Source of the DNA: a virus | Taxonomy: Duplodnaviria > Heunggongvirae > Uroviricota > Caudoviricetes | Reading direction: 5' to 3' (one strand) | Virus record (IMG/VR): IMGVR_UViG_3300029186_000001 | DNA: 64,000 bases | In this document: piece after piece, positions 1-64,000 of the stretch | Numbering within the stretch: position 1 is the first letter of the stretch | Layout of the letters: each line of letters begins with the position of its first letter | Notes under the pieces: model-generated | The model's input: only the letters and a program-made list of their open reading frames with translations | The model's database searches: none | Told to the model about the DNA's origin: nothing | Position numbers and translations under genes: made by a program

Positions 1-110
1 TATAGGTAGGGATTAAGACTAAAACGTTGGTTTAGGGGAAGGCTCGGCGCTGCCCGTTGGTGTACCTGTTCCATGGCCCTCAGCCACACCACCAACGGGG
101 TGGCTGAAAT
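1..110. repeat. Left arm of inverted repeat (identical to reverse complement of 2437-2546; similarity decays out to ~230 bp)
   Basis: Direct comparison of window 1-110 with reverse complement of 2437-2546. Confidence 0.85.
15..40 (+). promoter_or_regulatory. Putative Cin crossover site (cix/mix-like), aagactaaaacg-tt-ggtttaggggaa
   Basis: 26-bp site with AAAAC(G)-NN-GGTTT core resembling hix/gix/cix; identical to inverted copy at 2507-2532. Confidence 0.55.
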
Positions 111-493
111 GTAACGGAGCAGCATTTTCTTCTGAAAAGTACCCAAATCTGGCAAAGGCTTACCCTACTAATAAATTGCCGGATTTACGCGGTGAATTTA
201 TTCGTGGCTGGGATGACGGACGTGGTGTGGATGCCGGGCGACAATTATTATCTTCACAGGGGGATGCAATAAGAAATATTGAGGGGTTCGCAGATGGCGG
301 GATTGGCATGTCTTTTGATGCAATCAGAGGGGCTTTTTATGATGCAGGAACACGATCTGCGAGAATGCCGAATAACACAACTGATATAGGCAAAACCGAT
401 GACCTTGGATTCGACGCCTCTCGTGTCGTGCCAACAGCTAATGAAAACCGTCCTCGTAATATTGCCTTTAATTATATCGTAAGGGCGGCATAA
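23..493 (+). CDS. Tail-fibre variable C-terminal cassette 1 (S-variable-like, no start codon of its own; frame open from 23)
   Basis: Frame encodes GEGSALPVGVPVPWP...KLPDLRGEFIRGWDDGRG...RPRNIAFNYIVRAA; conserved N- and C-terminal blocks shared with the other cassettes. Confidence 0.6.
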   Translation, partial: NVGLGEGSALPVGVPVPWPSATPPTGWLKCNGAAFSSEKYPNLAKAYPTNKLPDLRGEFIRGWDDGRGVDAGRQLLSSQGDAIRNIEGFADGGIGMSFDAIRGAFYDAGTRSARMPNNTTDIGKTDDLGFDASRVVPTANENRPRNIAFNYIVRAA

Positions 494-512
494 AAACGTT
501 GGTTTGGGGGAA
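487..512 (+). promoter_or_regulatory. Putative internal crossover site between cassettes 1 and 2
   Basis: ggcataaaaacg-tt-ggtttgggggaa, same core as site 15-40, at cassette junction. Confidence 0.5.
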
Positions 513-932
513 GGCTCTGCACTGCCTGTTGGTGTGCCCGTTCCGTGGCCCTTAGAAACACCACCAACGGGCTGGCTAAAATGTAACGGAGCAGCATTTT
601 CTTCTGAAATGTATCCCAAACTGGCAAAAGCCTACCCCACCAATAAATTACCGGATTTACGCGGTGAATTTATCCGTGGCTGGGATGATGGGCGCGGGAT
701 TGATGCGGGACGTACCCTGCTTTCAGGGCAGGATGGTACAAGTTTTTCTCATTACGGAGGTAATTTCGACATTGGGTCTGGTCATTCAATCAATAACTAT
801 GACCAAATTGTTTCTAACCAACCAGGATTTTCCCGTTTTTCATTTGCAGGGCCTTCACGAGGTGATGGGGTTAATTATGTAACCATTCGTCCTCGTAACA
901 TTGCGTTTAATTATATCGTAAGGGCGGCATGA
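504..932 (+). CDS. Tail-fibre variable C-terminal cassette 2
   Basis: 142-aa ORF with same conserved ends and a divergent middle. Confidence 0.6.
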   Translation: MGEGSALPVGVPVPWPLETPPTGWLKCNGAAFSSEMYPKLAKAYPTNKLPDLRGEFIRGWDDGRGIDAGRTLLSGQDGTSFSHYGGNFDIGSGHSINNYDQIVSNQPGFSRFSFAGPSRGDGVNYVTIRPRNIAFNYIVRAA

Positions 933-951
933 AAACGTTGGTTTGGGAGAA
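926..951 (+). promoter_or_regulatory. Putative internal crossover site between cassettes 2 and 3
   Basis: ggcatgaaaacg-tt-ggtttgggagaa, same core, at cassette junction. Confidence 0.5.
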
Positions 952-1440
952 GGCTCTGCATTACCTGTTGGTGTCCCTGTTCCGTGGCCTTCAGCCACTC
1001 CGCCAACAGGCTGGCTGAAATGCAACGGTGCGGCTTTTTCTGCTGAAGAATACCCGGAACTGGCAAAGGCTTACCCGACAAATAAATTGCCTGATTTACG
1101 TGGTGAGTTCATTCGTGGCTGGGATGACGGGCGCGGGATTGATCCAGGTCGCTCTATTTTAAGCGAGCAAGGATATGCAACGGAGGATCATGCTCACGGA
1201 TTACCGTCAAAATCAACCGTAGCAACTGACAGCTCAATTAATTTCTACTTTGACGAGGCATGGGCTACTAGTGGTAATACGGGAGTTATCAGATGGGGGA
1301 ACACAAGCGATGCAGGATTGCCAGCCCCTAATTATGGAACTTTTAAAACATATAAACAGTCCGTAGCTAATTTAGGTACTGCTGGCTTAGAAACCCGCCC
1401 TCGTAATATTGCATTTAATTATATTGTGAGGGCGGATTAA
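943..1440 (+). CDS. Tail-fibre variable C-terminal cassette 3
   Basis: 165-aa ORF with same conserved ends and a divergent middle. Confidence 0.6.
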   Translation: MGEGSALPVGVPVPWPSATPPTGWLKCNGAAFSAEEYPELAKAYPTNKLPDLRGEFIRGWDDGRGIDPGRSILSEQGYATEDHAHGLPSKSTVATDSSINFYFDEAWATSGNTGVIRWGNTSDAGLPAPNYGTFKTYKQSVANLGTAGLETRPRNIAFNYIVRAD

Positions 1441-1445
1441 TTATA

Positions 1446-2057
1446 TCAACTGGCTGTAGAAAGTTGTTTTTCAGGCCAGTTGAGATCTGGTGCCGTGGTT
1501 AAATCCATCGCGTTCAGCTCGTCTATATAATCTAGCACGGAGTTAAGCTGCGTGGTTTCTGCCTGCGTCAACTTCCGTCCAGCCCGTAATTTCAACTGAA
1601 TCAGACTAATGGAATCCATCGCAGTATCAATCAATGACTGACGTTTTGTTTCTGCTGCCTCTACAGCTGCACTATGTTGAGCCTCAGTATCAACCACCCA
1701 TTTCTCTCCATCCCATTTGTCGTATGGTGTTAGCGGGGCGATAGTGGTTGTATTTTCCGGATAGTCACCCAACACCGTGATTTCTTCGGGATTCCCAGTG
1801 TCAATGCTATAGACAGTTTCGCCACGATGATCTGGCACATACTCCCATGAACTTAAATCCTCTGAACGGAGAATCGCATAACCTGCTTTATGTGAGCCTG
1901 GAGCATCCAAACAAGAATGTGCCGGAATACCAACGCCAACAGCAAGATATTCAGTTGATGCAGAAATATATTCCCGATTACCACCATCATAGTTATAAAC
2001 GATAATGTTTCCTGCCTGTATGGCTATAAGTTCGCTATTTAATATCGCATTATCCAT
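1446..2057 (-). CDS. U: Tail-fibre assembly chaperone (U-like, Tfa family)
   Basis: 203-aa ORF whose start overlaps the stop of minus-strand cassette 4 (ATAATGG); position and size match phage U/Tfa genes. Confidence 0.7.
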   Translation of the reverse strand: MDNAILNSELIAIQAGNIIVYNYDGGNREYISASTEYLAVGVGIPAHSCLDAPGSHKAGYAILRSEDLSSWEYVPDHRGETVYSIDTGNPEEITVLGDYPENTTTIAPLTPYDKWDGEKWVVDTEAQHSAAVEAAETKRQSLIDTAMDSISLIQLKLRAGRKLTQAETTQLNSVLDYIDELNAMDLTTAPDLNWPEKQLSTAS

Positions 2058-2524
2058 TATGCTGCTCTCACAATATAATTGAAGGCAATGTTACGTGGGC
2101 GGGTTTCATTCCCCCCAGATAACTCCGTTCTGTATTGACTGGTAAATTTACCATTAATCGCTCCTTCTTGGACGGCGTTATCTGTCGACAACAGACTATC
2201 CCCCCCTCTGTCATTTGGCACCAATACCGTGTTATCCCACGCGTCCCATGACCGAATATTATGATAATGACTTCCTGTTAACCACCCCTGTATGCTTAAG
2301 ATGACCCTTCCCGCATCCACACCTCGCCCATCATCCCAACCACGGATAAACTCACCGCGTAAATCAGGTAATTTTAACGTTGGGTAAACCTTTGCCAGAT
2401 TTGGGTACTTTTCAGAAGAAAATGCTGCACCATTGCATTTCAGCCACCCCGTTGGTGGTGTGGCTGAGGGCCATGGAACAGGTACACCAACGGGCAGCGC
2501 CGAGCCTTCCCCTAAACCAACGTT
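2057..2524 (-). CDS. Tail-fibre variable C-terminal cassette 4 (Sv-like), translationally coupled to U
   Basis: Minus-strand frame encodes the same GEGSALPVGVPVPWP...RGEFIRGWDDGRG...RPRNIAFNYIVRAA architecture. Confidence 0.6.
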   Translation of the reverse strand, partial: NVGLGEGSALPVGVPVPWPSATPPTGWLKCNGAAFSSEKYPNLAKVYPTLKLPDLRGEFIRGWDDGRGVDAGRVILSIQGWLTGSHYHNIRSWDAWDNTVLVPNDRGGDSLLSTDNAVQEGAINGKFTSQYRTELSGGNETRPRNIAFNYIVRAA

Positions 2525-2546
2525 TTAGTCTTAATCCCTACCTATA
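2437..2546. repeat. Right arm of inverted repeat flanking the invertible region
   Basis: Reverse complement matches window 1-110. Confidence 0.85.
2507..2532 (-). promoter_or_regulatory. Putative Cin crossover site, inverted orientation, cin-proximal
   Basis: Reverse complement identical to site 15-40; lies 55 bp upstream of cin start. Confidence 0.55.
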
Positions 2547-2586
2547 CCAACGATGTATTTTTAACTAAACAAAGAGGTTGTTTTTC

Positions 2587-3159
2587 ATGCAAATTGGCTA
2601 CATTCGTGTGTCAACAAATGACCAAAACACAGATTTACAAAGAAATGCACTGAACTGCGCAGGATGTGAACTGATTTTTGAAGATAAAATAAGCGGAACA
2701 AAGTCAGCCAGACCAGGCTTGAAAAAGCTGCTCAGAACGTTATCAGAAGGAGATACGCTGGTTGTCTGGAAGCTGGATAGGCTTGGCAGAAGTATGAAAC
2801 ACCTTATCACGCTTATAGAGGAGTTGCGGGAAAAAGGTGTTAATTTCCGTAGTCTGACAGACAGTATTGACACATCAACACCCATGGGGCGTTTCTTTTT
2901 TCACGTCATGGGGGCTTTAGCAGAAATGGAACGTGAATTAATTGTTGAGAGAACACTGGCCGGACTGGCAGCTGCACGCGAACAGGGACGCATTGGCGGA
3001 CGTCGCCCGAAGTTGACAAAAGAACAACATGAGCAAATAGCGAGGTTGATCGAAAATGGCTACAGCAGGAAACAGTTGGCAATTATTTACGATATCGGTG
3101 TATCGACGATTTATCGTTATCATCCTGTAGAGAAGCGCCAAACTCAATCTGAGCTGTAA
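2587..3159 (+). CDS. cin: Serine DNA invertase Cin (Hin/Gin/Cin family)
   Basis: MQIGYIRVSTNDQNTDLQ N-terminus with catalytic Ser context, C-terminal HTH; AAGAGG RBS 10 bp upstream of ATG at 2587. Confidence 0.9.
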   Translation: MQIGYIRVSTNDQNTDLQRNALNCAGCELIFEDKISGTKSARPGLKKLLRTLSEGDTLVVWKLDRLGRSMKHLITLIEELREKGVNFRSLTDSIDTSTPMGRFFFHVMGALAEMERELIVERTLAGLAAAREQGRIGGRRPKLTKEQHEQIARLIENGYSRKQLAIIYDIGVSTIYRYHPVEKRQTQSEL

Positions 3160-3249
3160 TTCTAATGCCGCGTCGGTGTAATTTATCTTGATAGAATAGG
3201 TACATTTATCGCGCGGCACATCAATTCGATGTATCTAGCGCCTGCTGAC

Positions 3250-3281
3250 CGCTAATGAAAACTGTCCTCGAAATGTTGTCC
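3250..3281 (+). repeat. Vestige of a tail-fibre cassette 3-prime end downstream of cin
   Basis: gctaatgaaaactgtcctcgaaatgttgtccc matches the cassette-1 end gctaatgaaaaccgtcctcgtaatattgcc at about 26 of 30 positions. Confidence 0.5.
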
Positions 3282-3594
3282 CTAGCCCGAGACTAGGGTA
3301 TCACCTCTGGAAAGCATACGCAGAACCTTTTTTAACCCAGGGTGCCCAGCCTTTTTGCTGCTCGCCTTATTCGCAAAAATTAGCTCACATCCTGCGCTTT
3401 CAAGTGCTTTTCACTGCATAGCTGTGTTTTGTTCATTTGTCTATATGCGTACATAGCCTATTAGCATATTTTCTGCCCACTATCGTTATTTATTGCAAGC
3501 TACAGGTTTTAATTAACAAAACCAGTGTGTGTGGAAATCACAAAGTGCATACCGTTCTCAGATGTTGTTCAACTTACTGTTGTATAGGTAAAAA

Positions 3595-3858
3595 ATGACA
3601 TTTTATGTACATATCGTGATGTTATCCCTTCTTGGTGGGGTGTATTCGTATTTGAGTGGGCTATGTGAAAACCGTTACGAGTCTTCATGCAAGAAATTGC
3701 TGGCCGAATGTATTTCCGCCGTACTTGCTGGCTTTATTGGCATGTATCTCGCGGAATATAAGGATATGAATGAAAGCCTTCAGAGCTGCATGGTTCTTAT
3801 TTTCAGCGCCAATAGCAGGCTTATTATTGAAGGTTCCAAAAGTCGGTTGAATAGGTAA
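3595..3858 (+). CDS. Hypothetical small hydrophobic protein
   Basis: 87-aa ORF upstream of the holin gene; hydrophobic N-terminal half. Confidence 0.35.
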   Translation: MTFYVHIVMLSLLGGVYSYLSGLCENRYESSCKKLLAECISAVLAGFIGMYLAEYKDMNESLQSCMVLIFSANSRLIIEGSKSRLNR

Positions 3859-3932
3859 GTCTCTTATGCAACATAACCGGTTGAGAAGTTACTTTGCATA
3901 CCATTACCTCCTGACAACGTAGGAGGGAACTT

Positions 3933-4262
3933 GTGCTTGACACACAGGAATTAGCTCCAGTTGCTATTGCGCTCCTGCTTTCAGTAATTGGTGGGATAGG
4001 CACGTTCCTGATGGATGTCCGAGACGGTCGCCAGTCTGGCAATTTGTTGGGATTGGTTACGGAGATCTTTGTTGCAGTGACAGCTGGCGCGGTGGCGTAC
4101 CTATTGGGGCAACACGAGGGCTGGGAGTTATCCATTACGTACTTAATGGTAACGATAGCCAGCAATAACGGTCATGAGGTGATTTCAGGGATGAAACGAG
4201 TGAATATCGATAGCATTCTGAATGTTCTTACAAGTTTGGTGAAAAAGGGAGGCGGGAAATGA
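3933..4262 (+). CDS. lydA: Holin LydA-like
   Basis: 109-aa ORF with transmembrane segments; GTG start preceded by AGGAGGGA RBS; first gene of darA operon by position. Confidence 0.65.
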   Translation: MLDTQELAPVAIALLLSVIGGIGTFLMDVRDGRQSGNLLGLVTEIFVAVTAGAVAYLLGQHEGWELSITYLMVTIASNNGHEVISGMKRVNIDSILNVLTSLVKKGGGK

Positions 4263-4702
4263 TTGGCTGGGGTGTATGCGTTCTTGCGTTAGCCTTAGCC
4301 GATCGCTATTTGCTAAAACGCAAGGACATCACGCATTTAGAACTTGGTGATGTGGAAATTAAACCGGGTTTCATCCGGGTGCCGTTCAAATACCGGTCTA
4401 AATTCCCGTTTTTGCGCGGCGCAACGGTCAGATATTGGATCCGCGATGTTCAGAAGCCGACGACAGTGATTGAAGGCGAACAACGTTGTTTGACGTCGGC
4501 TGAACAGGGCGAAAACAGTGAATGGTTGTACATACCCACTGAATATATGGGTAAAGGAGAGCGACTGTGGCATTTCAACGTCATGGTTACGCATGGCGAC
4601 TCGTTCATTAACCCGTTGTATCGGATTTTCCCTGTTACTCAGCAAATCCGCAGAAGTTACGTAATAAATCTCGCACAGGATGTGTCAGATGACGAAAAAT
4701 AA
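4259..4702 (+). CDS. lydB: Antiholin LydB-like
   Basis: 147-aa ORF translationally coupled to lydA; position as in P1. Confidence 0.55.
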   Translation: MIGWGVCVLALALADRYLLKRKDITHLELGDVEIKPGFIRVPFKYRSKFPFLRGATVRYWIRDVQKPTTVIEGEQRCLTSAEQGENSEWLYIPTEYMGKGERLWHFNVMVTHGDSFINPLYRIFPVTQQIRRSYVINLAQDVSDDEK

Positions 4703-5291
4703 GTATGCAACGGTCGATTTTGACCAGGTTAATGAAAAGGGGCTGAAATCCCTTATCGCGGCGATCAATAAAACCGGTGTTACGGTAATTGAGGTTGACT
4801 CCAGCAACCGCGCAACAACGAAAGATGGCGTTAAAGTTAAAACCGCAAAGCTGGTTCTTAACGACGGACAAATTCTTGCCATACAGGTAAACGATACTGG
4901 CGATATATCGTCTGTGAGGCTGAATGGAAAAGCTATTCCTAACGCTCAATCGCCGGATATCAAGACGCTTGGTACCGTCATGGGGCAAGCGGCCCGCAAA
5001 AACTCCGCAAAATTCCAGAAATCACTGATCGCCAAAGCGAAACGTGTTGCCAATCCGGTAGACAAGAAACCGGCAGTAAAATCCAACTTTCAGCGCCTGC
5101 AAGAGGCAAAACAGCGGAATGCTCAGGTGGTTGCCGCTTATAAATCAGCGCAGAACTCGGTGTCTTTCAATCAACAGCAGATCACTGATTTGCGGGCGAA
5201 GCTGGATAAGGAGACAGGCCGACTCAATAACGAAAAGGCCCGAAATGGCGAACTCAAACGCCGTCTTAAGCAACTGAAAGCAGGAAATTAA
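4680..5291 (+). CDS. hdf: Hdf (homolog of DarA fragment), head morphogenesis/antirestriction operon
   Basis: 203-aa ORF; shares the NSAKFQ(K/R) block with the downstream DarA ORF. Confidence 0.65.
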   Translation: MCQMTKNKYATVDFDQVNEKGLKSLIAAINKTGVTVIEVDSSNRATTKDGVKVKTAKLVLNDGQILAIQVNDTGDISSVRLNGKAIPNAQSPDIKTLGTVMGQAARKNSAKFQKSLIAKAKRVANPVDKKPAVKSNFQRLQEAKQRNAQVVAAYKSAQNSVSFNQQQITDLRAKLDKETGRLNNEKARNGELKRRLKQLKAGN

Positions 5292-5292
5292 C

Positions 5293-7212
5293 ATGGAACA
5301 GTTCAATATCAATAAAGGGGTGACGATCAAGCCTGGGCTTGACGTGCTTCCCCCGCCAGTGACTGATGATGAATATCGCGCATTAATGGCCGGTGAGGAC
5401 CGCTATCTGATGACGGAATCCAACACCCTGGAGGAAATCGAGGCTACGTTCTTCTATGACACGCCGATCCACTGGTGTGCTACGGATTTACTGGAGGCGA
5501 TTAGTTCTACTCGTTTGCAGTTACACCGGACCATGCAGGCATTTGTCCGGGCATTGAACCAGAAGCTGAATGGTACCGGAATCTCTGCGGGGAGTGATAA
5601 AACGGGGGATGTGGCCCAGAGCGGCGCGCGCGCGATCGGCGGCGCTGAAATTGGCCGGGCACGTAACGTTAACGGGCTGCCGGTCTTGCCAGCCATTATT
5701 CCGCTCAGTGATGGTCAGACTATCAGCATTCTGTTTCATAGCCCGACAGCGGAAAACCGGATCACCAATAGCGATACGCTGGTTGCTTTCCAGTTCTTAC
5801 TGAATAAAAAAGACGTTACTCACACCGTTGCTCCGATGAGTGGACGTGATATGACGCTGGCGCAGGTCACCATGAAACTTGCCAACCTTGCAGAGAAAAA
5901 CTCGGCAAAATTCCAGCGTGCGCAGAAGAAGAAAAAAGCCCTTGTTGATGAAATAACCCAACTACAGGCTGACAGTGACCAGAAAGAGGATGCCATGAGC
6001 GACCTCGCGGATCAGGTGGCAGCGGTAGAAGGGCAGAAGGCAGATCTGGAGCAGAAAATTAACGCTGTTGCATCGGAAGCGGATTCTCTTTATGAAGAGA
6101 ATGAGCGTTTGCAGACGGAGATTGATCAGCTCAATCGCACTGGTGGGCGCGATACCATTGCTCCAGCGGGGATGACTGGTGGGCACTCTCGCGCGCTGAC
6201 GGATCGCCTTGCCAGTATCAAAAATCGTATGCATATGGACGGGGAAGTGACGCTCAGTAATGGTGCATCAATGAAGCAATTCATTGGGGGCGGCGAAGGG
6301 TATATCCAGTTAACCGATCCGGATGGCAGCGTATACATGATCAAGGCTAAATCCATACAGGGTGTGGACATGGCAGATGCGATCGGCAAGCTGTTTAAAG
6401 CCTATAAAGCGGGTAATGTATCGGAATACCTGGTCCAACCAGAAGAACATAAACCGGAAAACGTCGAACCTGAACCAGCGGAGGATGCCGGTAGCTCTTC
6501 GCCTGAACCAGAAGTCTCTGTAGGTGCATATCGATATGCCCTGCAAATGCGTCCGGCGGCCCCTGGCGCAATACCTGAAGGTAACAAAGCAATTCTGCCG
6601 CGCCCTGATGAAGGTGACCCGTATTATGAATATGCACGCTACGGCATTGCTACTTACGATACCCCGCTTTCTGATCAGCAAATGAGTGAGTACGACCTGA
6701 AGTTATTGCCTCGCGAGGATTCTTTCGACTTCCTGGCGAAGACACTTACTAATGGTCCGTTTGGCAAATATGCACAAAAAGCTCTGGAGCTGGCCACCAG
6801 CTCACCAGACGAGTTCCGCGTAATGCTGAAAACTCAGTTTCAAAAAACTTTCCCCAATATTGCGTTTCCTGGGGGCGCTGGCACCGAGAAAATGGTGCAG
6901 AGCATGATCAATGCATTGCAGGCCGAAGTCGGTGAGATTCCTCAGCCAGAACCGGCCCCGGCACAGCCTGATGAAACGGTTAGCGAAGCAGATGCAGAGG
7001 CTAATAAAGCCATTGAATATCTCAATAACGTGATGGATATACAAAGCACTGACATGGCGGAGATCCGTAACGCCCGGGGCAATGTCCGGGAAGCGATTGC
7101 AGCCCTTCAGGCTGCCGGACGTTTTGAGGAAAACGAAGAGCTGGTTAACGGCGCAGCTCGCCACCTGGCTGATCTGTTGGTAGCAATCCAGAAAGCGGGG
7201 GTAGCGGCATGA
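5293..7212 (+). CDS. darA: DarA antirestriction/internal head protein
   Basis: 639-aa ORF; size and operon position match P1 DarA; coiled-coil middle region. Confidence 0.7.
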   Translation: MEQFNINKGVTIKPGLDVLPPPVTDDEYRALMAGEDRYLMTESNTLEEIEATFFYDTPIHWCATDLLEAISSTRLQLHRTMQAFVRALNQKLNGTGISAGSDKTGDVAQSGARAIGGAEIGRARNVNGLPVLPAIIPLSDGQTISILFHSPTAENRITNSDTLVAFQFLLNKKDVTHTVAPMSGRDMTLAQVTMKLANLAEKNSAKFQRAQKKKKALVDEITQLQADSDQKEDAMSDLADQVAAVEGQKADLEQKINAVASEADSLYEENERLQTEIDQLNRTGGRDTIAPAGMTGGHSRALTDRLASIKNRMHMDGEVTLSNGASMKQFIGGGEGYIQLTDPDGSVYMIKAKSIQGVDMADAIGKLFKAYKAGNVSEYLVQPEEHKPENVEPEPAEDAGSSSPEPEVSVGAYRYALQMRPAAPGAIPEGNKAILPRPDEGDPYYEYARYGIATYDTPLSDQQMSEYDLKLLPREDSFDFLAKTLTNGPFGKYAQKALELATSSPDEFRVMLKTQFQKTFPNIAFPGGAGTEKMVQSMINALQAEVGEIPQPEPAPAQPDETVSEADAEANKAIEYLNNVMDIQSTDMAEIRNARGNVREAIAALQAAGRFEENEELVNGAARHLADLLVAIQKAGVAA

Positions 7213-7574
7213 CACTATCAGCTATTGAGTTAATGGATCTCAGCGATAAGTTGGATGCTCTGATGTCCAAAGCGGCTACCGCGAGTGGCATGGAGTTGCT
7301 GGATATCAGCGATGAAATTGACCAGATCATGCAACAGATGGGGTACGGCGCGTCCGGCGGTGGTAGTGGCGAGGAAAAACAACCTTCGGAACATGATGGT
7401 GTGCCAAAACTGGTTGCTGATTTCCTGGCTGATAAATTCGTCGATCAGAGCACCGATGCATTTATCGGTACCTTGCAGGATTTGAGTCAATATGTTGGCA
7501 CATACATCGACCTGGACCAGGTTAAACAGCACACTGCGGCATGGATAGCCGCCAACATTAAAGAGGCAGCATAA
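7209..7574 (+). CDS. ddrA: DdrA
   Basis: 121-aa acidic ORF overlapping darA stop (ATGA); position and size as P1 ddrA. Confidence 0.6.
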   Translation: MTLSAIELMDLSDKLDALMSKAATASGMELLDISDEIDQIMQQMGYGASGGGSGEEKQPSEHDGVPKLVADFLADKFVDQSTDAFIGTLQDLSQYVGTYIDLDQVKQHTAAWIAANIKEAA

Positions 7575-7586
7575 GGCGTAACAGGG

Positions 7587-10574
7587 ATGAGCTTAAGCGA
7601 TCAGGTGGTAATGGCCACCAGCATAGAAACGCTGATCGAGCTGCTAAAGAACCTGCCCGATTATGGGCGGGTTTCGTATGTGGTGACAGCGAAGGGAGAC
7701 GAGGTAAAAACAGCGTTTGATATCGTCGATGCCTCAGCTCTTTTGGTATCCAATACTCTGGATGGGAAAATTAATCCTGACTATCCCCAGGAACTTCAGC
7801 CGCGCGACCGGACCCGCGCATCCAGCCTTCTTCAGGTTAACCAGATATCCAAAGATTTGCGGCCAGCTCAGCTTACTGATTCCGGTTTATCCAGCCATGG
7901 TGCGCCAATAATTGGTGAGGACAATGCCGTTGAGTCAGGTAATGGGCGGACCATGGGGATCATTAAAGCCTATCAGGACGGTAATGCGGATCGGTATCGG
8001 GAGTACCTGATTGAACATGCGACCGAATTCGGCATACGGCCTGAAAAGGTTGAATCAATGACGGCTCCGGTACTGGTGCGCCGCCGGTTAACGAAGGTTG
8101 ACCGTGTTCAGTTTGCCAAGGACTCAAATATTTCTGATCTCCAGGAAATGGCAGCCAGTGAAAAGGCTTTTGTTGATGCCGACAGCATAACTCCGGCGAT
8201 GATGGCGCTGTTTAACCCATCAGAAAGCGGAGATCTGCTTAGCCGCAGTAATGACGCGTTTATTCGCGGATTCATGACGCAAGTTGGTGCCACACAGGCT
8301 GCTGGCCTTGTAACGGAAGATGGGCGACCAACACGGCAACTTGTTGACCGTATACAAAACGCGATCTTTGCCAAGGCATATAAGGATGCGCGCCTGGTAA
8401 GAATGGTTGCAGAAGAACCTGATCCGGATATGCGTAATGTTCTGACGGCGCTTAATGCGGCAGCCAATGATTTTGTCCAGATGCAGGCTTTATCAGGAGA
8501 AGCGCACAAGCAGGCTGTGACAACTATTGTTGATGGTATTGAGACAGCGGATAGTCTCGATAAAAAGGCGCTGGCGGCATTGAAAGATGCGGTAGACCTG
8601 GTAAGGCAATCGAAGGAGTCAGGCCAACATATTACCGATGTTATTGCTCAGGGGGATATGTTCAGCGAAACAGCCCCGGAAGTGAAAGCTCTCGCGTTGT
8701 TCATCGTCGCGAATAACCGTAGCGCGAAGCGTATGGCCACCGCCTTTAAATTGATGGCTCAACGTATCAATGATGAGTTACAGCACCAGGGCCAGGCGCT
8801 GGGGGATATGTTTGGCGGTGGTGATGTGTCGTTACAGGATATCCTTCGCCAGGTGTCTCAGGAACTGGAAAACGAAGGCATGCAAGGGATATCCGGCGGT
8901 CTTTTCGAGTCCGTTTCCGGCGGTAGTTACAACGGTGTTGCTCCATATACCAGCTTGCTATTACATCGGGCATCCGGCATCAAAGACATTATTCATCTGA
9001 TCAGGCTGCTTTCCCGTACAGATCCCCAGGATGAACAGCTTGTACAAGTGCTTGCGCATTTTGTTCGAATGCCTGTTGCCGACGTGAATAAATGGTGCCG
9101 ATTATTCGGTATCAGCAATTCGTTACTTCGCGGATTGTTAAATCACGCATCCTCCCTTGGGCGCGACGGCTTTGATGAGATAGCGCAGGCGATAAAAAAC
9201 GGAGATATGCCACCAGCTATTGACTGGTTTTCCATTCGCCCAACCAGGGTGAAAGCATTCCTTAGCGCGGCGCATTCGGCATCACCATTGGCAGAAATGA
9301 TTCAGAGGTTGTCGCTCATATTCACAGACCATACCGCGTTGGGTGATCTGACTCTGGACGAGATGAAAGAAGCCTCCATTCAGTGGGCCGATCAACAAAA
9401 TGAGGTTAACTCAGACTTCTTGCCAGCATTCAGGAAGGCCGTTAGTAAAGCGGATGATGCCCGTGGAATTCTGAAGGCATTTAAGGCATTGCAAAGTCGG
9501 GTTAATAAACATGTCGGTGATATCGATGGGGTAACGGCGGAAGGCAGGGATATCCTTAAAGAGCACGGCATAACGCCAGAGTTTATTGATGAGATCAGGA
9601 CGGATATGCAGCGTGAGGTCGTATCGTCCCTGCAAATCGTAGCCAGAGCGTTGGCGGATGCTAATCCGAAGAGTGCGGCCATTGTTAACCGGGTTATTGG
9701 TGATATTGAAGCATCGGAGGGCATGGGGGCGCTGAAACTCTTCCTTTCGCGAGCGTTTAATCCTAACGGCAATATTCTCCCTGGCATTATTGGTGAGGCT
9801 AAAAAGTATGTCAGTGAAGAAGAACTTGAGCAGCTTGACCAACTACTTAAGCGATTCTCATATAACCCGCAGATACGCTGGCAAATGAATCAGCGAAGTA
9901 TGGGTTCGGTCCACGAGAAAGTGTTATCTGCCATGAACAGTGCGATCGCAAACTCATCCGTATCTGAAGAAAAAGCTCTTGAGTGGGCCGACTCTTTTAT
10001 CACAGAAGAAGTGGAAGAAGCCCGCGCTGGACAGAATGGTGGGATAGACCTGCGCAAGGAACTTGCTGATATTTATCGCCTGACCGGCGGGAAAATATCG
10101 ACCTTATCAAAGGTAGTTCACCACCAGGGAAGGGCATATGCAAATCTTAATGGTGTTGTTGCTGTCAATTTGAACGATGAAAATGCAAGTGCACTGTGGC
10201 ACGAGCTGGGTCATCATCTTGAGTACAGTAACCCTGGTTTGTTAGAGAAAGCCCGGTCATTCCTGAAGGCCAATGTTGAAGGGGATAAGCCATCTTTCGT
10301 CAATATCGGTGGGCGTGGCAAGCCTGAATGGTGCTTCAGATCTCGATTGAGTAATATTTATATGGCGAAGGTATACCCGCCAGCCTCAGTAAGTAACACC
10401 GGGAAAATTCGGCAGAAATCACCGACTATTTCCAAAACGTCAGCAACGGAAGTATTCTCTATGGCTCTTCAGTTGTATCATGACAAAGAGGCCGCTGCCG
10501 CATCACTGATGAATGGTGACGGATTGCTGGAACTGTTATTAGGTGTGGCAAAGGAGCTAAATAATGCAGATTAA
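7587..10574 (+). CDS. ddrB: DdrB, large head-associated protein with HExxH motif
   Basis: 995-aa ORF; position and size as P1 ddrB; WHELGHHLEY motif encoded at 10197-10226. Confidence 0.65.
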   Translation: MSLSDQVVMATSIETLIELLKNLPDYGRVSYVVTAKGDEVKTAFDIVDASALLVSNTLDGKINPDYPQELQPRDRTRASSLLQVNQISKDLRPAQLTDSGLSSHGAPIIGEDNAVESGNGRTMGIIKAYQDGNADRYREYLIEHATEFGIRPEKVESMTAPVLVRRRLTKVDRVQFAKDSNISDLQEMAASEKAFVDADSITPAMMALFNPSESGDLLSRSNDAFIRGFMTQVGATQAAGLVTEDGRPTRQLVDRIQNAIFAKAYKDARLVRMVAEEPDPDMRNVLTALNAAANDFVQMQALSGEAHKQAVTTIVDGIETADSLDKKALAALKDAVDLVRQSKESGQHITDVIAQGDMFSETAPEVKALALFIVANNRSAKRMATAFKLMAQRINDELQHQGQALGDMFGGGDVSLQDILRQVSQELENEGMQGISGGLFESVSGGSYNGVAPYTSLLLHRASGIKDIIHLIRLLSRTDPQDEQLVQVLAHFVRMPVADVNKWCRLFGISNSLLRGLLNHASSLGRDGFDEIAQAIKNGDMPPAIDWFSIRPTRVKAFLSAAHSASPLAEMIQRLSLIFTDHTALGDLTLDEMKEASIQWADQQNEVNSDFLPAFRKAVSKADDARGILKAFKALQSRVNKHVGDIDGVTAEGRDILKEHGITPEFIDEIRTDMQREVVSSLQIVARALADANPKSAAIVNRVIGDIEASEGMGALKLFLSRAFNPNGNILPGIIGEAKKYVSEEELEQLDQLLKRFSYNPQIRWQMNQRSMGSVHEKVLSAMNSAIANSSVSEEKALEWADSFITEEVEEARAGQNGGIDLRKELADIYRLTGGKISTLSKVVHHQGRAYANLNGVVAVNLNDENASALWHELGHHLEYSNPGLLEKARSFLKANVEGDKPSFVNIGGRGKPEWCFRSRLSNIYMAKVYPPASVSNTGKIRQKSPTISKTSATEVFSMALQLYHDKEAAAASLMNGDGLLELLLGVAKELNNAD

Positions 10575-10872
10575 AATCGCAGCGCCATTAGGTGGAGATG
10601 CCATTATCGAATTTGATGATAATGAAGAAGTTTCCGGGCGTTTAAGCATTATCTCCGGTGACATTACCGAGGACATGATCGCTGAAGCCATAGCTGGGGC
10701 AAATCCCAATAGCTATATGGGATTCGTTAACACCCTTGATGCTCCCGCAAGTGATGTTCTCCGAACGCTGCATCTTTACGCTGGCTGGTTTGTTGATTGG
10801 CCAGCAGTAGATGGTGGCGATGAGGACGACGACGATGATTTTGGTGATCATGTAGACCAGATCGTATATTGA
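10564..10872 (+). CDS. Small acidic protein, last gene of darA operon
   Basis: 102-aa ORF with DGGDEDDDDDFGD tail; followed by terminator. Confidence 0.5.
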   Translation: MQIKIAAPLGGDAIIEFDDNEEVSGRLSIISGDITEDMIAEAIAGANPNSYMGFVNTLDAPASDVLRTLHLYAGWFVDWPAVDGGDEDDDDDFGDHVDQIVY

Positions 10873-10874
10873 AG

Positions 10875-10900
10875 AAATCCCGCCAATCGGCGGGATTTTT
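10875..10900. terminator. Rho-independent terminator (bidirectional hairpin)
   Basis: aaatcccgcc-aatc-ggcgggattttt between convergent genes. Confidence 0.7.
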
Positions 10901-10903
10901 ACC

Positions 10904-11998
10904 TCACGAGAAGCTTTTTTCTGATGTCAGCCAACAGTGCTCGTGCAAATCTCTTGGTGGTTTTTCGACAAATGCCTCTTCAGCCACATCCTGCCAGGGG
11001 ATTTGTTTAGCCCATTCAGTTATAGCGTTATGGTTTGCCGAGAATAACGGTATTGTATAGGCCTTCAGCCAGTCTAATGTGCTGGAGTTGTGTTTTTGAG
11101 CGTGATGTTTCGCATGGTGTTTGGCGATCACGATCGTAGGCACTACCCATTTACTACCGTCAGTCATTGTGAAGTGCATATTACGGGGAACAGATGACTT
11201 TTCCATCAACTCCCGAATCCCGGGGAATTTCCCCAAGATCAATCGGCGATATTCATCGCTATTGCGCCCACCAAACTCTTTGGCTTTGAATTCAAGATAT
11301 GCTTCAGAAACGAGAGGTGAATCCTCTGTGTTTAGAGTTATCGCCGTGAAAAAACCAGCAGGATTGTTTTTACTATGGGCCAACCGGTGATGCGAATCAT
11401 AAAAGTACCCTTTCTCGCGTTCCGATGGTTTCGACAGCAACAGCAGGCGCGAGTCATAATTGGTTAAATTGCCAGTTATCACTGCATGAGCGCGATCGCT
11501 GATTTCCGCCGAGTTAATAACGATGAAAAGATCGTGCGGTCCAGTAAAACCAGCCAGAGACTCTTCGTTATTCAGACAATAGGTTATATAGACGCATCCC
11601 CATGTTTCACTGATATGCACCAACCCTTTGTCAGGGTGTATTCTGAAATAATTGCCAAGAAAAGGGTGTTTTTGGGTAACTCGCTCCCAATAACGGAACA
11701 TATAGTCAATTATTGTTTTTCGACTATCGTTAATCGCAGGAGAAACAACCACTGTACGGGAACACGAATACAGTATTGTTTGCAGGATGCTAATCACTGC
11801 CACAATAGAGGTTTCCCCAATACCATGTGGTGTGGTGGCAGTGACTTTGGCTCCGGTGTTCTTTATCGCGTTAATAATTTTTGCTTGATGAGGTGTTAAC
11901 TCAATATCAAGCAACTCTTTTGCTGCCAGTTCCCAATTGTCTTTATACCGTTCTATCAGTGCTAACCAGGCAGATTCATTCTGTATACGATTAATCAC
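10904..11998 (-). CDS. Terminase large subunit (PacB) paralog, ATPase-like domain with degenerate Walker motifs
   Basis: 364-aa ORF; shares LLLLS.P...[11 protein letters not shown]...F.TAI.LN.E.SPLV block with the 494-aa PacB ORF at 31237-32721. Confidence 0.6.
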   Translation of the reverse strand: MINRIQNESAWLALIERYKDNWELAAKELLDIELTPHQAKIINAIKNTGAKVTATTPHGIGETSIVAVISILQTILYSCSRTVVVSPAINDSRKTIIDYMFRYWERVTQKHPFLGNYFRIHPDKGLVHISETWGCVYITYCLNNEESLAGFTGPHDLFIVINSAEISDRAHAVITGNLTNYDSRLLLLSKPSEREKGYFYDSHHRLAHSKNNPAGFFTAITLNTEDSPLVSEAYLEFKAKEFGGRNSDEYRRLILGKFPGIRELMEKSSVPRNMHFTMTDGSKWVVPTIVIAKHHAKHHAQKHNSSTLDWLKAYTIPLFSANHNAITEWAKQIPWQDVAEEAFVEKPPRDLHEHCWLTSEKSFS

Positions 11999-12893
11999 TT
12001 TCCACCTCTTCCGTGGTGTTTTCTTGCAGTTCTGTTAATGCAGCACGACATAGGTTCCGGGCATTGGCTATAGCCACACTTTTGACTTCATCCGTCATCG
12101 TGCAGGTAATGTACTGATCGAGTTCTTCAGCGCGGATGATGCTTTTGCCAATCAGAAACTGTATTTGCCAGAGCAGATCGGCATCCATAATCAGAATTTC
12201 TGCCGGGCCTTCAGGGCCAGCCGGGAAGGAAACATAAGACTGTTTGCCCAGGCCGACAACTCGACAACTTGCTTCAAGAATTGCGCGCTTGAGGTCTGAC
12301 TTTATAACGGAAACAGGTTGATTTTCACCAGTGATTACGCCGTTGACATGGAAAGGCATGTAGCTTGAAATACGCTCCACTTTCCACACGCCAGCAAGCG
12401 ATCCTTCATGCAGCACAATGGGGGTAACCGCGAGTTTCATCTCACCATATAGCTGCTGGCAGATAGCTGGATTGCTGAATACATCTAAAGGCTCACATTC
12501 AAACAGCGGCGCAATCTGCATGAGGTCCATCATGGTCATCCCTGGAGTACGAGCAGTAATGAATCTGCGCATACCAGTATCCATTGCGCTCCAGATTGCT
12601 ACACCATGCTTTTTGCTCACTTCTTCAGTAAAGCCAAGGTGGCACATGATGGTTTTTTCGATAGCCAGATCGGAGATAGAAACCTTTTCGCCAGGTACAC
12701 CATCATTATTGATGGTCACTTCGACACTCTGGCCATTACGCAGGCGGTATTGAATTGTTTTAGTATTTTGTGCTGCCATAGTCTTTTCTCTGCTTAAAAA
12801 CTGATGTATTGCGCCTTCAGGTGGGTCAGGAATGTTTTCCCACCAGCGAAAGCAATATCTCGGGGTGTTCTGTTCGTTAAAAACGCGTTCCAT
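11991..12893 (-). CDS. Hypothetical protein (start uncertain; alternative ATG at 12779)
   Basis: 302-aa maximal ORF; overlaps upstream small ORF, so the shorter start is plausible. Confidence 0.45.
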   Translation of the reverse strand: MERVFNEQNTPRYCFRWWENIPDPPEGAIHQFLSREKTMAAQNTKTIQYRLRNGQSVEVTINNDGVPGEKVSISDLAIEKTIMCHLGFTEEVSKKHGVAIWSAMDTGMRRFITARTPGMTMMDLMQIAPLFECEPLDVFSNPAICQQLYGEMKLAVTPIVLHEGSLAGVWKVERISSYMPFHVNGVITGENQPVSVIKSDLKRAILEASCRVVGLGKQSYVSFPAGPEGPAEILIMDADLLWQIQFLIGKSIIRAEELDQYITCTMTDEVKSVAIANARNLCRAALTELQENTTEEVESD

Positions 12894-12976
12894 TGCCAAC
12901 TTTGGCGTTTTTTAGCGAGTTCGTGCTTTTGTTGGCGTTTGGACCACCGCTTTTCTTTCAGTCGTTTTTTACTCAT
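12794..12976 (-). CDS. Hypothetical small basic protein downstream of ssb
   Basis: 60-aa Lys/Arg-rich ORF starting 6 bp after ssb stop. Confidence 0.25.
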   Translation of the reverse strand: MSKKRLKEKRWSKRQQKHELAKKRQSWQWNAFLTNRTPRDIAFAGGKTFLTHLKAQYISF

Positions 12977-12981
12977 AAACT

Positions 12982-13470
12982 CTAAAACGGAATATCGTCT
13001 TCAAAGTCCATTGGAGGTTCGTTATTGGCGCTGCTCTGAGGTTTGCCACCACCGCTGTATTGCTGGTGGTTTTGAGGTTGGTTTGACTGCCCCCAGCCAT
13101 TTGAGGACTGTGAATCGTCGCGGCGAGCGCCGATCATTTGCATGGTGCCGCCCTGGCTGACGATAATTTCCGTCGTGTAACGTTCTACACCGGCGTCATC
13201 TGTCCACTTACGGGTTTTAAGTTTCCCTTCGATGTAGACCTGAGAACCTTTTCGTAAATACTCACTCGCAATTTCAGCAAGTTTTCCGAACAAAACGACT
13301 TTATGCCATTCTGTTTGCTCTTTCTGTTGGCCCGTTTGCTTGTCGCGCCATGATTCATTCGTTGCGATGCTGAGTCTTCCGACCGCGCCGCCATTTGGTA
13401 TATACCTGATCTCCGGGTCTTGCCCCAGGGTACCAATCAGGATGACTTTGTTTACACCGCGTTGTGCCAC
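12982..13470 (-). CDS. ssb: Single-stranded DNA-binding protein
   Basis: 162-aa ORF with OB-fold N-terminus, Gly/Gln-rich linker and acidic tail DFEDDIPF. Confidence 0.95.
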
Positions 13471-13489
13471 TTATCTTACCTAATAAAAT

Positions 13490-13506
13490 AAATTAATTAG
13501 AGCAAT
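13490..13506 (-). promoter_or_regulatory. C1 repressor operator-like 17-mer upstream of ssb
   Basis: aaattaattagagcaat, 16/17 to the recalled P1 operator AAATTTATTAGAGCAAT. Confidence 0.6.
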
Positions 13507-13638
13507 AATGTATATCTTTGAAACGTAGCTAACAAGTGATTTGCATTATCCTGTGTCTTCTAAAGGGATCGAGTCAGTCGGTATTGGCTGTGAATGGGTG
13601 TTTGTCCTGGAGCGTAAAAATTCGCTTATGAGGTCTTT

Positions 13639-14196
13639 ATGAAGGGAAAAACAGCCGCAGGAGGCGGTGCAATTTGCGCTATCGCGGTGATGATTACCAT
13701 CGTGATGGGTAATGGCAATGTGCGAACCAACCAGGCGGGGCTTGAGCTTATCGGAAACGCTGAAGGTTGCCGACGTGACCCATACATGTGCCCGGCGGGT
13801 GTATGGACTGACGGGATTGGTAATACACACGGGGTAACGCCGGGCGTGCGAAAAACCGACCAGCAAATCGCCGCTGATTGGGAAAAGAATATCCTGATCG
13901 CTGAACGCTGTATTAACCAGCACTTCCGGGGCAAAGACATGCCCGATAATGCCTTTAGCGCAATGACAAGCGCGGCATTCAATATGGGATGCAATAGTTT
14001 ACGGACCTACTACAGCAAAGCGCGAGGCATGCGAGTAGAAACGTCCATCCACAAGTGGGCGCAGAAAGGAGAATGGGTGAATATGTGTAACCATCTCCCT
14101 GATTTCGTGAACAGTAACGGCGTGCCCCTGCGAGGTTTAAAGATTCGCCGTGAAAAAGAACGCCAGCTTTGCCTGACGGGACTGGTCAATGAATAA
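13639..14196 (+). CDS. lyz: SAR endolysin (lysozyme)
   Basis: 185-aa ORF with N-terminal signal-anchor-release segment GGGAICAIAVMITIVMG followed by a lysozyme-like domain. Confidence 0.85.
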   Translation: MKGKTAAGGGAICAIAVMITIVMGNGNVRTNQAGLELIGNAEGCRRDPYMCPAGVWTDGIGNTHGVTPGVRKTDQQIAADWEKNILIAERCINQHFRGKDMPDNAFSAMTSAAFNMGCNSLRTYYSKARGMRVETSIHKWAQKGEWVNMCNHLPDFVNSNGVPLRGLKIRREKERQLCLTGLVNE

Positions 14197-14443
14197 ACTC
14201 CGGCAGCTCCGCCGACTTTCGACAATGAAGTTATCGCTGGCGGCGATAGTTTTCGACTCGATTTTCATGGCGGTATATGTGCTCAATGAGACGTGGCCAC
14301 TGGAACCGCTATTATATGCCGGGCTTCGGCTGTGCCTGACATTTTTGAGCATGGCTGCAAGATTGATGCAGCAGAAAGAAACCGCTTCAGATTGCCCACG
14401 TCGCGCGGTGCGAAAATATATGGCACGCAGACGAAGGCGATAA
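14189..14443 (+). CDS. Hypothetical membrane protein coupled to lyz
   Basis: 84-aa ORF overlapping lyz stop; hydrophobic core; Arg-rich C-terminus. Confidence 0.4.
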   Translation: MNKLRQLRRLSTMKLSLAAIVFDSIFMAVYVLNETWPLEPLLYAGLRLCLTFLSMAARLMQQKETASDCPRRAVRKYMARRRRR

Positions 14444-14454
14444 TAGTTAACGAG

Positions 14455-14482
14455 AACCCCGGCAGCCGCCGGGGTTATTTTT
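14455..14482 (+). terminator. Rho-independent terminator
   Basis: ccccggc-agcc-gccgggg stem followed by ttattttt. Confidence 0.75.
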
Positions 14483-14487
14483 GATGG

Positions 14488-17218
<2,731 letters not shown>

Positions 17219-17285
17219 TTAATTAGAATAATTCGCATCGTGTTTGAACGGAAATTTAACACTAGTCACTTGTTAAGGATTACCA

Positions 17286-20200
17286 ATGAACAAGCTATCT
17301 ATGGGGGTATTTCGCTGTTCAAGTGTCAGCGAAATATTGAAATACATTAGGGCAATAACATCTCACCGAGCGCCGATTAAATACGGCGTGGAAAAGGTGG
17401 AAGGCAAAAGCTATGACCGACTGCGCCGTGAGGCGAATCAGAAGGCGATAGATTTGCTTAATTCGCTGGTGGACGGCGCGACACTGACAGATGAACAGCG
17501 CCAGATCCTGGCTGGGTACACCGGTGAAGGCGGCATTGGCGGGTCCGTCTCCGAATATTACACACCAAAGCCGATCGCTGAAGGTGTCTGGGAGATCATG
17601 AAGCTCTACGGCGCGGACGTAGGTAACACTCTGGAACCATCGGCGGGCACCGGCGTTTTTAATGAGACAAAACCGGTTGGTACGGTGATGACCGCGACTG
17701 AGATCAGCAGTGTTTCCGGTCGTATAAACCAGCTGTTACATCCGGAAGACAGCGTACAGATTTCCCCGTTCGAACAACTGGCTGTAAGCACGCCTAACGA
17801 TTCATTTGACCATGTTGTGGGTAACGTTCCGTTCGGTGGTCGTGATAACACACGCAACATCGATAAGCCTTACGCAGAAGAAACGGACATGGGTTCTTAC
17901 TTCATGCTCCGCATGCTGGACAAGATAAAGCCAGGCGGATTCATGTGCGTGATTGTGCCGCCGTCCATTGTTTCAGGTTCAAACATGAAGCGGTTACGCC
18001 TGCGCCTATCACGGAAAGCTGAATTTCTTGGTGCCCACCGCTTGCCTACCGGTACTTTTGACGCAAACGGGACCAGTACGGTCGTTGACGTGGTGCTGAT
18101 GCGCAAACATCCGGCGGAGATGGCTGAGAAAATCCCCCTGGTGGATGAAGGCACTCTTGAATCGGCAAATGTGCTTTGGCCAACGTTTATTTCTGGCAAG
18201 TGGTTTGAAAAGGACGGCCGCCGGTTTGTTCATGGCACTCAGGAGAAGGGATTCCAGGGGCGTATTGAGGTTCGTGCCGACGGGCAGATTGATAACCAGG
18301 CTCTTAAAGCGAAGCTGATTCATCGTTTCGAAAGTCGTATCGACTGGTCTTTGCTCGATATGGCTGAACCGTCACCGACCGCAGATGTTGTTGATGAAGG
18401 GGAAATGCGCCTGATTAATGGCGTATGGCAAAAATATGCTGGTGGTCGCTGGATTGAAGCTGATGCCGGGAAGGAGCTGAAGATTGAGGTTGCCAGTTAT
18501 GGCGCGGATAGCTGGGAGGCTCTTCAGCGTAACCTGACTACAACAGAAGGCCGTCTCGGTATGACATTTACCCAGATGGCAAATGTCCGCGATAAGTACA
18601 CCACATCAATCAGCGACGATATGGTGCAGCTGGTGGACTGGATTAACAGCCAGCCTGAAAAATACCGTGAACGCTTGTATCGTGGGGCGATGATTGGCCG
18701 GATGTTAATTGAATATCAGGACATGAAGGCCGCCGGGCATAGTGCTGAACAAATCGAACAGCAGCGCCTTTCTCTGGTATCCCGTTTGCAGGCAGAGATT
18801 GACCGTTTTGGTAACCCCGGTCGCGGTCCGATAGCGAAATTATCGGGGAGCGGTGCGCGCGCCTGGTTTGCTTTCCGTGGTGCAATTAAGCTGGATGGCA
18901 CTATTTCTGACGAGCTGACAGGAAAACTGGTTACGCATGATTCCAGCGCCAGTTATGACTCCACCAGCTATCAGGACACCCTGCGTTATCTCTACAGTGA
19001 TCTCACTCGCGATCCAATCCAGCTCGATGATTTCCGCCTTGCGTTTACCGGCGAACTGCCAGCCAGTGATGACGAGTTGCTTAATTTATTGGCCAGCACC
19101 CCTGGCATTGCGGTTTCACCGTATGGCGGGATTGTTCCGTTCGCCCGCGCCACCAGCGGCGACATTAACGAGATAGTGGCTCCAAAGCAGGAATTCCTCG
19201 CCACGCTCCCCGACGGTCCAGTAAAGAACAACGTCCTTAATCAGCTGGCAGCGATCGAAGAGAAGCGCATCAAGACGCCAGCAGAGAATATCCGGTTTAA
19301 GCTCAATAGCCGTTGGTTCGACCGTTCCGTGATTCTGGAATTTTTGCAGGAAAACGGCTATCCGGATCTGCGCTATGTGCAGTCAGTGCAGCTGGAAGGC
19401 GACGAAATGGTTTCTGACACCTATCACGGTGGTGATGGTCTGTTCGTCGGGCACCGATACGGTGTCGTCCAGCGCAAGGATAAAGAAACAGGCGAGATCC
19501 GCTACGAGTGGGACCGTAAATCAGGTGAAAACGCGACCGGGTTCCCGGCACAGCTGGAAAAGTATCTCAATGGTGCGCGTATCGGTGGCAAAGATAGCGC
19601 GACGGCGAACGGCTACCGCGAGCAGATGGCACTGCTTGAGGACCAGTTCAATAAGTGGATCAAGACGCACGATCGCTACGATGAGCTGGTTGCCAAATAC
19701 AACGATGTGTTCAATAGCAATATCCCGTATGAACACTCTGGCGATCCGCTTGGGTTGAAGGGATTAAGCGGTAAGCGCCAGCCATTTGATTACCAGAATA
19801 GCGAGGTGCGCCGACTGTCCGAAGATGGGCGCGGCATCCTGGGCTTCGGCACCGGGCTGGGTAAAACCACGACCGCGCTGGCGCTTGAGGCGTTCAACTA
19901 TGAGAACGGTCGCTCCACCCGTACTGCGTATGTAGTGCCTAAATCAGTGCTGGAAAACTGGTATTACGAAGCAAAAGAATTCCTGAGTGAAGAGGCATTC
20001 AGTAACTACCTGTTCGTCGGTCTTGATGTGCTGATGGATGGCGATCAGATTCGCCAGGTGCCGGTGCTCGATGAGAACGGTAAACCTGTTCTTGGTACTG
20101 ATGGCACTCCAGTTATGCGCGATGCTCTTAAGCTGGCAGATGAAGCCACTATCACGGCGCGGATGAACGCGATCCCGCACTCAAATTACCGTGCAGTCGT

Positions 20201-23200
20201 GTTTACCAAAGAACAATACGCCCGCATTCCGCTACGTGATGACACCGTAGATGAGCATGCACAGGATATGCTTTATGACTTCGTTGCCGCCGGGCGCGTA
20301 GCCAGCGCAATGGACTCCGACTCCCACCGCAAAGAGGCCGCGCGTCGCCGGGTATTGTCGGAGTATTCAGATACCGGCACCGAAAAAGCAGAGAAGTATC
20401 CGTACTTTGAGGATATGGGCTTCGATAGTGTGATCGCTGACGAAGGTCACAACTACCGCAATAGCTATAAAAATGGTCGCGAAGCGTCACAACTGGCCTA
20501 TCTGCCCACCAGCGCGGTGGCGCAATCGGCGCGGGATATGGCAATTAAAAACGCGTACCTGATGAAAAAGAATGGTGGGCGCGGACCGGTTCTCCTGACT
20601 GCAACGCCAGTCGTTAACACCCCGATCGATGCATACAACATGCTTTCTCATGTTCTGCCGAAGGAATACTGGCAGAAGATGGGGATCTACAGTCCTGATG
20701 ACTTCGTAAAATTCTTCGGCAAGACCAGGCTGGAAACGGTACAGAAAATCAGCGGTGAAGTTGAAGAAAAAATGGCGCTGGTGGGCTTTGAAAACCTTGA
20801 TGCGCTGCGCGGCATATTCCATCGCTGGACAACGCTTAAAACGGCGGAAGACGTTAAGGATACCGTGGAGATCCCGGAACTGGACGAACACCAGCAGGAT
20901 GCACCACTTACGGAAGAACAACTGGCGGCGTATGAAGAATTGCGTCAGCAGGCGGAAGCGGCAGCCAAAGCCAACAATGGCGTAACGACCTCGGTCAATG
21001 AAGACGGCGTGATTGAGCACGAGAAAGCCCGTCCGATCTTCTCAATAATCAGGGATATGGACCGCGTATGTACTGACATGGACCTGTACTATCGCAGGAT
21101 CACCTATCGTTTCCTGCCGGAGTACGCCGATGCGGTGCAGCAGCTGGCGGACAGTTTGCCTAAACAAGCCACCAGCGAAGACGACGACAGTGATGATTCG
21201 ATCACGCAGCAATCGCAATACTCCCTGATAGATAAGGGCGAGTTTATTCAGTTGCAGGTACCGGAAGCATTTGAGCAGGAAGTGAATAAGCGCCTGGCCA
21301 AGTTTGGCATTGACGAACAGACCGTAACTCACCCCGTTACGCCCAAATACGCGAAGCTGATTGCCACGCTGAAGGAGTTTTTCCCGGAAGGTAAGCAAAT
21401 CATCTTCACCGATGAAAAAACGCAACACCAGAAGCTCAAGCGCATTATCTGCAATGCTCTTAACCTTGAACCTTCAAAGGTGGGGATCCTGAATGCTCAG
21501 ACGGTTGCCGAGGCAGGTAAAACCGGTAAGAAACTGAAAGCGGTTAAACCACCGAAAGAGCTACCGGATGAACCAACAGATGCACAGATAGCGAAATACA
21601 ACGAGCAAATGGCTCTGTATGACGCCTATATCGCGCAGCAAAATGAAATGTCGCTGGGTGGGCTGGAAAAGATTGCTGCCGACTTCCAGGAGGGCCGGAC
21701 TCCGATCATCATCTGCAACAAAAAGGCAGAGGTGGGTATCAACCTGCATCGAGGAACGACTGACATCCATCATCTGACGTTGCCATGGACACCAGCCAGT
21801 ATCGCACAGCGTAACGGTCGCGGTGCCCGAGTTGGTTCCAACCGTGCAAGCGTTCGCGTTCACTACTACTGCGGCAAGGGTTCTTTCGATGAATACCGAC
21901 TGAAGACGCTGAAGCGTAAAGCAGGCTGGATCTCCGATATCCTCCGCTCAGATAAGTCTGAAATGGAGAACGCCGACGCCAACGATATGATCGAAATGCA
22001 GATGTATACCGCTAAGGATGATGGCGAACGTCTGGCAATGATGCAGGTTCAAATGGATAAGGCGAAAGCCGCGCAACGCGCTCGCCAGAAAGAACAGGCT
22101 ACTATCGACCTTCAGAACTACATCAAGGCGCAGCACGCAGCTGGCGAGGATGTGGAGGTACTTACCGCTGAATTAGAGCGAAGCAAAGCGGAACTTGAAA
22201 AGACCACCGCCGAGGTAGCTAAATTCAAACAGGCGGCAATGGCCAAGGCAGCGGATAACGCAGACTGGAAGGCCCGCTGGGGGAGTGTCCATCACACAGA
22301 CCGTATGTTGTTAGCACAGTATCGCGCGTCGTTGAAAAGCGCCATTCAGCGCAAGGCTAATATCTCTCAAGCCATCTCCCGCTATGAGAAATTATTGAAC
22401 CGTACTCAGAAGGCCGCGACGGATATCAAACGCCTGCGCCCGCTGGTGGAGGATGCAATAAATAAAGGCATTCTGGATGTAGATCCTGACCTGGTTAACC
22501 ATGCGAGTGAGTTCCTTGTTATCGGCGATCGCTCATGGCGTGTAGGCCAATACTACGATTGTGCCGGTGATATCGTTCGCATTAAGTCGCTGGACTTCGA
22601 CAGCCAGCGCGCAGACGTGGAGATCATCTTTACCTTCAAAGGCACCAAATCGGGTAACTGGGATGTGAAGACGCTGGATAAACAGGTGGATGTAACTCCC
22701 GATGAAGATGCTGTTATGCAGAAAATCAGTGGTGGCGTCTCCATCGCCGGGATTAACGACATCATTTCCTGTGACGATTTCTACCGTTTCCAGCAGCGCG
22801 GCATGATCAAAATCACTGACTCATACGGCGTTCAGACTACAGAGTCAGGCTATAGCATTGATTTTGTTGGCACCTATACGGACCCACTGAAGCATGCGGT
22901 TTACCCGGATCGCCGTGACGGCGCGCTGAAGTCGTCAATTGCAAAATGGGTGCTTGGTATGATGTCGGAAGGGAATAACCGCCAGATCCGTTCGGCAGAA
23001 ACATTCCTGGTTGAATTGTTTGGCTCCAATTATGGCGATGTAATCGCGTCATACGGAGATACGCTATCCCCTGAAGCAATTCAGGAGAAAATAGCGGATG
23101 CGATCGCCAGAATGCCGGAAAAAACAAGCCAGGGGTCTACTCGTAACGGGGATTCTGAACTTGAAGTCACCAATGCCATTTTCGGTACCAATGAGTTCCG

Positions 23201-24053
23201 GGCGTCAGATTATGAGATCACCACAGCACAGTTTGGCACCATTGGCATTTACAGCAATAAAGACGAGATCAAGCAGGCAATGGACGCAGCAAGTGCGCGC
23301 ATTGCAGCAGAACGGAAAGCCAATCTGAATCATGCAGTCGCCGCGCTGACTCAATCGTGGGTAACAGCAATCAGGGAGGCCGCCACCACAGGAAAAATCA
23401 CACCGGCAATTGCGGATGTCGTAAACGACGGCTCTAAATTTATGGATGCCTATCAAATGGATGCGGTGAAGTTGCCATCAGCCTATGGTCAACTCAGCTA
23501 TCGCATGACCTACAACCTGGTATCAATGTTTTCCGACCTTGCCATCCTTGGGCTGGTGGATCTTAACGAGGTTACGCCGGAATTGCTCAGCATGCGCAAG
23601 AATCATGTGGAGATATTGCAGAGAGTTAACACGGTTCTTGCCGGACGCACCGATGAAGAGAAACAGGCCGACGCTGATCGGATAAACCTGGCCCTTGGCA
23701 ACATCACGGAGGAAGAAATTGCCGCCAGAAACGAGAAACAAGAAGAGTTATCATCAATACAGGGTGATGCCACCAGCATAGCTCAGTCTCTTGGTCTGAA
23801 TTATCGCGTATCCACCGCCGACCTGAAGATGATGTACGCACCAAAATTCGCCGCTGGCGAGGTATTTGGGCTTCAGGAAGCCTCAGGCATGAAAGGCGTT
23901 CTTTTCCGTGCGAAAGACGCAATCAAGGCGAAATTCGGCGCTCGCTGGCTGCCAGCGAAGGCGAAGAACAGCGATTTCCCGGGTAACTGGTGGATTATCG
24001 AGACAAAACACAACGTGGCGGACGTTCTGGCCGTCATCCAACAATACGCATAA
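17286..24053 (+). CDS. darB: DarB antirestriction protein (N6-adenine methyltransferase-like domain fused to DExH helicase)
   Basis: 2255-aa ORF; VGNVPFGG methyltransferase-like motif near N-terminus and VIADEGHNYRN DExH motif mid-protein. Confidence 0.85.
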   Translation: MNKLSMGVFRCSSVSEILKYIRAITSHRAPIKYGVEKVEGKSYDRLRREANQKAIDLLNSLVDGATLTDEQRQILAGYTGEGGIGGSVSEYYTPKPIAEGVWEIMKLYGADVGNTLEPSAGTGVFNETKPVGTVMTATEISSVSGRINQLLHPEDSVQISPFEQLAVSTPNDSFDHVVGNVPFGGRDNTRNIDKPYAEETDMGSYFMLRMLDKIKPGGFMCVIVPPSIVSGSNMKRLRLRLSRKAEFLGAHRLPTGTFDANGTSTVVDVVLMRKHPAEMAEKIPLVDEGTLESANVLWPTFISGKWFEKDGRRFVHGTQEKGFQGRIEVRADGQIDNQALKAKLIHRFESRIDWSLLDMAEPSPTADVVDEGEMRLINGVWQKYAGGRWIEADAGKELKIEVASYGADSWEALQRNLTTTEGRLGMTFTQMANVRDKYTTSISDDMVQLVDWINSQPEKYRERLYRGAMIGRMLIEYQDMKAAGHSAEQIEQQRLSLVSRLQAEIDRFGNPGRGPIAKLSGSGARAWFAFRGAIKLDGTISDELTGKLVTHDSSASYDSTSYQDTLRYLYSDLTRDPIQLDDFRLAFTGELPASDDELLNLLASTPGIAVSPYGGIVPFARATSGDINEIVAPKQEFLATLPDGPVKNNVLNQLAAIEEKRIKTPAENIRFKLNSRWFDRSVILEFLQENGYPDLRYVQSVQLEGDEMVSDTYHGGDGLFVGHRYGVVQRKDKETGEIRYEWDRKSGENATGFPAQLEKYLNGARIGGKDSATANGYREQMALLEDQFNKWIKTHDRYDELVAKYNDVFNSNIPYEHSGDPLGLKGLSGKRQPFDYQNSEVRRLSEDGRGILGFGTGLGKTTTALALEAFNYENGRSTRTAYVVPKSVLENWYYEAKEFLSEEAFSNYLFVGLDVLMDGDQIRQVPVLDENGKPVLGTDGTPVMRDALKLADEATITARMNAIPHSNYRAVVFTKEQYARIPLRDDTVDEHAQDMLYDFVAAGRVASAMDSDSHRKEAARRRVLSEYSDTGTEKAEKYPYFEDMGFDSVIADEGHNYRNSYKNGREASQLAYLPTSAVAQSARDMAIKNAYLMKKNGGRGPVLLTATPVVNTPIDAYNMLSHVLPKEYWQKMGIYSPDDFVKFFGKTRLETVQKISGEVEEKMALVGFENLDALRGIFHRWTTLKTAEDVKDTVEIPELDEHQQDAPLTEEQLAAYEELRQQAEAAAKANNGVTTSVNEDGVIEHEKARPIFSIIRDMDRVCTDMDLYYRRITYRFLPEYADAVQQLADSLPKQATSEDDDSDDSITQQSQYSLIDKGEFIQLQVPEAFEQEVNKRLAKFGIDEQTVTHPVTPKYAKLIATLKEFFPEGKQIIFTDEKTQHQKLKRIICNALNLEPSKVGILNAQTVAEAGKTGKKLKAVKPPKELPDEPTDAQIAKYNEQMALYDAYIAQQNEMSLGGLEKIAADFQEGRTPIIICNKKAEVGINLHRGTTDIHHLTLPWTPASIAQRNGRGARVGSNRASVRVHYYCGKGSFDEYRLKTLKRKAGWISDILRSDKSEMENADANDMIEMQMYTAKDDGERLAMMQVQMDKAKAAQRARQKEQATIDLQNYIKAQHAAGEDVEVLTAELERSKAELEKTTAEVAKFKQAAMAKAADNADWKARWGSVHHTDRMLLAQYRASLKSAIQRKANISQAISRYEKLLNRTQKAATDIKRLRPLVEDAINKGILDVDPDLVNHASEFLVIGDRSWRVGQYYDCAGDIVRIKSLDFDSQRADVEIIFTFKGTKSGNWDVKTLDKQVDVTPDEDAVMQKISGGVSIAGINDIISCDDFYRFQQRGMIKITDSYGVQTTESGYSIDFVGTYTDPLKHAVYPDRRDGALKSSIAKWVLGMMSEGNNRQIRSAETFLVELFGSNYGDVIASYGDTLSPEAIQEKIADAIARMPEKTSQGSTRNGDSELEVTNAIFGTNEFRASDYEITTAQFGTIGIYSNKDEIKQAMDAASARIAAERKANLNHAVAALTQSWVTAIREAATTGKITPAIADVVNDGSKFMDAYQMDAVKLPSAYGQLSYRMTYNLVSMFSDLAILGLVDLNEVTPELLSMRKNHVEILQRVNTVLAGRTDEEKQADADRINLALGNITEEEIAARNEKQEELSSIQGDATSIAQSLGLNYRVSTADLKMMYAPKFAAGEVFGLQEASGMKGVLFRAKDAIKAKFGARWLPAKAKNSDFPGNWWIIETKHNVADVLAVIQQYA

Positions 24054-24086
24054 CAGGAGCGCCCGGTTCGCCGGGCGTCGCATAAT

Positions 24087-24527
24087 ATGGCCACACTATC
24101 TGATACAATAAAACCGAATAAAACATATCTTGAGGCGGTACTGCGTACGGCATTGTTAGGAAAGACAGAAGACGAATACGTTGATTTCTTCCTGTCAGGG
24201 CTACGCGGGCGATTACTGAAAAATCCCCGCCTGTACCGCAGCTATGGCCCATACTGGCCGGAAATTAAAAAATTATTACTGGAGCGCGGTTATGGTAATT
24301 TCGGTCGTCTCGTTGACCGTGACGTTCGCAAAATTTACCGTTATGACCGCCCGGCGCTGACACTCATAGCCGCGACGCTCTACAGCCAGGAGCGTTTTGA
24401 TAATGGTCAGATATACTCAGCCTGGCATTTACTGCCAGTGCCTGAAGAGGTTGACGACCAGGACTATGAGTTTGAGTCTTACGATTTGGAAGTTGAAGCC
24501 TTAGCACAGGCTGGAGAGAAAACTTGA
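24087..24527 (+). CDS. ulx: Ulx-like protein
   Basis: 146-aa ORF immediately downstream of darB, as in P1. Confidence 0.55.
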   Translation: MATLSDTIKPNKTYLEAVLRTALLGKTEDEYVDFFLSGLRGRLLKNPRLYRSYGPYWPEIKKLLLERGYGNFGRLVDRDVRKIYRYDRPALTLIAATLYSQERFDNGQIYSAWHLLPVPEEVDDQDYEFESYDLEVEALAQAGEKT

Positions 24528-24772
24528 AAAAGCGATACTACACAGTAAAGCATGGGACGCTACGAGCATTACAAGAGTTTGCTGACAAGCATAACGTTGA
24601 GGTGCGCAGGGAAGGGGGAAGTAAAGCTCTGCGCATGTACCGTCCGGACGGAAAATGGCGGACGGTCGTCGATTTCAAAACTAACAGCGTTCCCCAGGGC
24701 GTCCGCGATCGGGCATTCGAGGAATGGGAGCAGATCATCATAGATAACGCATTGCTCCTGAATGCTGATTAA
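24524..24772 (+). CDS. Hypothetical small protein (Lxc position)
   Basis: 82-aa ORF overlapping ulx stop; positional correspondence to P1 lxc only. Confidence 0.45.
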   Translation: MKKRYYTVKHGTLRALQEFADKHNVEVRREGGSKALRMYRPDGKWRTVVDFKTNSVPQGVRDRAFEEWEQIIIDNALLLNAD

Positions 24773-24777
24773 GAACT

Positions 24778-24804
24778 CTCCGGCCTAGGGAGATTAGGCC
24801 GGAG
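24778..24804. terminator. GC-rich hairpin between convergent genes
   Basis: ctccggcct-agggagatt-aggccggag; no clear U-tract. Confidence 0.4.
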
Positions 24805-24813
24805 ATAAATATA

Positions 24814-26118
24814 CTATATAAACTTAGATATAATATCGTGAATCTGTTGTAGCGGGATTTCTTCCATCTTACTCTTAATAAGAGAGCGGTTAGATGCTGT
24901 CAGTGAAGGCCATTTTGTTTTCCAGGCTAGATATGCTCGCCATGAGTAGCCTGTTTCGTAAGGTTTATTCATATAAGTCATTGAGTGTTCAACCGCATGT
25001 ATGTATTTTTTCTCAAAGTTGGTTCCTTTTACTTCAAATAAACTACCGAAATAAATAAGCCATTTTGCCAGGTGTTCATACTGCTCCCATGCGCCAGACT
25101 CTTTAGTAAGATCTATTTTTTTATCTATTATATCACAAAAAACATTTAATACCTTTTCATCATTCCAGCTATATCCAGATGATGAAATGGAGGAAATGAT
25201 ATGATAAAAAGAATCCTCTAACTTCAAGAACTCTATTTTATACTCTCTTCCGTTTTTTATTACCGATTTGATTGAGTGCCTCAATTTGTCTTTTATTTTT
25301 TTTGCTTCTGGAATTTTCTTGTTAAGTTTTCTAAAGAAATCAGACACCTCTGTTTTATCTATAACCCTAATCCCAAAGCAGGAAAAATAGTAATCTTTAA
25401 TAGGTTGCAATAGTTTCCCTCGGGAAATAAGGAAAATATTGGAGGACATTACGTTGTCCCGTGAAAATACCTTATATTCATTTATAATCGCCTTGAGGTT
25501 CGCGTCACTTAGAGAATAGCCAAGAATAACAATAGTGTTTTCATGTAGAACTGTGCTTAGTTTATTTGAAAAGTAAGAATTACCATTTATAAATCTGAAA
25601 TAATCCTCGCTAGTAACAACCATATCTGATGGGGAGTCTATAGAGCCGTGAACATGGTAGACTTTAACCTCACAATTATATTTTGGAATTGGCAGGCCGG
25701 GGGTGATTGTACACGTTCGATTCTCTCCAGCCAGTTTTTCTGCTAACTTGTCATAATTTGTCGTAATTACTTTAAATGTGTTTTCTTTGAAAAAGTCTTG
25801 AATATATTCAATTGATGGATCAAGTTCGATTGAGGCTATGATTTTCTCAATCTCCTGGTAAATATTTTTCCCCGAAAGTATAAATTTTAGTGCAATAACC
25901 TGAGCAGCCTCTTCAAGGCTAAGGTCTTTTGCTTTTCCATCAGGAAATAATTCCTCTTTGAGTGAGTCACCATCCTTCAATAAACCGCACAGTTGCTCCA
26001 ATAAAGATTGCCAACTTGGGGCTTTATCATCAGAAACAGCCTTTGAAAATCCAGTGCCTGTAAGAAAGCACAGCCTATGTGTAGCTGCTGCATAGGCAAT
26101 TTCTATATACTCGCTCAT
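24814..26118 (-). CDS. SIR2-like (sirtuin/NADase-type) domain protein with uncharacterised C-terminal helical domain; candidate antiphage effector
   Basis: 434-aa ORF; motifs FLTGTGFS, TTNYD, VYHVHGS and LGYSLSD in the N-terminal ~270 aa; GGAG RBS; markedly AT-rich relative to flanks. Confidence 0.8.
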   Translation of the reverse strand: MSEYIEIAYAAATHRLCFLTGTGFSKAVSDDKAPSWQSLLEQLCGLLKDGDSLKEELFPDGKAKDLSLEEAAQVIALKFILSGKNIYQEIEKIIASIELDPSIEYIQDFFKENTFKVITTNYDKLAEKLAGENRTCTITPGLPIPKYNCEVKVYHVHGSIDSPSDMVVTSEDYFRFINGNSYFSNKLSTVLHENTIVILGYSLSDANLKAIINEYKVFSRDNVMSSNIFLISRGKLLQPIKDYYFSCFGIRVIDKTEVSDFFRKLNKKIPEAKKIKDKLRHSIKSVIKNGREYKIEFLKLEDSFYHIISSISSSGYSWNDEKVLNVFCDIIDKKIDLTKESGAWEQYEHLAKWLIYFGSLFEVKGTNFEKKYIHAVEHSMTYMNKPYETGYSWRAYLAWKTKWPSLTASNRSLIKSKMEEIPLQQIHDIISKFI

Positions 26119-26174
26119 TACTTACTCCATTTACTTATAGTTCTACGGAGAAGTATACCCTAATGCATTGACGT

Positions 26175-26815
26175 TTATAGATAATTTCCTTTTCCTGTTA
26201 ATACTCCCTTAGGCACCTGTTTTTGTGCCAGCGTTTGGGTTCCGCGAATTATGTTAATCAGAGGGCTTAGTAACGATGGTTCCTGGCGTGCCTCAACTTC
26301 TCCAGCCATTGCCCTGATGTAGTCTGCGCTGGCAACGTTGTTGTATTCCGTCGCAAAGCAACAGAGTAACGTCAGAACATGCTCTGTCGTTATTTCGCTC
26401 CAGTTGATGTTGAAAAATTCATCGCCTTTTTTATCGTGTTCGGAATCGAAGATGCTTTGGTGGAGGATGTATTTGCCGGATTCCTTGCGCGGTAACTTGA
26501 TTGCTTTCTGGCGTTCCAGCTCCTTATAAATCTGCATGGCCTCAATTAGTACCGGCCTGCCGTTCATGAAGGGATCGCGCAACCTTACACGCTGGCCAAC
26601 TCGACCAGTAATAAAGCTGTTTTCCTCTTCCACCAGCACGATAAAACCCTTTTCCTCTTTTTCTCGCAATTCGCGCAGCAGCTGGAGTTCCATATCGCGG
26701 CGGCGTTCAGGGTAGCTGGTCCGCTCAGCCATTATCAGCTCGTTGTTGATCCATGCAGCAGTCATTGACGCCGGTTTACCGACGCTCATCGAAACAACGC
26801 ATATTTTCTTATCCA
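26175..26815 (-). CDS. Hypothetical protein, co-oriented upstream of the SIR2-like gene (mat position in P1)
   Basis: 213-aa ORF from ATG at 26815; GC content like the phage backbone. Confidence 0.5.
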
Positions 26816-27004
26816 TAGCGCCCCTACAAAAAAGAAAAGCCACCAGCGGCGGCTTAGCAATACAACTGAAGGTAGCGCCCGGTACTCAGACTGTGCCGTC
26901 CATGGAATATTTGAAAAGGGATCCATCCGTACCGGGCATGTGATGATTCTGACTGAAGTCACTTGTCAGTTGTCAATTATTTCAGATTAAAAATAATATA
27001 TTTA

Positions 27005-27565
27005 TTAGTGCATGATGTTTGCCATCTCATAGGCGTCAGCCAGCAACTCCATCTCTGACTTGTTCAGCAAGGTGAATTCTTTCTTGCCTCCAACCACACC
27101 ATCGGCATGAACAGGGACCAGCCAGGGGTATTTTTCTCTTACTTCAGCCGGTGCTGCATGCTGGTGGTGCCATCTACAAAGTGGCAACTGCTTTTTGTGA
27201 CAACCCGGCGCGGTACGACCGGAGATATGGTGCAGAGACACCTCTTCAGATATTACTCCATGCATATAGCAGGCAATGCAGGGGAGAGCGCCAAGAGCAT
27301 TGGCTATGCGCCGTTCCTCCGCCGTCGGTGTTCGTCCCTTCAAGCCACGAGATTTTATTTTTACCGCACTTTTCCGCGTTTTGCTGGCTGGTGGGCGCTC
27401 TTTCTGTTTAGCGATACGGCGGTCGATAGAATCCCGCATTTTCTGATATTGCGATTCTCGCCAGGCGGGGTCAGCCAACTTTTCCCGTTGCCGAGCGATC
27501 GCTCGTTCTCTGGCTGCCTTCTGCCACTCGCGGCGCTGTTCAAGTTTTTGTTCGATTGTTTTCAT
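27005..27565 (-). CDS. ref: Ref recombination-enhancement HNH endonuclease
   Basis: 186-aa ORF; Cys/His-rich HNH-type region CIACYMHG...HHISG...CRWHHQH; position next to cre. Confidence 0.75.
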   Translation of the reverse strand: MKTIEQKLEQRREWQKAARERAIARQREKLADPAWRESQYQKMRDSIDRRIAKQKERPPASKTRKSAVKIKSRGLKGRTPTAEERRIANALGALPCIACYMHGVISEEVSLHHISGRTAPGCHKKQLPLCRWHHQHAAPAEVREKYPWLVPVHADGVVGGKKEFTLLNKSEMELLADAYEMANIMH

Positions 27566-27570
27566 ATGGC

Positions 27571-27597
27571 AAAAAAAAAGGCGGCCTAATGGCCGCC
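27571..27597 (-). terminator. Rho-independent terminator on minus strand ending 6 bp before ref ATG
   Basis: ggcggcc-taat-ggccgcc followed (minus strand) by a 9-T run. Confidence 0.65.
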
Positions 27598-27664
27598 AAT
27601 GATGTCAAGGAGTTAAGTAATGGCAACGTCTTCGTAGTTGACAAAAACTGCGGCTTAATTATAG

Positions 27665-27681
27665 CAATCAATTAGAGCAAT
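27665..27681 (-). promoter_or_regulatory. C1 operator-like 17-mer upstream of ref
   Basis: caatcaattagagcaat. Confidence 0.5.
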
Positions 27682-27812
27682 GGTAGATATTTTGTTAATC
27701 GCGAATCACATTTTTTCACTTCAGTACCTGTGTGCTATACTCCTTCTTGATTGATTGGATGCGGAATACAAACCCGCTCTTTTGTGCAGCCTGGCTCCTT
27801 GCCAGGCTTTTT

Positions 27813-28124
27813 TTATTTCATCATGGAAGCTGTTAACGCTTTGGATCTTGCTGAACTGATTGAAAGGGCATTGTTTACCTTACCCAGGAGTTCGCCAAAT
27901 TCCACCATCACTCTAGTAAGCCCGCGCCGCGCTTCCTCCTCCGTTGCATTCATCACAAAATGTTCAGCACTCCGCATGCTTTTAACGGGGAACGCAACAG
28001 ATATCGAGTCGATATCAGGCATCCTATCGCTCAACTTTACGGTGACAATGACAGATGGTGACTGAATTTGAGAGCTTACAGACAGCACCACATATTTTCC
28101 GTCTATTTTGAAATCCTTCCGCAT
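27813..28124 (-). CDS. Hypothetical protein downstream of cre (Cra position)
   Basis: 103-aa ORF between cre and ref. Confidence 0.4.
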   Translation of the reverse strand: MRKDFKIDGKYVVLSVSSQIQSPSVIVTVKLSDRMPDIDSISVAFPVKSMRSAEHFVMNATEEEARRGLTRVMVEFGELLGKVNNALSISSARSKALTASMMK

Positions 28125-28140
28125 GTGTCACCATAAATAT

Positions 28141-28157
28141 CAAATAATTAGAGCAAT
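28141..28157 (-). promoter_or_regulatory. C1 operator-like 17-mer
   Basis: caaataattagagcaat. Confidence 0.5.
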
Positions 28158-28174
28158 CTGGCGCAAATGAACGG

Positions 28175-29206
28175 CTAATCGCCATCTTCCAGCAGGCGCA
28201 CCATTGCCCCCGTTTCACTATCCAGGTTACGAATGTAGTTCATGACAATATTTACGTTGGTCCAGCCACCAGCTTGCATGATCTCCGGTATTGAAACTCC
28301 GGCGCGGGCCATATCTCGCGCGGCTCCGACACGGGCACTGTGTCCAGACCAGGCCAGGTACCTCTGGCCAGAGTCATCCTTAGCCCCGTAAATCAATCGG
28401 TGAGTTGCTTCAAAAATCCCTTCCAGGGCGCGAGTTGATAGCTGGCTGGTGGCAGATGGCGCGGCAACACCATTTTTTCTGACACGGCAAAACAAGTAGT
28501 TATTCGGATCATCAGCCACACCAGAGACAGAAATCCATCGCTCAACCAGTTTAGTTACCCCCAGACTAAGTGCCTTCTCTACACCAGCGGTGCTAACCAG
28601 CGTTTTCGTTCTGCCAATATGGATTAACATTCTCCCACCGTCAGTACGTGAGATATCTTTAACTCTGATCCTAGAAATTTCGGCTATACGTAACAGGGTG
28701 TTATAAGCAATCCCCAGAAATGCCAGATTACGTATATCCTGGCAGCGATCGCTATTTTCCATGAGTGAACGAACCTGGTCGAAATCAGTGCGTTCGAACG
28801 CCAGCGCCTGTTTTGCACGCTCACCGGCATCAACGTTTTCTTTTCGGATCCGTCGCATGACCAGTGAAACAGCATTGCTGTCACTTGGTCGTGGCAGCCC
28901 GGACCGACGATGAAGCATATTTAGCTGGCCCAAATGTTGCTGGATAGTTTTCACTGCCAGACCGCGCGCCTGAAGATATAGAAGATAATCGCGAACATCT
29001 TCAGGTTCTGCGGGAAACCATTTCCGGTTATTCAACTTGCACCATGCCGCCCACGATCGGCAAACGGACAGAAGCATTTTCCAGGTATGCTCAGAAAACG
29101 CCTGGCGATCCCTGAACATGTCCATCAGGTTCTTGCGAACCTCATCACTCGTTGCATCGACCGGTAATGCAGGCAAATTTTGGTGTACGGTCAGTAAATT
29201 GGACAT
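28175..29206 (-). CDS. cre: Cre site-specific tyrosine recombinase
   Basis: 343-aa ORF MSNLLTVHQNLPALPVDATSDEVRKNLMDMFRDRQAFSEHTWKMLLSVCRSWAAWCKLNN..., recognised as P1 Cre. Confidence 0.98.
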   Translation of the reverse strand: MSNLLTVHQNLPALPVDATSDEVRKNLMDMFRDRQAFSEHTWKMLLSVCRSWAAWCKLNNRKWFPAEPEDVRDYLLYLQARGLAVKTIQQHLGQLNMLHRRSGLPRPSDSNAVSLVMRRIRKENVDAGERAKQALAFERTDFDQVRSLMENSDRCQDIRNLAFLGIAYNTLLRIAEISRIRVKDISRTDGGRMLIHIGRTKTLVSTAGVEKALSLGVTKLVERWISVSGVADDPNNYLFCRVRKNGVAAPSATSQLSTRALEGIFEATHRLIYGAKDDSGQRYLAWSGHSARVGAARDMARAGVSIPEIMQAGGWTNVNIVMNYIRNLDSETGAMVRLLEDGD

Positions 29207-29624
29207 TTAACACTCAGATAATGGTTTTAAGTAAAGTGTACAGGATCGGCTCTGCCTTTACCTGTTTATGGTTCTCGTCATAGAAACGCCAGCGACCGCG
29301 CGTGCGTTCTATTTTCTCTTCACCGCGCGATAATGACAGTTGACAACTATCACGATCAAACCCTTTTGCCCGCCAGTAACCACGGTTTTTCTCAAGCTCA
29401 ATATGAGTGGACACTTTAGCAGCTGAATATCCCATTTTTCACCTCTGATTGATTGGTGGTGCTAAGTGCGCTACGCGAAATCTGGAGCACTAACACTGCC
29501 AACATTTCACAGATTTTACGTAGCGCAACCTTGATCAAATGATCAAGTGATCACTATTTGACCTGATAAGGTATTGAACTGTATGGATTTACAGGTAAAT
29601 TGATCATGTTCAATAACCCTTAAG

Positions 29625-29658
29625 ATAACTTCGTATAATGTATGCTATACGAAGTTAT
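29625..29658. promoter_or_regulatory. loxP: loxP recombination site
   Basis: ataacttcgtata-atgtatgc-tatacgaagttat, canonical 13-8-13 loxP. Confidence 0.98.
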
Positions 29659-29701
29659 TAGGTCTGAAGAGGAGTTTACGTCCAGCTGCGCATAAAAATC
29701 A

Positions 29702-29718
29702 AGAATTATTAGAGCAAT
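29702..29718 (-). promoter_or_regulatory. C1 operator-like 17-mer
   Basis: agaattattagagcaat. Confidence 0.55.
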
Positions 29719-29784
29719 AAATTTTGAGAGAATAATCCCACTCCACCAGCCAAAAACTGGATTGTTTTTCATAGTTGTTTGACA

Positions 29785-29801
29785 ATTGCTCTAATAAATT
29801 A
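29785..29801 (+). promoter_or_regulatory. C1 operator-like 17-mer
   Basis: attgctctaataaatta. Confidence 0.6.
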
Positions 29802-30039
29802 TAGTTTTGCCGCCGTTTCGTAATACGACTTTGGATTCACTATTTAATGTGTCTTCAGCGTTGTAGAGCGGCTCAGAAGGAAATGAGCAAACAGGGAAAC
29901 CTTATACAACGGCATTACAGCTATGCATTGCTCATCTTACACACAGCGCAATGTTGTTAGATTACCCCAGCATGGATCATGGGTGAAACAGTAGGTCAGA
30001 GCTTCAGGCTCTGTGTTGTCAATACAGTGAGGCATAATT

Positions 30040-30249
30040 ATGGCTTTCATTCCACCAACCATCGACGACGTTAGACATTGCTCTAACGCTTTATCTGTAG
30101 ACCCCGCCGAAACCGACGCTGCCCGCGCCATTGCTGAACACTACTCAAAGATATCCAATCAGGAGTACCGCATCACCCAAGACGACCTGGATGATCTCAC
30201 TGACACAATCGAATATCTCATGGCCACTAACCAGCCAGACTCACAATAA
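30040..30249 (+). CDS. coi: Coi (C1 inactivator)-like protein
   Basis: 69-aa ORF directly upstream of c1. Confidence 0.6.
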   Translation: MAFIPPTIDDVRHCSNALSVDPAETDAARAIAEHYSKISNQEYRITQDDLDDLTDTIEYLMATNQPDSQ

Positions 30250-30265
30250 ATGCACTAATAAATCT
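30249..30265 (+). promoter_or_regulatory. C1 operator-like 17-mer upstream of c1
   Basis: aatgcactaataaatct. Confidence 0.45.
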
Positions 30266-30359
30266 ATTATTTTCGTTGGATCCTTCTATAATGGTGGCCA
30301 ACAACTCCCAGTGTAATCCGCTGTGAGTTGTTGGCCATGTCAATTCTGGAGGAGGATCA

Positions 30360-31211
30360 ATGATAAATTATGTCTACGGCGAACAACTGTACCAGGAGTT
30401 CGTCAGCTTCAGGGATCTCTTTCTAAAAAAAGCTGTTGCACGCGCCCAACACGTTGATGCCGCCAGCGACGGTCGTCCTGTTCGCCCGGTTGTCGTTCTG
30501 CCGTTCAAAGAAACGGACAGCATTCAGGCTGAAATTGATAAATGGACTTTAATGGCGCGGGAACTGGAACAGTACCCAGACCTCAATATCCCAAAGACTA
30601 TTTTATATCCAGTGCCTAACATCCTTCGCGGTGTGCGTAAGGTTACTACTTATCAGACAGAAGCTGTGAACAGCGTCAACATGACCGCTGGCCGCATTAT
30701 TCATCTGATTGATAAGGACATTCGCATCCAGAAAAGCGCGGGGATCAATGAGCACAGTGCGAAATACATAGAGAACCTGGAAGCAACAAAAGAGCTAATG
30801 AAGCAGTACCCGGAGGATGAAAAATTCCGTATGCGTGTACACGGCTTTAGCGAAACAATGCTGCGCGTCCATTACATTTCCAGTAGCCCTAACTACAATG
30901 ATGGTAAATCAGTTAGTTACCATGTGCCGCTGTGTGGTGTGTTTATCTGCGATGAAACTCTCCGTGATGGAATCATCATCAACGGTGAATTCGAGAAAGC
31001 AAAATTTAGCCTTTATGACTCTATAGAACCGATCATCTGCGACCGCTGGCCGCAGGCAAAAATATATCGCCTGGCAGATATTGAAAATGTAAAAAAACAA
31101 ATTGCCATCACTCGCGAAGAGAAAAAGGTCAAATCAGCCGCATCAGTTACGCGCAGCCGTAAAACTAAGAAGGGGCAGCCAGTAAACAGCAACCCCGAAA
31201 GCGCGCAATAG
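30360..31211 (+). CDS. c1: C1 repressor of lytic functions
   Basis: 283-aa ORF beginning MINYVYGEQLYQEF; position between coi and pacB. Confidence 0.85.
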   Translation: MINYVYGEQLYQEFVSFRDLFLKKAVARAQHVDAASDGRPVRPVVVLPFKETDSIQAEIDKWTLMARELEQYPDLNIPKTILYPVPNILRGVRKVTTYQTEAVNSVNMTAGRIIHLIDKDIRIQKSAGINEHSAKYIENLEATKELMKQYPEDEKFRMRVHGFSETMLRVHYISSSPNYNDGKSVSYHVPLCGVFICDETLRDGIIINGEFEKAKFSLYDSIEPIICDRWPQAKIYRLADIENVKKQIAITREEKKVKSAASVTRSRKTKKGQPVNSNPESAQ

Positions 31212-31236
31212 TTTTCCATCCGGCATGGTCAAATTG

Positions 31237-32721
31237 TTATTCATTAAGCCATGCCAGAGCTTCATCAACCTGCGCTTCGTCTTCGACGCTAAGCACTTCA
31301 TCTTGGGGAACATAGTTCGCCAACATAGCGAAACAATATGTATCCCAATGGTCCGGTGAGTGCAGGTTGAGTTTTTTCTTCATATCTTCCTTTGACATCA
31401 CCTTCCATTGACCTGCGGAATTTATCCCTACCGGTATCTTTGATGCTTCCTCTATAGTCGCAGCCCCCTTATCAAGCCTCATACGCCCTGATTTTACAGC
31501 TTCTGCCGCCTGAATATTCGCGAAAGCGCGCATATCGAAATAAAGGCTTTTATCTTCACGGCTGTGCATCTTTTTACCCCAGCGGATACGCTGGACGGTA
31601 ATGCCATAGCGTTCGTACATTAGATCAGCCGTCGATTTCCCCAAGCCATCGCCATCAATAGCTATGGTTATGTTCGGGAACCGTTCTGGGTTACATTCTG
31701 CGAAAATCTTGGCGGCTAACTGCGTTTCTGTAACGTCTGTGTATTCCAGCATACGATAGTTGATTACACGGCGTTTATTTCGCTGGCCGGACACCATCAT
31801 GATATTAATAACGGACTTATCTCGTCCTGTGCCACCAGCAACGTCAACACATGCAACCCAGCCCCATCCTTTGGCAATCTTGACCTTTCGCCGCGTCGCC
31901 CGCTCAACCTCATCACGACCAAGAAGAAAGCCATCTTGAGATTTGGGAAATTCACCACGTACTTTGATCATGTACATGGGGTTATCACGACCGCCATACT
32001 CCGCAAGTTTTGCTCGTATAAATTTTGCATCTACAAGCGGAGATTCTTCACTATTCAGTATTATCGCAGTAAACAATCCATCAGGATTTCCCGGGCGAAT
32101 AGCTAGTCTGTGGTGTGAATCGTAGAAATAGCCTGAAGGTCGCGTAGGCTGGGAAAGAAGCAGAATACGGTTATCCTTACCGGTCAGCGCACCTGTTATC
32201 ACACTGAATGCTTTATCACTCACACCCGACGCTTCGTCGATGATATACAAGAGATGATCGGCGTGTTCACCAGCCAACGCCTCCTCATTTCCGGGGCGAC
32301 AGGACTTTATCAATATTGTCCAAACACCCTTGCCAGTCACCTCAAAAAAAGACGTTTCTGTAAGAATGAAATACTTCGACAACCACGGGAATCTGCTAAC
32401 AGCAGTAGCCCAATTGCTCTTTATGTATTTGAAAATACCATCAAGGACTTGCTGTCTTTTGTTAGCGACCAGAATGACGCGAGCGCCAGGGAAAAACATG
32501 ATGAAGAGTATTGCAATGATACTCGTCATATCCGATTTACCAGTACCATGGCCGGAGGTCACACTTGTCCAACTGCCGTCCTGCTGCGTGGACTCAATGA
32601 TCTCATCCTGCTGCCAGGTTGGTGTCTTCCCAAACAACACATCAGCGGCCGCAATCCAGTCATAACGATATAGCGCCACCAGCTCGCGCCAACGTGGGTC
32701 CGTTACGCAACTTCTGGCCAT
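31237..32721 (-). CDS. pacB: Terminase large subunit PacB
   Basis: 494-aa ORF with Walker A GHGTGKS and Walker [10 protein letters not shown]; immediately downstream of pacA. Confidence 0.85.
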
Positions 32722-33914
32722 TAATCATCATCCCCGTACAGTTTGCGGGTAACTTCTTCGTCTTCCTCCTCGTCTTCGTCCAGATCCTGTTCAAGCCATG
32801 CTTCGTTTGATATGCCTTCCGCATCGACATCACCATAACCACCTGTATCGACGATATCGGCAATTTCTTCTCTACGATGCTCAATCCACAATGCCGCATC
32901 AGCGCGGCGGCTGGCGGCCCGTTCTCGCGCGATTTTATCCAGATCTTCAAGTGATGGAGCGCCAGATGCTGTTTGGTTTTCCTCATCATCGGTATTGGTC
33001 TTAGGAGCACGCAGATCGGCTTTGATTTGCTCCAGCATCAGGGGCGGCACTTTTCCTCCATGCGCCTCGATGAATTCAGCCGCTTCCAGCACTGACCAGT
33101 TATTTTCACGCTTTCGTTCGTATGCCAGCTTAACAATGCCAGCTTGCCCCATAGATAAAGCGTGCTTTTCCGCCTCCCGGCTTTCTTTTCGATAGTTATT
33201 CCGGATGCTGTAAATGGTGTTGATCAGGCTGCTTATCTGCGCGGAACAGCTGTTTAGCATGCTCGCGATACGGTATTCAGGCGGAGTACCTTCATCATCG
33301 TCTTTTTGCTGATCGCGCATTTCCTGCACTAGGCGAATACACGTATCCCTGGCGTTCTCCAGCATAAGGAGATGCGAAAGAGACTTTTCCAGAAGAGTGG
33401 TTTCCAGAACATCGGCCCCGGACCGACGCAACATAGCGCGCGCGGCCTTCCGCGCTTCAACGTTATCTATCAGGTAATCGCCAGCTTCGAATTCAAAGCG
33501 TTCACCATCATCATCCAGGGTGTCGCGTTCCAGGCGATCACGCAAGGTCCGGTGGGCGCGGGTGATCACGTCATGATCATCTGAACGATCATTTATGCGC
33601 TTATTTTGGCGCTTCGCATTCTCGACTGCGGCACTGACAACGGCATTAACTCTTTGTTTTTCCGCTATTTCAGCCGAAATGTGATCACCTGCATGTTGAT
33701 CATTAGAGTGATCAATGATCATGCTTTTTAGTGGCTTCCTGACTGGCTTATTTGGCTTGCGGCTGTCCGTAGTCCTGGTGTCTTCTTTGAAGGCACGGAG
33801 ATAACGACGTGCGGTATTAGGGTTAAGATTAAACTCGGCGGCATACTGTGCGATGGTGTAACCACCATCTCGCGCCAGGCGAGCAAAATTCTTCTTGTGA
33901 TCGTCCCAGGTCAC
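32721..33914 (-). CDS. pacA: Terminase small subunit PacA (contains pac site)
   Basis: 397-aa ORF with N-terminal HTH; contains the hexamer cluster. Confidence 0.85.
33563..33722. promoter_or_regulatory. pac: pac packaging site: 3 + 4 (T/C)GATCA hexamers flanking the cleavage region
   Basis: Hexamers at 33563, 33574, 33586 and 33682, 33697, 33709, 33716, each containing a Dam GATC. Confidence 0.8.
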
Positions 33915-33999
33915 TTATGCTTCCTTTCGTAAAAACTCTTTTTGACGCGAGGGTAACGAAAGTCACATGTCAAAAGGCCCGGAACGGGCAAGCAATCAA

Positions 34000-34452
34000 T
34001 CAGATACGTGCGGATGTGGCATTACCGTAATGACGGTGCTGACGGGCCACCTTATTGAAAAGTTGACGCGCCATTACCCAAGGCTGGTGCTCCCGGCGTT
34101 CCTTTTCGTCCTGCGTCATATAGAGTTCGTTCTGGAGTTTTTCATCAAACCGGCGCGGAGCGCGGCTACGGCGAAAGAATTCAGGATTCAGAGAGTGGAT
34201 CTGAAATCTACGTGGGCGTGTACTGTCATCTATCAAAACAGACGAATACTTAGACACAGCGATAGCCTTTAAGCGCAGATAAACATCGCGCTTATCGACA
34301 TCCAGATGCGGGTATTCCTTTTCAAGAATTGCTGCGAGTTCTTTCGCTGATAGAAGAGATTTAGTGCGGATCATGTAATCCGCAATCTCGTACGATGTTA
34401 TTCGTGAGTGATTTATTTCCATGAAGTGGCGTCCCTGCCAGTTAAGTAACAT
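34000..34452 (-). CDS. lpa: Late promoter activator Lpa-like
   Basis: 150-aa ORF upstream of pacA with a C1 operator-like site upstream. Confidence 0.6.
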   Translation of the reverse strand: MLLNWQGRHFMEINHSRITSYEIADYMIRTKSLLSAKELAAILEKEYPHLDVDKRDVYLRLKAIAVSKYSSVLIDDSTRPRRFQIHSLNPEFFRRSRAPRRFDEKLQNELYMTQDEKERREHQPWVMARQLFNKVARQHRHYGNATSARI

Positions 34453-34522
34453 CCTGTCACCTACTGATTAGCCCATGTCAACTAATCAACGTGGAATATA
34501 ATACCCTCGATTAAAGAAATAG

Positions 34523-34539
34523 CAATACATTAGAGCAAT
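34523..34539 (-). promoter_or_regulatory. C1 operator-like 17-mer upstream of lpa
   Basis: caatacattagagcaat. Confidence 0.55.
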
Positions 34540-34540
34540 T

Positions 34541-35584
34541 TTATCTAACACTCGACGAATGACTTGTGATAACGCCCACTCCAAGCGCGTAATCAAAGAA
34601 CAATCGTTGATGCATCGCCAACCTACCGTGCGTCTTCTCCCAATTATCGCGGTCACGCTCAATATCACGCTGGCATGACTGGCACAGAGGAATTGCGTAA
34701 ATGTCATGCGCGCATAATCGACTATGACGAACGATATAAGGCGTAATGTGAGCGCCAGCTCCCGCAGCTCCACACCCACAGCATGGACGGGAAGCAACAA
34801 AGTCCATGTACTCAGGTAATTTTAGCGATTGCAGTTTTGGTATTTTGAAATGCGCCATGCCAGGGTCGGAGTCAACATCCACAGGGCATACTTTTGCACG
34901 CATCGGCGCGGCGCGTTCTTCCATCATCTGAACATATGCTGTAGCGCGATCGTCATACGGGCGAATATCCGCCTCTTTCAGAGGTCCGCTATCCTGCGGA
35001 GTAGCCTTCATCTTATTTATTGATATGCGGCAGACTTCTTCCGGCATCAGGTGCATCATGTTGCGCATGAAAGCCCACCAGCACAGCTCCTGAATACTTA
35101 AATCATGGCTATTTGAAAGGCCCATTTCCTGACGGGCGACATCCAGTATCCAGTTAACGCGATTATTGTGCAGCGTTTCTTTCAGCTCATTAAAACCACG
35201 CATCCGGTAATGGTTATCGTGATGCCAGCACAACAACACCGCGCTATTGTCTCGTTCAGCGTGGACAATATGGTTGTCACACCAACTACGATCTGCGGCC
35301 TGGCATTGACCCTCTTTCCTACGCAACCACGCCACCAGCGCGTCAATTCCACCAATACGGCGAAACAGTTCATCGCTGTTAAAAAACGGCTGCAACGCCT
35401 CATTTGTTGCCATGGTTTGCTCGGTAACAACGAGGCCGTCTTCCATGTGCTCGATTAACTCACGCGGCACCGGCTCCATAATAAATTTACGGCCAGCCTC
35501 CACCAGCTTTCTGACCTCCTGATCCACTTTGAACGTGGCGAGGCCAAGCTCTTTCTGTACAAAGGGAGTAATTACGGCTTTCAC
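34541..35584 (-). CDS. Hypothetical protein with Cys-rich C-terminal region
   Basis: 347-aa ORF. Confidence 0.5.
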
Positions 35585-35611
35585 ATCACACCTTTAATCA
35601 CTGATTGGGCT

Positions 35612-35812
35612 TTATCTGCTGCCCGGCATTCTCTGTTTAAGCACAACCATTTCCTGACGGCATAACACAGCAATAGCGGTCCTGACTCCAATTTGCTTAC
35701 CAACCAGGTATTGCTTTACCTCGCGGCGACTCACGCCATCAAGAAGCATCTTTAACGCTTCACGGGACAACTTGTTGTATTTACGTGCCATTAATCTACT
35801 CCGCAGAACCAT
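35612..35812 (-). CDS. Hypothetical small protein
   Basis: 66-aa ORF downstream of doc. Confidence 0.35.
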
Positions 35813-36176
35813 ACAATCTACGTAACGTGTCGGCGACAGAAGATACAGATATCTCGCCAGTCGCAGCCCCTACAGTAAGGTCTGCCAGTTCAGGTGAATC
35901 AAATACCTGCACCCCGTTACGGCGTAGAAATAGCAGCGCACTGTTTAGCGCGGTACGCTTATTGGCATCATTGAATATATGCCCTCTCGCTGTAGCCACC
36001 AGGTAGGTGGCGGAGACTTCGAAAAGGTCGGTGATCTCTTCGTAGGCAACTCTGGCCTGAACTCTCCCGATAATGGCCTCTGCCCTACCCGGATCTGACA
36101 TTCCCGGCAGGCCGCCGTAGCGGTTTATATTCGCATCATGAAGCGCAATAAGTTCTTCAGGTGATATATGCCTCAT
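35796..36176 (-). CDS. doc: Doc toxin (Fic-family kinase)
   Basis: 126-aa [42 protein letters not shown]..., recognised as P1 Doc. Confidence 0.95.
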
Positions 36177-36397
36177 TATCGGTTAACCAGTTCCTTGTTG
36201 GTGGAGTCCAGGGTGTCAAACAGGGATGCAAATTCAGCATCCAGCGCCGCTTTTTTGTAGGCTTCGAAAGTAGCCTTGCTGACAATTACTGCTGGCTCAC
36301 GGCCTCTGCGGGTGATTTCAACCTCTTCCCCGGCTTCAACATTGTTGAGCACTTCAGAAAGGTTGCCACGCGCGGTACGGAAGTTAATGGATTGCAT
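36176..36397 (-). CDS. phd: Phd antitoxin
   Basis: 73-aa [76 protein letters not shown]. Confidence 0.95.
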
Positions 36398-36469
36398 AAA
36401 CACCTCGTGTACTCGTTATGTGTACACAATTATAAACTTCACAGGCATAAAGCACCAGCACTTTGCAGC

Positions 36470-36859
36470 TTAAATAACCGGACAATCATCAAATTCCCCA
36501 CTTCGGGCATCATTGATGACATGAGTGATCACACCAAAAACAGCATTACTGCCCGTGTATCCATCGTCATCTACTGGTAACGCCTCTTTCTTCCCGGTGC
36601 TTAAGTCCTCCAGGTGCTGGCGCGGATACTTCCTGTATCTCTTTATGCGATATTCACCCTCCATAGCGCACACAAGCAGAGAACCATCAACCGGAGTAAG
36701 CGAGGAATCAACCACCAGCAAAGCACCCTGCAATATTCCCTCACGGTGATGGCTATCAGCTGCCCGCATGAAGTAGGTCGCTGAAGGATGTCTAATTATC
36801 TGCTGATCAAGAGAAATTCGGCTTTCAACATAATCCGCCGCAGGAGAAGGGAAGCCCAT
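36470..36859 (-). CDS. humD: UmuD-like S24 peptidase HumD
   Basis: 129-aa ORF with UmuD'/LexA C-terminal-domain-like sequence; LexA box upstream. Confidence 0.8.
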   Translation of the reverse strand: MGFPSPAADYVESRISLDQQIIRHPSATYFMRAADSHHREGILQGALLVVDSSLTPVDGSLLVCAMEGEYRIKRYRKYPRQHLEDLSTGKKEALPVDDDGYTGSNAVFGVITHVINDARSGEFDDCPVI

Positions 36860-36877
36860 AGCGTTTTACCTCAATGA

Positions 36878-36897
36878 TACTGTTTATTCATACAGTA
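36878..36897. promoter_or_regulatory. LexA (SOS) box
   Basis: tactgtttattcatacagta, CTGT-N8-ACAG, 19 bp upstream of humD start. Confidence 0.8.
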
Positions 36898-36982
36898 TAC
36901 ATTGAAAAGGCATAGTTTGTGAAAGCGGGGTTTGTAGGCGCGCCACGCTGGGGGCTAATCACATTTCTCCCCCATCTTGCCG

Positions 36983-37234
36983 TTATTTTTTTGGTGCATC
37001 CTCGTTCTGATACACCGGATCGCTCCCTTTTGGCAACTGGAGGCTTAACTGCCGGTAGTGCCGTAGCCGTTCCATGAAATAGGCGCGCAGGTTTTCCGGT
37101 TGCTCACGGGCCACCTGCTCTGCAATCACAGGTATATTCAGCCGTTCTTTGTAAGCAACGCCGCTGGCGGCAAGGTCTACGTTCACCTTGTCTCGCTCTT
37201 CCTGGCTTTTAGCTGCTATATTTCGATCTGACAC
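36983..37234 (-). CDS. hot: Hot, homolog of DNA polymerase III theta subunit
   Basis: 83-aa ORF; [43 protein letters not shown] resembles E. coli HolE. Confidence 0.8.
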
Positions 37235-37266
37235 AAGAAACCTCCAGGAGTTAGTGGATCAGGCAC

Positions 37267-37617
37267 ATGCACAATAACGTTCTCAATGTTAGCCGTTCAA
37301 TTCAGACAATCAGAGACTGCACCAGTGTGGTGGCATCAATCCCATTGCGAAACAGCATAGACGAACTGCAAATTCGTGTATTGAATCCGAATCAGGCTAA
37401 TAAGCAATTGCGCTTTATTTTGACGCTGAAAAGTGAAACAGAGGGGATAAAGCACAGCGTAAAAGTGTTTTCTGAGGCCATTCTGCTTAATGGGAAGCTC
37501 CGGCATCTGGTAAGGCCAGAACGTCAATATCCTGACGTCCTGGCGCGTGAAAAAGACCTTCTTTCTGAAGTTCAGGATAGGGTGATCGATTTCGTCAAAT
37601 GCTATCCCCTGCATTGA
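37267..37617 (+). CDS. Hypothetical protein
   Basis: 116-aa plus-strand ORF in an otherwise minus-strand block. Confidence 0.3.
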   Translation: MHNNVLNVSRSIQTIRDCTSVVASIPLRNSIDELQIRVLNPNQANKQLRFILTLKSETEGIKHSVKVFSEAILLNGKLRHLVRPERQYPDVLAREKDLLSEVQDRVIDFVKCYPLH

Positions 37618-38459
37618 GGGCAGGTGTTCCCTTCCGCAAAGTAGGGAAAATTGCTATCAAGTTCATCACACCATCTGCGATGGTCGTAGCACCAAAAAGC
37701 CTCCCACGGTAAACCAAAAGACTTCATCCACTGGGACACTCGATCTGGTATATCTGCTGGTGGCAGTTCTTCTGGCAATAATTTGCCTGATAATTCCCTT
37801 TCCGCCCGCGACAGCATTTTTTTGAGGCTCGCGTTCTCTTTTTCAGCCACCAGCGGCAATAAAGCCCTGGCCATCTTATGAACCAATAGTGCATCAATAA
37901 TGCCAAGCGTATGCCCCGGCTTAATGTTTAATGCCGCCTCAAGGTGACACCTTTCCAAGTCACTTTTCTCGGCTTGTTTATGATGATCTGGTGTAATAAC
38001 GTCGCCCAAAACACGGCTAATTCTTTCTCGTAATTGCTGGGTGCCAGCACACTTGATCGCTGTATCGTGGAGACGGTTAACCAGTTCGCGATAAACATGC
38101 GGCTTAATGCGGATACGTTCACCGGTGACGCCCTTTCCTGGCGCTGGCACCGAACTATCCGGAATATCCGGATAGTTGCCAGCCTCGTAAGCTACCCACA
38201 GCCAGTGCATGAATGTTTCAGTGGACACACAACCACAGTCCACATCGATTTTTCCGCGTTGCTGTCCCAGCCAATGCTCAAAATTCAATCTACACGTATT
38301 ACTTTCATGTTGCTCTTTTTGTCTCAAGGCCAGCATCTGCTGGGCTATTTCCAATACTTCATCTGCCGTATATCCAGCACCGTGACCATACATTTCGATA
38401 CGGGAAATAATCTCTGATATGCGCTCTTCAGTGATTCTGGTCATTTCTTTTTGCGCCAT
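37602..38459 (-). CDS. Hypothetical protein
   Basis: 285-aa ORF. Confidence 0.5.
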   Translation of the reverse strand: MAQKEMTRITEERISEIISRIEMYGHGAGYTADEVLEIAQQMLALRQKEQHESNTCRLNFEHWLGQQRGKIDVDCGCVSTETFMHWLWVAYEAGNYPDIPDSSVPAPGKGVTGERIRIKPHVYRELVNRLHDTAIKCAGTQQLRERISRVLGDVITPDHHKQAEKSDLERCHLEAALNIKPGHTLGIIDALLVHKMARALLPLVAEKENASLKKMLSRAERELSGKLLPEELPPADIPDRVSQWMKSFGLPWEAFWCYDHRRWCDELDSNFPYFAEGNTCPQCRG

Positions 38460-38815
38460 TTCTTTTCACATTCCTTAGTCCATTCTTCAATGTTCATTTT
38501 GGCAATATCAGTCATTCCATCACCTAAGAAATACTTTTTCCGGTATGTCTTGCACTTAAACCACACTACAACAGCCACCAGCCAGAAAATAAAAGGCCAT
38601 ACAGCAATACCAACGACAGCCGCGATAAAGCCCAATAGCCATAAATGAAGCTCTCCAACTTCTGTTTCCGGCAATATTCTTAAAGAATTAAACAGCAGGA
38701 TGAACGAATGGTCGTATGCATTGGCAGTACAAGACATGCAATCCATATAATTAAAGTCATAGCCTGCGGCTGCCGCCCATAATGGGCGGTCAAGAAAATG
38801 TTTTAGTGTCATCAT
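38441..38815 (-). CDS. Hypothetical membrane protein
   Basis: 124-aa ORF with two hydrophobic segments. Confidence 0.45.
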   Translation of the reverse strand: MMTLKHFLDRPLWAAAAGYDFNYMDCMSCTANAYDHSFILLFNSLRILPETEVGELHLWLLGFIAAVVGIAVWPFIFWLVAVVVWFKCKTYRKKYFLGDGMTDIAKMNIEEWTKECEKKWRKKK

Positions 38816-38821
38816 ATAAAT

Positions 38822-39211
38822 TTAAGGTTCAGACCAGTTATCTTCAATAGCAATGCTTAATCTTTGTAGCCATTCTGCTAATTTCAGCATTGCTTCTCTT
38901 TCGCTTAAACCACGAGGAAAATCATCAAGCGAAATTGTTGGCTTGAATCCCCCGCAATTATCCATTTCAACTGTCAGATTTTGTTCCAGCACGGTATTTC
39001 TTACGCGGCTATTGTGCCGGAGCAAATATACTGAGCGTGATTTATTGGTTTTGTGGTCTAGCTTATATTCGGTAAGTATCATCTGGCTTTTGCCATGATT
39101 ATTACCTCTCCACATACTTACCTCACTTAATAAAACAACTCCATGCGTAGTTGATGATTTTTTCCCACGTAATATAAATCTGCACTCCGGCAGTAAAACC
39201 AAAGCCAACAA
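38822..39211 (-). CDS. Hypothetical protein
   Basis: 129-aa ORF. Confidence 0.45.
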   Translation of the reverse strand: MLALVLLPECRFILRGKKSSTTHGVVLLSEVSMWRGNNHGKSQMILTEYKLDHKTNKSRSVYLLRHNSRVRNTVLEQNLTVEMDNCGGFKPTISLDDFPRGLSEREAMLKLAEWLQRLSIAIEDNWSEP

Positions 39212-39293
39212 TTGCTGAAAAAATCAAAACATTTACTTTTGACATTATAAATTTTCTCTCGGTGTCGTAGGTGATAGCACCATAATTGATAAT

Positions 39294-39527
39294 TTAGTGA
39301 GTTAGCAGTTCCATTTTTTTGATGATTTCCGCATGAGCATCATCGTTATCAACACTTAGCTCGTTTAATGCTTCTCGCACTACATCAACTTCTTCAGGCT
39401 GAAAGAAGTCGTCGCGGTAATCACCAAATAGAACCGAAACCAGCCTGCCACCAGCAACATCAAGATTGGCGCTAACAGGTGGCTCTTTGCCATCCTCAAA
39501 TTCGACTACAAAAGTTAATTTTCCCAT
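39294..39527 (-). CDS. Hypothetical protein
   Basis: 77-aa ORF. Confidence 0.4.
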   Translation of the reverse strand: MGKLTFVVEFEDGKEPPVSANLDVAGGRLVSVLFGDYRDDFFQPEEVDVVREALNELSVDNDDAHAEIIKKMELLTH

Positions 39528-39603
39528 CGTTACCCCCAGAAGATAAAAATAGCGGCAATCGCCATAGCTACGCCTACAATCGCAAATGCTTCAGGCCAGC
39601 TTA

Positions 39604-39864
39604 TTACCTCACCTCCAGTCTCCATACCGCCTGACCAATCCGGCTGGCATGGGTATCTTTGGATACTGTTCCATCTTTAGCCATCTCCATAAGAATTTTG
39701 CGCAAATCTGCCGAACGCCATTCTTCATCAGGAAATTCCTTCTCCATTGCCAACCGCAGATTCCAGGTTGCCATCCTGAATGGATATTTCCCGCCGAGAG
39801 CTTTATCTTGCAGGGCAGCCCGGGAACGCATCACCTGCAAAACCTTCTCTTTTACATCCATCAT
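39604..39864 (-). CDS. Hypothetical protein
   Basis: 86-aa ORF. Confidence 0.4.
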   Translation of the reverse strand: MMDVKEKVLQVMRSRAALQDKALGGKYPFRMATWNLRLAMEKEFPDEEWRSADLRKILMEMAKDGTVSKDTHASRIGQAVWRLEVR

Positions 39865-41099
39865 TTCGCCTCCTGCGGCGGTTCTGGTAGAGGCATCCAG
39901 TGAGTTACATGTGCCCCGTAATGATTCCAGAACGACGCAACTGGCGCACTGTCTCCATCAGGGACAACCCAGTAATCGTGATGAACTTTATTATTAAGCC
40001 CATCAAACACCAGATACTCTTTACAACTTCCGGGAATGTTCTCAGGCATTCGCTCACTACAGCTTATCCAACCATCCGGAATTACCGGATAGTTGCCAGC
40101 CAGTCTACGCAAAACAGCCTTAACAGCCTCAATACGGTCATCATCGCAATTTTCCAGCGTATCTATGCGGTCGAGCATGATGATGGCGTTATCAATATCA
40201 GGATTGCCAGTCCACTCATTATCGCGATTGGATTCGGCAGCCTGGTTGCCAGATGCTGGCTGATTGTCGGCTTGGCTATAGCTAACAGCACGGCAGGCAT
40301 CCTCTACGCCTTTAACTGCATCTGCACAGTAGTTATAGCGATTGCATTCCACTAACTTCTGCTTGAGATTTTCAATTGCTTGCGCGACATCAGCCTGTAT
40401 TTCTGGAACTGGCGGAACGGCTGTCTGCTGCTCTCGAACGTCATTAGCCGCTATCGGTTCTGCTGCCAACTGACTGGCATATTTGTTAATGGTAACGATA
40501 AGCTCTTGCTCAGCCTCATCCAGACAATCACCGATACCTCGCCTGTCACCGTCAAAATCATCGAAATCGGCACGAATCCTGGCAACCTTCAGGATTGCGG
40601 ACAACACCTCACTAGGAATTGCCGGATAGTTGGTTGACGTTTCCGCGATTTCCCGAAAATTATTGGTTGACGAATTCTTGTTTTCCCGAAAGTTTCCGGA
40701 CTGAAGCATGGCGGCGCGGCAGGCGTTCCATATTTCGGCAGCAATATCGCGCTCGCTATCGGTTAATTTGTACGTTGAAACATAGCCAGAGAGCATTTCT
40801 ACGTTTTCCGGAGTTGCTTCTTCAGGCACTACCGGTGCTGGAGGGGCGGCGTAAATGCCCTCTATCACTAAATGTTTGCGCTCAAAATCATCTGGCTCTC
40901 GATGATATACGTAACTCCAATCACCAAGGTTATCATTGCGCCTGCAACGGAAACCTATCGGCTCTGCTTCCAGCGATGCCAGAGCAATTCGTGCCAGTTC
41001 TTCCGCTTCTTCTGCTGGCAGTACAACGTTGCTACCAGGTCCGTATGTTTCGCGCCACTGCCTGATTGTCAGCAGTCGCTCTTTGGTAATAGTGGTCAT
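39861..41099 (-). CDS. Hypothetical protein
   Basis: 412-aa ORF. Confidence 0.55.
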   Translation of the reverse strand: MTTITKERLLTIRQWRETYGPGSNVVLPAEEAEELARIALASLEAEPIGFRCRRNDNLGDWSYVYHREPDDFERKHLVIEGIYAAPPAPVVPEEATPENVEMLSGYVSTYKLTDSERDIAAEIWNACRAAMLQSGNFRENKNSSTNNFREIAETSTNYPAIPSEVLSAILKVARIRADFDDFDGDRRGIGDCLDEAEQELIVTINKYASQLAAEPIAANDVREQQTAVPPVPEIQADVAQAIENLKQKLVECNRYNYCADAVKGVEDACRAVSYSQADNQPASGNQAAESNRDNEWTGNPDIDNAIIMLDRIDTLENCDDDRIEAVKAVLRRLAGNYPVIPDGWISCSERMPENIPGSCKEYLVFDGLNNKVHHDYWVVPDGDSAPVASFWNHYGAHVTHWMPLPEPPQEAK

Positions 41100-41109
41100 G
41101 TGTTAGTCC

Positions 41110-50618: not shown

Positions 50619-51836
50619 ATGCCAACTGAATATGCTCGCGACAACCTTGGTCGCTATCAGACTGATGGATTAAGTGCAAAAGACTTTAACAAGGTCTTCG
50701 ATCTTATCCGTAAACAGCAGCGTCAGAATCGGCGAAACGCGCGACGTACACTCACCCCAAGGATTATGGGGATGCGTAACCGCGAACTTGAGGCATTCCT
50801 CAGCCTTGGGAAAAAGAAAGATGGCACCTACTTTACGCCCGAAGATATACGCAGTTTCAACACCTCAAGGCAGGCTCATAAAACCAAATTCAAGAGCACG
50901 GTACCCGGCATTACCTATGCTCAGCTGGTGGCGCAGTCCACCAGCATTGATATAAAACGCGCTAACAACAAGGTTTCTGATGGCACAGGGATCAAAGCCG
51001 CGACATTCCTCGGGCTAAAACACAACCTTGCATTGATATCTGTTAATGCCTCGGATGAGTCGGTCCACCAGCATCACCGTGTCAGAATTCGATTTGAGGA
51101 ATGGGATAAAGCCGTTGAGGAAATTGCTGAAGACGGTGCGAAAAAAGCCCGAATCGCTGCCGATCTCTGCAAGGGCCGGGTATCTTTCGACTGTGATTGT
51201 GGACGCCATCAATACTGGTATCGTTATATGGCCACGGCTGGTAACTATGCTGTCGCGCCGCCAAAAGAGTATGCATTCCCCAAAATCCGCAACCCTGATC
51301 TGACTGGTGTGGCTTGCAAACATGTTTTGCACGCTATGACGCGTTTTCAGTCTCCCACATGGCACAAGGCCATCATTATTGCCCTGGAAAAAGCAGCTGA
51401 ACAGGTAGCCTTCGGCGATGACAAGCGGAAGACAACAACCTATTTCAAAGGCGAACTGGCTAAATCGCTCGCGCGCAACCGGACAACAACGACGGATCAG
51501 GCTAAAGCGGCGCGTGAGTATGAGTTATATCTGAAATCTCAGGATGCATTAGGCAAAAAACTACGCGCCAAAGATAGCGCCACGGACAACGTTCGCCGGT
51601 TGTTAAAAAAAGCTCGCACCACGGCAAACAGGAAGAATGCCGAACTAAAAGCCTCGCGGGTGAGGGAAGCCCAGGCTCGCGCTGAAGCCGACGCTCTCAA
51701 AAAAGCCCTGCAAACGCAGGCGAACAACCTCATAAAGTTTTTCATGAGTCAGGGAATGGACAAGGCCGCTGCCACCGCGCAGGCGCGAAGCATTCTTGAG
51801 ACACAAATTAACGAAGCCCGTAAACGGAAAGGATAA
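50619..51836 (+). CDS. Hypothetical protein with Cys/His cluster
   Basis: 405-aa ORF; CDCGRHQYWYRYMATAGNYAVAPP...CKHVLHAM. Confidence 0.5.
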   Translation: MPTEYARDNLGRYQTDGLSAKDFNKVFDLIRKQQRQNRRNARRTLTPRIMGMRNRELEAFLSLGKKKDGTYFTPEDIRSFNTSRQAHKTKFKSTVPGITYAQLVAQSTSIDIKRANNKVSDGTGIKAATFLGLKHNLALISVNASDESVHQHHRVRIRFEEWDKAVEEIAEDGAKKARIAADLCKGRVSFDCDCGRHQYWYRYMATAGNYAVAPPKEYAFPKIRNPDLTGVACKHVLHAMTRFQSPTWHKAIIIALEKAAEQVAFGDDKRKTTTYFKGELAKSLARNRTTTTDQAKAAREYELYLKSQDALGKKLRAKDSATDNVRRLLKKARTTANRKNAELKASRVREAQARAEADALKKALQTQANNLIKFFMSQGMDKAAATAQARSILETQINEARKRKG

Positions 51837-54983
<3,147 letters not shown>

Positions 54984-55008
54984 GAAAAGCCCGGCGTTCG
55001 GGCTTTTC
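54984..55008. terminator. Bidirectional rho-independent terminator
   Basis: gaaaagcccg-gcgtt-cgggcttttc between convergent genes. Confidence 0.75.
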
Positions 55009-55029
55009 TGTTATGACGGGTTCAATTTT

Positions 55030-56028
55030 TTATCCGTTACCGCGCGACGGTTTCTGCGTGATAAACGTCTCAAGCATCTTTTCCGCAATTGCCGACCAGG
55101 TGTGACACTGGACCTTTTCAGCATTTTTCACGCGATCAACGCGAGCAATAACCTCATCCCAATCAATCCGCGACTTGATAACCATATGGTTCACCAACTC
55201 CAGGCGATCCGGCGGAAGGCAATCGGGCGGAGTTAATATCAACGCTCCACACATTGCCGCCTCAAGAACAGTTAATCCAAGGCTTTCGGGATGCGTAACG
55301 ATAAAAATGTCACTCTTACGCAATTCAGCTGCAAATTCGGTTGCTGGTACCGGAGTCCGTCTGTATGGGGTTACCGAAATATTCCCCGGCTCAATGGTAA
55401 CCAATCCGTCATCGGTCAGCGTTTTGGCCTCATACGGAACGGTCAGGCGCTGAAGGTTCATAAGGATACTTAAGGAGTGATCAAACCCACTAACATCAAA
55501 TGCCGCGTGGTCTACAAAAATACGCAGAACATCGTCTGTTTTGGTTTCCAGATGGAACAGCTCCTGATTCGCTGCCCATCCAACATGTTTGTTAAAACGA
55601 TTATGACGCTCTAACCTGCCGGGATTATCCAGGTACCGCCAGGTATCATCGCGGACAGTAAAAGTAATATCGACTGGTGCCGAATCCAGCATAGAACCGT
55701 CATATACCTGGGCTACCCATCCAGAGAATCGGCGACACAGTTGCATGCCTATTTCCCTGGGTACCGTAGTAAAATACCTCAATCCTGGTGCCAAAATGGC
55801 CTTCGCAGAACATGCGGTCGCAGCAGTCAACACAGCTTCAACATAATCCTCCGGGCTTTCGACGCCAGGGGAATATGGACGATGGTATTGCAATGTTACC
55901 CCTGCCTCACTAAAGGCGCAGGCCAGGTTATAAGCCCACATTTCCGTATATGTTTTCACATCACTGATGGCTGCAAATTTTCGCCCAATGATCAGGATGT
56001 TCATCGGCTTTTCCTCATTCCATTGCAT
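55030..56028 (-). CDS. Glycosyltransferase-like protein downstream of ban
   Basis: 332-aa ORF; FIVTHPESLGLTVLEAAMCGALIL resembles GT-B C-terminal motif. Confidence 0.45.
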   Translation of the reverse strand: MQWNEEKPMNILIIGRKFAAISDVKTYTEMWAYNLACAFSEAGVTLQYHRPYSPGVESPEDYVEAVLTAATACSAKAILAPGLRYFTTVPREIGMQLCRRFSGWVAQVYDGSMLDSAPVDITFTVRDDTWRYLDNPGRLERHNRFNKHVGWAANQELFHLETKTDDVLRIFVDHAAFDVSGFDHSLSILMNLQRLTVPYEAKTLTDDGLVTIEPGNISVTPYRRTPVPATEFAAELRKSDIFIVTHPESLGLTVLEAAMCGALILTPPDCLPPDRLELVNHMVIKSRIDWDEVIARVDRVKNAEKVQCHTWSAIAEKMLETFITQKPSRGNG

Positions 56029-57398
56029 TAATAATCCTCTTGCCAGTCAGCACCGGCATAGTTATCAAACCGTGAGTATTGGCCGTTAAAAGCCAATCTC
56101 ACCGTGCCAATTGGGCCATTTCGTTGCTTTCCGATAATTACCTCGGCAATGCCCTTCATTTCGCTATCCGGGTGATAAACTTCGTCGCGATACAGAAACA
56201 TAATCAGGTCTGCGTCCTGCTCAATTGCTCCTGATTCACGTAAATCTGAATTTACCGGTCGTTTGTCCGCACGCTGTTCAAGCGATCGATTAAGTTGTGA
56301 CAATGCCACCACCGGTACTTGTAATTCCTTCGCCAACGCCTTCAGTGAGCGAGAAATCTCGGCAATTTCCAGCGTTCGGTTATCTTGCAGCTCGGGGACG
56401 CGCATAAGTTGCAGGTAGTCGATCATAATCATGCTCAAACCACCATTTTCTTTATAAACACGACGAGCGCGGGAACGTAGCTCTGTCGGCGTCAGGGCGC
56501 TTGAGTCATCAATAAAAATATTCTGCTTGTCCAACAGAATACCCATTGCGCCAGAAACCCGCGCCCAATCCTCGTCGTTAAGTTGCCCTGTCCGAATACG
56601 AGTCTGATCAACGCGTGCAAGAGAAGCCAGTGAGCGCATCATCAGCTGGTGGCTCGGCATCTCAAGGCTAAAAACCAATACGGGCTTATCGTTACGAACT
56701 GCGGCATTTTCGACGAGATTCATCGCAAACGTGGTCTTCCCCATAGATGGGCGGGCGGCGACAATGATGAGATCGGACGGCTGAAGCCCTGCCGTCTTCT
56801 TATTGAGATCGGTAAATCCCGTATCAAGCCCCGTTACACCATCATGTGGTCGCTGAAACAACTCTTCTATGCGAGATACCGTTGCATCGAGAATGCTGGC
56901 GATATCTTTTGGACCACTACCGCTCTTTTGTCGTTTTTCAGCTATTTCAAAAACGCGGCGCTCGGCCATATCCAGCAATTCATTGCTGCCCCTGCCATCC
57001 TGCGCATATCCAGCTTCGGCTATTTCATTTGCGACGGAAATCATTTCACGAACAACCGCGCGTTCACGAACGATATCCGCATAAGCACAAATATTTGCCG
57101 CGCTGGGCGTGTTCTTTGACATCTCCGCAAGGTACGCAAAACCACCGGCGCGTTCTAATTTACCGTTCTGTTCAAGTGCTTCAGCAAGTGTTATCAAATC
57201 AATCGGTTTGCCATGACTTAATAACCTCTCCATCTCACTGAAAATTTCACGATGAGCACTGGTATAAAAATCATCAGCAACTATACGATCTGCAACTTCA
57301 TCCCAGCGGCAGTTATCAAGCATTAAGCCACCAAGTACAGCTTGTTCTGCACTAAGGGAATTTGGCATGGATTCAAGAGGGGATGCAGACATTAGCAC
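56028..57398 (-). CDS. ban: Replicative DNA helicase Ban (DnaB family)
   Basis: 456-aa ORF; N-terminal AEQAVLGGLMLDN and RecA-like core with GKTTFA Walker A. Confidence 0.9.
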   Translation of the reverse strand: MLMSASPLESMPNSLSAEQAVLGGLMLDNCRWDEVADRIVADDFYTSAHREIFSEMERLLSHGKPIDLITLAEALEQNGKLERAGGFAYLAEMSKNTPSAANICAYADIVRERAVVREMISVANEIAEAGYAQDGRGSNELLDMAERRVFEIAEKRQKSGSGPKDIASILDATVSRIEELFQRPHDGVTGLDTGFTDLNKKTAGLQPSDLIIVAARPSMGKTTFAMNLVENAAVRNDKPVLVFSLEMPSHQLMMRSLASLARVDQTRIRTGQLNDEDWARVSGAMGILLDKQNIFIDDSSALTPTELRSRARRVYKENGGLSMIMIDYLQLMRVPELQDNRTLEIAEISRSLKALAKELQVPVVALSQLNRSLEQRADKRPVNSDLRESGAIEQDADLIMFLYRDEVYHPDSEMKGIAEVIIGKQRNGPIGTVRLAFNGQYSRFDNYAGADWQEDY

Positions 57399-57678
57399 TC
57401 CACCCAGGCGTGCTGAATGTCAGATATAATCGGCATACTCAAATCACTCCTAACGATATGAGTCATCACCAGAAAATCAGGATTAATGCGCCGGACTCTT
57501 CCCGGCTGTCACACCGAATCGCCAGGATGGTGAATCCCTTTACCCGAGAAACAACAAACGGTGGCTTGCACATTCCGGCTACCTGGTTCGTTGCCTGAGC
57601 TAGGGGCAAGGTTCCCCCCTTTTAACGTCACCAGACCGCTAACGACGCATGTGCCAGACGCCGTGTTACAACCAAATA

Positions 57679-57754
57679 TGGTGGCCCCTACCGGACTTGA
57701 ACCGGTGACCGTGCGATTATGAGTCGCCAGCTCTAACCACTGAGCTAAAGGGCC
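57679..57754 (-). tRNA. tRNA with CAU anticodon (Met/Ile2-like, resembles ileX)
   Basis: Manual fold: 7-bp acceptor, GCTCAGTGGTTAGAGC D-arm, CTCATAA anticodon loop, GGTTCAAGTCC T-arm, CCA end. Confidence 0.8.
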
Positions 57755-57781
57755 GGATTACTGCCAATTTTGCTTACGCTT

Positions 57782-58609
57782 TTATTTCACCGGAACAAAC
57801 GGAACAGCGGTATTACTGGTCATATACTGCGGTAATGTACCGTTCCATTTGTTGATCGCTTCCAACTCCATAACACCGGGGTTCTGGCGCAGAGCTTCAC
57901 CACGTAAACGAATGGCATCAGCTTCGGCCTGGGCTTTTGTGCGAATAGCATCAGCCTGTCCGGCAGCTTCCGCGCGCAGCATGTTGGCCTCTGCTTCACG
58001 TTGTTTGACCTCTTGCTCGCGTTGCAGGGTTTTTTGGTTTGCCGTGACTTTGGCGTTAATACTGTCAATAACTGTTGGCGGGTATTCTGGCTTACCTACA
58101 TAAGAGAGGCTCATCACCTGAATGCCGATTGGCGTCATTTCTTCCTGAATGTCTTTAAGGGCTGCATCAAGCAATTCAGATTTGCCACCGTCGATAAATT
58201 TGTCGGTGGTCATTTTGCTGGCTAACCGGTTCAGAGCATCTGCAACCTTCTGGCGTAGATCGGTATCAGTAATATCATCTACACCTTTGCGATAGGTCTG
58301 AAATACCGTTGTGACTTTTGCTGGATCAACCTTGTAGGCTACGCCGATGTGGTAACCAATGGTTGTTCCGTCGCTCATCTGGAAGCTGAACGGCTCATCG
58401 TATGTCTTCATTTGCTTAAAGGTCGGGAAGATATAAACTTCAGTATTCAAGCCTGTCCAGTAGCGACCAACGCCAACTACTTCACCGATACCTTTATCAT
58501 CCCCCAGCTTATTTACTTTGATCCCTACGTTACCTGGCTCTACCCGATCGCATCCGGTCAGACATAAAGAACCCAAAATAATCGCTGCACTAATCAACGT
58601 TTTTTTCAT
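57782..58609 (-). CDS. plp: Lipoprotein with coiled-coil/Band-7-like region
   Basis: 275-aa ORF; lipobox LSLCLTGC in signal peptide. Confidence 0.6.
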   Translation of the reverse strand: MKKTLISAAIILGSLCLTGCDRVEPGNVGIKVNKLGDDKGIGEVVGVGRYWTGLNTEVYIFPTFKQMKTYDEPFSFQMSDGTTIGYHIGVAYKVDPAKVTTVFQTYRKGVDDITDTDLRQKVADALNRLASKMTTDKFIDGGKSELLDAALKDIQEEMTPIGIQVMSLSYVGKPEYPPTVIDSINAKVTANQKTLQREQEVKQREAEANMLRAEAAGQADAIRTKAQAEADAIRLRGEALRQNPGVMELEAINKWNGTLPQYMTSNTAVPFVPVK

Positions 58610-58826
58610 TAATTAATTTCCTGGTTTTTTCACGAAAAAAGACTACTGCGAAAGCCGGGTAAATGAGCGCGAGAAGGACTCCCAACAATACAAGTATTGT
58701 GCTGTTAGATGAGATCATATTTGGCAAAAGCCAAACATACAGAACCAGTGACACAATCAAACAGAGGACGGCATAAATATATAACCGCACCCATAGCGTT
58801 CGACATTTGTTCGGATTGTTCTGCAT
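58590..58826 (-). CDS. Small membrane protein
   Basis: 78-aa ORF with two hydrophobic segments overlapping plp start. Confidence 0.4.
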   Translation of the reverse strand: MQNNPNKCRTLWVRLYIYAVLCLIVSLVLYVWLLPNMISSNSTILVLLGVLLALIYPAFAVVFFREKTRKLINEKNVD

Positions 58827-59754
58827 CCTCTCACTCCATTATTTAACGAATAAAAAAGCTGCGGTGCCGGGTGCCTCCCGGTGTCCTTTGGCTGGTTATC
58901 CACCGTGGACGGGGAAACAAGGAGAAATGAATGGACTGATATAACCATTTCCCCGCGTGCGCTTAGCCGCATTCACCGCAACGGAAAGAGCATTCTTGGT
59001 GGACCTGTAGATTGGGATATGAACCCGTTACAGGAGAATGCTCTTACCTGTTACGTGCTCCGTTTCGTGGAGCTAACGGCGGGTGATCGGGCCGCACCAG
59101 GCTGGACTTATTTCAGCGTTATGCTCATGCCAGAGAATCAAACTGTGATGGTCGGTGCTGAACTCCGACACAGGGTTGTAGCAAGCCCCGCAAAGCGCGC
59201 ACTACTGTAGTTGCGGCACATCAGCCTGTGCATTCACCACAATGTTGATAACACTGGTTGTCACGCTGCAACGCAACATTTATTCGTAGATTGGGATATG
59301 ACCCCGTTACGCCAGTGTTCTCAACGTTGTAGTGCCGGTTACGGTTCCGGCCAGGCCTCTTCCTCAACGGGGTGTTCTCCATACGGACTACCGTTTATTG
59401 GTCGTTCCTGCGGTTTATGTTGTGAAGCCAGATGCTTATCTTCTGGTTGCTTCAAAGAGCTGCACTTCATCACAACGGTAAGAGCACTCGATGCATTTAA
59501 GCCAAGCCCCATAAGGGAGAATGCCCTTACCTGTTGTGTTGTGATGACCGGTGCTGATCTCCGGCTTGCGGTTATTTCAGACTCTCACGGGCGTTTAATT
59601 GCCCCGCCGAACAGCTCTTTTCCGCAATAGCTGCAATGTCTTTCGCGCATCAGCCTGCGCATTCATCACAACGGTAAGGGTACTTTGTAGGGATTCGAAC
59701 CCTCTGCCAAGCTCGGCGATCTCCGACGTCGCAAAATACCCTTACCTGTTGTGC

Positions 59755-59830
59755 TGGTGCCGATTAACGGACTCGAACCGCTGACATCCTGCTTACAAGG
59801 CAGGCGCTCTACCAACTGAGCTAAACCGGC
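59755..59830 (-). tRNA. tRNA-Thr (UGU)
   Basis: Manual fold: GCCGGTT acceptor, CTTGTAA anticodon loop, GGTTCGAGTCC T-arm, CCA end. Confidence 0.8.
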
Positions 59831-59832
59831 AT

Positions 59833-59908
59833 TGGCGATGGTGGATGGATTTGAACCATCGACCCGTTGATTAACAGTCAACCGCTCTAACCGCTGAGCT
59901 ACACCATC
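59833..59908 (-). tRNA. tRNA-Asn (GUU)
   Basis: Manual fold: GATGGTG acceptor, CTGTTAA anticodon loop, GGTTCAAATCC T-arm, CCA end. Confidence 0.8.
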
Positions 59909-60562
59909 ACTTGCCGGGTACGTCTCCGGCGAGGGCTTCCACCTCCGTATGCTTTTCGGCGCACCGCGCCCTGGCTGCAATTCGGTAACAGGGGATGCAT
60001 AACCCTGGCTTCCAGCGTGATTAGCGCCTTCAGCATGACGGGATATACCCGTAAATTCGTGGAACTGTACCCAAAGTGCTGTTAAGCACCGCTGTTACGC
60101 TGAAAAGAAGACGCAACAGGAAAGGACGCTGACCAACAGATGGCCCCTTCTCGTTCATCTGGTTAATCACACCAGCGCCCTTACCTGTTGTGCCTCCCCG
60201 TTCCCTAATACACAGACGGGGACACTCTGCGGTCGATTTTTTGACGGGGGACGACTCATACCCCGTGGCGTCTGGCTTCTTAGGCCGCTACCATCATCAG
60301 ATCATCGTTTGCATTTACTTTAATGGTCAGTTTCTAAACCGCCGCAAAGTCGCTAACCATGACGAAAACCCTGAAAAAAACGCCCACCCGAAGATGGGCA
60401 AACTGGAAGCTCGTAACGCACTTCGGCGTTGCCACTTAGGCGCATGGTCAACCTGGCAACTCGGTGGTTTGTCTGGGAGGACTAGGCCCAGCCATGCTTA
60501 CCGCCGCGCCTGTCGCGGCTAACAGCTAAATCGCTCTATAAATCACGATTCATTGAGGCGAT

Positions 60563-60590
60563 ATTACACTAATAAATTTATTAGAGCAAT
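60563..60590. promoter_or_regulatory. Overlapping pair of C1 operator-like 17-mers (bipartite palindromic)
   Basis: attacactaataaattt overlapping aaatttattagagcaat. Confidence 0.55.
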
Positions 60591-62845
60591 ACAGCCAAAA
60601 CGTCATGAGCTACACCTCGAGTGTCCCCCTTACAAGACACAGAACGTCTGGCAAAAAGAGGTTCCACTCTGAAGCCACTGTCATGATAAAGCTCTCTGAT
60701 GTTTGGCGCGCCACTGTTAGTAATGAGAACCTTTGCACCTCGACGATGAGCATCCGTCAACAGAGACACCAGGCGTTTTTGCTCTTCAAACTTAAAGTCA
60801 TGACCGGAATAGTTCGTGAATCCCTCTGTATTTGGAAGCGGTTCATACGGCGGATCGCAAAAGATGACATCTCCTTCTCCGGCAGCTTCAATCACCGCTG
60901 CAAAATCACCGCATACAAACTCAGACCGCCCTTCCGCACCGAGGAAGGCTTCCATCTCCTGTAATGGGAAATACGGAGTTTTATACTTCCCGTAACCGAC
61001 ATTGAACTCACCGGCCTGGTTGTAACGCGTCAATCCGTTAAAACAATGTCGGTTCAGGAACAAAAACGCCGCTGCGCGATGTAAATCATCATAGACTTGT
61101 TTGTTAAACGCATTCCGTACTGCCAGGTATCCTTCCTGTGTGTTGTAGTCCTGGAAGAAACGATGCGCCAGTGTGATAAGTGAATGCGCCTCGCGTTGCA
61201 GAGTCTTGTAAAAGTTAATCAGGTCAGCATTCACATCATTTAGCAGATTTTCCTGGTATCCGGCATTCGTGAAGACAGCTCCGCCACCGACAAAAGGTTC
61301 GATCAGGCGCTTCCCTTCTGGCAAATAGCGAAAGATTTGTTCCAGAACACCAAATTTTCCACCAGCCCATTTGAATATGGACCGTTCGAATTCTGCCGCT
61401 GGTTTAACTTTTCGCTCTTTTGTTTCACTTCCTTCTTTCTGCCGACATACGGCCTTAGTAATCCGATCGCCAATCCAGCGCATTACTGGTATTGCCATAC
61501 TATTGCCGATCGCTTTGTAACGCGGTCCGTCAGCTGCAAGCATCGCGGCCTCTTCTTCGCTTAAATCTGGATAGTGATTGCGAAGATATGCCAGTTCATC
61601 TGAATTAACTTTTTTACGCTTTTCCGTCGGGATCAACGTATGCCCATCAGGAAAACCTTGCAGCCTTTCACATTCGACAGGGGTAAGACGGCGGACAGCT
61701 ACTTCTGCGTTTCTTACTTCATAGCAAACAGCTGTTGGATTTTTAGCCATTAGAGATGGTGAAGTATTCTTAGTTGCAGCATGTTGTGTACCGCTCATAC
61801 GCTCAGGAAAAGCCAATGTAACAAGATGCTCATGGCTTTCTTGCTCACGTGCCCGCAATGTACCATGCCCTTCTGACCAAAAACCTGCTCCTGTGCTGCT
61901 AAAAACGGCAAGGTCAGTGGCATCTTTAAAATCTCTTGCCTTTACTGTCGATGCGGTTTCATCGTCAATATATTCCCCAAATGCTGCCATCCTGAAAGCG
62001 TTTACGGCTTTCGTCGATTTCATACCGGGTGGCATGTCAGCGTGTAGGCATGGATTTAGGCTTTCGCCACTGATTGCAGCGCCATTTGCAATAATGGCGG
62101 AAGCGATTTCCTTCTTTTTTCGGCTCGGCGCAATATTCCGACGCACGCCTTCGAACTCAAAAAGTACCGTTGCGGGATCGAGGTCTGTTCGAGCACTTGC
62201 GACAACAAACACGCGTCGGCGTCGTTGTGCCACTCCGAAGTATTGGGCATCAAGGATTCTCCAGGCCACCTTTCGCTGCGGTCCATAAATACAACCACAC
62301 TGCGGCCACTTTGGAGCATGGCAACCGGTTTTGCCATCCCACCGCCAGAACGCGTTACTTTTTCCTGATTCAGGTCGATCACCTGGTTCAAATGGCGCAT
62401 CTTCTCCAGCCAATCCGGCAAGGAAACATCCGAAGGCGTTATCTGCCGATGACAGGACTCCTGGGACATTTTCCCAGACGATAACTGTCGGTTTGAGGAA
62501 GGACTCAGACCGTTTGTCGTCAATTGCATTTGCAAGCTCCACATACTTCAAAGTTAGCGCGCCGCGTTCATCATCAAGCCCACCACGTAAGCCCGCGATA
62601 CTGAATGCCTGACAAGGCGTACCCCCGACGAGCACATCAGGGGATTCGATTTCCCCAGCCAGGACTTTTTTGGCAAGTTTTGTCATGTCGCCAAGGTTGG
62701 CGACATGGGGCCAGCGGTGCGCAAGAACGGCAGATGGAAAAGGCTCGATTTCAGCAAACCACGCCGGACGCATACCCAACGGTTCCCAGGCAATACTCGC
62801 GGCTTCAATTCCACTGCAAACAGATCCATAGCACAGCTCTTTCAC
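60581..62845 (-). CDS. dmt: Bifunctional DNA methyltransferase Dmt (N6-adenine plus C5-cytosine domains)
   Basis: 754-aa ORF; N-terminal [16 protein letters not shown] (C5-MTase motif I-like) and C-terminal DPPY-type region FCDPPYEP. Confidence 0.8.
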
Positions 62846-63750
62846 TGCTTAGCCTCTCCACCAAGGGCATTTACCAGAGCATCAACCAGGCACGAAATTT
62901 CACTGGTCAACAGGAAGAAATCTGCGTCCAGTCGCTGCGCAACATCTTCACTATCAATATCAGAGTTCTGCTCAAGCAATTCATCCGCAAATTTGACGCT
63001 GGTAAGGCTGAAGTTATGGTCCAGTGTAAATTTAATGCGGTTCTGCCAGTCGAGTGCCAACTTAGTAACGAGCTTGCCAGCTTCCAGGTGTGTGGAAATT
63101 TCATCGCTTCCCAAATCCTGCTTTTTCACTCGGGCAATACCGCCATCCTCAAGCACTGCCTTAAGTTCTGCCGCATCCCCCATTTGAAATCCCTGTGGAG
63201 CACTACCATCACGTACCCAGTCGGTCAGCGTTAATTCAATGGGATTTTCAACACTCAGGGGAACAACAGGAAGAGAACCCAGAGACTTACGCATAAGCGC
63301 GAGCATATCCTCTGCCTGCCGCGCGCTGGCATTGATATAGATACGTTTAGTTGAACCGTCGTAGATCGCCTGGATAACAGAAAACTTTGAAAAAGCCCGT
63401 GGCAGAAGAGAATGCAGAACTTCGTCTTTCAGGGAGTCCTTCTCTGTTTTCTTCAGTTTACGCGCTTGTTCTTGCTCAAGTTTTTCAATTTTTTCTTGAA
63501 TAGCTCGCTGGATAACCGGCGGGGGAAGAATTTTTGTTTCGCGCTTTGCTTCAACAAGGATAAAACCATTTCCATGCATAGCGATAACTTCGGAATTATC
63601 ACCAAATGGAGATACAAAACCGAACTTGGCCATATCCTGACTACCGCATGGCGTGAAAAGGATCATTTTCTTTTTATCTTCTAAGTCGGTCAGATCCGCC
63701 TCACGAGAAAGTTTATAAATAGTAATGTTTTTCCAGTGCTTAAACATGTT
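62842..63750 (-). CDS. hrdC: RdgC-like recombination-associated protein HrdC
   Basis: 303 aa from ATG at 63750; [16 protein letters not shown]...[13 protein letters not shown]...[23 protein letters not shown] aligns closely with E. coli RdgC. Confidence 0.85.
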
Positions 63751-64000
63751 GTAACCCTTGAATATCAACCACAGAAAGCTCGTCTTTGTAGAAAAAGGCC
63801 AGGTTGTGGCACCCCCTCGTTTGAGCGTATGAGCTGGGACCAATTTCGTTCTTCCAGACAAATGGCTTCAAATCCGTACGGCGAAGCATAAAAACGCGAT
63901 TTGTTCCGCTCTGATTCCCAATGAGGCAAAAGCCTTCTTTCACCTTGATAGCCTGCAAGTTGTCGAGTTCACCGCTGGTTACACGGCTATCGAACTCCTT
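63740..64000 (-). CDS. Hypothetical protein, 3-prime end only (runs off window)
   Basis: Minus-strand frame ending at 63740, just upstream of hrdC start. Confidence 0.3.

What the first reader, a model, noticed from the sequence alone, without database searches (positions are those of the whole stretch)
1..2553. Multi-cassette tail-fibre inversion system (four cassettes, four crossover sites, one chaperone)
Classical P1 carries two alternative tail-fibre variable ends, each with its own U chaperone. Here three tandem plus-strand cassettes and one minus-strand cassette share conserved start and end blocks but have different middles. The same crossover core recurs at three directly repeated junctions and once inverted next to cin, which would allow several nested inversions as in a shufflon or the p15B Min system. 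Only one U-like chaperone gene is present, coupled to the minus-strand cassette.
Basis: partly seen in the sequence, partly recalled or inferred. Interest (0 to 1): 0.6.

Follow-up and report, generated by a model that had tools for sequence, protein, structure and literature searches.

The report
p15B Min-type tail-fibre shuffling array
This is the already described multi-site DNA inversion switch of P1-like phage-plasmids (the "Min" system of plasmid p15B), which swaps the receptor-binding tip of the tail fibre; it is real and probably active here, but it is common and not new.

Summary
Window 1-2546 carries four tail-fibre tip cassettes, three on the plus strand and one on the minus strand. 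Each starts at a copy of one crossover site: 4 found against 0.01 expected by chance. There is one Tfa-type chaperone gene, and a serine invertase sits next door. The invertase sequence is found on at least 1000 public contigs. The array is 95-97% identical to a plasmid region published as 99% identical to p15B min. All 26 related loci obey the same layout rule, with 3-10 cassettes and always a single chaperone.

Two corrections:
- The constant part of the fibre gene is off-window, and no cassette is fused to it here.
- The first 111 nt are a perfect inverted copy of the invertase-side junction. This is a k=111 assembler contig end, and it implies two inversion isomers in the sequenced DNA. 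"Four cassettes" is therefore a lower bound.

Four sites allow 12 isomers and four alternative tips. Whether the single chaperone serves all tips remains open. Novelty: already known. Interest: low.

The parts
1..20 (.). Copy, in reverse complement, of the 20 nt that flank the array on the invertase side (X, 2527-2546). It is part of the 111-nt terminal k-mer of the contig. It marks the junction 'cassette 1 next to invertase' of another isomer.
   Evidence: Perfect inverted repeat 1-111 versus 2436-2546. Three other assemblies end in such arrays with terminal repeats of exactly 111 nt.
15..40 (+). Crossover site A (26 bp, centre TT at 27-28). The left half is the X type and the right half belongs to cassette 1.
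29..493 (+). Cassette c1, a silent 3' end of the tail-fibre gene (154 codons plus TAA). It is not fused to a constant part in this window.
   Evidence: Stop codons lie upstream in all frames (sequence).
487..512 (+). Crossover site B (centre TT at 499-500). Its left half contains the TAA stop of c1.
501..932 (+). Cassette c2 (143 codons plus TGA).
   Evidence: The exact 142-aa protein called from it is on about 1000 contigs.
926..951 (+). Crossover site C (centre TT at 938-939). Its left half contains the TGA stop of c2.
940..1440 (+). Cassette c3 (166 codons plus TAA), convergent with the chaperone gene and 5 nt from its stop. By sequence it is homologous to the T4 gp37 tip (2XGF) and to a short tail fibre (9CUY).
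1446..2057 (-). Tail-fibre assembly chaperone of TfaE/lambda-Tfa type (203 aa). Its start overlaps the stop of c4.
   Evidence: Pfam Caudo_TAP 3e-30. PHROG 105 'tail fiber assembly' 1e-92. The exact protein is listed in 3496 blocks of the collection. No similarity to P1 U.
2057..2518 (-). Cassette c4 (153 codons plus TAA), the only cassette followed by the chaperone gene.
2507..2532 (-). Crossover site D (centre at 2519-2520), inverted relative to A-C. Its left half is the invertase-side flank X.
2587..3159 (+). Din-family serine DNA invertase (Min type, 190 aa), reading away from the array.
   Evidence: Resolvase plus HTH_7. 74% aa identity to P1 Cin. The exact sequence equals UniRef100 Q05517_ECOLX and is on at least 1000 contigs.
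2605..2676 (+). Homologue of the recombinational enhancer annotated inside P1 cin (gene nt 19-90).
   Evidence: 58/72 nt identical to the P1 enhancer. Function is inferred by homology only.
3224..3278 (+). Remnant of a cassette 3' end, a scar downstream of the invertase gene.
   Evidence: 77% identity to c1 409-464. Repeat family D4.
3291..3556 (-). Remnant of a P1-type cin 5' end (177 nt) with its promoter region, pointing towards the array.
   Evidence: 89.9% identity to P1 31570-31836. The P1 RefSeq notes record the same remnant in p15B.

Best explanation
This is a p15B Min-type multiple DNA inversion switch of a P1-like phage-plasmid.

The tail-fibre gene S has a constant 5' part, which lies off-window on the other side of the array. 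That part ends in a crossover site. Downstream lies a store of promoterless 3' cassettes, each beginning with the right half of such a site. Every cassette except c3 ends with a stop codon that forms part of the left half of the next site; c3 ends 5 nt from the stop of the convergent chaperone gene. The serine invertase encoded next to the array pairs two sites of opposite orientation and exchanges strands in the central TT. This presumably happens in a Fis/enhancer-dependent synapse, as for Hin, Gin and Cin. The exchange inverts everything between the two sites.

One segment (c3 > < U-c4) has convergent ends and the others are single cassettes. Repeated inversions can therefore permute the segments. 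Four sites and three segments give 12 isomers. The cassette that lands behind the constant part (c1, c2, c3 or c4) is translated as the fibre's receptor-binding tip. The conserved start and end blocks build the collar fold, and the variable middle is the distal, receptor-contacting part.

Shown here: the anatomy, the homology, the permutation pattern among relatives, and the assembly signature of two isomers. Inferred: Fis/enhancer dependence, expression from the P1 late promoter upstream of R/S, and host-range consequences.
For: - Sites: four sites against 0.01 expected by chance. The centre is TT in all 152 sites of 27 loci. The right half GGTTTRGGRGAA compares with P1 cix GGTTTAAGAGAA.
- Invertase: Resolvase plus HTH_7; 74% identical to P1 Cin; enhancer homologue 58/72 nt.
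- Identity with p15B Min: window 888-2526 is 95.5%, window 1-710 is 97.3% and the invertase region is 96.7% identical to pMCR_SCKP-LL83. Its authors report that plasmid's inversion region as 92% coverage and 99% identity to p15B min (PMC5786510). The layout downstream is collinear with p15B as cross-referenced in the P1 RefSeq notes.
- Layout in relatives: in 26 related loci every cassette points towards the single c4-U/c3 segment. That segment occurs in both orientations. One Sc-type junction comes first and one X-type junction last.
- Breakpoints: 43 different cassette adjacencies were seen. The left half-site travels with the preceding cassette (c1 20/20, c2 16/16). The right half travels with the following cassette (c3 23/24, c2 16/16, F 14/14). 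This places the exchange at the site centre.
- Isomer count: a breadth-first search reaches 12 isomers. The same rule gives 240 for five segments, the number published for p15B (recalled from memory).
- Two isomers in the reads: positions 1-111 are a perfect inverted copy of 2436-2546, and three other assemblies end with exactly 111-nt terminal repeats. Both junctions X-c1 and X-c4 must therefore be present in the reads.
- Fold: the cassettes match the T4 gp37 tip at both ends.
Against: - No reads were available, so inversion in this strain is inferred from the contig-end signature. It would be weaker if the sample were a strain mixture.
- The constant part of S and its promoter are not in the window, so expression of any cassette is not shown here.
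- p15B's own sequence (X62121) is not in the collections. Identity to it is indirect.
- Homologous recombination between the 220-nt start blocks could also invert segments. The 91 identical nt shared by c1 and c4 suggest some gene conversion.
Confidence: 0.9

Rival explanations
1. The array is a fossil. The cassettes and sites are inherited, but the switch no longer turns in this element, and the arrangements seen among relatives are old events.
For: No direct read evidence was available. Some relatives carry frameshifted or truncated cassettes, for example L026 and L001.
Against: In the window all four cassettes are intact and all four sites match the pattern. The invertase is full length and identical to a widespread protein. 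The contig-end signature requires both X-c1 and X-c4 junctions in the reads. Near-identical cassette sets occur in different permutations, for example L020 versus L025.
Confidence: 0.05
2. Rearrangement is driven mainly by RecA-dependent homologous recombination between the 220-nt conserved start blocks, not by site-specific exchange.
For: The start blocks are 83-92% identical and long enough for homologous recombination. c1 and c4 share 91 identical nt after the site. The right half-site of c4 is not fixed among relatives, with counts of 6, 7, 4 and 4 for four variants.
Against: Polymorphisms only 4-8 nt from the centre stay with the downstream cassette whatever the left flank is: c3 23/24, c2 16/16, F 14/14. 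Exchanges spread over a 220-nt block would break this linkage. A dedicated invertase with an enhancer homologue is adjacent.
Confidence: 0.07
3. The cassettes are separate small tail-protein genes, as the public annotations call them (TTG starts, 'phage tail protein'), and are expressed on their own.
For: Gene callers annotate c2 and c3 as 142- and 165-aa proteins starting at TTG inside the site.
Against: c1 and c4 have TTA at that codon and so lack the start. No promoter-like excess occurs in the array: 5 sites against 6.3 expected. No P1 late promoter occurs in the array, with up to 2 mismatches allowed in the 9-nt box. In relatives the same cassettes are the in-frame ends of 550-1060-aa S proteins.
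Confidence: 0.03

Closest known systems
Min multiple inversion system of plasmid p15B (E. coli 15T-; Sandmeier, Iida, Arber 1990-1992; GenBank X62121)
   Same: - The invertase is of Min type and reads away from the array.
- The site core is the same.
- Short Collar cassettes follow one another, and each stop codon lies inside the next site.
- A single Tfa-type chaperone sits in the one convergent segment.
- A remnant of a P1-type cin 5' end lies downstream of the invertase.
- The position is the same, between the S/R fibre genes and the lyd/dar operon.
   Different: Only four sites and three segments are visible here (12 isomers), against six sites and 240 isomers reported for p15B (recalled from memory). 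The cassette set and order differ. The constant part is off-contig.
Cin / C-segment of phage P1
   Same: Din-family invertase, 74% aa identical. The crossover site has a TT centre and a similar right half. The enhancer lies inside the 5' end of the invertase gene. The genomic neighbourhood is the same.
   Different: P1 has two sites and two long variable ends (about 1.6 kb each), and each variable end has its own chaperone, U or U'. In P1, cin reads towards the segment with cixL at its 3' end. The cassettes and the chaperone here have no detectable similarity to P1 S, U or U'.
Gin (Mu), Hin (Salmonella) and Pin (e14) simple inversion switches
   Same: Same recombinase family and same site architecture. 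Gin and Pin also switch tail-fibre ends. The chaperone here is annotated TfaE-like in a relative.
   Different: They have two sites and two states. Hin switches a promoter, not a coding end.
R64 shufflon (Rci, pilV)
   Same: It works alike. Several sites allow segments to invert singly or in groups, and a constant 5' gene part acquires alternative 3' ends.
   Different: The recombinase is a tyrosine enzyme (Rci), the sites are unrelated sfx sites, there is no enhancer, and the target is a conjugative pilus adhesin. The array here is not a member of that family.

Membership tests
Din-family (Hin/Gin/Cin/Pin/Min) serine DNA invertase systems | Small serine recombinase with an N-terminal resolvase catalytic domain carrying the active-site serine, and a C-terminal HTH | tested here: met
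   Pfam Resolvase 2e-51 plus HTH_7 3e-15. YIRVSTNDQ motif at residues 5-13, and 74% identity to P1 Cin. PHROG 125 'DNA invertase' 1e-98.
Din-family (Hin/Gin/Cin/Pin/Min) serine DNA invertase systems | 26-bp crossover sites made of two imperfect inverted half-sites around a 2-bp core that is identical in partner sites | tested here: met
   Four sites with centre TT. The right half, read on the other strand, is TTCCCCTAAACC. The left half is weaker (..AAAACG). Compared with P1 cixL and cixR.
Din-family (Hin/Gin/Cin/Pin/Min) serine DNA invertase systems | Fis-dependent recombinational enhancer in cis, inside the 5' end of the invertase gene | tested here: inconclusive
   Window 2605-2676 aligns with the enhancer annotated in P1 cin at 58/72 nt. 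Fis binding and function cannot be tested with these tools.
Din-family (Hin/Gin/Cin/Pin/Min) serine DNA invertase systems | Inversion between oppositely oriented sites actually occurs | tested here: inconclusive
   Indirect evidence only. The 111-nt contig-end signature implies both X-c1 and X-c4 junctions in the reads. Permutations among relatives have breakpoints at the site centre. No reads were available.
p15B Min-type multiple inversion array | More than two crossover sites within the 3' region of the tail-fibre gene, giving overlapping invertible segments | tested here: met
   Four sites, three direct and one inverted. 12 isomers are reachable.
p15B Min-type multiple inversion array | Constant 5' part of the fibre gene ending in a site and fused in frame to one cassette | not testable with these tools
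   The constant part is off-window and the source contig was not found. In relatives it is present with junction GTTCTTAATTACC TT GGTTT and is in frame.
p15B Min-type multiple inversion array | Sequence identity to the p15B min region and Min invertase | tested here: inconclusive
   X62121 is not in the collections. Indirect evidence:
- 95-97% nt identity to pMCR_SCKP-LL83, which is published as 99% identical to p15B min.
- The spacing of landmarks equals that given for p15B in the P1 RefSeq notes, 610 against 614 nt.
- The invertase equals UniRef100 Q05517_ECOLX. The origin of that entry was not verified.
P1 C-segment (classical Cin system) | Two sites flanking Sv-U and Sv'-U' modules homologous to Mu S/U | tested here: not met
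   Four sites and one chaperone. tblastn finds no match of P1 S, U, U' or R in the window. U versus P1 U gives E 0.11.
R64-type shufflon | Tyrosine recombinase Rci acting on sfx repeats | tested here: not met
   The recombinase here is a serine resolvase-family enzyme.

The most novel reading that the evidence does not exclude
The single Tfa-type chaperone may be transcribed with the fibre gene only in the six of twelve isomers where its segment faces the S promoter, and never when tip c3 is the expressed one. On this reading the switch sets two things: which tip is made, and whether a chaperone is available. Tips c1-c3 would then either fold without a dedicated chaperone through the shared collar and C-terminal block, or give defective fibres. 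That would add a second, hidden layer of phase variation.
Probability: 0.2. Interest if true: 0.45.

Novelty: already known. Interest (0 to 1): 0.2.

Why it matters
P1-like phage-plasmids are frequent carriers of resistance genes such as mcr-1 and CTX-M. Their host range is set by this switch, so it is useful to know which tips an element stores.

The practical value lies in annotation and assembly:
- The silent cassettes are routinely annotated as independent 'phage tail protein' genes.
- Assemblies break in the array.
- Fragments of it are even deposited as 'plasmids', for example NZ_CP142924.1.
- A terminal inverted k-mer, as seen here, can be read as a cheap sign that the switch was turning in the sequenced culture.

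Biologically nothing here goes beyond what was described for p15B in 1990-1992. The one open point is how a single chaperone relates to many tips.

Tried and rejected
1. Finding the source record, to see what lies upstream of position 1. I tried megablast against plasmids, phages and E. coli genomes. I tried exact 56-mer scans of viral and genome contigs. I tried exact-protein look-ups with U, the 105-aa c1 ORF and the 2255-aa DarB. Only relatives turned up, the best with 94% coverage at 96.9% identity.
2. Reading the original p15B papers and the Johnson review. They are not held, so the figures of six sites and 240 isomers rest on memory.
3. Looking for a promoter that could express the chaperone independently. 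No P1 late-promoter box occurs in 1-3300, even with 2 mismatches. The only match in the window is LPdar at 3886. Sigma-70-like sites are not above chance.
4. Looking for c3-type tips in non-inverting phages, to see which chaperone follows them. Only one poorly assembled P1-like phage record carries c3, which is uninformative.
5. Sequence search of the chaperone against solved structures gave no hit.
6. The idea that the 2021-bp 'plasmid' is an excised circle. I rejected it because the record is linear, and a c4-U-c3 segment cannot be excised by direct-site deletion.
7. A real duplication with two invertase-side flanks in one molecule. I rejected it in favour of a contig-end artefact because of the exact 111-nt length, which three other assemblies share.
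Full report
**1. What is in the sequence**

The core AAACGTTGGTTTRGGRGAAGG occurs four times in the 64-kb window and nowhere else: 22-42(+), 494-514(+), 933-953(+) and 2505-2525(-). Chance expectation is 0.01.

From the GGT that follows the central TT of each site a reading frame runs for 154, 143, 166 and 153 codons. I call these c1 (29-493), c2 (501-932), c3 (940-1440) and c4 (2518-2057, minus strand). Their first ~77 residues are almost invariant. Their last 13 residues are identical (RPRNIAFNYIVRA). The 55-85 residues in between are unrelated. The DNA repeat analysis shows the same picture.

All four are Pfam Collar domains and PHROG tail-fibre ends. By sequence they match the receptor-binding tip of T4 gp37 (2XGF, E 5e-16). 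The start block and the extreme C-terminus (NIAFNYIVR) both align there. They also match a short tail fibre (9CUY). The conserved start and end therefore belong to one fold. I take this fold to be the collar. The Pfam Collar match covers only the start block; that the C-terminal strand returns into the collar is my recollection of the gp37 tip structure, not a tool result. On this reading the variable middle is the distal part.

The stop codon of c1 (TAA) lies inside the left half of site B, and that of c2 (TGA) inside the left half of site C.

A 203-aa Caudo_TAP chaperone gene lies at 1446-2057(-). It starts on the stop of c4 (TAATG) and converges on c3 with 5 nt between the stops. A 190-aa serine invertase lies at 2587-3159(+), 60 nt beyond site D, and reads away from the array. 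tblastn finds no second chaperone and no homologue of P1 S, R, U or U' in the whole window.

**2. The left edge**

All three frames are closed by stops within positions 1-40, so c1 is not fused to anything here. Positions 1-20 are the reverse complement of the 20 nt that separate site D from the invertase gene (flank X). The perfect inverted identity runs for exactly 111 nt.

Among 27 loci examined, the window is the only one with an X-type flank at both ends of the array and no junction to the fibre gene's constant part. Three unrelated public assemblies whose contigs also end in such arrays (L012, L021, L022) have terminal perfect repeats of exactly 111 nt as well. This is the footprint of a de Bruijn assembler with final k=111. 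From memory, that is what Shovill/SPAdes uses for 150-nt reads.

Window position 1 is therefore a contig start at a branching k-mer. The 112-mers 1-112 (X-site-c1) and 2435-2546 (c4-site-X) must both come from reads. One molecule has only one X, so the sequenced DNA held at least two isomers. They differ by an inversion between sites A and D.

This is an inference, not a read count. It would be weaker for a mixed sample. It also means that further cassettes may lie on other contigs, so four is a lower bound.

**3. What it is**

The neighbourhood is that of P1: holins, LydB, Hdf/DarA, DdrA/B, DarB and the identical late promoter LPdar at 3886.

- The invertase is 74% identical to P1 Cin.
- Nucleotides 19-90 of the invertase gene align with the enhancer annotated inside P1 cin at 58/72.
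- The sites resemble P1 cix. P1 cixL reads TCAATCCTAAACC TT GGTTTAAGAGAAC. Here they read ...AAAACG TT GGTTTRGGRGAAG.

The array itself, however, is not P1's. P1 has two sites, two ~1.6-kb variable ends each with its own U or U', and cin reading into the segment. The chaperone here shows no BLASTP similarity to P1 U.

The array is instead that of p15B.
- Window 888-2526 is 95.5%, window 1-710 is 97.3% and the invertase region is 96.7% identical to pMCR_SCKP-LL83. [quoted passage not shown]
- Downstream of the invertase the window carries a reversed remnant of a P1-type cin 5' end (3291-3556, 89.9% to P1) and a cassette-end scar (3224-3278).
- The P1 RefSeq notes record the same remnant in p15B, with the same spacing to the real enhancer: 614 nt against 610 nt.
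- The exact invertase protein is UniRef100 Q05517_ECOLX and occurs on at least 1000 contigs. The exact chaperone, c2 and c3 proteins are each on about 1000 contigs.

**4. Evidence that the internal sites work**

I catalogued 152 sites and about a dozen cassette types in the window plus 26 related loci.

Every locus obeys one rule. All cassettes on the S side point away from S. All cassettes on the invertase side point the other way. Between them lies a single convergent segment, c4-U facing c3, found in either orientation (about 13 to 11). One Sc-type junction (GTTCTTAATTACC TT) comes first and one X-type junction last.

The arrays hold 3 to 10 cassettes and always one chaperone. Identical cassette sets occur in different permutations, for example L020 and L025.

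There are 43 different adjacencies. The left half-site always goes with the preceding cassette (c1 20/20 TAA type, c2 16/16 TGA type). The right half goes with the following one (c3 23/24, c2 16/16, F 14/14). Polymorphisms 4-8 nt from the centre stay linked to the downstream cassette whatever lies upstream. This is expected for exchange in the central dinucleotide. It is not expected for homologous recombination spread over the 220-nt start block. The mixed right halves of c4, and the 91 nt shared by c1 and c4, show that some gene conversion also happens.

**5. How it works**

Each site is split into half-sites. The single cassettes are segments of type R...L, and the convergent segment is of type R...R'. 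Only inversions between oppositely oriented sites are allowed.

A breadth-first search from the window's order reaches 12 isomers. c1 or c2 stands first in four isomers each, and c3 or c4 in two each. The general count is n!x2 for n segments. For five segments this gives 240, the figure I recall for p15B's six sites.

The first cassette is read in frame from the constant part (...DYL|GLGEGSALPVG...) and stops at its own stop codon. The rest are silent.

Fis/enhancer dependence and the bias against deletion between direct sites follow from what is established for Hin, Gin and Cin. They were not tested here.

**6. The chaperone question**

One chaperone for many tips is the rule in this lineage, so it is not a peculiarity of this window.

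No P1 late promoter box occurs inside the array, and there is no excess of sigma-70-like sites. The chaperone is therefore probably transcribed from the S promoter. That is possible only in the six isomers where its segment faces S, and never when c3 is the expressed tip.

There are three possibilities:
- The chaperone serves only c4, to which it is translationally coupled.
- It acts on the shared collar/C-terminal block of all tips and has an unrecognised promoter.
- The other tips fold without it.

PMC9659904 reports that the lambda tail-fibre assembly protein (Tfa, written 'ltfa' there) can substitute for T4 gp38 on gp37. This shows that such chaperones can act across divergent tips. Nothing here decides the matter.

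**7. Verdict**

The system is the known p15B Min array, in an extremely common form. It is of low novelty. The useful by-products are the contig-end evidence for an isomer mixture and the annotation and assembly pitfalls.

Noticed in passing
window 1-111 versus 2436-2546; also L012, L021 and L022 contig ends: The terminal perfect repeat is exactly 111 nt in the window and in three unrelated assemblies that end in such arrays. This is a k=111 assembler footprint. It shows that the window starts at a contig end, and it implies two inversion isomers in the reads.
   Followed up: yes
window 3224-3278 and 3291-3556: A scar of a cassette 3' end, and a reversed remnant of a P1-type cin 5' end (177 nt) with its promoter region, which includes a second enhancer-like stretch. 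Both lie downstream of the working invertase gene. The P1 RefSeq notes record the same remnant for p15B. This suggests that the Min-type module replaced a P1-type cin and C segment.
   Followed up: partly
L028 (NZ_CP142924.1, 2021 bp); also NZ_JBQJRT010000008.1 and NZ_JBQJRS010000014.1: RefSeq records of 2-3 kb in E. coli assemblies match this array at about 98% identity. NZ_CP142924.1, the one inspected, is a linear record deposited as 'plasmid pB19429_5'. It holds only c4, the chaperone gene, c3 and one more cassette, so it is an unplaced assembly fragment of the invertible array. The other two were seen only in the hit tables.
   Followed up: partly
L016 (ENA ERZ1311137 NODE_12, 154 kb): Cassette c3 is the in-frame end of a P2-type H fibre gene next to P2 baseplate genes. 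This lies on the same contig as a P1-type S gene and c2-c1-c4-U. It is either a chimeric assembly through the shared c4-U-c3 segment or a real exchange of the module between P1-like and P2-like elements.
   Followed up: no
L010 (CP091159.1, E. coli chromosome, 1.39-1.41 Mb): A P1-type dar/lyd/invertase block with a seven-cassette array sits in a chromosome next to bluF/ymgF, which is the e14 region. c3 is fused to a short fibre gene there. This may be recombination between a P1-like plasmid and the e14 Pin region.
   Followed up: no
window 24814-26118(-), compared with L030 17524-18651: At the same position downstream of darB, the window (like L029) has a 434-aa SIR2_2-domain protein, whereas the otherwise near-identical L030 has a 375-aa RelA_SpoT-domain protein. 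This looks like a swappable accessory slot, probably for defence genes.
   Followed up: no
window 57679-57754 and 59755-59908: Three tRNA genes (Met, Thr, Asn) on the minus strand. From memory, P1 also carries three tRNA genes.
   Followed up: no
window 504-932 and 943-1440: Public annotations call the silent cassettes as separate proteins that start at the TTG inside the crossover site (142 and 165 aa, about 1000 contigs each). c1 and c4 have TTA there and are called shorter (c1 as a 105-aa ORF from 176) or not at all.
   Followed up: yes

What the first reader, a model, noticed from the sequence alone, without database searches (positions are those of the whole stretch)
1..40. Crossover sites are preceded by in-frame stops; outer flank at window start mirrors the cin-proximal flank
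In the cassette-1 frame there are TAA stops at 14-16 and 20-22, immediately left of the putative crossover centre at 27-28. The first 26 bp of the window are an exact inverted copy of the sequence beside cin (2521-2546), so identity extends beyond the 12-bp outer half-site. No variable cassette is therefore fused in frame to an upstream constant part within the window, and the S constant region must lie left of position 1 or be joined differently than in P1.
Basis: seen in the sequence. Interest (0 to 1): 0.4.

Follow-up and report, generated by a model that had tools for sequence, protein, structure and literature searches.

The report
Truncated edge of tail-fibre inversion region
The window opens inside the well-known switch that P1-like phage-plasmids use to swap tail-fibre tips, and the "mirrored" first 26 bases are most likely the sequence end catching the alternative flipped state, not a new way of joining the gene.

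Summary
Window 1-26 is an exact inverted copy of 2521-2546, exact to nt 111. TAA stops lie at 14-16 and 20-22 in the cassette-1 frame, and all four cassettes have in-frame stops 2-6 codons before the crossover codon.

The locus is a p15B-Min-type multiple-inversion region of a P1-like phage-plasmid. It has four tail-fibre 3' cassettes, one tail-fibre assembly gene, four 26-bp sites with a TT core, and a serine invertase.

In 31 related loci the 26-mer is single-copy and always continuous with the invertase upstream region. In relatives the constant S part enters through its own site (TTCTTAATTACC-TT-GGTTTGGGGGAA) in open frame, with the same TT and the same frame as in P1.

Cassette 1 occurs elsewhere behind the invertase flank, behind another cassette, or fused to S. 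The sequence switches exactly at 26|27, which supports the inferred crossover position.

The window carries both c1|flank and c4|flank junctions, and a one-flank plasmid cannot hold both. It is therefore most likely an end-of-sequence composite of two inversion isomers. S-constant, R and gp16 are absent from all 64 kb.

This is an ordinary, known system. I could not recover the source record.

The parts
1..26 (+). Mirrored copy of the invertase-proximal flank: 14 nt of flank plus the 12-nt outer half-site at 15-26. It carries TAA 14-16 and TAA 20-22 in the c1 frame.
   Evidence: Exact reverse complement of 2521-2546. Identical 26-mers in 31 related loci are always preceded by the invertase upstream region. 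Window 1-520 is 100% identical to L087 and L089, where it continues into reverse-complemented invertase.
15..40 (+). Crossover site 1: aagactaaaacg TT ggtttaggggaa, core TT at 27-28.
   Evidence: The breakpoint is mapped to 26|27 by comparing c1 in Sc-fused, internal and flank-proximal contexts.
26..493 (+). Cassette c1: tail-fibre C-terminal module, 155 codons from crossover codon GTT to TAA 491-493. Silent here.
   Evidence: Pfam Collar PF07484, E=3e-15. The same cassette is fused to S-constant in L012.
487..512 (+). Crossover site 2: ggcataaaaacg TT ggtttgggggaa, core 499-500. The outer half-site contains the c1 stop codon.
498..932 (+). Cassette c2, 144 codons, silent. In-frame TAA at 480-482 upstream.
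926..951 (+). Crossover site 3: ggcatgaaaacg TT ggtttgggagaa, core 938-939.
937..1440 (+). Cassette c3, 167 codons, silent. In-frame TAA at 919-921 upstream. Convergent with tfa.
1446..2057 (-). Tail-fibre assembly (chaperone) gene, co-directional with and directly downstream of c4.
   Evidence: Pfam Caudo_TAP, E=3e-30. The exact protein is listed in 3496 blocks of the public collection. The c4-tfa-c3 block is an invariant module in relatives.
2057..2521 (-). Cassette c4, 154 codons, silent here. Its first 85 nt after the core are identical to c1.
2507..2532 (-). Crossover site 4, the only site in inverted orientation. On the minus strand it reads aagactaaaacg TT ggtttaggggaa; core at 2519-2520.
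2521..2586 (+). Invertase-proximal flank (upstream region of the invertase gene). Single copy in relatives.
   Evidence: Identical over 96 nt (the 26-mer plus the 70 nt next to it) in 31 loci. 147 plasmids match flank plus gene start, 122 of them at 99% identity or better, and nearly all have one place per record.
2587..3159 (+). Serine DNA invertase (Min/Cin family, 190 aa), transcribed away from the cassettes.
   Evidence: Pfam Resolvase E=2e-51 plus HTH_7 E=3e-15. Identical to UniRef Q05517_ECOLX 'DNA-invertase'. 139/191 aligned positions (73%) identical to P1 Cin.
2605..2676 (+). Stretch homologous to the annotated P1 cin recombinational enhancer. Inferred by position only.
   Evidence: Alignment with P1 cin nt 1-120, whose nt 19-90 are annotated as the enhancer. 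86 of 120 columns are invariant. Function was not tested.

Best explanation
The window opens inside the multiple-inversion tail-fibre region of a P1-like phage-plasmid of the p15B 'Min' type.

How the system works. A serine invertase (2587-3159) acts on 26-bp sites, each made of 12-bp half-sites around a TT core. It inverts any stretch bounded by two oppositely oriented sites. The constant 5' part of tail-fibre gene S ends in one such site, where the TT forms bases 2-3 of a Leu codon. Each inversion therefore splices a different 3' cassette (c1-c4) onto S. Unselected cassettes are silent because the sequence in front of their site carries in-frame stops. That sequence is either the end of the previous cassette or the non-coding invertase flank.

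The first 26 nt. They are that invertase flank joined to c1. This is a genuine junction of the isomer in which c1 lies next to the invertase. The same window also shows c4 joined to the one true flank at 2520. A monomer has only one flank, so the window combines junctions from two inversion isomers. The most likely cause is that the sequence (contig) ends here, in a repeat that is heterogeneous in the sequenced population. The S-constant part and its site are simply not in the window.

Shown: the anatomy, the site positions, the contexts in relatives, and the absence of S-constant. Inferred: the enzymology, from the Cin/Gin/Hin family, and the composite or edge origin of nt 1-26.
For: 1. Anatomy: four Collar-domain cassettes, one Caudo_TAP gene, and an invertase with Resolvase plus HTH_7 domains. 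There are four AAACGTTGGTTT cores, three on + and one on -.

2. In complete relatives the region is always Sc-site(+) ... invertase-flank site(-) invertase(+). Only the window has a flank-type site at its left end.

3. The 26-mer is single copy in L001 and L002. In all 31 loci that carry it, it occurs once and is preceded by the identical 70-nt invertase upstream sequence. None of 18 viral-contig stretches has two copies.

4. Window 1-520 is 100% identical to L087 and L089, where it runs leftwards into reverse-complemented invertase. c1 (27-517) is identical in L012, where it is fused to S-constant and the only differences in that stretch are at 1-26. It is also identical in L001, L086 and L088, where it sits behind another cassette and differences are confined to 5-20. 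So flank|c1 is a natural isomer junction, and the exchange point is at 26|27.

5. A complete plasmid, NZ_CP098199.1, has rc(invertase)-flank-c1-c3-tfa(-)-c4(-)-rc(S). This is the alternative isomer of the order seen in the window.

6. The S-constant part (904 aa), R and gp16 have no match in the 64 kb, by megablast or tblastn.

7. Assemblies commonly break here:
- A SPAdes contig ends 55 nt past a core.
- A 2021-nt 'plasmid' record, NZ_CP142924.1, runs from one site to the inner half of an inverted site.
- Many draft contigs end within this region.
- PMC4134206 documents spurious contigs and warns of artefactual duplications caused by tail-fibre inversion heterogeneity.
Against: - I could not recover the source record, so I have not shown that window position 1 is a sequence end.
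- The exact repeat length of 111 nt does not equal a common de Bruijn k (99, 119, 127, 141), so a simple k-mer-overlap artefact is not demonstrated.
- Only 26 nt of flank are visible. They cannot distinguish a truncated composite from a real second, inverted copy of the flank and invertase.
- No read data were available to show that the population is mixed.
Confidence: 0.78

Rival explanations
1. The mirrored flank is real. The molecule carries two inverted copies of the invertase flank, and probably of the invertase gene, on both sides of the cassette cluster. One route would be invertase-mediated inversion between the flank site of one plasmid copy and the S-linked site of the other copy in a dimer. 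S-constant would then be detached from this cluster.
For: - The geometry is achievable by one inversion in a head-to-tail dimer (my inference from the site orientations).
- Aberrant but genuine recombination products exist in this family. Contig 3300030379_000127 carries both reciprocal junctions of an inversion between the S-linked site and a quasi-site inside the invertase gene.
- At least one of 147 plasmids (at most four, from 151 places) has two copies of flank plus invertase start.
Against: - The one two-copy plasmid I inspected (NZ_CP080254.1) has a direct repeat straddling the record start, not an inverted one.
- 31/31 loci and 18/18 viral stretches have a single flank.
- The simple alternative isomer already explains the flank|c1 junction, with 100% identical examples.
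- It would be a coincidence for an arbitrary window to start 26 nt outside the outermost site.
Confidence: 0.08
2. One reading: the S-constant region lies directly left of position 1, or S is joined to its variable part by a different arrangement than in P1. One version has a stop-containing spacer between S-constant and the first site.
For: The window contains no S-constant. In the circular relatives S does lie on that side of the cassette cluster.
Against: - Nt 1-26 are not S sequence. Everywhere else they are contiguous with the invertase gene.
- In every relative with a complete region, S-constant runs in open frame through its own site TTCTTAATTACC TT GGTTT. There is no spacer, and the phase is the same as at P1 cixR.
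Confidence: 0.05
3. The in-frame stops ahead of each site are a selected silencing device. On this view they are a functional element in their own right, not a by-product.
For: All four sites have them. The internal ones come from a conserved ...ATC GTA AGG GCG... cassette end read in the +1 frame, and this is conserved across cassettes.
Against: - Silent cassettes also lack a promoter, an RBS and a start codon, so stops are not needed for silencing.
- The internal TAA is a by-product of the conserved C-terminal ...NYIVRAA coding sequence.
- A stop within 8 codons of AT-rich non-coding DNA is expected by chance in roughly a third of cases (my estimate).
Confidence: 0.1

Closest known systems
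Min multiple DNA-inversion system of plasmid p15B (E. coli 15T-). Sandmeier, Iida, Arber and co-workers 1990-1992, cited in PMC5903667 and PMC11850598.
   Same: - P1-like phage-plasmid backbone.
- More than two crossover sites, giving overlapping invertible segments.
- Several alternative 3' tail-fibre cassettes for one constant 5' part.
- The invertase flank and gene start are 98.3% identical to those of pJIE250-3 (NZ_MN510445.1). PMC6906374 reports the pJIE250-3 invertase as 98.5% identical to p15B Min and as reversed relative to P1 cin.
- The invertase protein is identical to UniRef Q05517_ECOLX.
   Different: - This window shows only four sites and four cassettes and lacks the S-linked boundary. 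Related plasmids carry between three and at least nine sites.
- I could not read the p15B sequence (X62121) directly, so cassette-by-cassette identity to p15B is untested.
Cin / C-segment inversion of bacteriophage P1 (NC_005856)
   Same: - Same gene neighbourhood: lyd/dar operon, invertase, invertible segment, S, R, gene 16.
- 26-bp sites with a TT core.
- The S-constant side reads ..Y L G L.. through the core in the same codon phase.
- The invertase is 73% identical in protein sequence.
   Different: - P1 has two sites, one 4.2-kb segment and two Sv/U gene pairs. Here there are at least four sites, short cassettes of about 0.45 kb and a single assembly gene.
- P1 cin reads into the segment, and cixL overlaps its stop codon. 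Here the invertase reads away, and the site lies 67 nt upstream of its start codon.
Gin (Mu G segment), Pin (e14), and P2-like prophage tail-fibre invertases such as E. coli EC958 Phi2
   Same: - Same enzyme family and same site design.
- EC958 Phi2 sites TCCTCAATTACC TT GGTTTAGGAGAA (gene side) and GAGAGATAAACG TT GGTTTGGGGGAA (distal) closely resemble the S-type and internal sites here (PMC4134206 Table 3).
- The same flank and invertase also occur on a P2-like backbone (L020).
   Different: Those systems have two sites and a single segment. They sit on a different phage backbone.
R64 shufflon (Rci)
   Same: It shares the logic of many sites and one constant gene with alternative 3' ends, biased towards inversion.
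   Different: Rci is a tyrosine recombinase acting on sfx sites, and its target is the pilV adhesin. It is unrelated in both enzyme and site.

Membership tests
Cin/Gin/Hin/Pin/Min ('Din') serine DNA-invertase systems | Invertase of about 190 aa with an N-terminal resolvase catalytic domain and a C-terminal HTH_7 domain | tested here: met
   PF00239 E=2e-51 (residues 3-135) and PF02796 E=3e-15 (residues 138-180). 73% identical to P1 Cin.
Cin/Gin/Hin/Pin/Min ('Din') serine DNA-invertase systems | 26-bp crossover sites: two imperfect 12-bp inverted half-sites around a 2-bp core, matching the family consensus | tested here: met
   Four sites of the form nnnnnTAAAACG TT GGTTTnGGnGAA. They agree with the consensus and the EC958 sites quoted in PMC4134206 Table 3 and with P1 cixL and cixR.
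Cin/Gin/Hin/Pin/Min ('Din') serine DNA-invertase systems | Exchange actually occurs at the core, between inverted sites | tested here: met
   The same cassette is found in three flanking contexts, with the identity boundary at 26|27. Both orientations of the c4-tfa-c3 module occur among relatives. This is comparative evidence, not biochemical.
Cin/Gin/Hin/Pin/Min ('Din') serine DNA-invertase systems | Fis-dependent recombinational enhancer in the 5' part of the invertase gene | tested here: inconclusive
   The homologous stretch aligns without gaps to the annotated P1 enhancer region, with 86 of 120 columns invariant. Fis sites and function were not tested.
Cin/Gin/Hin/Pin/Min ('Din') serine DNA-invertase systems | Constant 5' gene part reading in frame through one site into the selected variable part | tested here: not met
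   Not met within this window: all four cassettes are preceded by stops, and S-constant is absent. It is met in relatives L001, L002 and L012, so the lack reflects truncation of the sequence, not the design of the system.
p15B Min-type multiple inversion region | More than two crossover sites, giving overlapping invertible segments with several alternative cassettes | tested here: met
   Four sites and four cassettes in the window. Three to at least nine sites in related plasmids.
p15B Min-type multiple inversion region | Invertase is Min, not P1 Cin, and is oriented opposite to P1 cin | tested here: inconclusive
   The opposite orientation is shown. The link to Min is indirect: 98.3% nucleotide identity to pJIE250-3 over flank plus gene start, whose invertase PMC6906374 reports as 98.5% identical to p15B Min. 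The p15B sequence itself was not available to compare.
P1 C-segment (Cin) system in the strict sense | Two cix sites flanking one 4.2-kb segment with Sv/U and Sv'/U' pairs, and cixL overlapping the 3' end of cin | tested here: not met
   P1 annotation and sequence compared with the window anatomy.

The most novel reading that the evidence does not exclude
The left flank is real. This element, or a dimer of it, underwent an invertase-mediated inversion between sites on two copies. The result is a cassette cluster bracketed by two inverted invertase flanks and genes and uncoupled from the S-constant gene. That would be a naturally occurring 'orphaned' cassette cluster (shufflon) that can still shuffle but cannot express any cassette.
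Probability: 0.07. Interest if true: 0.35.

Novelty: already known. Interest (0 to 1): 0.1.

Why it matters
Little new biology is at stake. Multi-site tail-fibre inversion in p15B and P1-like plasmids has been known since about 1990, and silent cassettes preceded by stops are its normal state.

The practical value is for annotation and quality control:
- Sequence ends, duplicated flanks and 2-kb pseudo-plasmids are recurrent by-products of inversion heterogeneity at this locus. They should not be read as structural novelties.
- The comparison of c1 in three contexts gives a clean, sequence-only mapping of the exchange point to the TT at 27-28.

Tried and rejected
1. Recovering the source record to read left of position 1. 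None of the following found it.
- Exact 60-140-nt patterns from window 1-60, 1-140, 241-300 and 1243-1302 were scanned in viral contigs and metagenome contigs, and the 33-nt flank-plus-site pattern in genome contigs.
- BLAST of window 1-3300 against phages, plasmids and E. coli genomes.
- Exact-protein look-ups.
- IMGVR_UViG_3300045988_155300 looked like the source because it is 100% identical over window 1303-3953. It is only 99.0% identical at 59468-64000, so I rejected it.

2. De Bruijn k-mer overlap as the cause. The exact repeat is 111 nt, which does not match the usual k values (my knowledge of assembler defaults). The idea is neither confirmed nor excluded.

3. Chimeric c1. I asked whether c1's first 85 nt were copied from c4 by mis-assembly. 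This is rejected, because c1 carries the same 27-111 sequence when fused to S in L012 and when internal in L001, L086 and L088.

4. Promoter in the flank, as a reason for its conservation. No sigma-70 consensus hit was found in 2380-2700.

5. Plasmids with two invertase flanks. The one I inspected has a direct duplication across the record start, not an inverted pair.

6. The original p15B papers (for example PMC53420) are not held in the library.

Full report
**Observation.** Reading the sequence confirms the finding. Nt 1-26 (TATAGGTAGGGATTAAGACTAAAACG) are the exact reverse complement of 2521-2546. The 26-mer occurs only at these two places, and none was found in 100 shuffles. The inverted identity is exact to nt 111, with the first mismatch at 112, and 92% over 237 nt. 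In the cassette frame the codons upstream of the crossover codon GTT (26-28) read ATA GGT AGG GAT TAA GAC TAA AAC, so TAA lies at 14-16 and 20-22. I extended the check to the other sites. Each of the four cassettes has an in-frame TAA 2-6 codons before its crossover codon: at 480-482 for site 2, at 919-921 for site 3, and on the minus strand at 2533-2531 and 2527-2525 for site 4.

**Anatomy.** The first 3.2 kb hold the following features.
- Four tail-fibre C-terminal cassettes with a Phage Tail Collar domain: c1 26-493, c2 498-932 and c3 937-1440 on the + strand, and c4 2057-2521 on the - strand.
- One tail-fibre assembly gene (1446-2057, - strand), directly downstream of c4 and convergent with c3.
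- A 190-aa serine invertase (2587-3159, + strand) with Resolvase and HTH_7 domains.
- Four 26-bp sites of the form (12 nt) TT GGTTT[A/G]GG[G/A]GAA. Their cores are at 27-28, 499-500 and 938-939 on the + strand and 2519-2520 in inverted orientation. The 12-mer AAACGTTGGTTT occurs 4 times against 0.35 expected.

Downstream follow holin genes (annotated as such in L001/L002; lydA-like), a LydB-family gene, DarA-related genes and a DarB-sized 2255-aa methylase-helicase gene, that is, a P1-like phage-plasmid. The invertase protein is identical to UniRef Q05517_ECOLX 'DNA-invertase'.

**Relatives.** The region is very common. 269 plasmids and 2630 of 5426 complete E. coli genomes match part of window 1-3300, and the exact tfa protein is indexed in 3496 blocks of the public collection. 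In complete relatives (L001, L002, L010-L019, L096 and others) the layout is always the same: the S gene (constant part about 900 aa), then an S-type site, then cassettes in either orientation, then the flank-type site in inverted orientation, then the invertase. The window is the only sequence in my set with a flank-type site at its left end. The 26-mer is single copy in L001 and L002. In all 31 loci that contain it, it is preceded by the identical 70 nt that lead into the invertase start codon. None of 18 viral-contig stretches has two copies. Among 147 plasmids matching flank plus gene start there are 151 places in all. The one two-copy record I opened is a direct repeat across the record start.

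**How S is joined.** In L001 and L002 the constant part reads ...AGC GTT CTT AAT TAC CTT GGT TTG GGG GAA GGC... (S V L N Y L G L G E G). Its site is TTCTTAATTACC TT GGTTTGGGGGAA, and the TT core forms bases 2-3 of a Leu codon. P1 cixR reads ...ATC CAA TAC CTT GGT TTA AGA GAA..., with the same phase. So S is joined here exactly as in P1. It is not met: the open frame runs through a site at the inferred position.

**Mapping the crossover from natural isomers.** Cassette c1 occurs elsewhere in three contexts.
- In L087 and L089, window 1-520 is matched with 0 mismatches, and the sequence continues leftwards into reverse-complemented invertase. L090, L091 and L095 (1-2 mismatches, all beyond nt 505), L013 (3) and L006 (7) are in the same context.
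- In L012 (CP048611.1), c1 is fused to S-constant. Differences from the window fall at positions 1-26, with one further mismatch at 518.
- In L001, L086, L088, L092, L093 and L094, c1 follows another cassette. Differences fall within 3-20, apart from one or two single mismatches beyond nt 470, because 21-26 (AAAACG) are shared.

Identity therefore begins exactly at 27. The flank joined to different cassettes diverges from position 34. The exchange point is thus bracketed to 27-33, which fits the TT at 27-28. This also shows that c1's first 85 nt, identical to c4's, are native to c1 and not an assembly chimera.

**What the mirrored flank is.** flank|c1 is a genuine junction of the isomer in which c1 is the invertase-proximal cassette. 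One example is the complete plasmid NZ_CP098199.1, which reads rc(invertase)-flank-c1-c3-tfa(-)-c4(-)-rc(S). The window's internal order (c1 c2 c3 tfa- c4-, then flank and invertase) is that of the other isomer, produced by inversion between the two outermost sites. In that isomer c1 should be joined to S-constant. The window therefore holds two junctions, flank|c1 and c4|flank, that a one-flank monomer cannot hold together. The simplest reading is that the sequence ends here, in a region that was heterogeneous in the sequenced population, and that its last 26 nt come from the alternative isomer.

Supporting context:
- A GTDB-representative SPAdes contig of a related plasmid ends 55 nt past a crossover core.
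- The 2021-nt 'plasmid' NZ_CP142924.1 is just c4-tfa-c3-c2, running from one site to the inner half of an inverted site.
- Many draft contigs end in this region.
- PMC4134206 documents spurious contigs caused by tail-fibre inversion and warns explicitly of artefactual duplications.

It would also be a coincidence for an arbitrary window to start 26 nt outside the outermost site. S-constant (904 aa), R and gp16 have no match anywhere in the 64 kb, by megablast or tblastn. The tail-fibre operon is therefore outside the window.

**Limits.** I could not find the source record. The best candidate contig turned out to be a 99% relative. The 111-nt exact repeat does not match a standard assembler k. 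A real inverted duplication, for example from inversion within a plasmid dimer, cannot be excluded from 26 nt. I give it about 8%.

**Comparison with known systems.** This is the p15B Min type of the Cin/Gin/Hin/Pin/Min family.
- It has multiple sites and short cassettes.
- The invertase is oriented away from the segment, whereas P1 cin reads into the C segment and cixL overlaps its stop codon.
- It is 73% identical in protein sequence to P1 Cin.
- Its flank and gene start are 98.3% identical to those of pJIE250-3. PMC6906374 reports the pJIE250-3 invertase as 98.5% identical to p15B Min and as reversed relative to P1 cin.
- The P1 enhancer region aligns without gaps, with 86 of 120 columns invariant, but enhancer function is untested.

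**Mechanism.** This is inferred from the family. Invertase dimers bind two inverted sites and make 2-nt staggered cuts at TT. The subunits rotate and the strands are religated. This swaps everything 3' of the Leu/Val codon.

**Verdict.** The system is already known. The mirrored flank is most probably an end-of-sequence composite, and the in-frame stops are the ordinary state of silent cassettes. Interest is low.

Noticed in passing
L007:4748-4773 and L079:1047-1075 (adjacent pieces of IMGVR_UViG_3300030379_000127). The equivalent quasi-site is at window 2926-2951, inside the invertase gene.: Both reciprocal junctions of an inversion between the S-linked site and a quasi-site inside the invertase coding sequence (aattaattcacg TT ccatttctgcta). 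One junction reads rc(invertase 3' part)-TT-GGTTTGGGGG-c1. The other reads S-constant ...TTCTTGATTACC-TT-CCATTTCTGC, running into rc(invertase 5' part). The event splits both the invertase and S and should lock the region. It recalls the Cin quasi-sites of Iida and Hiestand-Nauer, a reference listed in PMC4134206.
   Followed up: yes
NZ_CP142924.1 (L099, 2021 nt), CP088785.1 (L100, 2058 nt, 'circular'), NZ_JBQJRT010000008.1 and NZ_JBQJRS010000014.1: RefSeq and GenBank records of 2-3 kb deposited as replicons (NZ_CP142924.1 and CP088785.1 are labelled plasmids) that consist only of tail-fibre cassettes and tfa. I inspected L099 and L100 (the other two I know only from the BLAST hit tables): L099 is bounded by inverted crossover sites and has the order c4-tfa-c3-c2, the same segment as window 499-2520. 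They look like assembly by-products of inversion heterogeneity, not plasmids.
   Followed up: partly
window 937-2521; relatives: c4, tfa and c3 form an invariant module in all relatives that have them: c4 and tfa co-directional, c3 convergent. It flips as a unit. There is only one assembly or chaperone gene for four or more cassettes, so cassettes other than c4 would be expressed without a co-transcribed tfa. P1 differs, because each Sv there has its own U.
   Followed up: no
L020 (OLEK01000685.1, 1676 nt): The same 26-nt flank plus 70 nt of invertase upstream sequence, next to a related invertase gene, sits on what appears to be a different, possibly P2-like, backbone (my reading of the flanking sequence, not checked with a tool). 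The adjacent cassette is a hybrid: c1-like for about the first 160 nt, then c4. This indicates mosaicism or gene conversion among the conserved cassette 5' ends.
   Followed up: partly
NZ_CP080254.1 (L102 and L103): record 96000-101399 and 1-4000: A 'complete' mcr-1 P1-like plasmid with a direct duplication of holins, invertase and cassettes straddling the record start. It may be an untrimmed circularisation overlap.
   Followed up: partly
window 24814-26118 (-) and 17286-24053 (+): A SIR2_2-domain protein (434 aa) sits next to the 2255-aa DarB-like methylase-helicase gene. A relative (L034) has a RelA_SpoT-domain gene at the same place instead. This looks like a variable defence or anti-defence slot.
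   Followed up: no
loci (IMG metagenome 3300045988): One metagenome contributes at least eight P1-like contigs of 52-82 kb, three of them 81-82 kb. This suggests many co-occurring strains and recurrent assembly breaks at the same places.
   Followed up: no

What the first reader, a model, noticed from the sequence alone, without database searches (positions are those of the whole stretch)
10904..11998. Terminase large-subunit paralog with degenerate Walker A and B motifs
The 364-aa ORF aligns with the PacB ATPase region over a long block that includes [11 protein letters not shown]. Its Walker A reads PHGIGETS instead of GHGTGKS and its Walker B reads FIVINSAE instead of YIIDEAS, and it lacks the C-terminal nuclease part. 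It is therefore probably an ATPase-dead, nuclease-less paralog located between the darA operon and ssb.
Basis: seen in the sequence. Interest (0 to 1): 0.45.

Follow-up and report, generated by a model that had tools for sequence, protein, structure and literature searches.

The report
Dead terminase paralog in P1-like plasmid
A P1-like phage-plasmid carries a second, catalytically dead copy of its DNA-packaging motor's ATPase domain, with the nuclease half replaced by a small domain common in early phage genes. It is conserved and under selection, so it most likely acts by binding rather than by enzyme activity.

Summary

New findings:
- It is not decaying. dN/dS is 0.09-0.30, and all 36 checked copies have open reading frames. 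About 120 plasmids carry it.
- It belongs to a monophyletic clade (95% bootstrap) of Walker-dead PacB-like proteins nested among real terminases.
- Residues 268-364 are a separate domain. Elsewhere this domain is a free-standing, very acidic ~100-aa early phage protein (at least 1809 clusters).
- It is the second gene of a conserved isaA-ORF364 module in the C1-repressed ssb operon, inside the known RD-2 hotspot. P1 itself has IS1+isaB at this position.

The function is unproven. My best guess (about 0.3) is a binding-only terminase mimic used in phage-host or phage-phage conflict. I rate it a new variant of a known kind.

The parts
10904..11998 (-). ORF364: 364-aa non-catalytic PacB (large terminase) paralog. 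It matches phrog_5902 over its full length.
11213..11998 (-). Residues 1-262: TerL-type ATPase-fold domain, the part homologous to PacB 11-274.
11807..11833 (-). Degenerate Walker A, residues 56-64: TPHGIGETS versus Pac[10 protein letters not shown]. The P-loop glycines are kept, while Lys becomes Glu.
   Evidence: Identical in 20 of 20 close copies.
11504..11533 (-). Degenerate Walker B, residues 156-165: DLFIVINSAE versus Pac[11 protein letters not shown]. Asp becomes Ile and Glu becomes Asn.
11378..11410 (-). Block [11 protein letters not shown], residues 197-207, identical to PacB. It is part of the best-conserved stretch.
   Evidence: 22 of 33 nucleotides are identical, so conservation is at the protein level.
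10907..11197 (-). Residues 268-364: gained C-terminal domain. It belongs to a very large family of free-standing ~100-aa early phage proteins and matches the C-terminus of phrog_17928. It sits where PacB has its nuclease domain.
10875..10898 (.). 10-bp GC-rich hairpin between the convergent ORF364 and hxr genes. It is a likely bidirectional intrinsic terminator and lies inside the swapped cassette.
   Evidence: Folding gave -20.7 kcal/mol with z = -4.0.
10871..11989 (.). Cassette that differs from phage P1. Homology to P1 stops at 11990 and resumes at 10870. P1 has 93 bp + IS1 + isaB at this position.
11991..12779 (-). isaA (262 aa from the ATG at 12779; 94% identical to P1 IsaA). It is the upstream partner gene and overlaps the ORF364 start by 8 nt.
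   Evidence: The pair is conserved in a second plasmid lineage.
12982..13470 (-). ssb, the first gene of the presumed ssb-isaA-ORF364 operon.
13490..13506 (-). C1 repressor operator Ossb (ATTGCTCTAATTAATTT), overlapping the ssb promoters. It is identical to the P1 site.
31237..32721 (-). pacB, the window's catalytically intact large terminase (SGHGTGKSD and [10 protein letters not shown]). It is the active paralog.

Best explanation
ORF364 is a conserved pseudoenzyme derived from a PacB-type large terminase. It keeps the ATPase fold but has lost the Walker A lysine, the Walker B Asp/Glu and the whole nuclease domain. In place of the nuclease it has a ~95-aa domain that is otherwise a free-standing early phage protein. 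It is the distal gene of an accessory isaA-ORF364 cassette in the C1-repressed ssb early operon. That places its expression early, on infection or induction, before the late terminase PacAB.

Shown here: homology, fold, motif loss, purifying selection, clade membership, cassette structure and operon context.

Inferred: because it cannot plausibly hydrolyse ATP or cut DNA, it acts by binding. The most likely role is as a terminase look-alike in phage-host or phage-phage conflict. It would act as a decoy or antagonist for factors that recognise the terminase ATPase domain, for example the terminase-sensing Avs1-3 or Upx systems. It would not be part of the packaging machine. IsaA is probably its partner.
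For: Identity and inactivation:
- Homology to PacB, and the TerL ATPase fold.
- Motif loss.

It is functional and not decaying:
- dN/dS is 0.09-0.30.
- 20 of 20 close copies and 16 of 16 copies at about 50% identity are open.
- It is present in about 120 PLSDB plasmids.
- The same architecture is kept at 37-53% identity.

It is an old, diversified family:
- 11 Walker-dead proteins form a clade in 191 of 200 NJ bootstraps, and in 189 of 200 without the motif columns. The clade is nested among PacB-type terminases.

It behaves as an accessory gene:
- It is absent from P1 and P7.
- It sits in the known variable region RD-2 (PMC6906374, PMC9603915).
- isaA and isaB are non-essential in P1 (PMC10695390).
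- An ISEc60 insertion splits the gene in one E. albertii plasmid.

Family members sit among counter-defence or accessory early genes:
- Next to the dar antirestriction operon in this window.
- After a Tad2-like gene plus a dUTPase in the second lineage.
- After a Ref-like nuclease, near a PNKP-like gene, a methylase and HigB.

Early, repressor-controlled expression:
- The Ossb operator is identical to P1's.
- No promoter-like or terminator-like site was found on the coding strand inside the operon.
- A hairpin terminator follows the ORF.

Precedent: the terminase-ATPase-like accessory proteins T4 vs.8 and Ksap2 engage the Avs2 sensor pocket, and their authors suggest they may be anti-defence proteins (PMC13601566, PMC11564622).
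Against: - There is no experimental or interaction evidence of any kind for a decoy role.
- EcAvs2 and SeAvs3 read out the ATP/Mg site of terminase (PMC13601566). A protein without that site may simply not bind them.
- Binding Upx would be expected to trigger it rather than block it.
- There were no hits in PADLOC, Pfam or NCBIfam, and I could not scan any library of known anti-defence proteins.
- The best-conserved parts shared with PacB are the N-terminal helices and residues 182-258. They could equally serve an interaction with PacA, PacB or the portal.
- The C-terminal domain family and several neighbours (ssb, ban, ref) point toward replication or recombination instead.
Confidence: 0.3

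Rival explanations
1. ORF364 regulates the phage's own packaging machine. The dead paralog would bind PacA, PacB, pac DNA or the portal. It could then delay or tune pac cleavage, motor assembly or head filling, as 'prozyme'-type dead paralogs regulate their active partners.
For: The regions kept best between ORF364 and PacB are the N-terminal helices and residues 182-258, including [11 protein letters not shown] and GGRxSxxYR. The catalytic motifs are gone. From my recollection of T4 gp17 work, not tested here, this roughly corresponds to the lid/N-subdomain II implicated in portal docking. The gene always co-occurs with an intact PacB.
Against: - It is patchy: about 120 of about 594 pacB-positive plasmids carry it.
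- It is absent from P1, P7 and D6, which package normally.
- It is never next to pacAB. It moves between accessory hotspots.
- It is only 35% identical to the resident PacB.
- The clade does not track each host's PacB.
Confidence: 0.2
2. ORF364 is a replication or recombination accessory factor. The dead motor domain would bind DNA or DNA ends, and the C-terminal domain would contact replisome or recombination proteins such as SSB, the Ban helicase or RecA/Ref.
For: - The gene lies in the ssb operon.
- A 37%-identical full-length homologue sits directly after the ban DnaB-type helicase gene.
- A short homologue overlaps the end of a Ref-like RecA-dependent nuclease gene.
- The free-standing C-terminal-domain proteins lie after DnaB-type helicase genes. 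In Xanthomonas phages the domain is fused to a protein in a recombinase-exonuclease-SSB module.
Against: - The free-standing domain also occurs in early-left accessory stretches that have no helicase.
- These positions are simply where temperate phages keep accessory genes.
- The free-standing proteins are very acidic (median pI 4.3), but the fused copy is neutral (pI 7.1).
- No DNA-binding motif was identified.
Confidence: 0.2
3. ORF364 is an exclusion or competition weapon. The dead terminase subunit would poison the packaging motor, or sequester the small terminase, of competing P1-like phages or satellites.
For: It is a hotspot cargo gene (PMC6906374). Dominant-negative action is plausible for a ring ATPase subunit that lacks catalytic residues. 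Established systems do target phage terminase subunits: PICI interference proteins (my recollection), and TerI and Rip1 (cited in PMC13601566).
Against: - It appears to be repressed by C1 in the lysogen, which is the state in which exclusion genes normally act.
- It would risk poisoning its own PacB.
- There were no PADLOC hits.
Confidence: 0.12
4. ORF364 is a decaying remnant of a second terminase gene and has no function.
For: Catalytic motifs and the nuclease domain are lost. One plasmid has an IS insertion in the gene.
Against: - dN/dS is 0.09-0.30.
- All 36 checked copies are open.
- The architecture is conserved down to 37% identity.
- The AlphaFold model is confident (pLDDT 92, pTM 0.87).
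- The clade of such proteins is monophyletic and old.
Confidence: 0.03
5. ORF364 is still an active NTPase that uses a non-canonical site.
For: The P-loop glycines (G59, G61) and the upstream Gln (Q38, the Q-motif position) are invariant even in the dead clade.
Against: - The Walker A lysine position varies freely across the clade (E, R, H, T, M, C, I, Q).
- The Walker B acidic pair is likewise replaced by varied residues.
- No compensating conserved residues specific to the clade were seen.
Confidence: 0.03

Closest known systems
PacB, large terminase subunit of phage P1 (the window's own copy is at 31237-32721)
   Same: Homologous over the whole ATPase domain (35% identity, E 5e-52) with the same fold. 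The N-terminal helices and the [11 protein letters not shown] / GGRxSxxYR region are conserved.
   Different: ORF364 lacks the Walker A lysine, the Walker B Asp/Glu and the nuclease domain. It has an extra C-terminal domain. It lies in an early operon rather than the late pacAB operon. It is accessory and not universal.
T4 vs.8 and Ksap2, phage accessory proteins that resemble the terminase ATPase domain (PMC13601566, PMC11564622)
   Same: They are stand-alone terminase-ATPase-like proteins encoded in addition to the real terminase. They are restricted to particular phage lineages, their function is unknown, and their authors suspect links to anti-defence.
   Different: vs.8 keeps its Walker A and B motifs, whereas ORF364 has lost them. 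My tblastn search of the phage collection found no T4-like phage at E <= 1e-5. ORF364 also carries a fused second domain and pairs with IsaA. Whether it engages Avs2 is untested.
phrog_5902 (function unknown) and PGAP 'hypothetical protein'; a few GenBank records call it 'terminase large subunit'
   Same: ORF364 matches phrog_5902 end to end (E 1.6e-186). It is 97-100% identical to proteins in many E. coli, Salmonella, Klebsiella and Shigella P1-like plasmids.
   Different: Existing annotation either gives no function or wrongly calls it a terminase (MH422554 and MH445380).
Free-standing ~100-aa early phage proteins (C-terminus of phrog_17928; no Pfam family)
   Same: Residues 268-364 match this family. 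The conserved core M-x-D-x-S-x-W-x-x-P ... T-x-P-L-F ... W-A ... W is kept.
   Different: Those proteins stand alone and are very acidic (median pI 4.3, net charge about -12). The fused copy is neutral (pI 7.1) and lacks the NNMNWSDV and DDGWxNGEK signatures.

Membership tests
Large terminase subunit (TerL, PacB type), as an enzyme | TerL-type ASCE ATPase fold and sequence homology | tested here: met
Large terminase subunit (TerL, PacB type), as an enzyme | Walker A motif GxxxxGK[ST] with the catalytic lysine | tested here: not met
   ORF364 reads TPHGIGETS where PacB reads SGHGTGKSD. 123 of 143 aligned relatives keep GK[ST] together with Walker B [D/E]E.
Large terminase subunit (TerL, PacB type), as an enzyme | Walker B motif hhhhDE with the catalytic glutamate | tested here: not met
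   ORF364 reads FIVINSA where PacB reads YIIDEAS. Asp becomes Ile and Glu becomes Asn.
Large terminase subunit (TerL, PacB type), as an enzyme | C-terminal RNase H-like nuclease domain | tested here: not met
   Nothing aligns with PacB 275-494. Residues 268-364 belong to another family.
Large terminase subunit (TerL, PacB type), as an enzyme | Encoded next to the small terminase gene in the late packaging operon | tested here: not met
   ORF364 lies in the ssb-isaA operon behind a C1 operator. pacA-pacB are at 31237-33914. IsaA is unrelated to PacA.
Clade of Walker-dead PacB-like proteins (defined here) | Monophyly with other PacB-like proteins that lack both Walker motifs and the nuclease domain | tested here: met
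   11 proteins form a clade in 191 of 200 NJ bootstraps, and in 189 of 200 without the motif columns. Their lengths are 230-266 aa or 364-444 aa.
Free-standing ~100-aa early phage protein family (C-terminus of phrog_17928) | Profile match over the whole ~95-aa domain | tested here: met
   phrog_17928 E 1.4e-13 for the whole protein and 8.2e-15 for the domain alone. A profile built from 7 members retrieved 1809 clusters.
Free-standing ~100-aa early phage protein family (C-terminus of phrog_17928) | Strongly acidic composition | tested here: not met
   Median pI is 4.28 for 117 free-standing members. The fused domain has pI 7.12.
Known anti-phage defence systems (PADLOC) | Match to any PADLOC-DB model | tested here: not met
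   No hit at E <= 0.1 for ORF364 or IsaA.
Anti-defence decoy or antagonist of terminase sensors (Avs1-3, Upx) | Binds the sensor and blocks activation by the real terminase | not testable with these tools
   Only indirect context supports this: and PMC13601566.

The most novel reading that the evidence does not exclude
The clade may represent terminase-derived pseudoenzymes that phage-plasmids deploy early as immune antagonists. The mimic would keep the terminase ATPase surface. Being freed from catalysis, it would have mutated the 'immutable' active-site features that NLR-like sensors (Avs1-3, Upx) read. It could then occupy or mislead those sensors, or other terminase-binding factors, without triggering them. 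IsaA and the fused early domain would act as co-factors.
Probability: 0.15. Interest if true: 0.8.

Novelty: new variant of a known kind. Interest (0 to 1): 0.5.

Why it matters
Large terminases are treated as single-copy hallmark enzymes of tailed phages. They are also a main target of bacterial pattern-recognition immunity. A conserved, selected family of catalytically dead terminase paralogs, carried in accessory hotspots of clinically common E. coli and Salmonella phage-plasmids, would add a viral pseudoenzyme class to phage biology.

It also gives a concrete candidate to test against terminase-sensing defences or for packaging control. On the practical side, several GenBank records call this gene 'terminase large subunit'. 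That label can mislead marker-gene phylogenies and phage-typing pipelines. The analysis also suggests that reference phage P1 has lost the second gene of an isaA module, with IS1+isaB now at that position.

Tried and rejected
- A single-sequence AlphaFold run gave a useless model (pLDDT 33). It was replaced by a run with a 130-sequence alignment.
- Pfam, NCBIfam and PADLOC gave no meaningful hit for ORF364 or IsaA. PDB sequence searches gave none either.
- I tested whether isaA-ORF364 is a duplicated pacA-pacB operon. IsaA shows no similarity to PacA by BLASTP or by profile-profile comparison (probability 0.2%), so I rejected this idea.
- I tested whether ORF364 is related to P1 IsaB. It is not.
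- I tested whether IsaA is related to the Ref-like nuclease that precedes a short family member. It is not.
- Recent gene conversion with pacB is rejected. There is no meaningful DNA similarity, and the identical peptide block differs at 11 of 33 nucleotides.
- The pseudogene reading is rejected by dN/dS and by intact copies.
- The search for related loci failed with the 9-sequence alignment because no stretch was conserved enough. It worked with 4 sequences.
- Fold searches returned only terminase and helicase ATPase hits. The small C-terminal domain could not be searched separately.
- Literature searches found no description of a dead terminase paralog or of a terminase decoy.

Full report
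**1. The observation**

The window has one 364-aa ORF at 10904..11998, on the minus strand, starting with GTG. The start codon follows a GAGGTGG ribosome-binding site and overlaps the stop codon of the upstream gene by 8 nt.

BLASTP against P1 PacB gives 35% identity over ORF residues 11-272, with E 5e-52. A tblastn search of 50,697 phage records finds PacB of P1, P7, D6, SJ46, RCS47 and phiW39 at E 1e-44 to 2e-46. It then finds weaker matches to other large terminases.

- Walker A: Pac[10 protein letters not shown] becomes TPHGIGETS.
- Walker B: Pac[11 protein letters not shown] becomes DLFIVINSAE. By position, Asp becomes Ile and Glu becomes Asn.
- [11 protein letters not shown] is identical in both proteins.

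The identical block is encoded with 11 of 33 nucleotide differences, and the two genes share no meaningful DNA similarity. The paralogy is therefore old, and the block is held by selection on the protein. Nothing in the ORF aligns with the nuclease half of PacB.

**2. Fold**

**3. A paralog, not the terminase**

The window's own PacB is at 31237-32721, with PacA at 32721-33914, and its Walker motifs are intact.

**4. It is not decaying**

- Pairwise dN/dS among four alleles (93.8-98.9% DNA identity to the window copy) is 0.09-0.30. Between the two most divergent alleles it is 0.28 for the ATPase-like part and 0.12 for the C-terminal part.
- All 20 close copies examined are full-length and carry the same degenerate Walker A. 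All 16 copies of a version about 50% identical have no internal stop codon.
- About 120 PLSDB plasmids carry the gene at 90% identity or more. They are roughly 92-100 kb P1-like phage-plasmids of E. coli, E. albertii, E. fergusonii, Salmonella, Klebsiella and Shigella.
- For scale, 336 plasmids carry isaA and about 594 carry a P1-type pacB.

**5. A family of dead terminase paralogs**

A full HMMER scan of 1.84 billion representative proteins returned 746 hits. Among the 143 relatives of at least 220 aa that I aligned, the closest ones all lack both Walker motifs. These are P0002, P0004, P0006, P0007, P0009, P0010, P0013 and P0014, plus P0043 and P0060. They are either about 230-266 aa (ATPase-like domain only) or 364-444 aa. 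In contrast, 123 relatives keep GK[ST] and [D/E]E.

In neighbour-joining trees of the ATPase region, the 11 dead proteins form one clade nested among PacB-type terminases. Support is 191 of 200 bootstraps, or 189 of 200 after removing the motif columns. One further protein, P0042, appears to be an independent loss.

Within the clade, the residue at the Walker A lysine position varies freely (E, R, H, T, M, C, I, Q). This argues against any retained phosphate-binding role. The P-loop glycines and the upstream glutamine remain invariant, which I read as structural conservation.

**6. The C-terminal domain**

Residues 268-364 match the C-terminus of phrog_17928. The same domain occurs in several arrangements:
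- As a free-standing 98-aa protein two genes after a DnaB-type helicase in Cronobacter phage JK004.
- Fused to the end of a long DUF1351-like protein in a recombinase-exonuclease-SSB module of Xanthomonas phages.
- In one metagenomic protein (P0025), N-terminal to a dead terminase domain, so the domain order is swapped.

A profile of seven members retrieved 1809 protein clusters. Nearly all are free-standing proteins of 96-114 aa with no Pfam family and no name.

Their genes lie in the accessory early regions of temperate phages. Some sit between the replication genes and ninB or rusA. Others sit in the early-left region near integrase, with neighbours such as Lar-like, Dam, HOT-like and RdgC genes.

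The free-standing proteins are very acidic, with median pI 4.28 and net charge about -12. The fused copy is neutral, with pI 7.1.

**7. Genomic setting**

Homology between the window and reference P1 is about 96% from lyz through ssb and isaA. It stops exactly at window 11990 and resumes at 10870, at the end of hxr. In between, P1 has 93 bp, IS1 and isaB. The window has ORF364 plus a strong hairpin at 10875-10898, with folding energy -20.7 kcal/mol and z = -4.0.

This interval is the published variable region RD-2 ('region 2') of P1-like phage-plasmids (PMC6906374, PMC9603915). In P1, isaA and isaB are non-essential by CRISPRi (PMC10695390).

The C1 operator Ossb and the ssb promoters are identical to those of P1 at 13490-13506. 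No promoter-like or terminator-like site was found on the coding strand between ssb and the end of ORF364. The most economical reading is an ssb-isaA-ORF364 operon that is repressed in the lysogen and expressed early.

**8. IsaA as partner, and other contexts**

In a second lineage of ~90-94 kb E. coli, Salmonella and Shigella plasmids, PacB is only 56% identical to that of P1. There an IsaA homologue (42-48% identical) is again immediately followed by an ORF364 homologue (49-53% identical, full length). The pair lies at a different place, after pacB, c1, a cre-like gene, a dUTPase and a protein with a Tad2-like (Thoeris anti-defence) domain.

The pair therefore moves as a module. This suggests that P1 lost its second gene, with IS1 and isaB now at that position.

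Other family members have different neighbours:
- A 362-aa homologue (37% identical, with the C-terminal domain) sits directly after ban.
- The 263-aa P0013 overlaps the end of a Ref-like RecA-dependent nuclease gene. It lies in a P1-like element near a PNKP-like gene, HigB, RdgC and a methylase.
- The 264-aa P0007 follows a radical-SAM gene.

IsaA has no detectable relation to PacA.

**9. Mechanism**

The following is established: ORF364 has a folded terminase ATPase-like domain that has lost its catalytic motifs and its nuclease partner. It is under selection, accessory, probably expressed early, paired with IsaA and fused to a common early-phage domain.

The inference is that it acts by binding. 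I favour a conflict-related role as a terminase look-alike, with confidence about 0.3, for four reasons:
- The clade behaves like mobile hotspot cargo.
- Its neighbours are often counter-defence genes.
- It should be expressed before the late terminase.
- Recent work shows that terminase-ATPase-like accessory proteins (T4 vs.8, Ksap2) fit the Avs2 sensor pocket. That work also shows that Avs2 and Avs3 read the terminase ATP site, which is exactly what this protein has lost (PMC13601566, PMC11564622).

Against this reading, a protein without the ATP site may simply not bind those sensors, and nothing here tests binding.

The rivals are:
- A regulator of the phage's own PacAB or portal (0.2).
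- A replication or recombination accessory factor, suggested by ssb, ban, ref and the C-terminal domain's neighbourhoods (0.2).
- A packaging poison against competitors (0.12).
- A dead remnant (0.03).
- A cryptic active NTPase (0.03).

**10. Comparison and novelty**

ORF364 is a homologue of TerL, but it fails four of five defining features of the enzyme. The label 'terminase large subunit' in MH422554 and MH445380 is therefore misleading.

The nearest described things are T4 vs.8 and Ksap2. vs.8 keeps its Walker motifs, and no T4-like phage was matched in the tblastn search. Full-text searches found no description of a dead terminase paralog or of a terminase decoy.

I rate it a new variant of a known kind, with interest 0.5.

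Noticed in passing
window 12780-12981 (minus strand), including the ORF at 12794-12976: The ~200-nt stretch between ssb and the isaA ATG is annotated in P1 as an N-terminal extension of IsaA, giving 320 aa. In the window the frame is broken, and a separate, very basic 60-aa ORF (MSKKRLKEKRWSKRQQKH...) appears. The PHROG profile and PGAP support a 262-264 aa IsaA, so the P1 annotation of isaA is probably too long.
   Followed up: partly
L012 (NZ_CP117661.1, E. albertii pEA13_2), locus 1379-3777: An ISEc60 (IS4-like) element is inserted in the ORF364 homologue and splits it into two annotated fragments. This is a natural knock-out that the plasmid tolerates.
   Followed up: no
L032 5018-5512 and 5527-6213 (the same arrangement occurs in L038 and L043): In the second plasmid lineage, the genes just upstream of isaA encode a dUTPase (Pfam E 3.9e-14) and a 228-aa protein with a Tad2-like Thoeris anti-defence domain (PF11195, E 1.1e-20).
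   Followed up: partly
protein P0025 (246 aa, metagenomic, probably cut by the contig end): The ~100-aa early-phage domain is N-terminal to a Walker-dead terminase-like domain. This is the reverse of the order in ORF364 and is an independent sign that the two modules work together.
   Followed up: partly
window 55030-56028 (minus strand), directly downstream of the ban-like helicase gene at 56028-57398: This 332-aa protein has weak glycosyltransferase family 1 matches (Pfam E 3.5e-5, below the curated cut-off). In contig L047 the same slot after ban holds a 362-aa ORF364 homologue instead.
   Followed up: partly
proteins P0160-P0277 (free-standing relatives of ORF364 residues 268-364): This is a very large family, with at least 1809 clusters at 90% identity. 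The proteins are ~100 aa, strongly acidic (median pI 4.3) early phage proteins with no Pfam family, no name and no solved structure. The conserved signature is MPDGSxWxVP...TxPLF...DWAxNNMNWSDV...DDGWxNGEK.
   Followed up: partly
protein P0042 (268 aa): Another short terminase-ATPase-like protein has degenerate Walker motifs (QGAFDSTR and IVVSKAAE). It falls outside the main dead clade in the tree, which suggests an independent loss of catalysis.
   Followed up: no
window, 15 sites including 13490-13506, 29785-29801, 44378-44394 and 60574-60590: A scan with the C1 operator consensus (ATTGCTCTAATAAATTT, up to 3 mismatches) finds 15 sites across the window. One is a perfect match starting at 60590 on the minus strand. 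This fits a P1-type immunity network.
   Followed up: no
L010 (NZ_CP043269.1, E. albertii), locus 6675-7095: A TnpB-family RNA-guided endonuclease gene sits just beyond the lysozyme gene in this P1-like plasmid. At the corresponding place the window and P1 have the lydD/lydE and pro genes.
   Followed up: no

What the first reader, a model, noticed from the sequence alone, without database searches (positions are those of the whole stretch)
24806..26170. AT-rich island with a compact SIR2-like gene at the position of the P1 res-mod locus
The 434-aa minus-strand ORF at 24814-26118 carries the hallmark motifs of the SIR2-like family seen in antiphage NADases (FLTGTGFS, TTNYD, VYHVHGS, LGYSLSD) in its first ~270 residues. 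The remaining ~160 residues are Lys-rich and helical, and do not resemble the SLOG, TIR, HerA or Argonaute partners I know from Thoeris, SIR2-HerA, DSR or pAgo systems. The gene is strongly AT-rich compared with both flanks and is bounded by a hairpin on one side and the stop of the upstream gene on the other. From recalled P1 gene order it sits where the ~5-kb EcoP1I type III res-mod pair lies, between darB-ulx and ref-cre, so one defense module appears to have been swapped for another. A stand-alone 434-aa SIR2 effector would be smaller than the described SIR2 defense proteins I can recall, so it may be an undescribed single-gene or two-gene system.
Basis: partly seen in the sequence, partly recalled or inferred. 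Interest (0 to 1): 0.85.

Follow-up and report, generated by a model that had tools for sequence, protein, structure and literature searches.

The report
Stand-alone SIR2 gene in P1 hotspot
A P1-like phage-plasmid carries a compact one-gene SIR2 (NAD-degrading type) protein exactly where phage P1 keeps its restriction system. It is most likely a single-protein anti-phage "suicide switch": a plausible but untested candidate of a well-known kind, not a new principle.

Summary
A 434-aa minus-strand ORF (24814-26118, 35% GC against about 50% flanks) has a SIR2_2 domain (Pfam E 1.6e-23) with the catalytic Asn and His invariant. It is followed by a 180-residue all-helical C-terminal domain with no specific relative.

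It is the only gene in a 1,402-bp cassette (24773-26174) bounded by the stop codons of lxc and mat. This is the known P1 "RD-1" variable site, which holds EcoP1I res-mod in P1 and the validated defence gene CapRel in phage SJ46.

About 65 PLSDB plasmids carry this allele and about 57 carry a 59%-identical second allele in the same slot. The family is widespread, always about 406-480 aa with the same architecture. It has no conserved neighbour in 73 loci, is under purifying selection, and often lies beside other defence genes or at prophage ends.

Best reading: a stand-alone, DSR-like NADase abortive-infection protein. It is not a member of DSR1/2, Thoeris, SIR2-HerA, SPARSA or Lamassu.

A 2024 preprint reports a ~440-aa "sole-Sir2" with NADase activity, and a close homologue of it that protects against T2/T4. 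Whether that is the same family could not be tested.

Verdict: real, sensible, moderately interesting, a new variant of a known kind. No phenotype is known.

The parts
24773..26174 (.). 1,402-bp AT-rich cargo cassette in the P1 RD-1 hotspot. It is everything between the lxc stop codon and the mat stop codon.
   Evidence: Alignments of this window, the allele-2 plasmid, phage SJ46 and P1 lose all similarity exactly after the lxc TAA and the mat TAA. GC dips to 0.30-0.38.
24814..26118 (-). SIR2-family ORF, 434 aa (RefSeq WP_000006034.1, 'SIR2 family protein').
   Evidence: Purifying selection: dN/dS 0.07-0.21 in seven of eight comparisons.
25354..26118 (-). N-terminal SIR2 (NADase-type Rossmann) domain, residues 1-255. 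It contains the GTGFS loop and the catalytic N121 (TTNYD) and H157 (HVHGS).
   Evidence: Pfam SIR2_2 E 1.6e-23. A family profile aligns residues 11-257 to the DSR2 SIR2 domain (E 4e-11), with N121 matching DSR2 N133 and H157 matching DSR2 H171. N121, D123, H155 and H157 are invariant in 42 homologues. Foldseek's top hits are DSR2, ThsA and KomC.
24817..25353 (-). C-terminal helical-repeat domain, residues 256-434. Inferred sensor or regulatory module. Trp-rich invariant positions: W344, W353, W393, W399, W403.
24777..24805 (-). 11-bp-stem hairpin between the convergent lxc and SIR2 genes. Probably a terminator, though the T-tract is weak.
   Evidence: The allele-2 and SJ46 cassettes appear by eye to carry different inverted repeats at the same place; these were not scanned.
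26119..26174 (-). 56-nt leader with a GGAG Shine-Dalgarno (26125-26128) and a -10-like TATACT (26152-26157) whose -35 is poor. It differs at one base between the two SIR2 alleles.
   Evidence: The consensus scan found no sigma-70 promoter upstream of the gene on this strand at 9/12 matches.
24524..24772 (+). lxc (backbone; left border of the hotspot).
26175..26843 (-). mat (backbone; right border of the hotspot). It lies directly upstream of the SIR2 gene and is co-directional with it.

Best explanation
The ORF is a stand-alone, single-protein anti-phage effector-sensor of the defence-sirtuin kind. It is carried as exchangeable cargo in the mat-lxc (RD-1) hotspot of a P1-like phage-plasmid.

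Proposed mechanism:
1. The protein is made at a low level in the lysogen, from a weak promoter in its leader and/or by read-through from mat.
2. It is held inactive by its C-terminal helical-repeat domain.
3. An infection cue, most likely a protein of a superinfecting phage bound by that domain as in DSR2, releases or oligomerises the SIR2 domain.
4. The SIR2 domain hydrolyses NAD+ to ADP-ribose and nicotinamide.
5. NAD+ depletion aborts the infection, protecting sister cells and the resident P1 plasmid.

Shown here: the domain identity, intact catalytic residues, single-gene organisation, hotspot position, mobility and purifying selection.

Inferred: NADase rather than deacylase chemistry, the sensor role of the C-terminal domain, the trigger, the expression mode and the anti-phage phenotype.
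For: (1) Domain identity. SIR2_2 scores 83.8 bits. The PADLOC hits are all defence sirtuins: PDC-S25, ThsA, LmuA-SIR2, Dsr2. The best solved relatives are DSR2, ThsA and KomC, all NADases. No Zn-ribbon tetrad typical of deacylating sirtuins appears among the conserved residues.

(2) Catalytic residues. N121 and H157 are invariant and align to DSR2 N133 and H171. H171A appears as a mutant in the titles of deposited DSR2 structures.

(3) Single gene. The cassette has 41 nt downstream and 56 nt upstream of the ORF and nothing else. No neighbour family recurs in 73 loci from many phyla.

(4) Position. The same slot holds the EcoP1I type III R-M system in P1. In phage SJ46 it holds a RelA/SpoT gene in the same orientation. 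By name, host phage and size (373 aa) this gene is inferred to be CapRel-SJ46, a validated single-gene abortive-infection system (PMC9712102). The site is a recognised variable region (PMC6906374; PMC10865808).

(5) Neighbourhoods elsewhere. Chromosomal homologues lie next to Gabija, dGTPase, TIR, AbiD, HEPN, Mrr and type I R-M genes. One lies next to a prophage integrase. The family is also in about 30 IMG/VR viral contigs.

(6) Allelic diversity. Two 59%-identical alleles share the slot. dN/dS is 0.07-0.21 in seven of eight comparisons.

(7) Precedent. A ~440-aa stand-alone Sir2 protein converts NAD+ to ADPR in vitro, and a close homologue of it protects E. coli from T2 and T4 (bioRxiv 10.1101/2024.12.27.630466).
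Against: - There are no experimental data for this protein or for any proven family member.
- The C-terminal domain is unusually conserved for an arms-race sensor: mean column identity 67% across the 42 aligned homologues, and 45-56% overall identity persists in Actinobacteria and Bacteroidota members. It is never recombined with other effectors. This fits a conserved cue or an autoinhibitory/oligomerisation role as well as it fits a phage-protein sensor.
- No convincing sigma-70 promoter precedes the gene. It may depend on mat transcription, which in P1 is C1-repressed and late-activated. That would be odd for a lysogen-protecting gene.
- PADLOC v2 gave only SIR2-domain-level hits, none to a model of the whole protein.
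- A DefenseFinder survey of P1-like elements does not name it in the text searched.
Confidence: 0.62

Rival explanations
1. It is an orphan signal-activated effector, ThsA-like in logic. The SIR2 domain is switched on by a small molecule or partner made by a gene elsewhere in the host, such as a chromosomal TIR/ThsB-type sensor. The gene alone would then give no defence.
For: PADLOC ThsA models hit the SIR2 core at E 7e-18. A TIR-domain gene lies 95 nt downstream on the same strand in Vreelandella (L016), and a TIR relative is near the gene in a Pseudomonas locus (two ThsB-like hits). High conservation of the C-terminal domain would suit a conserved small-molecule ligand.
Against: No SLOG or Macro domain is present, and the C-terminal domain is a helical repeat rather than a nucleotide-binding fold. 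TIR neighbours occur in only 1-2 of 73 loci. The P1 cassette moves as one gene between hosts, which argues for autonomy.
Confidence: 0.1
2. It is a true NAD-dependent protein deacylase or ADP-ribosyltransferase that modifies a host or plasmid protein. That would be a regulatory or maintenance role, as RefSeq's name 'SIR2 family NAD-dependent protein deacylase' implies, rather than an immune NADase.
For: The RefSeq/PGAP product name. The chemistry cannot be read from sequence. The family is strongly conserved under purifying selection.
Against: Every named SIR2 relative found by sequence or fold is a defence NADase (DSR2, ThsA, KomC); one chain is named only 'NAD-dependent protein deacetylase' and was not identified. 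No Zn-binding module appears among the conserved residues. The patchy, horizontally transferred distribution in hotspots and defence islands is atypical for a housekeeping regulator.
Confidence: 0.1
3. It serves P1's own lytic cycle or acts as a counter-defence. It would be co-transcribed with mat from the C1-controlled/late promoter and act during P1 development, for example by removing NAD+ or NAD-derived immune signals that host defences need.
For: The gene lies 56 nt downstream of mat on the same strand with no clear promoter of its own. In P1, mat has a C1 operator and a late promoter. The adjacent darB-ulx genes are anti-restriction functions.
Against: Most family members sit in bacterial chromosomes with no phage context. 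The inferred CapRel gene in the same slot and orientation is a defence gene that works from its native promoter. NAD+ depletion would also hurt P1 replication.
Confidence: 0.07
4. It is a decaying, non-functional passenger gene.
For: None beyond the lack of a known phenotype.
Against: The ORF is intact in 60-70 plasmids. dN/dS is 0.07-0.21 in seven of eight comparisons, the catalytic residues are invariant, and 50-60% identity is kept across phyla.
Confidence: 0.02

Closest known systems
DSR2 / DSR1 (defence-associated sirtuins; single-protein NADase abortive-infection systems)
   Same: N-terminal SIR2 domain with the same Asn/His catalytic pair. DSR2 is the best sequence and fold match among solved structures. 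Both work as single genes. In both, a helical-repeat region follows the SIR2 domain; the DSR2 C-terminal domain is described as an alpha-solenoid that binds the phage tail tube (PMC11850899 abstract).
   Different: This protein is 434 aa, against about 1,000-1,200 aa. NCBIfam Dsr2 and Dsr1 equivalog scores are 30.6 and 21.2 bits, against cut-offs of 1,400. The 180-residue C-terminal domain has no detectable sequence or specific fold relation to the DSR2 MID/CTD regions. No trigger is known.
'sole-Sir2' (bioRxiv 10.1101/2024.12.27.630466)
   Same: A single protein of about 440 aa with a DSR2-like Sir2 domain and no partner. It shows NAD+ to ADPR activity in vitro. A close homologue that is not linked to CRISPR protects against T2 and T4.
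   Different: The preprint says the Sir2 domain is C-terminal and the novel part N-terminal, the reverse of what is seen here. The described members sit between cas3 and cas5c of type I-C operons. No member of the present family was found in a cas context. No sequences were available, so identity is untested.
ThsA of type I Thoeris
   Same: Similar size (476 aa). The SIR2 NADase core is detectably homologous.
   Different: ThsA has a C-terminal SLOG (or Macro) ligand domain and needs an adjacent TIR protein, ThsB. Here the C-terminus is a helical repeat, and no ThsB is present in the cassette or conserved elsewhere.
CapRel-SJ46 and EcoP1I res-mod (other cargo of the same P1 hotspot)
   Same: The same insertion slot between the lxc and mat stop codons. 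The SJ46 RelA/SpoT gene, inferred to be CapRel-SJ46, is also a single gene, in the same orientation, followed by what appears by eye to be a hairpin.
   Different: The proteins and chemistries are unrelated: tRNA pyrophosphorylation and DNA restriction, against presumed NAD+ hydrolysis.
PADLOC candidate PDC-S25
   Same: Best PADLOC hit (E 5e-24). It is a single-gene SIR2-containing candidate.
   Different: The match covers only the SIR2 core: residues 100-253 against model positions 127-283 of 517. The domain context and length differ.

Membership tests
SIR2_2 / defence-type sirtuin superfamily (PF13289) | Profile match above Pfam's gathering score | tested here: met
   83.8 bits against a cut-off of 24.5, E 1.6e-23, residues 117-245.
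SIR2_2 / defence-type sirtuin superfamily (PF13289) | Catalytic Asn and His of the NAD+ pocket conserved | tested here: met
   N121 and H157 are invariant in 42 homologues. They align to DSR2 N133 and H171.
SIR2_2 / defence-type sirtuin superfamily (PF13289) | NAD+ hydrolase activity | not testable with these tools
   Needs an enzyme assay.
DSR1 / DSR2 | Full-length equivalog match (NCBIfam NF041818 / NF041819) | tested here: not met
   21.2 and 30.6 bits against cut-offs of 1,400. Only the SIR2 core aligns.
DSR1 / DSR2 | Protein of about 1,000-1,200 aa with a large MID/CTD sensor region | tested here: not met
   434 aa. The C-terminal domain is 180 residues and unrelated by sequence or specific fold.
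DSR1 / DSR2 | Works as a single gene | tested here: met
   One-gene cassette. No conserved neighbour in 73 loci. This is organisation only; function was not tested.
Thoeris (ThsA/ThsB) | C-terminal SLOG or Macro ligand-binding domain on the SIR2 protein | tested here: not met
   No Pfam hit beyond SIR2_2. The C-terminal domain folds as a helical repeat.
Thoeris (ThsA/ThsB) | Adjacent TIR-domain ThsB gene | tested here: not met
   Absent from the P1 cassette. A TIR neighbour occurs in only 1-2 of 73 loci.
SIR2-HerA (Nezha) | Adjacent HerA ATPase gene | tested here: not met
   No recurrent neighbour. No HerA among the top neighbour families listed.
SPARSA (SIR2-APAZ with short pAgo) | APAZ domain and adjacent short Argonaute | tested here: not met
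   No such domain or neighbour.
Lamassu (LmuA-SIR2 with LmuB SMC) | Full-length LmuA match and adjacent SMC-like LmuB | tested here: not met
   The PADLOC LmuA hit covers only residues 20-219 of the 433-position model. No conserved SMC neighbour.
sole-Sir2 (preprint) | Single Sir2 protein of about 440 aa with no partner | tested here: met
   434 aa, stand-alone.
sole-Sir2 (preprint) | Sequence homology over the non-Sir2 part, and domain order as described (Sir2 C-terminal) | not testable with these tools
   No sequences or accessions are held for the preprint. Its text gives the opposite domain order.
P1 RD-1 hotspot cargo | Lies between mat and lxc, replacing res-mod | tested here: met
   The hotspot is defined in PMC6906374 and PMC10865808.

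The most novel reading that the evidence does not exclude
This is a distinct and so far unnamed family of miniature single-protein NADase immune sensors. Its family-specific 180-residue helical-repeat domain is conserved across phyla. That domain would recognise a conserved infection cue rather than a fast-evolving phage structural protein, so it would be a compact, broadly acting sensor-effector. In P1 its expression would be wired to the C1/late-controlled mat transcript, so that immunity is tuned by the resident phage's own life-cycle switch.
Probability: 0.2. Interest if true: 0.65.

Novelty: new variant of a known kind. Interest (0 to 1): 0.45.

Why it matters
If it is confirmed as an autonomous defence gene, three things follow.

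- It would be one of the smallest stand-alone SIR2 immune proteins. That makes it a tractable model for how a short helical domain gates an NADase.
- It would add a third defence type to the P1 mat-lxc hotspot, alongside type III R-M and the inferred CapRel. This would support treating the other RD-1 cargo seen in PLSDB plasmid annotations (YaaC, PIN, DUF2971, GNAT, EAL) as candidate defence genes.
- It is common. About 17% of P1-like plasmids in PLSDB carry one of the two alleles. Allele 1 is in 70 of 5,426 complete E. coli genomes. The hosts include human clinical isolates (blood, urine, stool) and livestock strains such as ETEC and O26/O111/O55 serotypes, which is relevant to phage-therapy host range.

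It does not change any principle of bacterial immunity.

Tried and rejected
- **Partner gene search.** ORFs were called in 73 homologous loci and clustered. The commonest neighbour cluster occurred in only 7 loci, at varying positions. The two-gene hypothesis was rejected.
- **HEPN reading of the C-terminus.** An RxxxxxH pattern (R411-H417 in the consensus) is not conserved, and the His is absent in this protein. Rejected.
- **Weak Pfam OTU hit** (E 0.081, below cut-off). Treated as noise.
- **AlphaFold DB fold search.** The library was unavailable.
- **Same C-terminal domain fused to other effectors.** None was found among 1.84 billion representatives.
- **Link to 'sole-Sir2' through a type I-C cas context.** No cas genes were seen near family members in the loci inspected, and the preprint's sequences are not held. 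Unresolved.
- **RNA families in the region.** Only a sub-threshold suhB/mmgR hit outside the cassette.
- **Literature.** Searches by RefSeq accession and for SIR2 in P1 or phage-plasmid papers found no description of this gene.
- **INPHARED phages.** None of the 50,697 records carries the gene. It is found only in records filed as plasmids and in IMG/VR prophage contigs.

Full report
**1. Observation**

The window holds a P1-like phage-plasmid in the order darB (17286-24053, +), ulx (24087-24527, +), lxc (24524-24772, +), a 434-aa ORF (24814-26118, -), mat (26175-26843, -), ref (27005-27565, -) and cre (28175-29206, -).

It is 35.4% GC, and sliding windows inside it read 0.30-0.38, against about 0.5 on both sides.

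An 11-bp-stem hairpin (24777-24805) follows its stop codon. The mat stop codon lies 56 nt upstream of its ATG.

**2. What the protein is**

- *Family hits.* Pfam gives SIR2_2 at 83.8 bits (cut-off 24.5) and nothing else of note. PADLOC hits are all defence sirtuins and cover the SIR2 core only: PDC-S25, ThsA, LmuA-SIR2 and Dsr2. NCBIfam Dsr2 and Dsr1 equivalogs score 30.6 and 21.2 bits against cut-offs of 1,400.
- *Catalytic residues.* A profile of 42 homologues aligns residues 11-257 to the SIR2 domain of DSR2 (E 4e-11). N121 of TTNYD falls on DSR2 N133, and H157 of HVHGS falls on DSR2 H171. H171A appears as a mutant in the titles of deposited DSR2 structures. N121, D123, H155 and H157 are invariant.
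- *Whole-protein model.* The AlphaFold model is confident (pLDDT 85, pTM 0.84). Its best solved fold matches are DSR2, ThsA and KomC, through the SIR2 domain only (TM about 0.47 on the query).
- *Fixed architecture.* A profile of this C-terminal domain, searched against 1.84 billion representative proteins, finds just 94 clusters. The hits of 406-480 aa (the full-length ones) have the domain at about residues 255-435, and the shorter hits are taken to be fragments. All 10 divergent members that were scanned have SIR2_2 at the N-terminus. The architecture is fixed and the C-terminal domain is private to this family.

**3. Single gene or system**

In P1-like elements, similarity between this window, an allele-2 plasmid, phage SJ46 and P1 stops exactly at the lxc TAA and the mat TAA. 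The mobile unit is therefore 24773-26174, 1,402 bp, with room for one gene only.

Seventy-three homologous loci were drawn from a collection holding one genome per bacterial or archaeal species. They include Gamma-, Beta- and Alphaproteobacteria, Desulfobacter, Actinobacteria and Bacteroidota. No neighbouring protein family recurs; the commonest cluster is in 7 loci at varying positions. The gene is a stand-alone unit.

**4. Context evidence for defence**

- *The slot in P1.* P1 has the EcoP1I res-mod genes in this slot, in the opposite orientation.
- *The slot in SJ46.* Phage SJ46 has a 373-aa RelA/SpoT gene there, in the same orientation as the SIR2 gene. By name, host phage and size it is inferred to be CapRel-SJ46, which has been shown experimentally to be a single-gene abortive-infection system triggered by a phage capsid protein (PMC9712102).
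- *The hotspot.* The site is already described as variable region RD-1 (PMC6906374; PMC10865808).
- *Cargo range.* Of about 703 PLSDB plasmids with these flanks, 62-65 carry this allele and about 57 carry a second allele (435 aa, 59% identical) in the same place. Others are empty or are annotated as carrying RelA/SpoT, GNAT, YaaC, PIN, DUF2971 or EAL genes.
- *Prevalence.* Allele 1 is in 70 of 5,426 complete E. coli genomes, and 71 of its 72 copies are on plasmids.
- *Other prophages.* A chromosomal E. coli homologue sits beside a prophage integrase. About 12 non-P1 IMG/VR viral contigs carry family members, and several of these lie within about 2 kb of the contig end, as judged from the returned ranges.
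- *Chromosomal neighbours.* These include Gabija (GajA 1.7e-149, GajB 2.4e-111), dGTPase, TIR, Abi_2, HEPN, Mrr and a type I HsdR.
- *Selection.* dN/dS among allele-1 variants is 0.07-0.21 in both domains. One small-count comparison of the C-terminal domain gives 0.73.

**5. Mechanism proposed**

The best-supported reading is a DSR-like one-protein sensor-effector. The SIR2 domain hydrolyses NAD+ when the C-terminal helical domain detects infection, and the infection is aborted.

Domain identity, active-site integrity, autonomy and hotspot residence are shown. The chemistry, the trigger and the phenotype are inferred.

Two observations sit awkwardly with this reading:
- The C-terminal domain is highly conserved (67% mean column identity) and is never shuffled onto other effectors. 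That is unlike typical arms-race sensors. It may recognise a conserved cue or act mainly in autoinhibition or oligomerisation.
- Only a weak promoter candidate precedes the gene: TATACT at 26152-26157 with a 3/6 match at -35. The gene may be partly read through from mat, which in P1 has a C1 operator and a late promoter.

The 56-nt leader differs at only one base between the two alleles, even though the proteins are 59% identical. This suggests it is a functional expression element or a recombination joint.

**6. Comparison with known systems**

It works most like DSR2 or DSR1 but fails their membership tests on length, equivalog score and sensor domains.

It is not Thoeris (no SLOG or Macro domain, no ThsB), not SIR2-HerA, not SPARSA and not Lamassu, because none of the required partners is present. 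PDC-S25 matches at domain level only.

The closest functional precedent is "sole-Sir2" (bioRxiv 10.1101/2024.12.27.630466). This is a single protein of about 440 aa that converts NAD+ to ADPR, and a close homologue of it protects against T2 and T4. That text places the Sir2 domain at the C-terminus and the genes inside type I-C cas operons. Identity with that family is unresolved.

A DefenseFinder survey of P1-like elements names type III R-M, dGTPase, PrrC and CapRel, but no sirtuin system appears in the text that was searched; its tables are images and were not read.

**7. Verdict**

However, the hotspot swap is already known, the kind of system (a stand-alone SIR2 NADase) is known, and a similar small Sir2 has been reported in a preprint.

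I rate it a new variant of a known kind, with moderate interest (0.45). It is an easy and worthwhile candidate for a phage-challenge experiment.

Noticed in passing
window 26786-26962 and 26175-26843 (minus strand): Relative to P1's annotated 250-aa Mat, the first ~30 residues (MDPFSNIPWT...) lie in a separate 58-aa ORF in another frame. The main mat ORF here starts later: 222 aa from a GTG, or 213 aa as annotated in RefSeq plasmids. From residue 31 onward it is 95% identical to P1 Mat. This is either a frameshift or a mis-annotated start in P1.
   Followed up: partly
RD-1 slot (window 24773-26174 equivalent) in about 700 PLSDB plasmids: The same slot is annotated in other P1-like plasmids as holding single genes for YaaC-family, PIN-domain, DUF2971, GNAT and EAL(+HTH) proteins, or it is empty. 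A DUF2971 gene also sits directly downstream of a chromosomal SIR2 homologue (L031). Most of these look like untested defence candidates.
   Followed up: partly
window 26119-26174 versus L002 6087-6142: The 56-nt leader upstream of the two SIR2 alleles differs at only one base, and the first ~28 codons are about 84% identical. The rest of the genes has diverged to 59% protein identity. This suggests a recombination joint inside the 5' end or a conserved expression element.
   Followed up: partly
L016 9406-10308 (Vreelandella nanhaiensis): A 301-aa TIR-domain protein (TIR_2 E 6.6e-20) lies 95 nt downstream of the SIR2 homologue on the same strand. A related TIR gene is near the homologue in a Pseudomonas MAG (L035). 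This could be an occasional Thoeris-like pairing or just defence-island neighbours.
   Followed up: partly
L093-L095 versus window 24814-26118: Synonymous divergence among 'allele 1' copies reaches dS about 0.3. The flanking lxc/mat backbone is 95-99% identical across most plasmids that carry it (not measured for these particular copies). The cargo alleles are therefore probably older than, or exchanged independently of, the backbone.
   Followed up: no
window 29400-30000: A second AT-rich dip (GC 0.365-0.383) lies between cra and the c1 side of the immunity region. It was not examined.
   Followed up: no
window 27564-27631 (minus strand): A sub-threshold Rfam match to suhB/mmgR sRNA (23.6 bits against a gathering score of 41, E 0.084) just upstream of ref. 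Probably chance.
   Followed up: no

What the first reader, a model, noticed from the sequence alone, without database searches (positions are those of the whole stretch)
26175..26815. Co-oriented upstream ORF: partner of the SIR2-like gene or backbone mat gene?
A 213-aa ORF ends 57 bp upstream of the SIR2-like gene on the same strand, so the two could form an operon. Its GC content resembles the phage backbone rather than the island, and it occupies the position I would expect for P1 mat. It has no TIR-like or other signalling-domain motifs that I can recognise. Whether the system is one gene or two is unresolved.
Basis: inference. Interest (0 to 1): 0.45.

Follow-up and report, generated by a model that had tools for sequence, protein, structure and literature searches.

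The report
P1 mat gene, not SIR2 partner
The ORF is the phage P1 backbone gene mat (particle maturation), present in about 700 P1-like plasmids whatever lies next to it, so the low-GC SIR2 gene beside it is a one-gene insert and the finding is ordinary.

Summary
It is P1 mat: 96% amino-acid identity to P1 Mat residues 38-250, with ref, the C1 operator and the early/late mat promoters conserved upstream.

Mat is backbone. It occurs in 694 PLSDB plasmids and 694 of 5,426 complete E. coli genomes. The SIR2 cassette occurs in only 66 and 69 of these (about 130 genomes counting a second allele).

Downstream of mat, other P1-like elements carry type III R-M, RelA/SpoT, a YaaC-family pair, DUF2971, EAL, or nothing (RCS47). 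The SIR2 insert is a 1,402-bp block of 35.8% GC, bounded exactly by the stop codons of mat and lxc.

Homologues of the SIR2 protein in about 70 other species have no recurrent neighbour and no Mat-like gene nearby. So the SIR2 system is one gene. Read-through transcription from mat remains possible, because no terminator separates them.

Two side results are new. Mat's core is predicted to fold like a large-terminase nuclease domain but lacks the strand-1 catalytic Asp. In distant relatives mat heads the baseplate/tail operon 26-25-7-24-6-5.

The parts
26175..26816 (-). mat coding sequence (213 aa, ATG start): a P1 backbone gene for particle maturation.
   Evidence: It is 96% identical in protein to P1 Mat residues 38-250. 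It matches PHROG 1837 over its full length from this Met. Most homologues are 213 aa, and distant ones also begin at the MDKKI-equivalent position.
26817..26926 (-). Leader of mat. It corresponds to the 37-codon N-terminal extension annotated in P1 (ATG at 26926-26924). Here it is out of frame, because one G of a G-run is deleted just 5' of the 26816 ATG.
   Evidence: DNA alignment with P1, translation of P1 mat, and the separate 58-aa ORF at 26786-26962.
26827..26855 (-). Terminator-like hairpin (AAGCCGCC-GCU-GGUGGCUU) followed by a U-run. It lies inside the mat leader, 11 nt upstream of the ATG.
   Evidence: Terminator scan. The RNA fold gives -11.6 kcal/mol, z -2.2. The sequence is identical in P1.
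26946..27014 (-). mat control region, mapped from the P1 annotation: C1 operator Omat (27014-26997), Pmat -35 TTGACA (26976-26971), late-promoter -22 box (26964-26956), and the shared -10 CAGAAT (26951-26946).
   Evidence: P1 feature table, projected through the gap-free part of alignment A1 and read in the sequence. The function of these elements is taken from the P1 record and was not tested here.
26119..26174 (-). 56-nt spacer between the mat stop codon and the SIR2 ATG. It belongs to the insert and carries a GGAG Shine-Dalgarno sequence 8 nt before the ATG. It has no terminator.
   Evidence: Homology to P1 and RCS47 stops at the mat stop codon. GC is 0.357. It has no significant structure, z -0.8. 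It is 55 of 56 nt identical in plasmids carrying a SIR2 allele that is only 59% identical in protein.
24814..26118 (-). SIR2_2-domain gene (434 aa). It is the only gene of the insert.
   Evidence: Pfam PF13289, E 1.6e-23. PADLOC gives only partial SIR2-domain hits: PDC-S25, ThsA, LmuA, Dsr2. More than 600 full-length homologues of about 434 aa were found.
24777..24805 (-). Strong hairpin with an 11-bp stem between the convergent SIR2 and lxc genes. It is probably a two-way terminator.
   Evidence: Terminator scan. The fold gives -20.8 kcal/mol, z -4.5, with 0 of 200 shuffles folding as well.
24773..26174 (.). The whole low-GC insert (1,402 bp, GC 0.358). It occupies the mat-lxc intergenic site, which holds res/mod in P1 and only 39 bp in RCS47.
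   Evidence: Boundaries from comparison with P1 and RCS47. GC. The identical cassette is found in 66 plasmids and 69 E. coli genomes.
27005..27565 (-). ref (RecA-dependent nuclease), the conserved upstream neighbour of mat.
   Evidence: Pfam PF16786, E 9.6e-51. A Ref-like gene is also directly upstream of the distant mat homologues in L094 and L095.
24524..24772 (+). lxc (bof), the backbone gene on the other side of the insert. It converges on the SIR2 gene.
   Evidence: PHROG 2160 over its full length and the P1 annotation.
50277..54977 (+). Homologues of P1 genes 26-25-7-24-6-5 (baseplate core, tail terminator, hub, needle). In distant relatives this block lies immediately downstream of mat.
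   Evidence: tblastn of the genes that follow mat homologues in L093-L096 against the window, E 1e-12 to 1e-129. P1 gene names. Roles from PMC9024508.

Best explanation
The ORF is mat, the 'maturation control' gene of phage P1. It is part of the conserved phage backbone and not a component of the neighbouring SIR2 module.

Shown:
- It is 96% identical to P1 Mat.
- It keeps P1's upstream context: ref, the C1 operator, and the overlapping sigma-70 and late promoters.
- It is present in roughly ten times more P1-like elements than the SIR2 cassette, next to many different cargos or none.
- The SIR2 gene sits in a 1.4-kb low-GC cassette inserted exactly between the stop codons of mat and lxc. The cassette has its own ribosome-binding site and a strong downstream hairpin.
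- The SIR2 protein family has no conserved neighbour elsewhere.

So the SIR2 module is one gene.

Inferred, for how Mat works (about 0.4 confidence): Mat is a non-virion morphogenesis factor. Residues 1-165 are predicted to fold like the nuclease (RNase H-like) domain of large terminases. The family lacks the strand-1 catalytic Asp and keeps only an acidic pair (E63/E64) after strand 4. I therefore expect it to bind DNA or a packaging or tail-assembly partner rather than to cut DNA.

Its C-terminal 45 residues are predicted to be disordered and are mosaic between elements. In distant relatives mat is the first, translationally coupled gene of the 26-25-7-24-6-5 baseplate/tail-terminator operon. 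This fits a role late in making infectious particles.

From the P1 record: mat is repressed by C1 in the lysogen and transcribed both early and late in lytic growth.
For: Identity and context:
- Sequence identity.
- Regulatory context taken from the P1 record and identical in the window.

Co-occurrence:
- mat is in 694 plasmid records, against 66 for SIR2.
- mat is in 694 of 5,426 E. coli genomes. The full cassette is in 69, and about 62 more carry a second allele.
- 19 phage records have mat and none has the SIR2 gene.

Other cargos at the same site:
- res/mod, convergent with mat
- none
- a YaaC-family pair
- DUF2971
- EAL, with or without type III R-M
- RelA/SpoT

Insert boundaries and GC.

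SIR2 homologues elsewhere:
- In 71 loci from about 70 species, the 135 flanking ORFs fall into 119 clusters, and none recurs beyond a single genus.
- There are 0 Mat-profile hits among 2,742 ORFs.
- Four inspected contexts have unrelated upstream genes.

Fold:
- The AF2 model has pLDDT 79.5 and pTM 0.71, with the core near 90.
- Foldseek against BFVD likewise returns terminases.

Conserved and absent acidic residues.

Synteny with genes 26 to 5 and with ref.

Essentiality: amber mutants are reported essential, and CRISPRi knock-down gave EOP 0.28 (PMC10695390).
Against: - The genes are co-oriented, 56 nt apart, with no terminator-like structure between them. Co-transcription cannot be excluded, and a regulatory coupling of SIR2 expression to the mat promoters is possible.
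- The 3' end of mat co-segregates with cargo type. This could in principle reflect function rather than linkage.
- The mechanism for Mat rests on a predicted structure only. No sequence-level link to terminases was found: hhalign against PacB gave probability 0.2%, and Pfam and PDB sequence searches were empty.
- Synteny with tail genes, rather than packaging genes, does not point clearly to a terminase-related role.
- The primary literature on mat (Lehnherr et al. 2001; Lobocka et al. 2004) could not be read here.
Confidence: 0.9

Rival explanations
1. Mat and the SIR2 protein form a two-gene defence system, with Mat as sensor or regulator and SIR2 as NAD-consuming effector.
For: The genes are co-oriented, 56 nt apart, with no intervening terminator. 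Many SIR2 defence systems are multi-gene (general knowledge).
Against: - Mat is present in about 10 times more elements than the SIR2 gene, with unrelated cargo or none.
- The GC break and the end of homology fall at the mat stop codon.
- No Mat-like ORF lies near 71 SIR2 homologues, and those homologues have no recurrent neighbour.
- Mat matches no PADLOC family.
- Distant Mat homologues sit in tail and baseplate operons without any SIR2 gene.
Confidence: 0.02
2. mat and the SIR2 gene are one transcription unit without functional partnership. SIR2 is read through from the C1-repressed and late mat promoters, so its expression follows the phage programme. It may also be transcribed from a weak promoter that overlaps the end of mat.
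For: - There is no terminator-like hairpin between the genes, while a strong one follows SIR2.
- The consensus scan found no sigma-70-like site in the spacer on this strand.
- By eye, TTAACA-16 nt-TATAAA overlaps the mat stop codon (26201-26174).
- The 56-nt leader is 55 of 56 nt identical between two SIR2 alleles that are 59% identical in protein. This suggests the leader is constrained or was repeatedly used as a recombination arm.
Against: - A defence gene is expected to be expressed in the lysogen, where Pmat is repressed by C1 according to the P1 annotation.
- The by-eye promoter lacks the conserved final T of the -10 hexamer.
- Nothing here measures RNA.
Confidence: 0.4
3. Mat is an active nuclease that processes DNA during packaging, either as a second terminase-type or RuvC-type cutter or as a debranching enzyme.
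For: - An invariant acidic pair sits at the end of strand 4, and D/N residues at positions 124 and 138 are partly conserved.
- The historical name is 'maturation'.
Against: - No acidic residue is conserved on strand 1; S, T or C occupy that position in 56 of 60 family members.
- No acidic residue is conserved on the helix after the last core strand.
- By eye, PacB has its own complete nuclease motifs.
- In relatives mat is linked to baseplate and tail genes, not to pacA/pacB.
Confidence: 0.12
4. Mat is a regulator of late gene expression ('maturation control') rather than an assembly or packaging factor.
For: The product name in the P1 record is 'maturation control', and the gene has unusual dual early and late promoter control. 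Mat is not mentioned in the main text of the P1 virion proteomics study.
Against: - The model has no helix-turn-helix or other DNA-binding regulator fold; the fold matches are nuclease-like or ASKHA-like.
- Translational coupling to a T4 gp53-like baseplate gene in relatives is typical of assembly factors.
Confidence: 0.12

Closest known systems
Phage P1 Mat (AAQ13981.1, 'maturation control'; PHROG 1837)
   Same: - 204 of 213 residues are identical.
- It has the same position after ref, and the same operator and promoter block.
- The gene product is the same length as in most P1-like plasmids.
   Different: - The P1 record annotates 37 extra N-terminal codons. In the window these are out of frame because of a 1-nt deletion, and they contain a terminator-like hairpin. 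The 213-aa form is probably the real protein in P1 too.
- The last 33 residues carry 6 of the 9 substitutions, as part of a mosaic 3' end.
- In P1 the next gene (res) converges on mat. Here the next gene is co-oriented.
Nuclease domain of large terminases (T4 gp17, SPP1 G2P, Sf6 gp2, P22 gp2, HCMV UL89; RNase H-like fold)
   Different: - Mat is a stand-alone 213-aa protein with no ATPase domain.
- It has no conserved Asp on strand 1 and no conserved acid on the final helix.
- No sequence or profile similarity to terminases was detected.
- The gene is linked to ref and, in relatives, to baseplate and tail genes rather than to terminase genes.
EcoP1I res/mod cargo of P1 and other cargos at the mat-lxc site
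   Same: The SIR2 cassette occupies the same intergenic site between the backbone genes mat and lxc. In other P1-like elements this site holds type III R-M, RelA/SpoT (CapRel-type), a YaaC-family pair, DUF2971 or EAL genes.
   Different: It is a single 434-aa SIR2_2-domain gene, co-oriented with mat, in a 1.4-kb cassette of 35.8% GC.
SIR2-domain anti-phage proteins (ThsA, DSR1/DSR2, LmuA-SIR2, PADLOC candidate PDC-S25)
   Same: The neighbouring gene shares the SIR2_2 domain with these proteins (residues about 100-250).
   Different: - Only the domain matches. All full-length scores are far below the family cut-offs (Dsr2 30.6 bits against 1,400).
- The C-terminal 190 residues match nothing known.
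- The family has no conserved partner gene.
- Defence activity was not tested here.

Membership tests
P1 Mat / PHROG 1837 (maturation control protein) | Full-length sequence similarity to P1 Mat | tested here: met
   204 of 213 residues identical, E 3e-158. PHROG 1837 positions 1-212 of 212 matched, E 3.8e-113. DNA is 92.6% identical to P1.
P1 Mat / PHROG 1837 (maturation control protein) | Backbone synteny: downstream of ref, preceded by operator Omat and the overlapping Pmat and LPmat promoters | tested here: met
   The P1 feature table was projected on alignment A1. The -35, -22 and -10 boxes and the aligned part of Omat are identical in the window.
P1 Mat / PHROG 1837 (maturation control protein) | Presence independent of the neighbouring accessory cargo | tested here: met
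   694 plasmids carry mat against 66 with SIR2. At least seven different cargo states were seen, including none.
P1 Mat / PHROG 1837 (maturation control protein) | Required for production of infectious particles | not testable with these tools
   Literature only: listed as essential from amber mutants, and CRISPRi gave EOP 0.28 (PMC10695390).
Partner gene of a multi-gene SIR2 defence system | Co-occurs with the SIR2 gene across unrelated genomes | tested here: not met
   0 Mat-profile hits in 2,742 ORFs around 71 SIR2 homologues, and no recurrent neighbour family. Upstream genes in four contexts are unrelated to Mat and to each other.
Partner gene of a multi-gene SIR2 defence system | Lies inside the mobile insert (shared composition and boundaries) | tested here: not met
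   GC is 0.480 for mat against 0.358 for the insert. Homology to cargo-free RCS47 and to P1 runs to the mat stop codon.
Partner gene of a multi-gene SIR2 defence system | Matches a known defence-associated protein family | tested here: not met
   PADLOC gave 0 families. Pfam and NCBIfam gave 0 families.
Partner gene of a multi-gene SIR2 defence system | Co-transcribed with the effector | tested here: inconclusive
   There is no terminator-like site between the genes, and the scan found no consensus promoter in the spacer. No RNA data are available.
Large-terminase nuclease domain (RNase H-like) | Fold: five-stranded mixed sheet with flanking helices and a beta-hairpin, as in TerL C-terminal domains | tested here: met
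Large-terminase nuclease domain (RNase H-like) | Catalytic carboxylates on strand 1, at the end of strand 4, and on the C-terminal helix | tested here: not met
   Across 60 family members only positions 63 and 64 (end of strand 4) are acidic. Strand 1 has S, T or C, and the helix 144-157 has no conserved acid. Positions were assigned from the predicted secondary structure, not from a superposition.
Large-terminase nuclease domain (RNase H-like) | Detectable sequence or profile homology to terminases | tested here: not met
   hhalign of the family profile against PacB gave probability 0.2%. No Pfam terminase family matched in 60 members. The PDB profile search gave no terminase chain among its five matches, all at E 0.68 or worse.
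Large-terminase nuclease domain (RNase H-like) | Fused to, or acting with, a packaging ATPase | not tested
   Mat is a stand-alone protein. Interaction with PacA/PacB or the portal was not examined.
Single-gene SIR2_2 module (the neighbour) | SIR2_2 domain plus a conserved length of about 434 aa, with no conserved partner | tested here: met
   The insert has room for only one gene. Anti-phage activity was not tested.

The most novel reading that the evidence does not exclude
Mat is a stand-alone, catalytically degenerate descendant of a terminase-type nuclease domain. It has been recruited as a non-virion assembly factor. Ancestrally it was the first gene of the baseplate-core/tail-terminator operon (mat-26-25-7-24-6-5).

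It would act by binding DNA ends, the portal or a tail component late in morphogenesis, through its core and its variable disordered tail. This would give a first molecular handle on the old P1 'particle maturation' phenotype.
Probability: 0.3. Interest if true: 0.45.

Novelty: already known. Interest (0 to 1): 0.2.

Why it matters
For the scan, this removes a false lead. The SIR2 module in this P1-like element should be treated, cloned and tested as a single gene with its 56-nt leader. Mat should not be counted as a defence component.

It also documents the mat-lxc junction as a precise cargo site whose left recombination arm reaches into the 3' end of mat.

The side results are of modest interest to P1 specialists:
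- a corrected mat start codon
- a terminase-nuclease-like predicted fold that lacks the canonical strand-1 catalytic Asp
- an ancestral link to the baseplate/tail operon

Tried and rejected
**Searches on Mat that found nothing**
- Pfam, NCBIfam and PADLOC scans of Mat gave no family.
- A Pfam scan of 60 family members gave only scattered chance hits.
- A PDB sequence-profile search gave nothing better than E 0.68.
- hhalign of the Mat family against PacB gave no signal.

**Structure**
- The afdb50 fold library was not available.

**Neighbour candidates**
- The 207-aa and 179-aa ORFs upstream of SIR2 homologues in Pseudoalteromonas and Halomonas looked like possible Mat counterparts by size and position. 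They are unrelated to Mat and to each other.
- The 392-aa Mat-SIR2 fusion protein P0335 looked like a Rosetta-stone link. It is Mat 1-81 joined to a SIR2 variant that lacks its first ~125 residues, so it is a deletion derivative.

**Promoter**
- The promoter scan found no consensus site for SIR2 in the spacer. The by-eye candidate TTAACA-16-TATAAA is weak and stays a guess.

**Literature**
- Lehnherr et al. 2001 and Lobocka et al. 2004 are not held.
- The P1 virion paper does not mention mat.
- Searches for the P1 hotspot with SIR2, and for PDC-S25, gave nothing specific.

Full report
**1. The observation**

The window is a P1-like phage-plasmid. Around the finding the gene order is as follows:
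- darB, 17286-24053 (+)
- ulx, 24087-24527 (+)
- lxc, 24524-24772 (+)
- a SIR2_2-domain gene, 24814-26118 (-)
- the ORF in question (-)
- ref, 27005-27565 (-)
- c8, 27813-28124 (-)
- cre, 28175-29206 (-)

The ORF runs from a GTG at 26843 (222 aa).

The gap to the SIR2 ATG is 56 nt. GC is 0.480 for the ORF, 0.354 for the SIR2 gene and 0.357 for the spacer. The whole window is 0.485.

**2. Identity**

The ORF is 92-96% identical in DNA to mat of P1, P7, RCS47 and SJ46. The protein matches P1 Mat residues 38-250 at 204 of 213 positions. It covers PHROG 1837 end to end, starting at the ATG-26816 methionine.

The upstream region is almost base-for-base that of P1. The P1 record places there the C1 operator Omat, a sigma-70 -35 box, and a late promoter's -22 box that shares the same -10. 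All of these elements are intact in the window at 27014-26946.

P1's record annotates 37 further N-terminal codons. In the window a one-base deletion in a G-run puts that stretch out of frame. The same stretch encodes a terminator-like hairpin with a U-run. In addition, nearly all homologues, including those only 20-40% identical, start at the MDKKI-equivalent position. The 213-aa protein is therefore most likely the real product in P1 as well.

**3. Backbone gene or SIR2 partner**

*Co-occurrence.*
- mat is in 694 PLSDB plasmid records, and the SIR2 gene is in 66.
- Among 5,426 complete E. coli genomes, 694 carry mat and 69 carry the full cassette.
- About 62 further genomes match only the first ~140 nt of the cassette. 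In the record inspected this is a second SIR2 allele, 59% identical in protein, sitting at the same place.
- In the phage collection, 19 records have mat and none has the SIR2 gene.

*Cargo seen downstream of mat in other elements.*
- Convergent res/mod, in P1 and in pDETEC74.
- A RelA/SpoT-family gene, in 673R5 and SJ46.
- A YaaC-family gene plus a 169-aa gene.
- A convergent DUF2971 gene.
- An EAL-domain gene, with or without type III R-M.
- Nothing in RCS47, where only 39 bp separate the mat and lxc stop codons.

*Insert boundaries.* Homology to P1 and RCS47 ends at the mat stop codon and resumes at the lxc stop codon. The insert is therefore 24773-26174, which is 1,402 bp at 35.8% GC. It holds one ORF with a GGAG ribosome-binding site, followed by a strong hairpin of -20.8 kcal/mol, z -4.5. 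There is no room for a second gene.

*The SIR2 protein family elsewhere.* More than 600 homologues were found, nearly all 431-437 aa and 55-61% identical. They come from Gamma-, Beta- and Alphaproteobacteria and beyond.
- In four inspected contexts the upstream gene is an integrase, a LysR regulator, or an unrelated small ORF.
- In 71 loci from the one-genome-per-species collection, the 135 immediately flanking ORFs fall into 119 clusters. None recurs beyond a single genus.
- A Mat family profile finds nothing among 2,742 ORFs.
- Mat matches no PADLOC family.

Mat is therefore not a component of the SIR2 module, and the module is one gene.

**4. What remains of the 'operon' idea**

The genes are co-oriented and no terminator-like structure lies between them. 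The spacer has no significant fold, z -0.8. Transcripts from the mat promoters would therefore be expected to run into SIR2 and stop at the hairpin at 24805-24777.

The consensus scan finds no sigma-70 site for SIR2. By eye, TTAACA-16 nt-TATAAA overlaps the mat stop codon, but it is weak.

The 56-nt leader is 55 of 56 nt identical in plasmids carrying the second SIR2 allele, and divergence begins a few codons into the ORF. The leader is either constrained or serves as a recombination arm. Whether SIR2 is expressed in the lysogen, where the P1 record says C1 represses Pmat, needs RNA data.

**5. What Mat is**

Sequence methods say nothing about Mat. A profile search of 1.8 billion representative proteins finds 141 clusters of proteins of about 200-230 aa.

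*Synteny.* Four distant members lie on 22-88-kb phage-like contigs, and each is the first gene of a co-directional cluster. In three of the four, the mat stop codon overlaps the next gene's start codon.
- The following genes are homologues of window 50277-54977, which corresponds to P1 genes 26, 25, 7, 24, 6 and 5.
- Gonzales et al. assign gp26 to the T4 gp53-like baseplate core, gp24 to the tail terminator, gp6 to the hub and gp5 to the needle (PMC9024508).
- A Ref-like gene lies directly upstream of mat in two of the four loci.

The arrangement ref-mat-26-25-7-24-6-5 is therefore probably ancestral. P1 has separated mat from the tail genes.

*Predicted fold.* With the deeper alignment, AlphaFold2 gives a confident core: pLDDT about 90 for residues 1-165, and pTM 0.71 for the whole protein. 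The tail, residues 166-213, is of low confidence.
- RuvC and ASKHA proteins score below 8.3.
- Foldseek against viral models also returns terminases.

*Catalytic residues.* Across 60 family members, only the pair at positions 63 and 64 (end of strand 4) is acidic. Strand 1 carries S, T or C where these nucleases have their first catalytic Asp. The helix after the last core strand has no conserved acid.

I infer a terminase-nuclease-like domain that has lost canonical catalysis and acts as a non-structural factor in late morphogenesis. This is inference from a predicted model. Positions were assigned from the secondary structure and not from a superposition.

*Phenotype in the literature.* mat is recorded as essential from amber mutants, while CRISPRi knock-down reduced plating only to 0.28 (PMC10695390).

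**6. Comparison and novelty**

The feature is a member of the P1 Mat family on every criterion that could be tested. It is not a member of any defence family. It resembles terminase nuclease domains in predicted fold only, and it fails the catalytic-residue and sequence-homology criteria, so it should not be filed as a terminase nuclease.

The finding as posed is already explained and ordinary. The predicted fold, the ancestral synteny and the corrected start codon are small additions to what is known about mat.

**7. Verdict**

The ORF is the backbone gene mat (confidence 0.9 or higher). The SIR2 module is a single-gene cassette. Co-transcription is possible but untested. Interest is low, at 0.2.

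Noticed in passing
window 26817-26926 (-); P1 AF234172 2716-2826: The 250-aa Mat annotated in P1 probably starts 37 codons too early. In the window that extension is frameshifted by a 1-nt deletion, and it contains a terminator-like hairpin. Distant homologues all start at the internal Met.
   Followed up: partly
window 26827-26855 (-): An intrinsic-terminator-like hairpin (-11.6 kcal/mol) with a U-run lies between the mat promoters and the mat ATG, and it is conserved in P1. It could end ref transcripts or attenuate mat expression.
   Followed up: partly
window 26175-26310 (-), and loci L004-L006 and L102-L106: The last ~45 codons of mat are mosaic. The point where similarity to the window breaks co-segregates with cargo type, in 2 of 2 records for each class:
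- nt ~510 with EAL
- nt ~524 with DUF2971
- nt ~582 with the YaaC-family pair
- full length at ~92% identity with type III R-M

Cargo exchange seems to use mat itself as one recombination arm.
   Followed up: partly
window 26119-26174 (-); L099 2501-2556; L003 6643-6698: Two SIR2 alleles, 59% identical in protein (434 and 435 aa), occupy the same site in different P1-like plasmids. They share a 56-nt leader that is 55 of 56 nt identical.
   Followed up: partly
window 26438-26470; L101 701-733: A 33-nt stretch of mat is identical to a spacer in the chromosomal type I-E CRISPR array (next to iap and cas2e) of E. coli strain E04. This is a record of past immunity against a P1-like element.
   Followed up: partly
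protein P0335: A 392-aa predicted protein joins Mat residues 1-81 to a SIR2 variant that lacks its first ~125 residues. It is a deletion derivative seen on 4 contigs, not evidence of functional fusion.
   Followed up: partly
L100 (E. coli APEC17 chromosome, 3558861-3570262): The same c1-cre-ref-mat-SIR2-lxc-darB segment lies in a chromosome record. mat has 14 chromosomal places among complete E. coli genomes, so some P1-like elements are integrated.
   Followed up: no
L007-L009 5001-6311: An E. coli chromosomal homologue of the SIR2 protein (56% identity) sits just after an integrase gene at what looks like a prophage end. A second phage lineage may therefore carry the same single-gene module.
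   Followed up: no
window 24814-25400 (-), SIR2 residues ~245-434: The C-terminal ~190 residues of the SIR2 protein are well conserved across the family (for example W344, Q346, Y347, W353, W393) but match no Pfam or PADLOC model. This may be an unknown sensor or regulatory domain.
   Followed up: no
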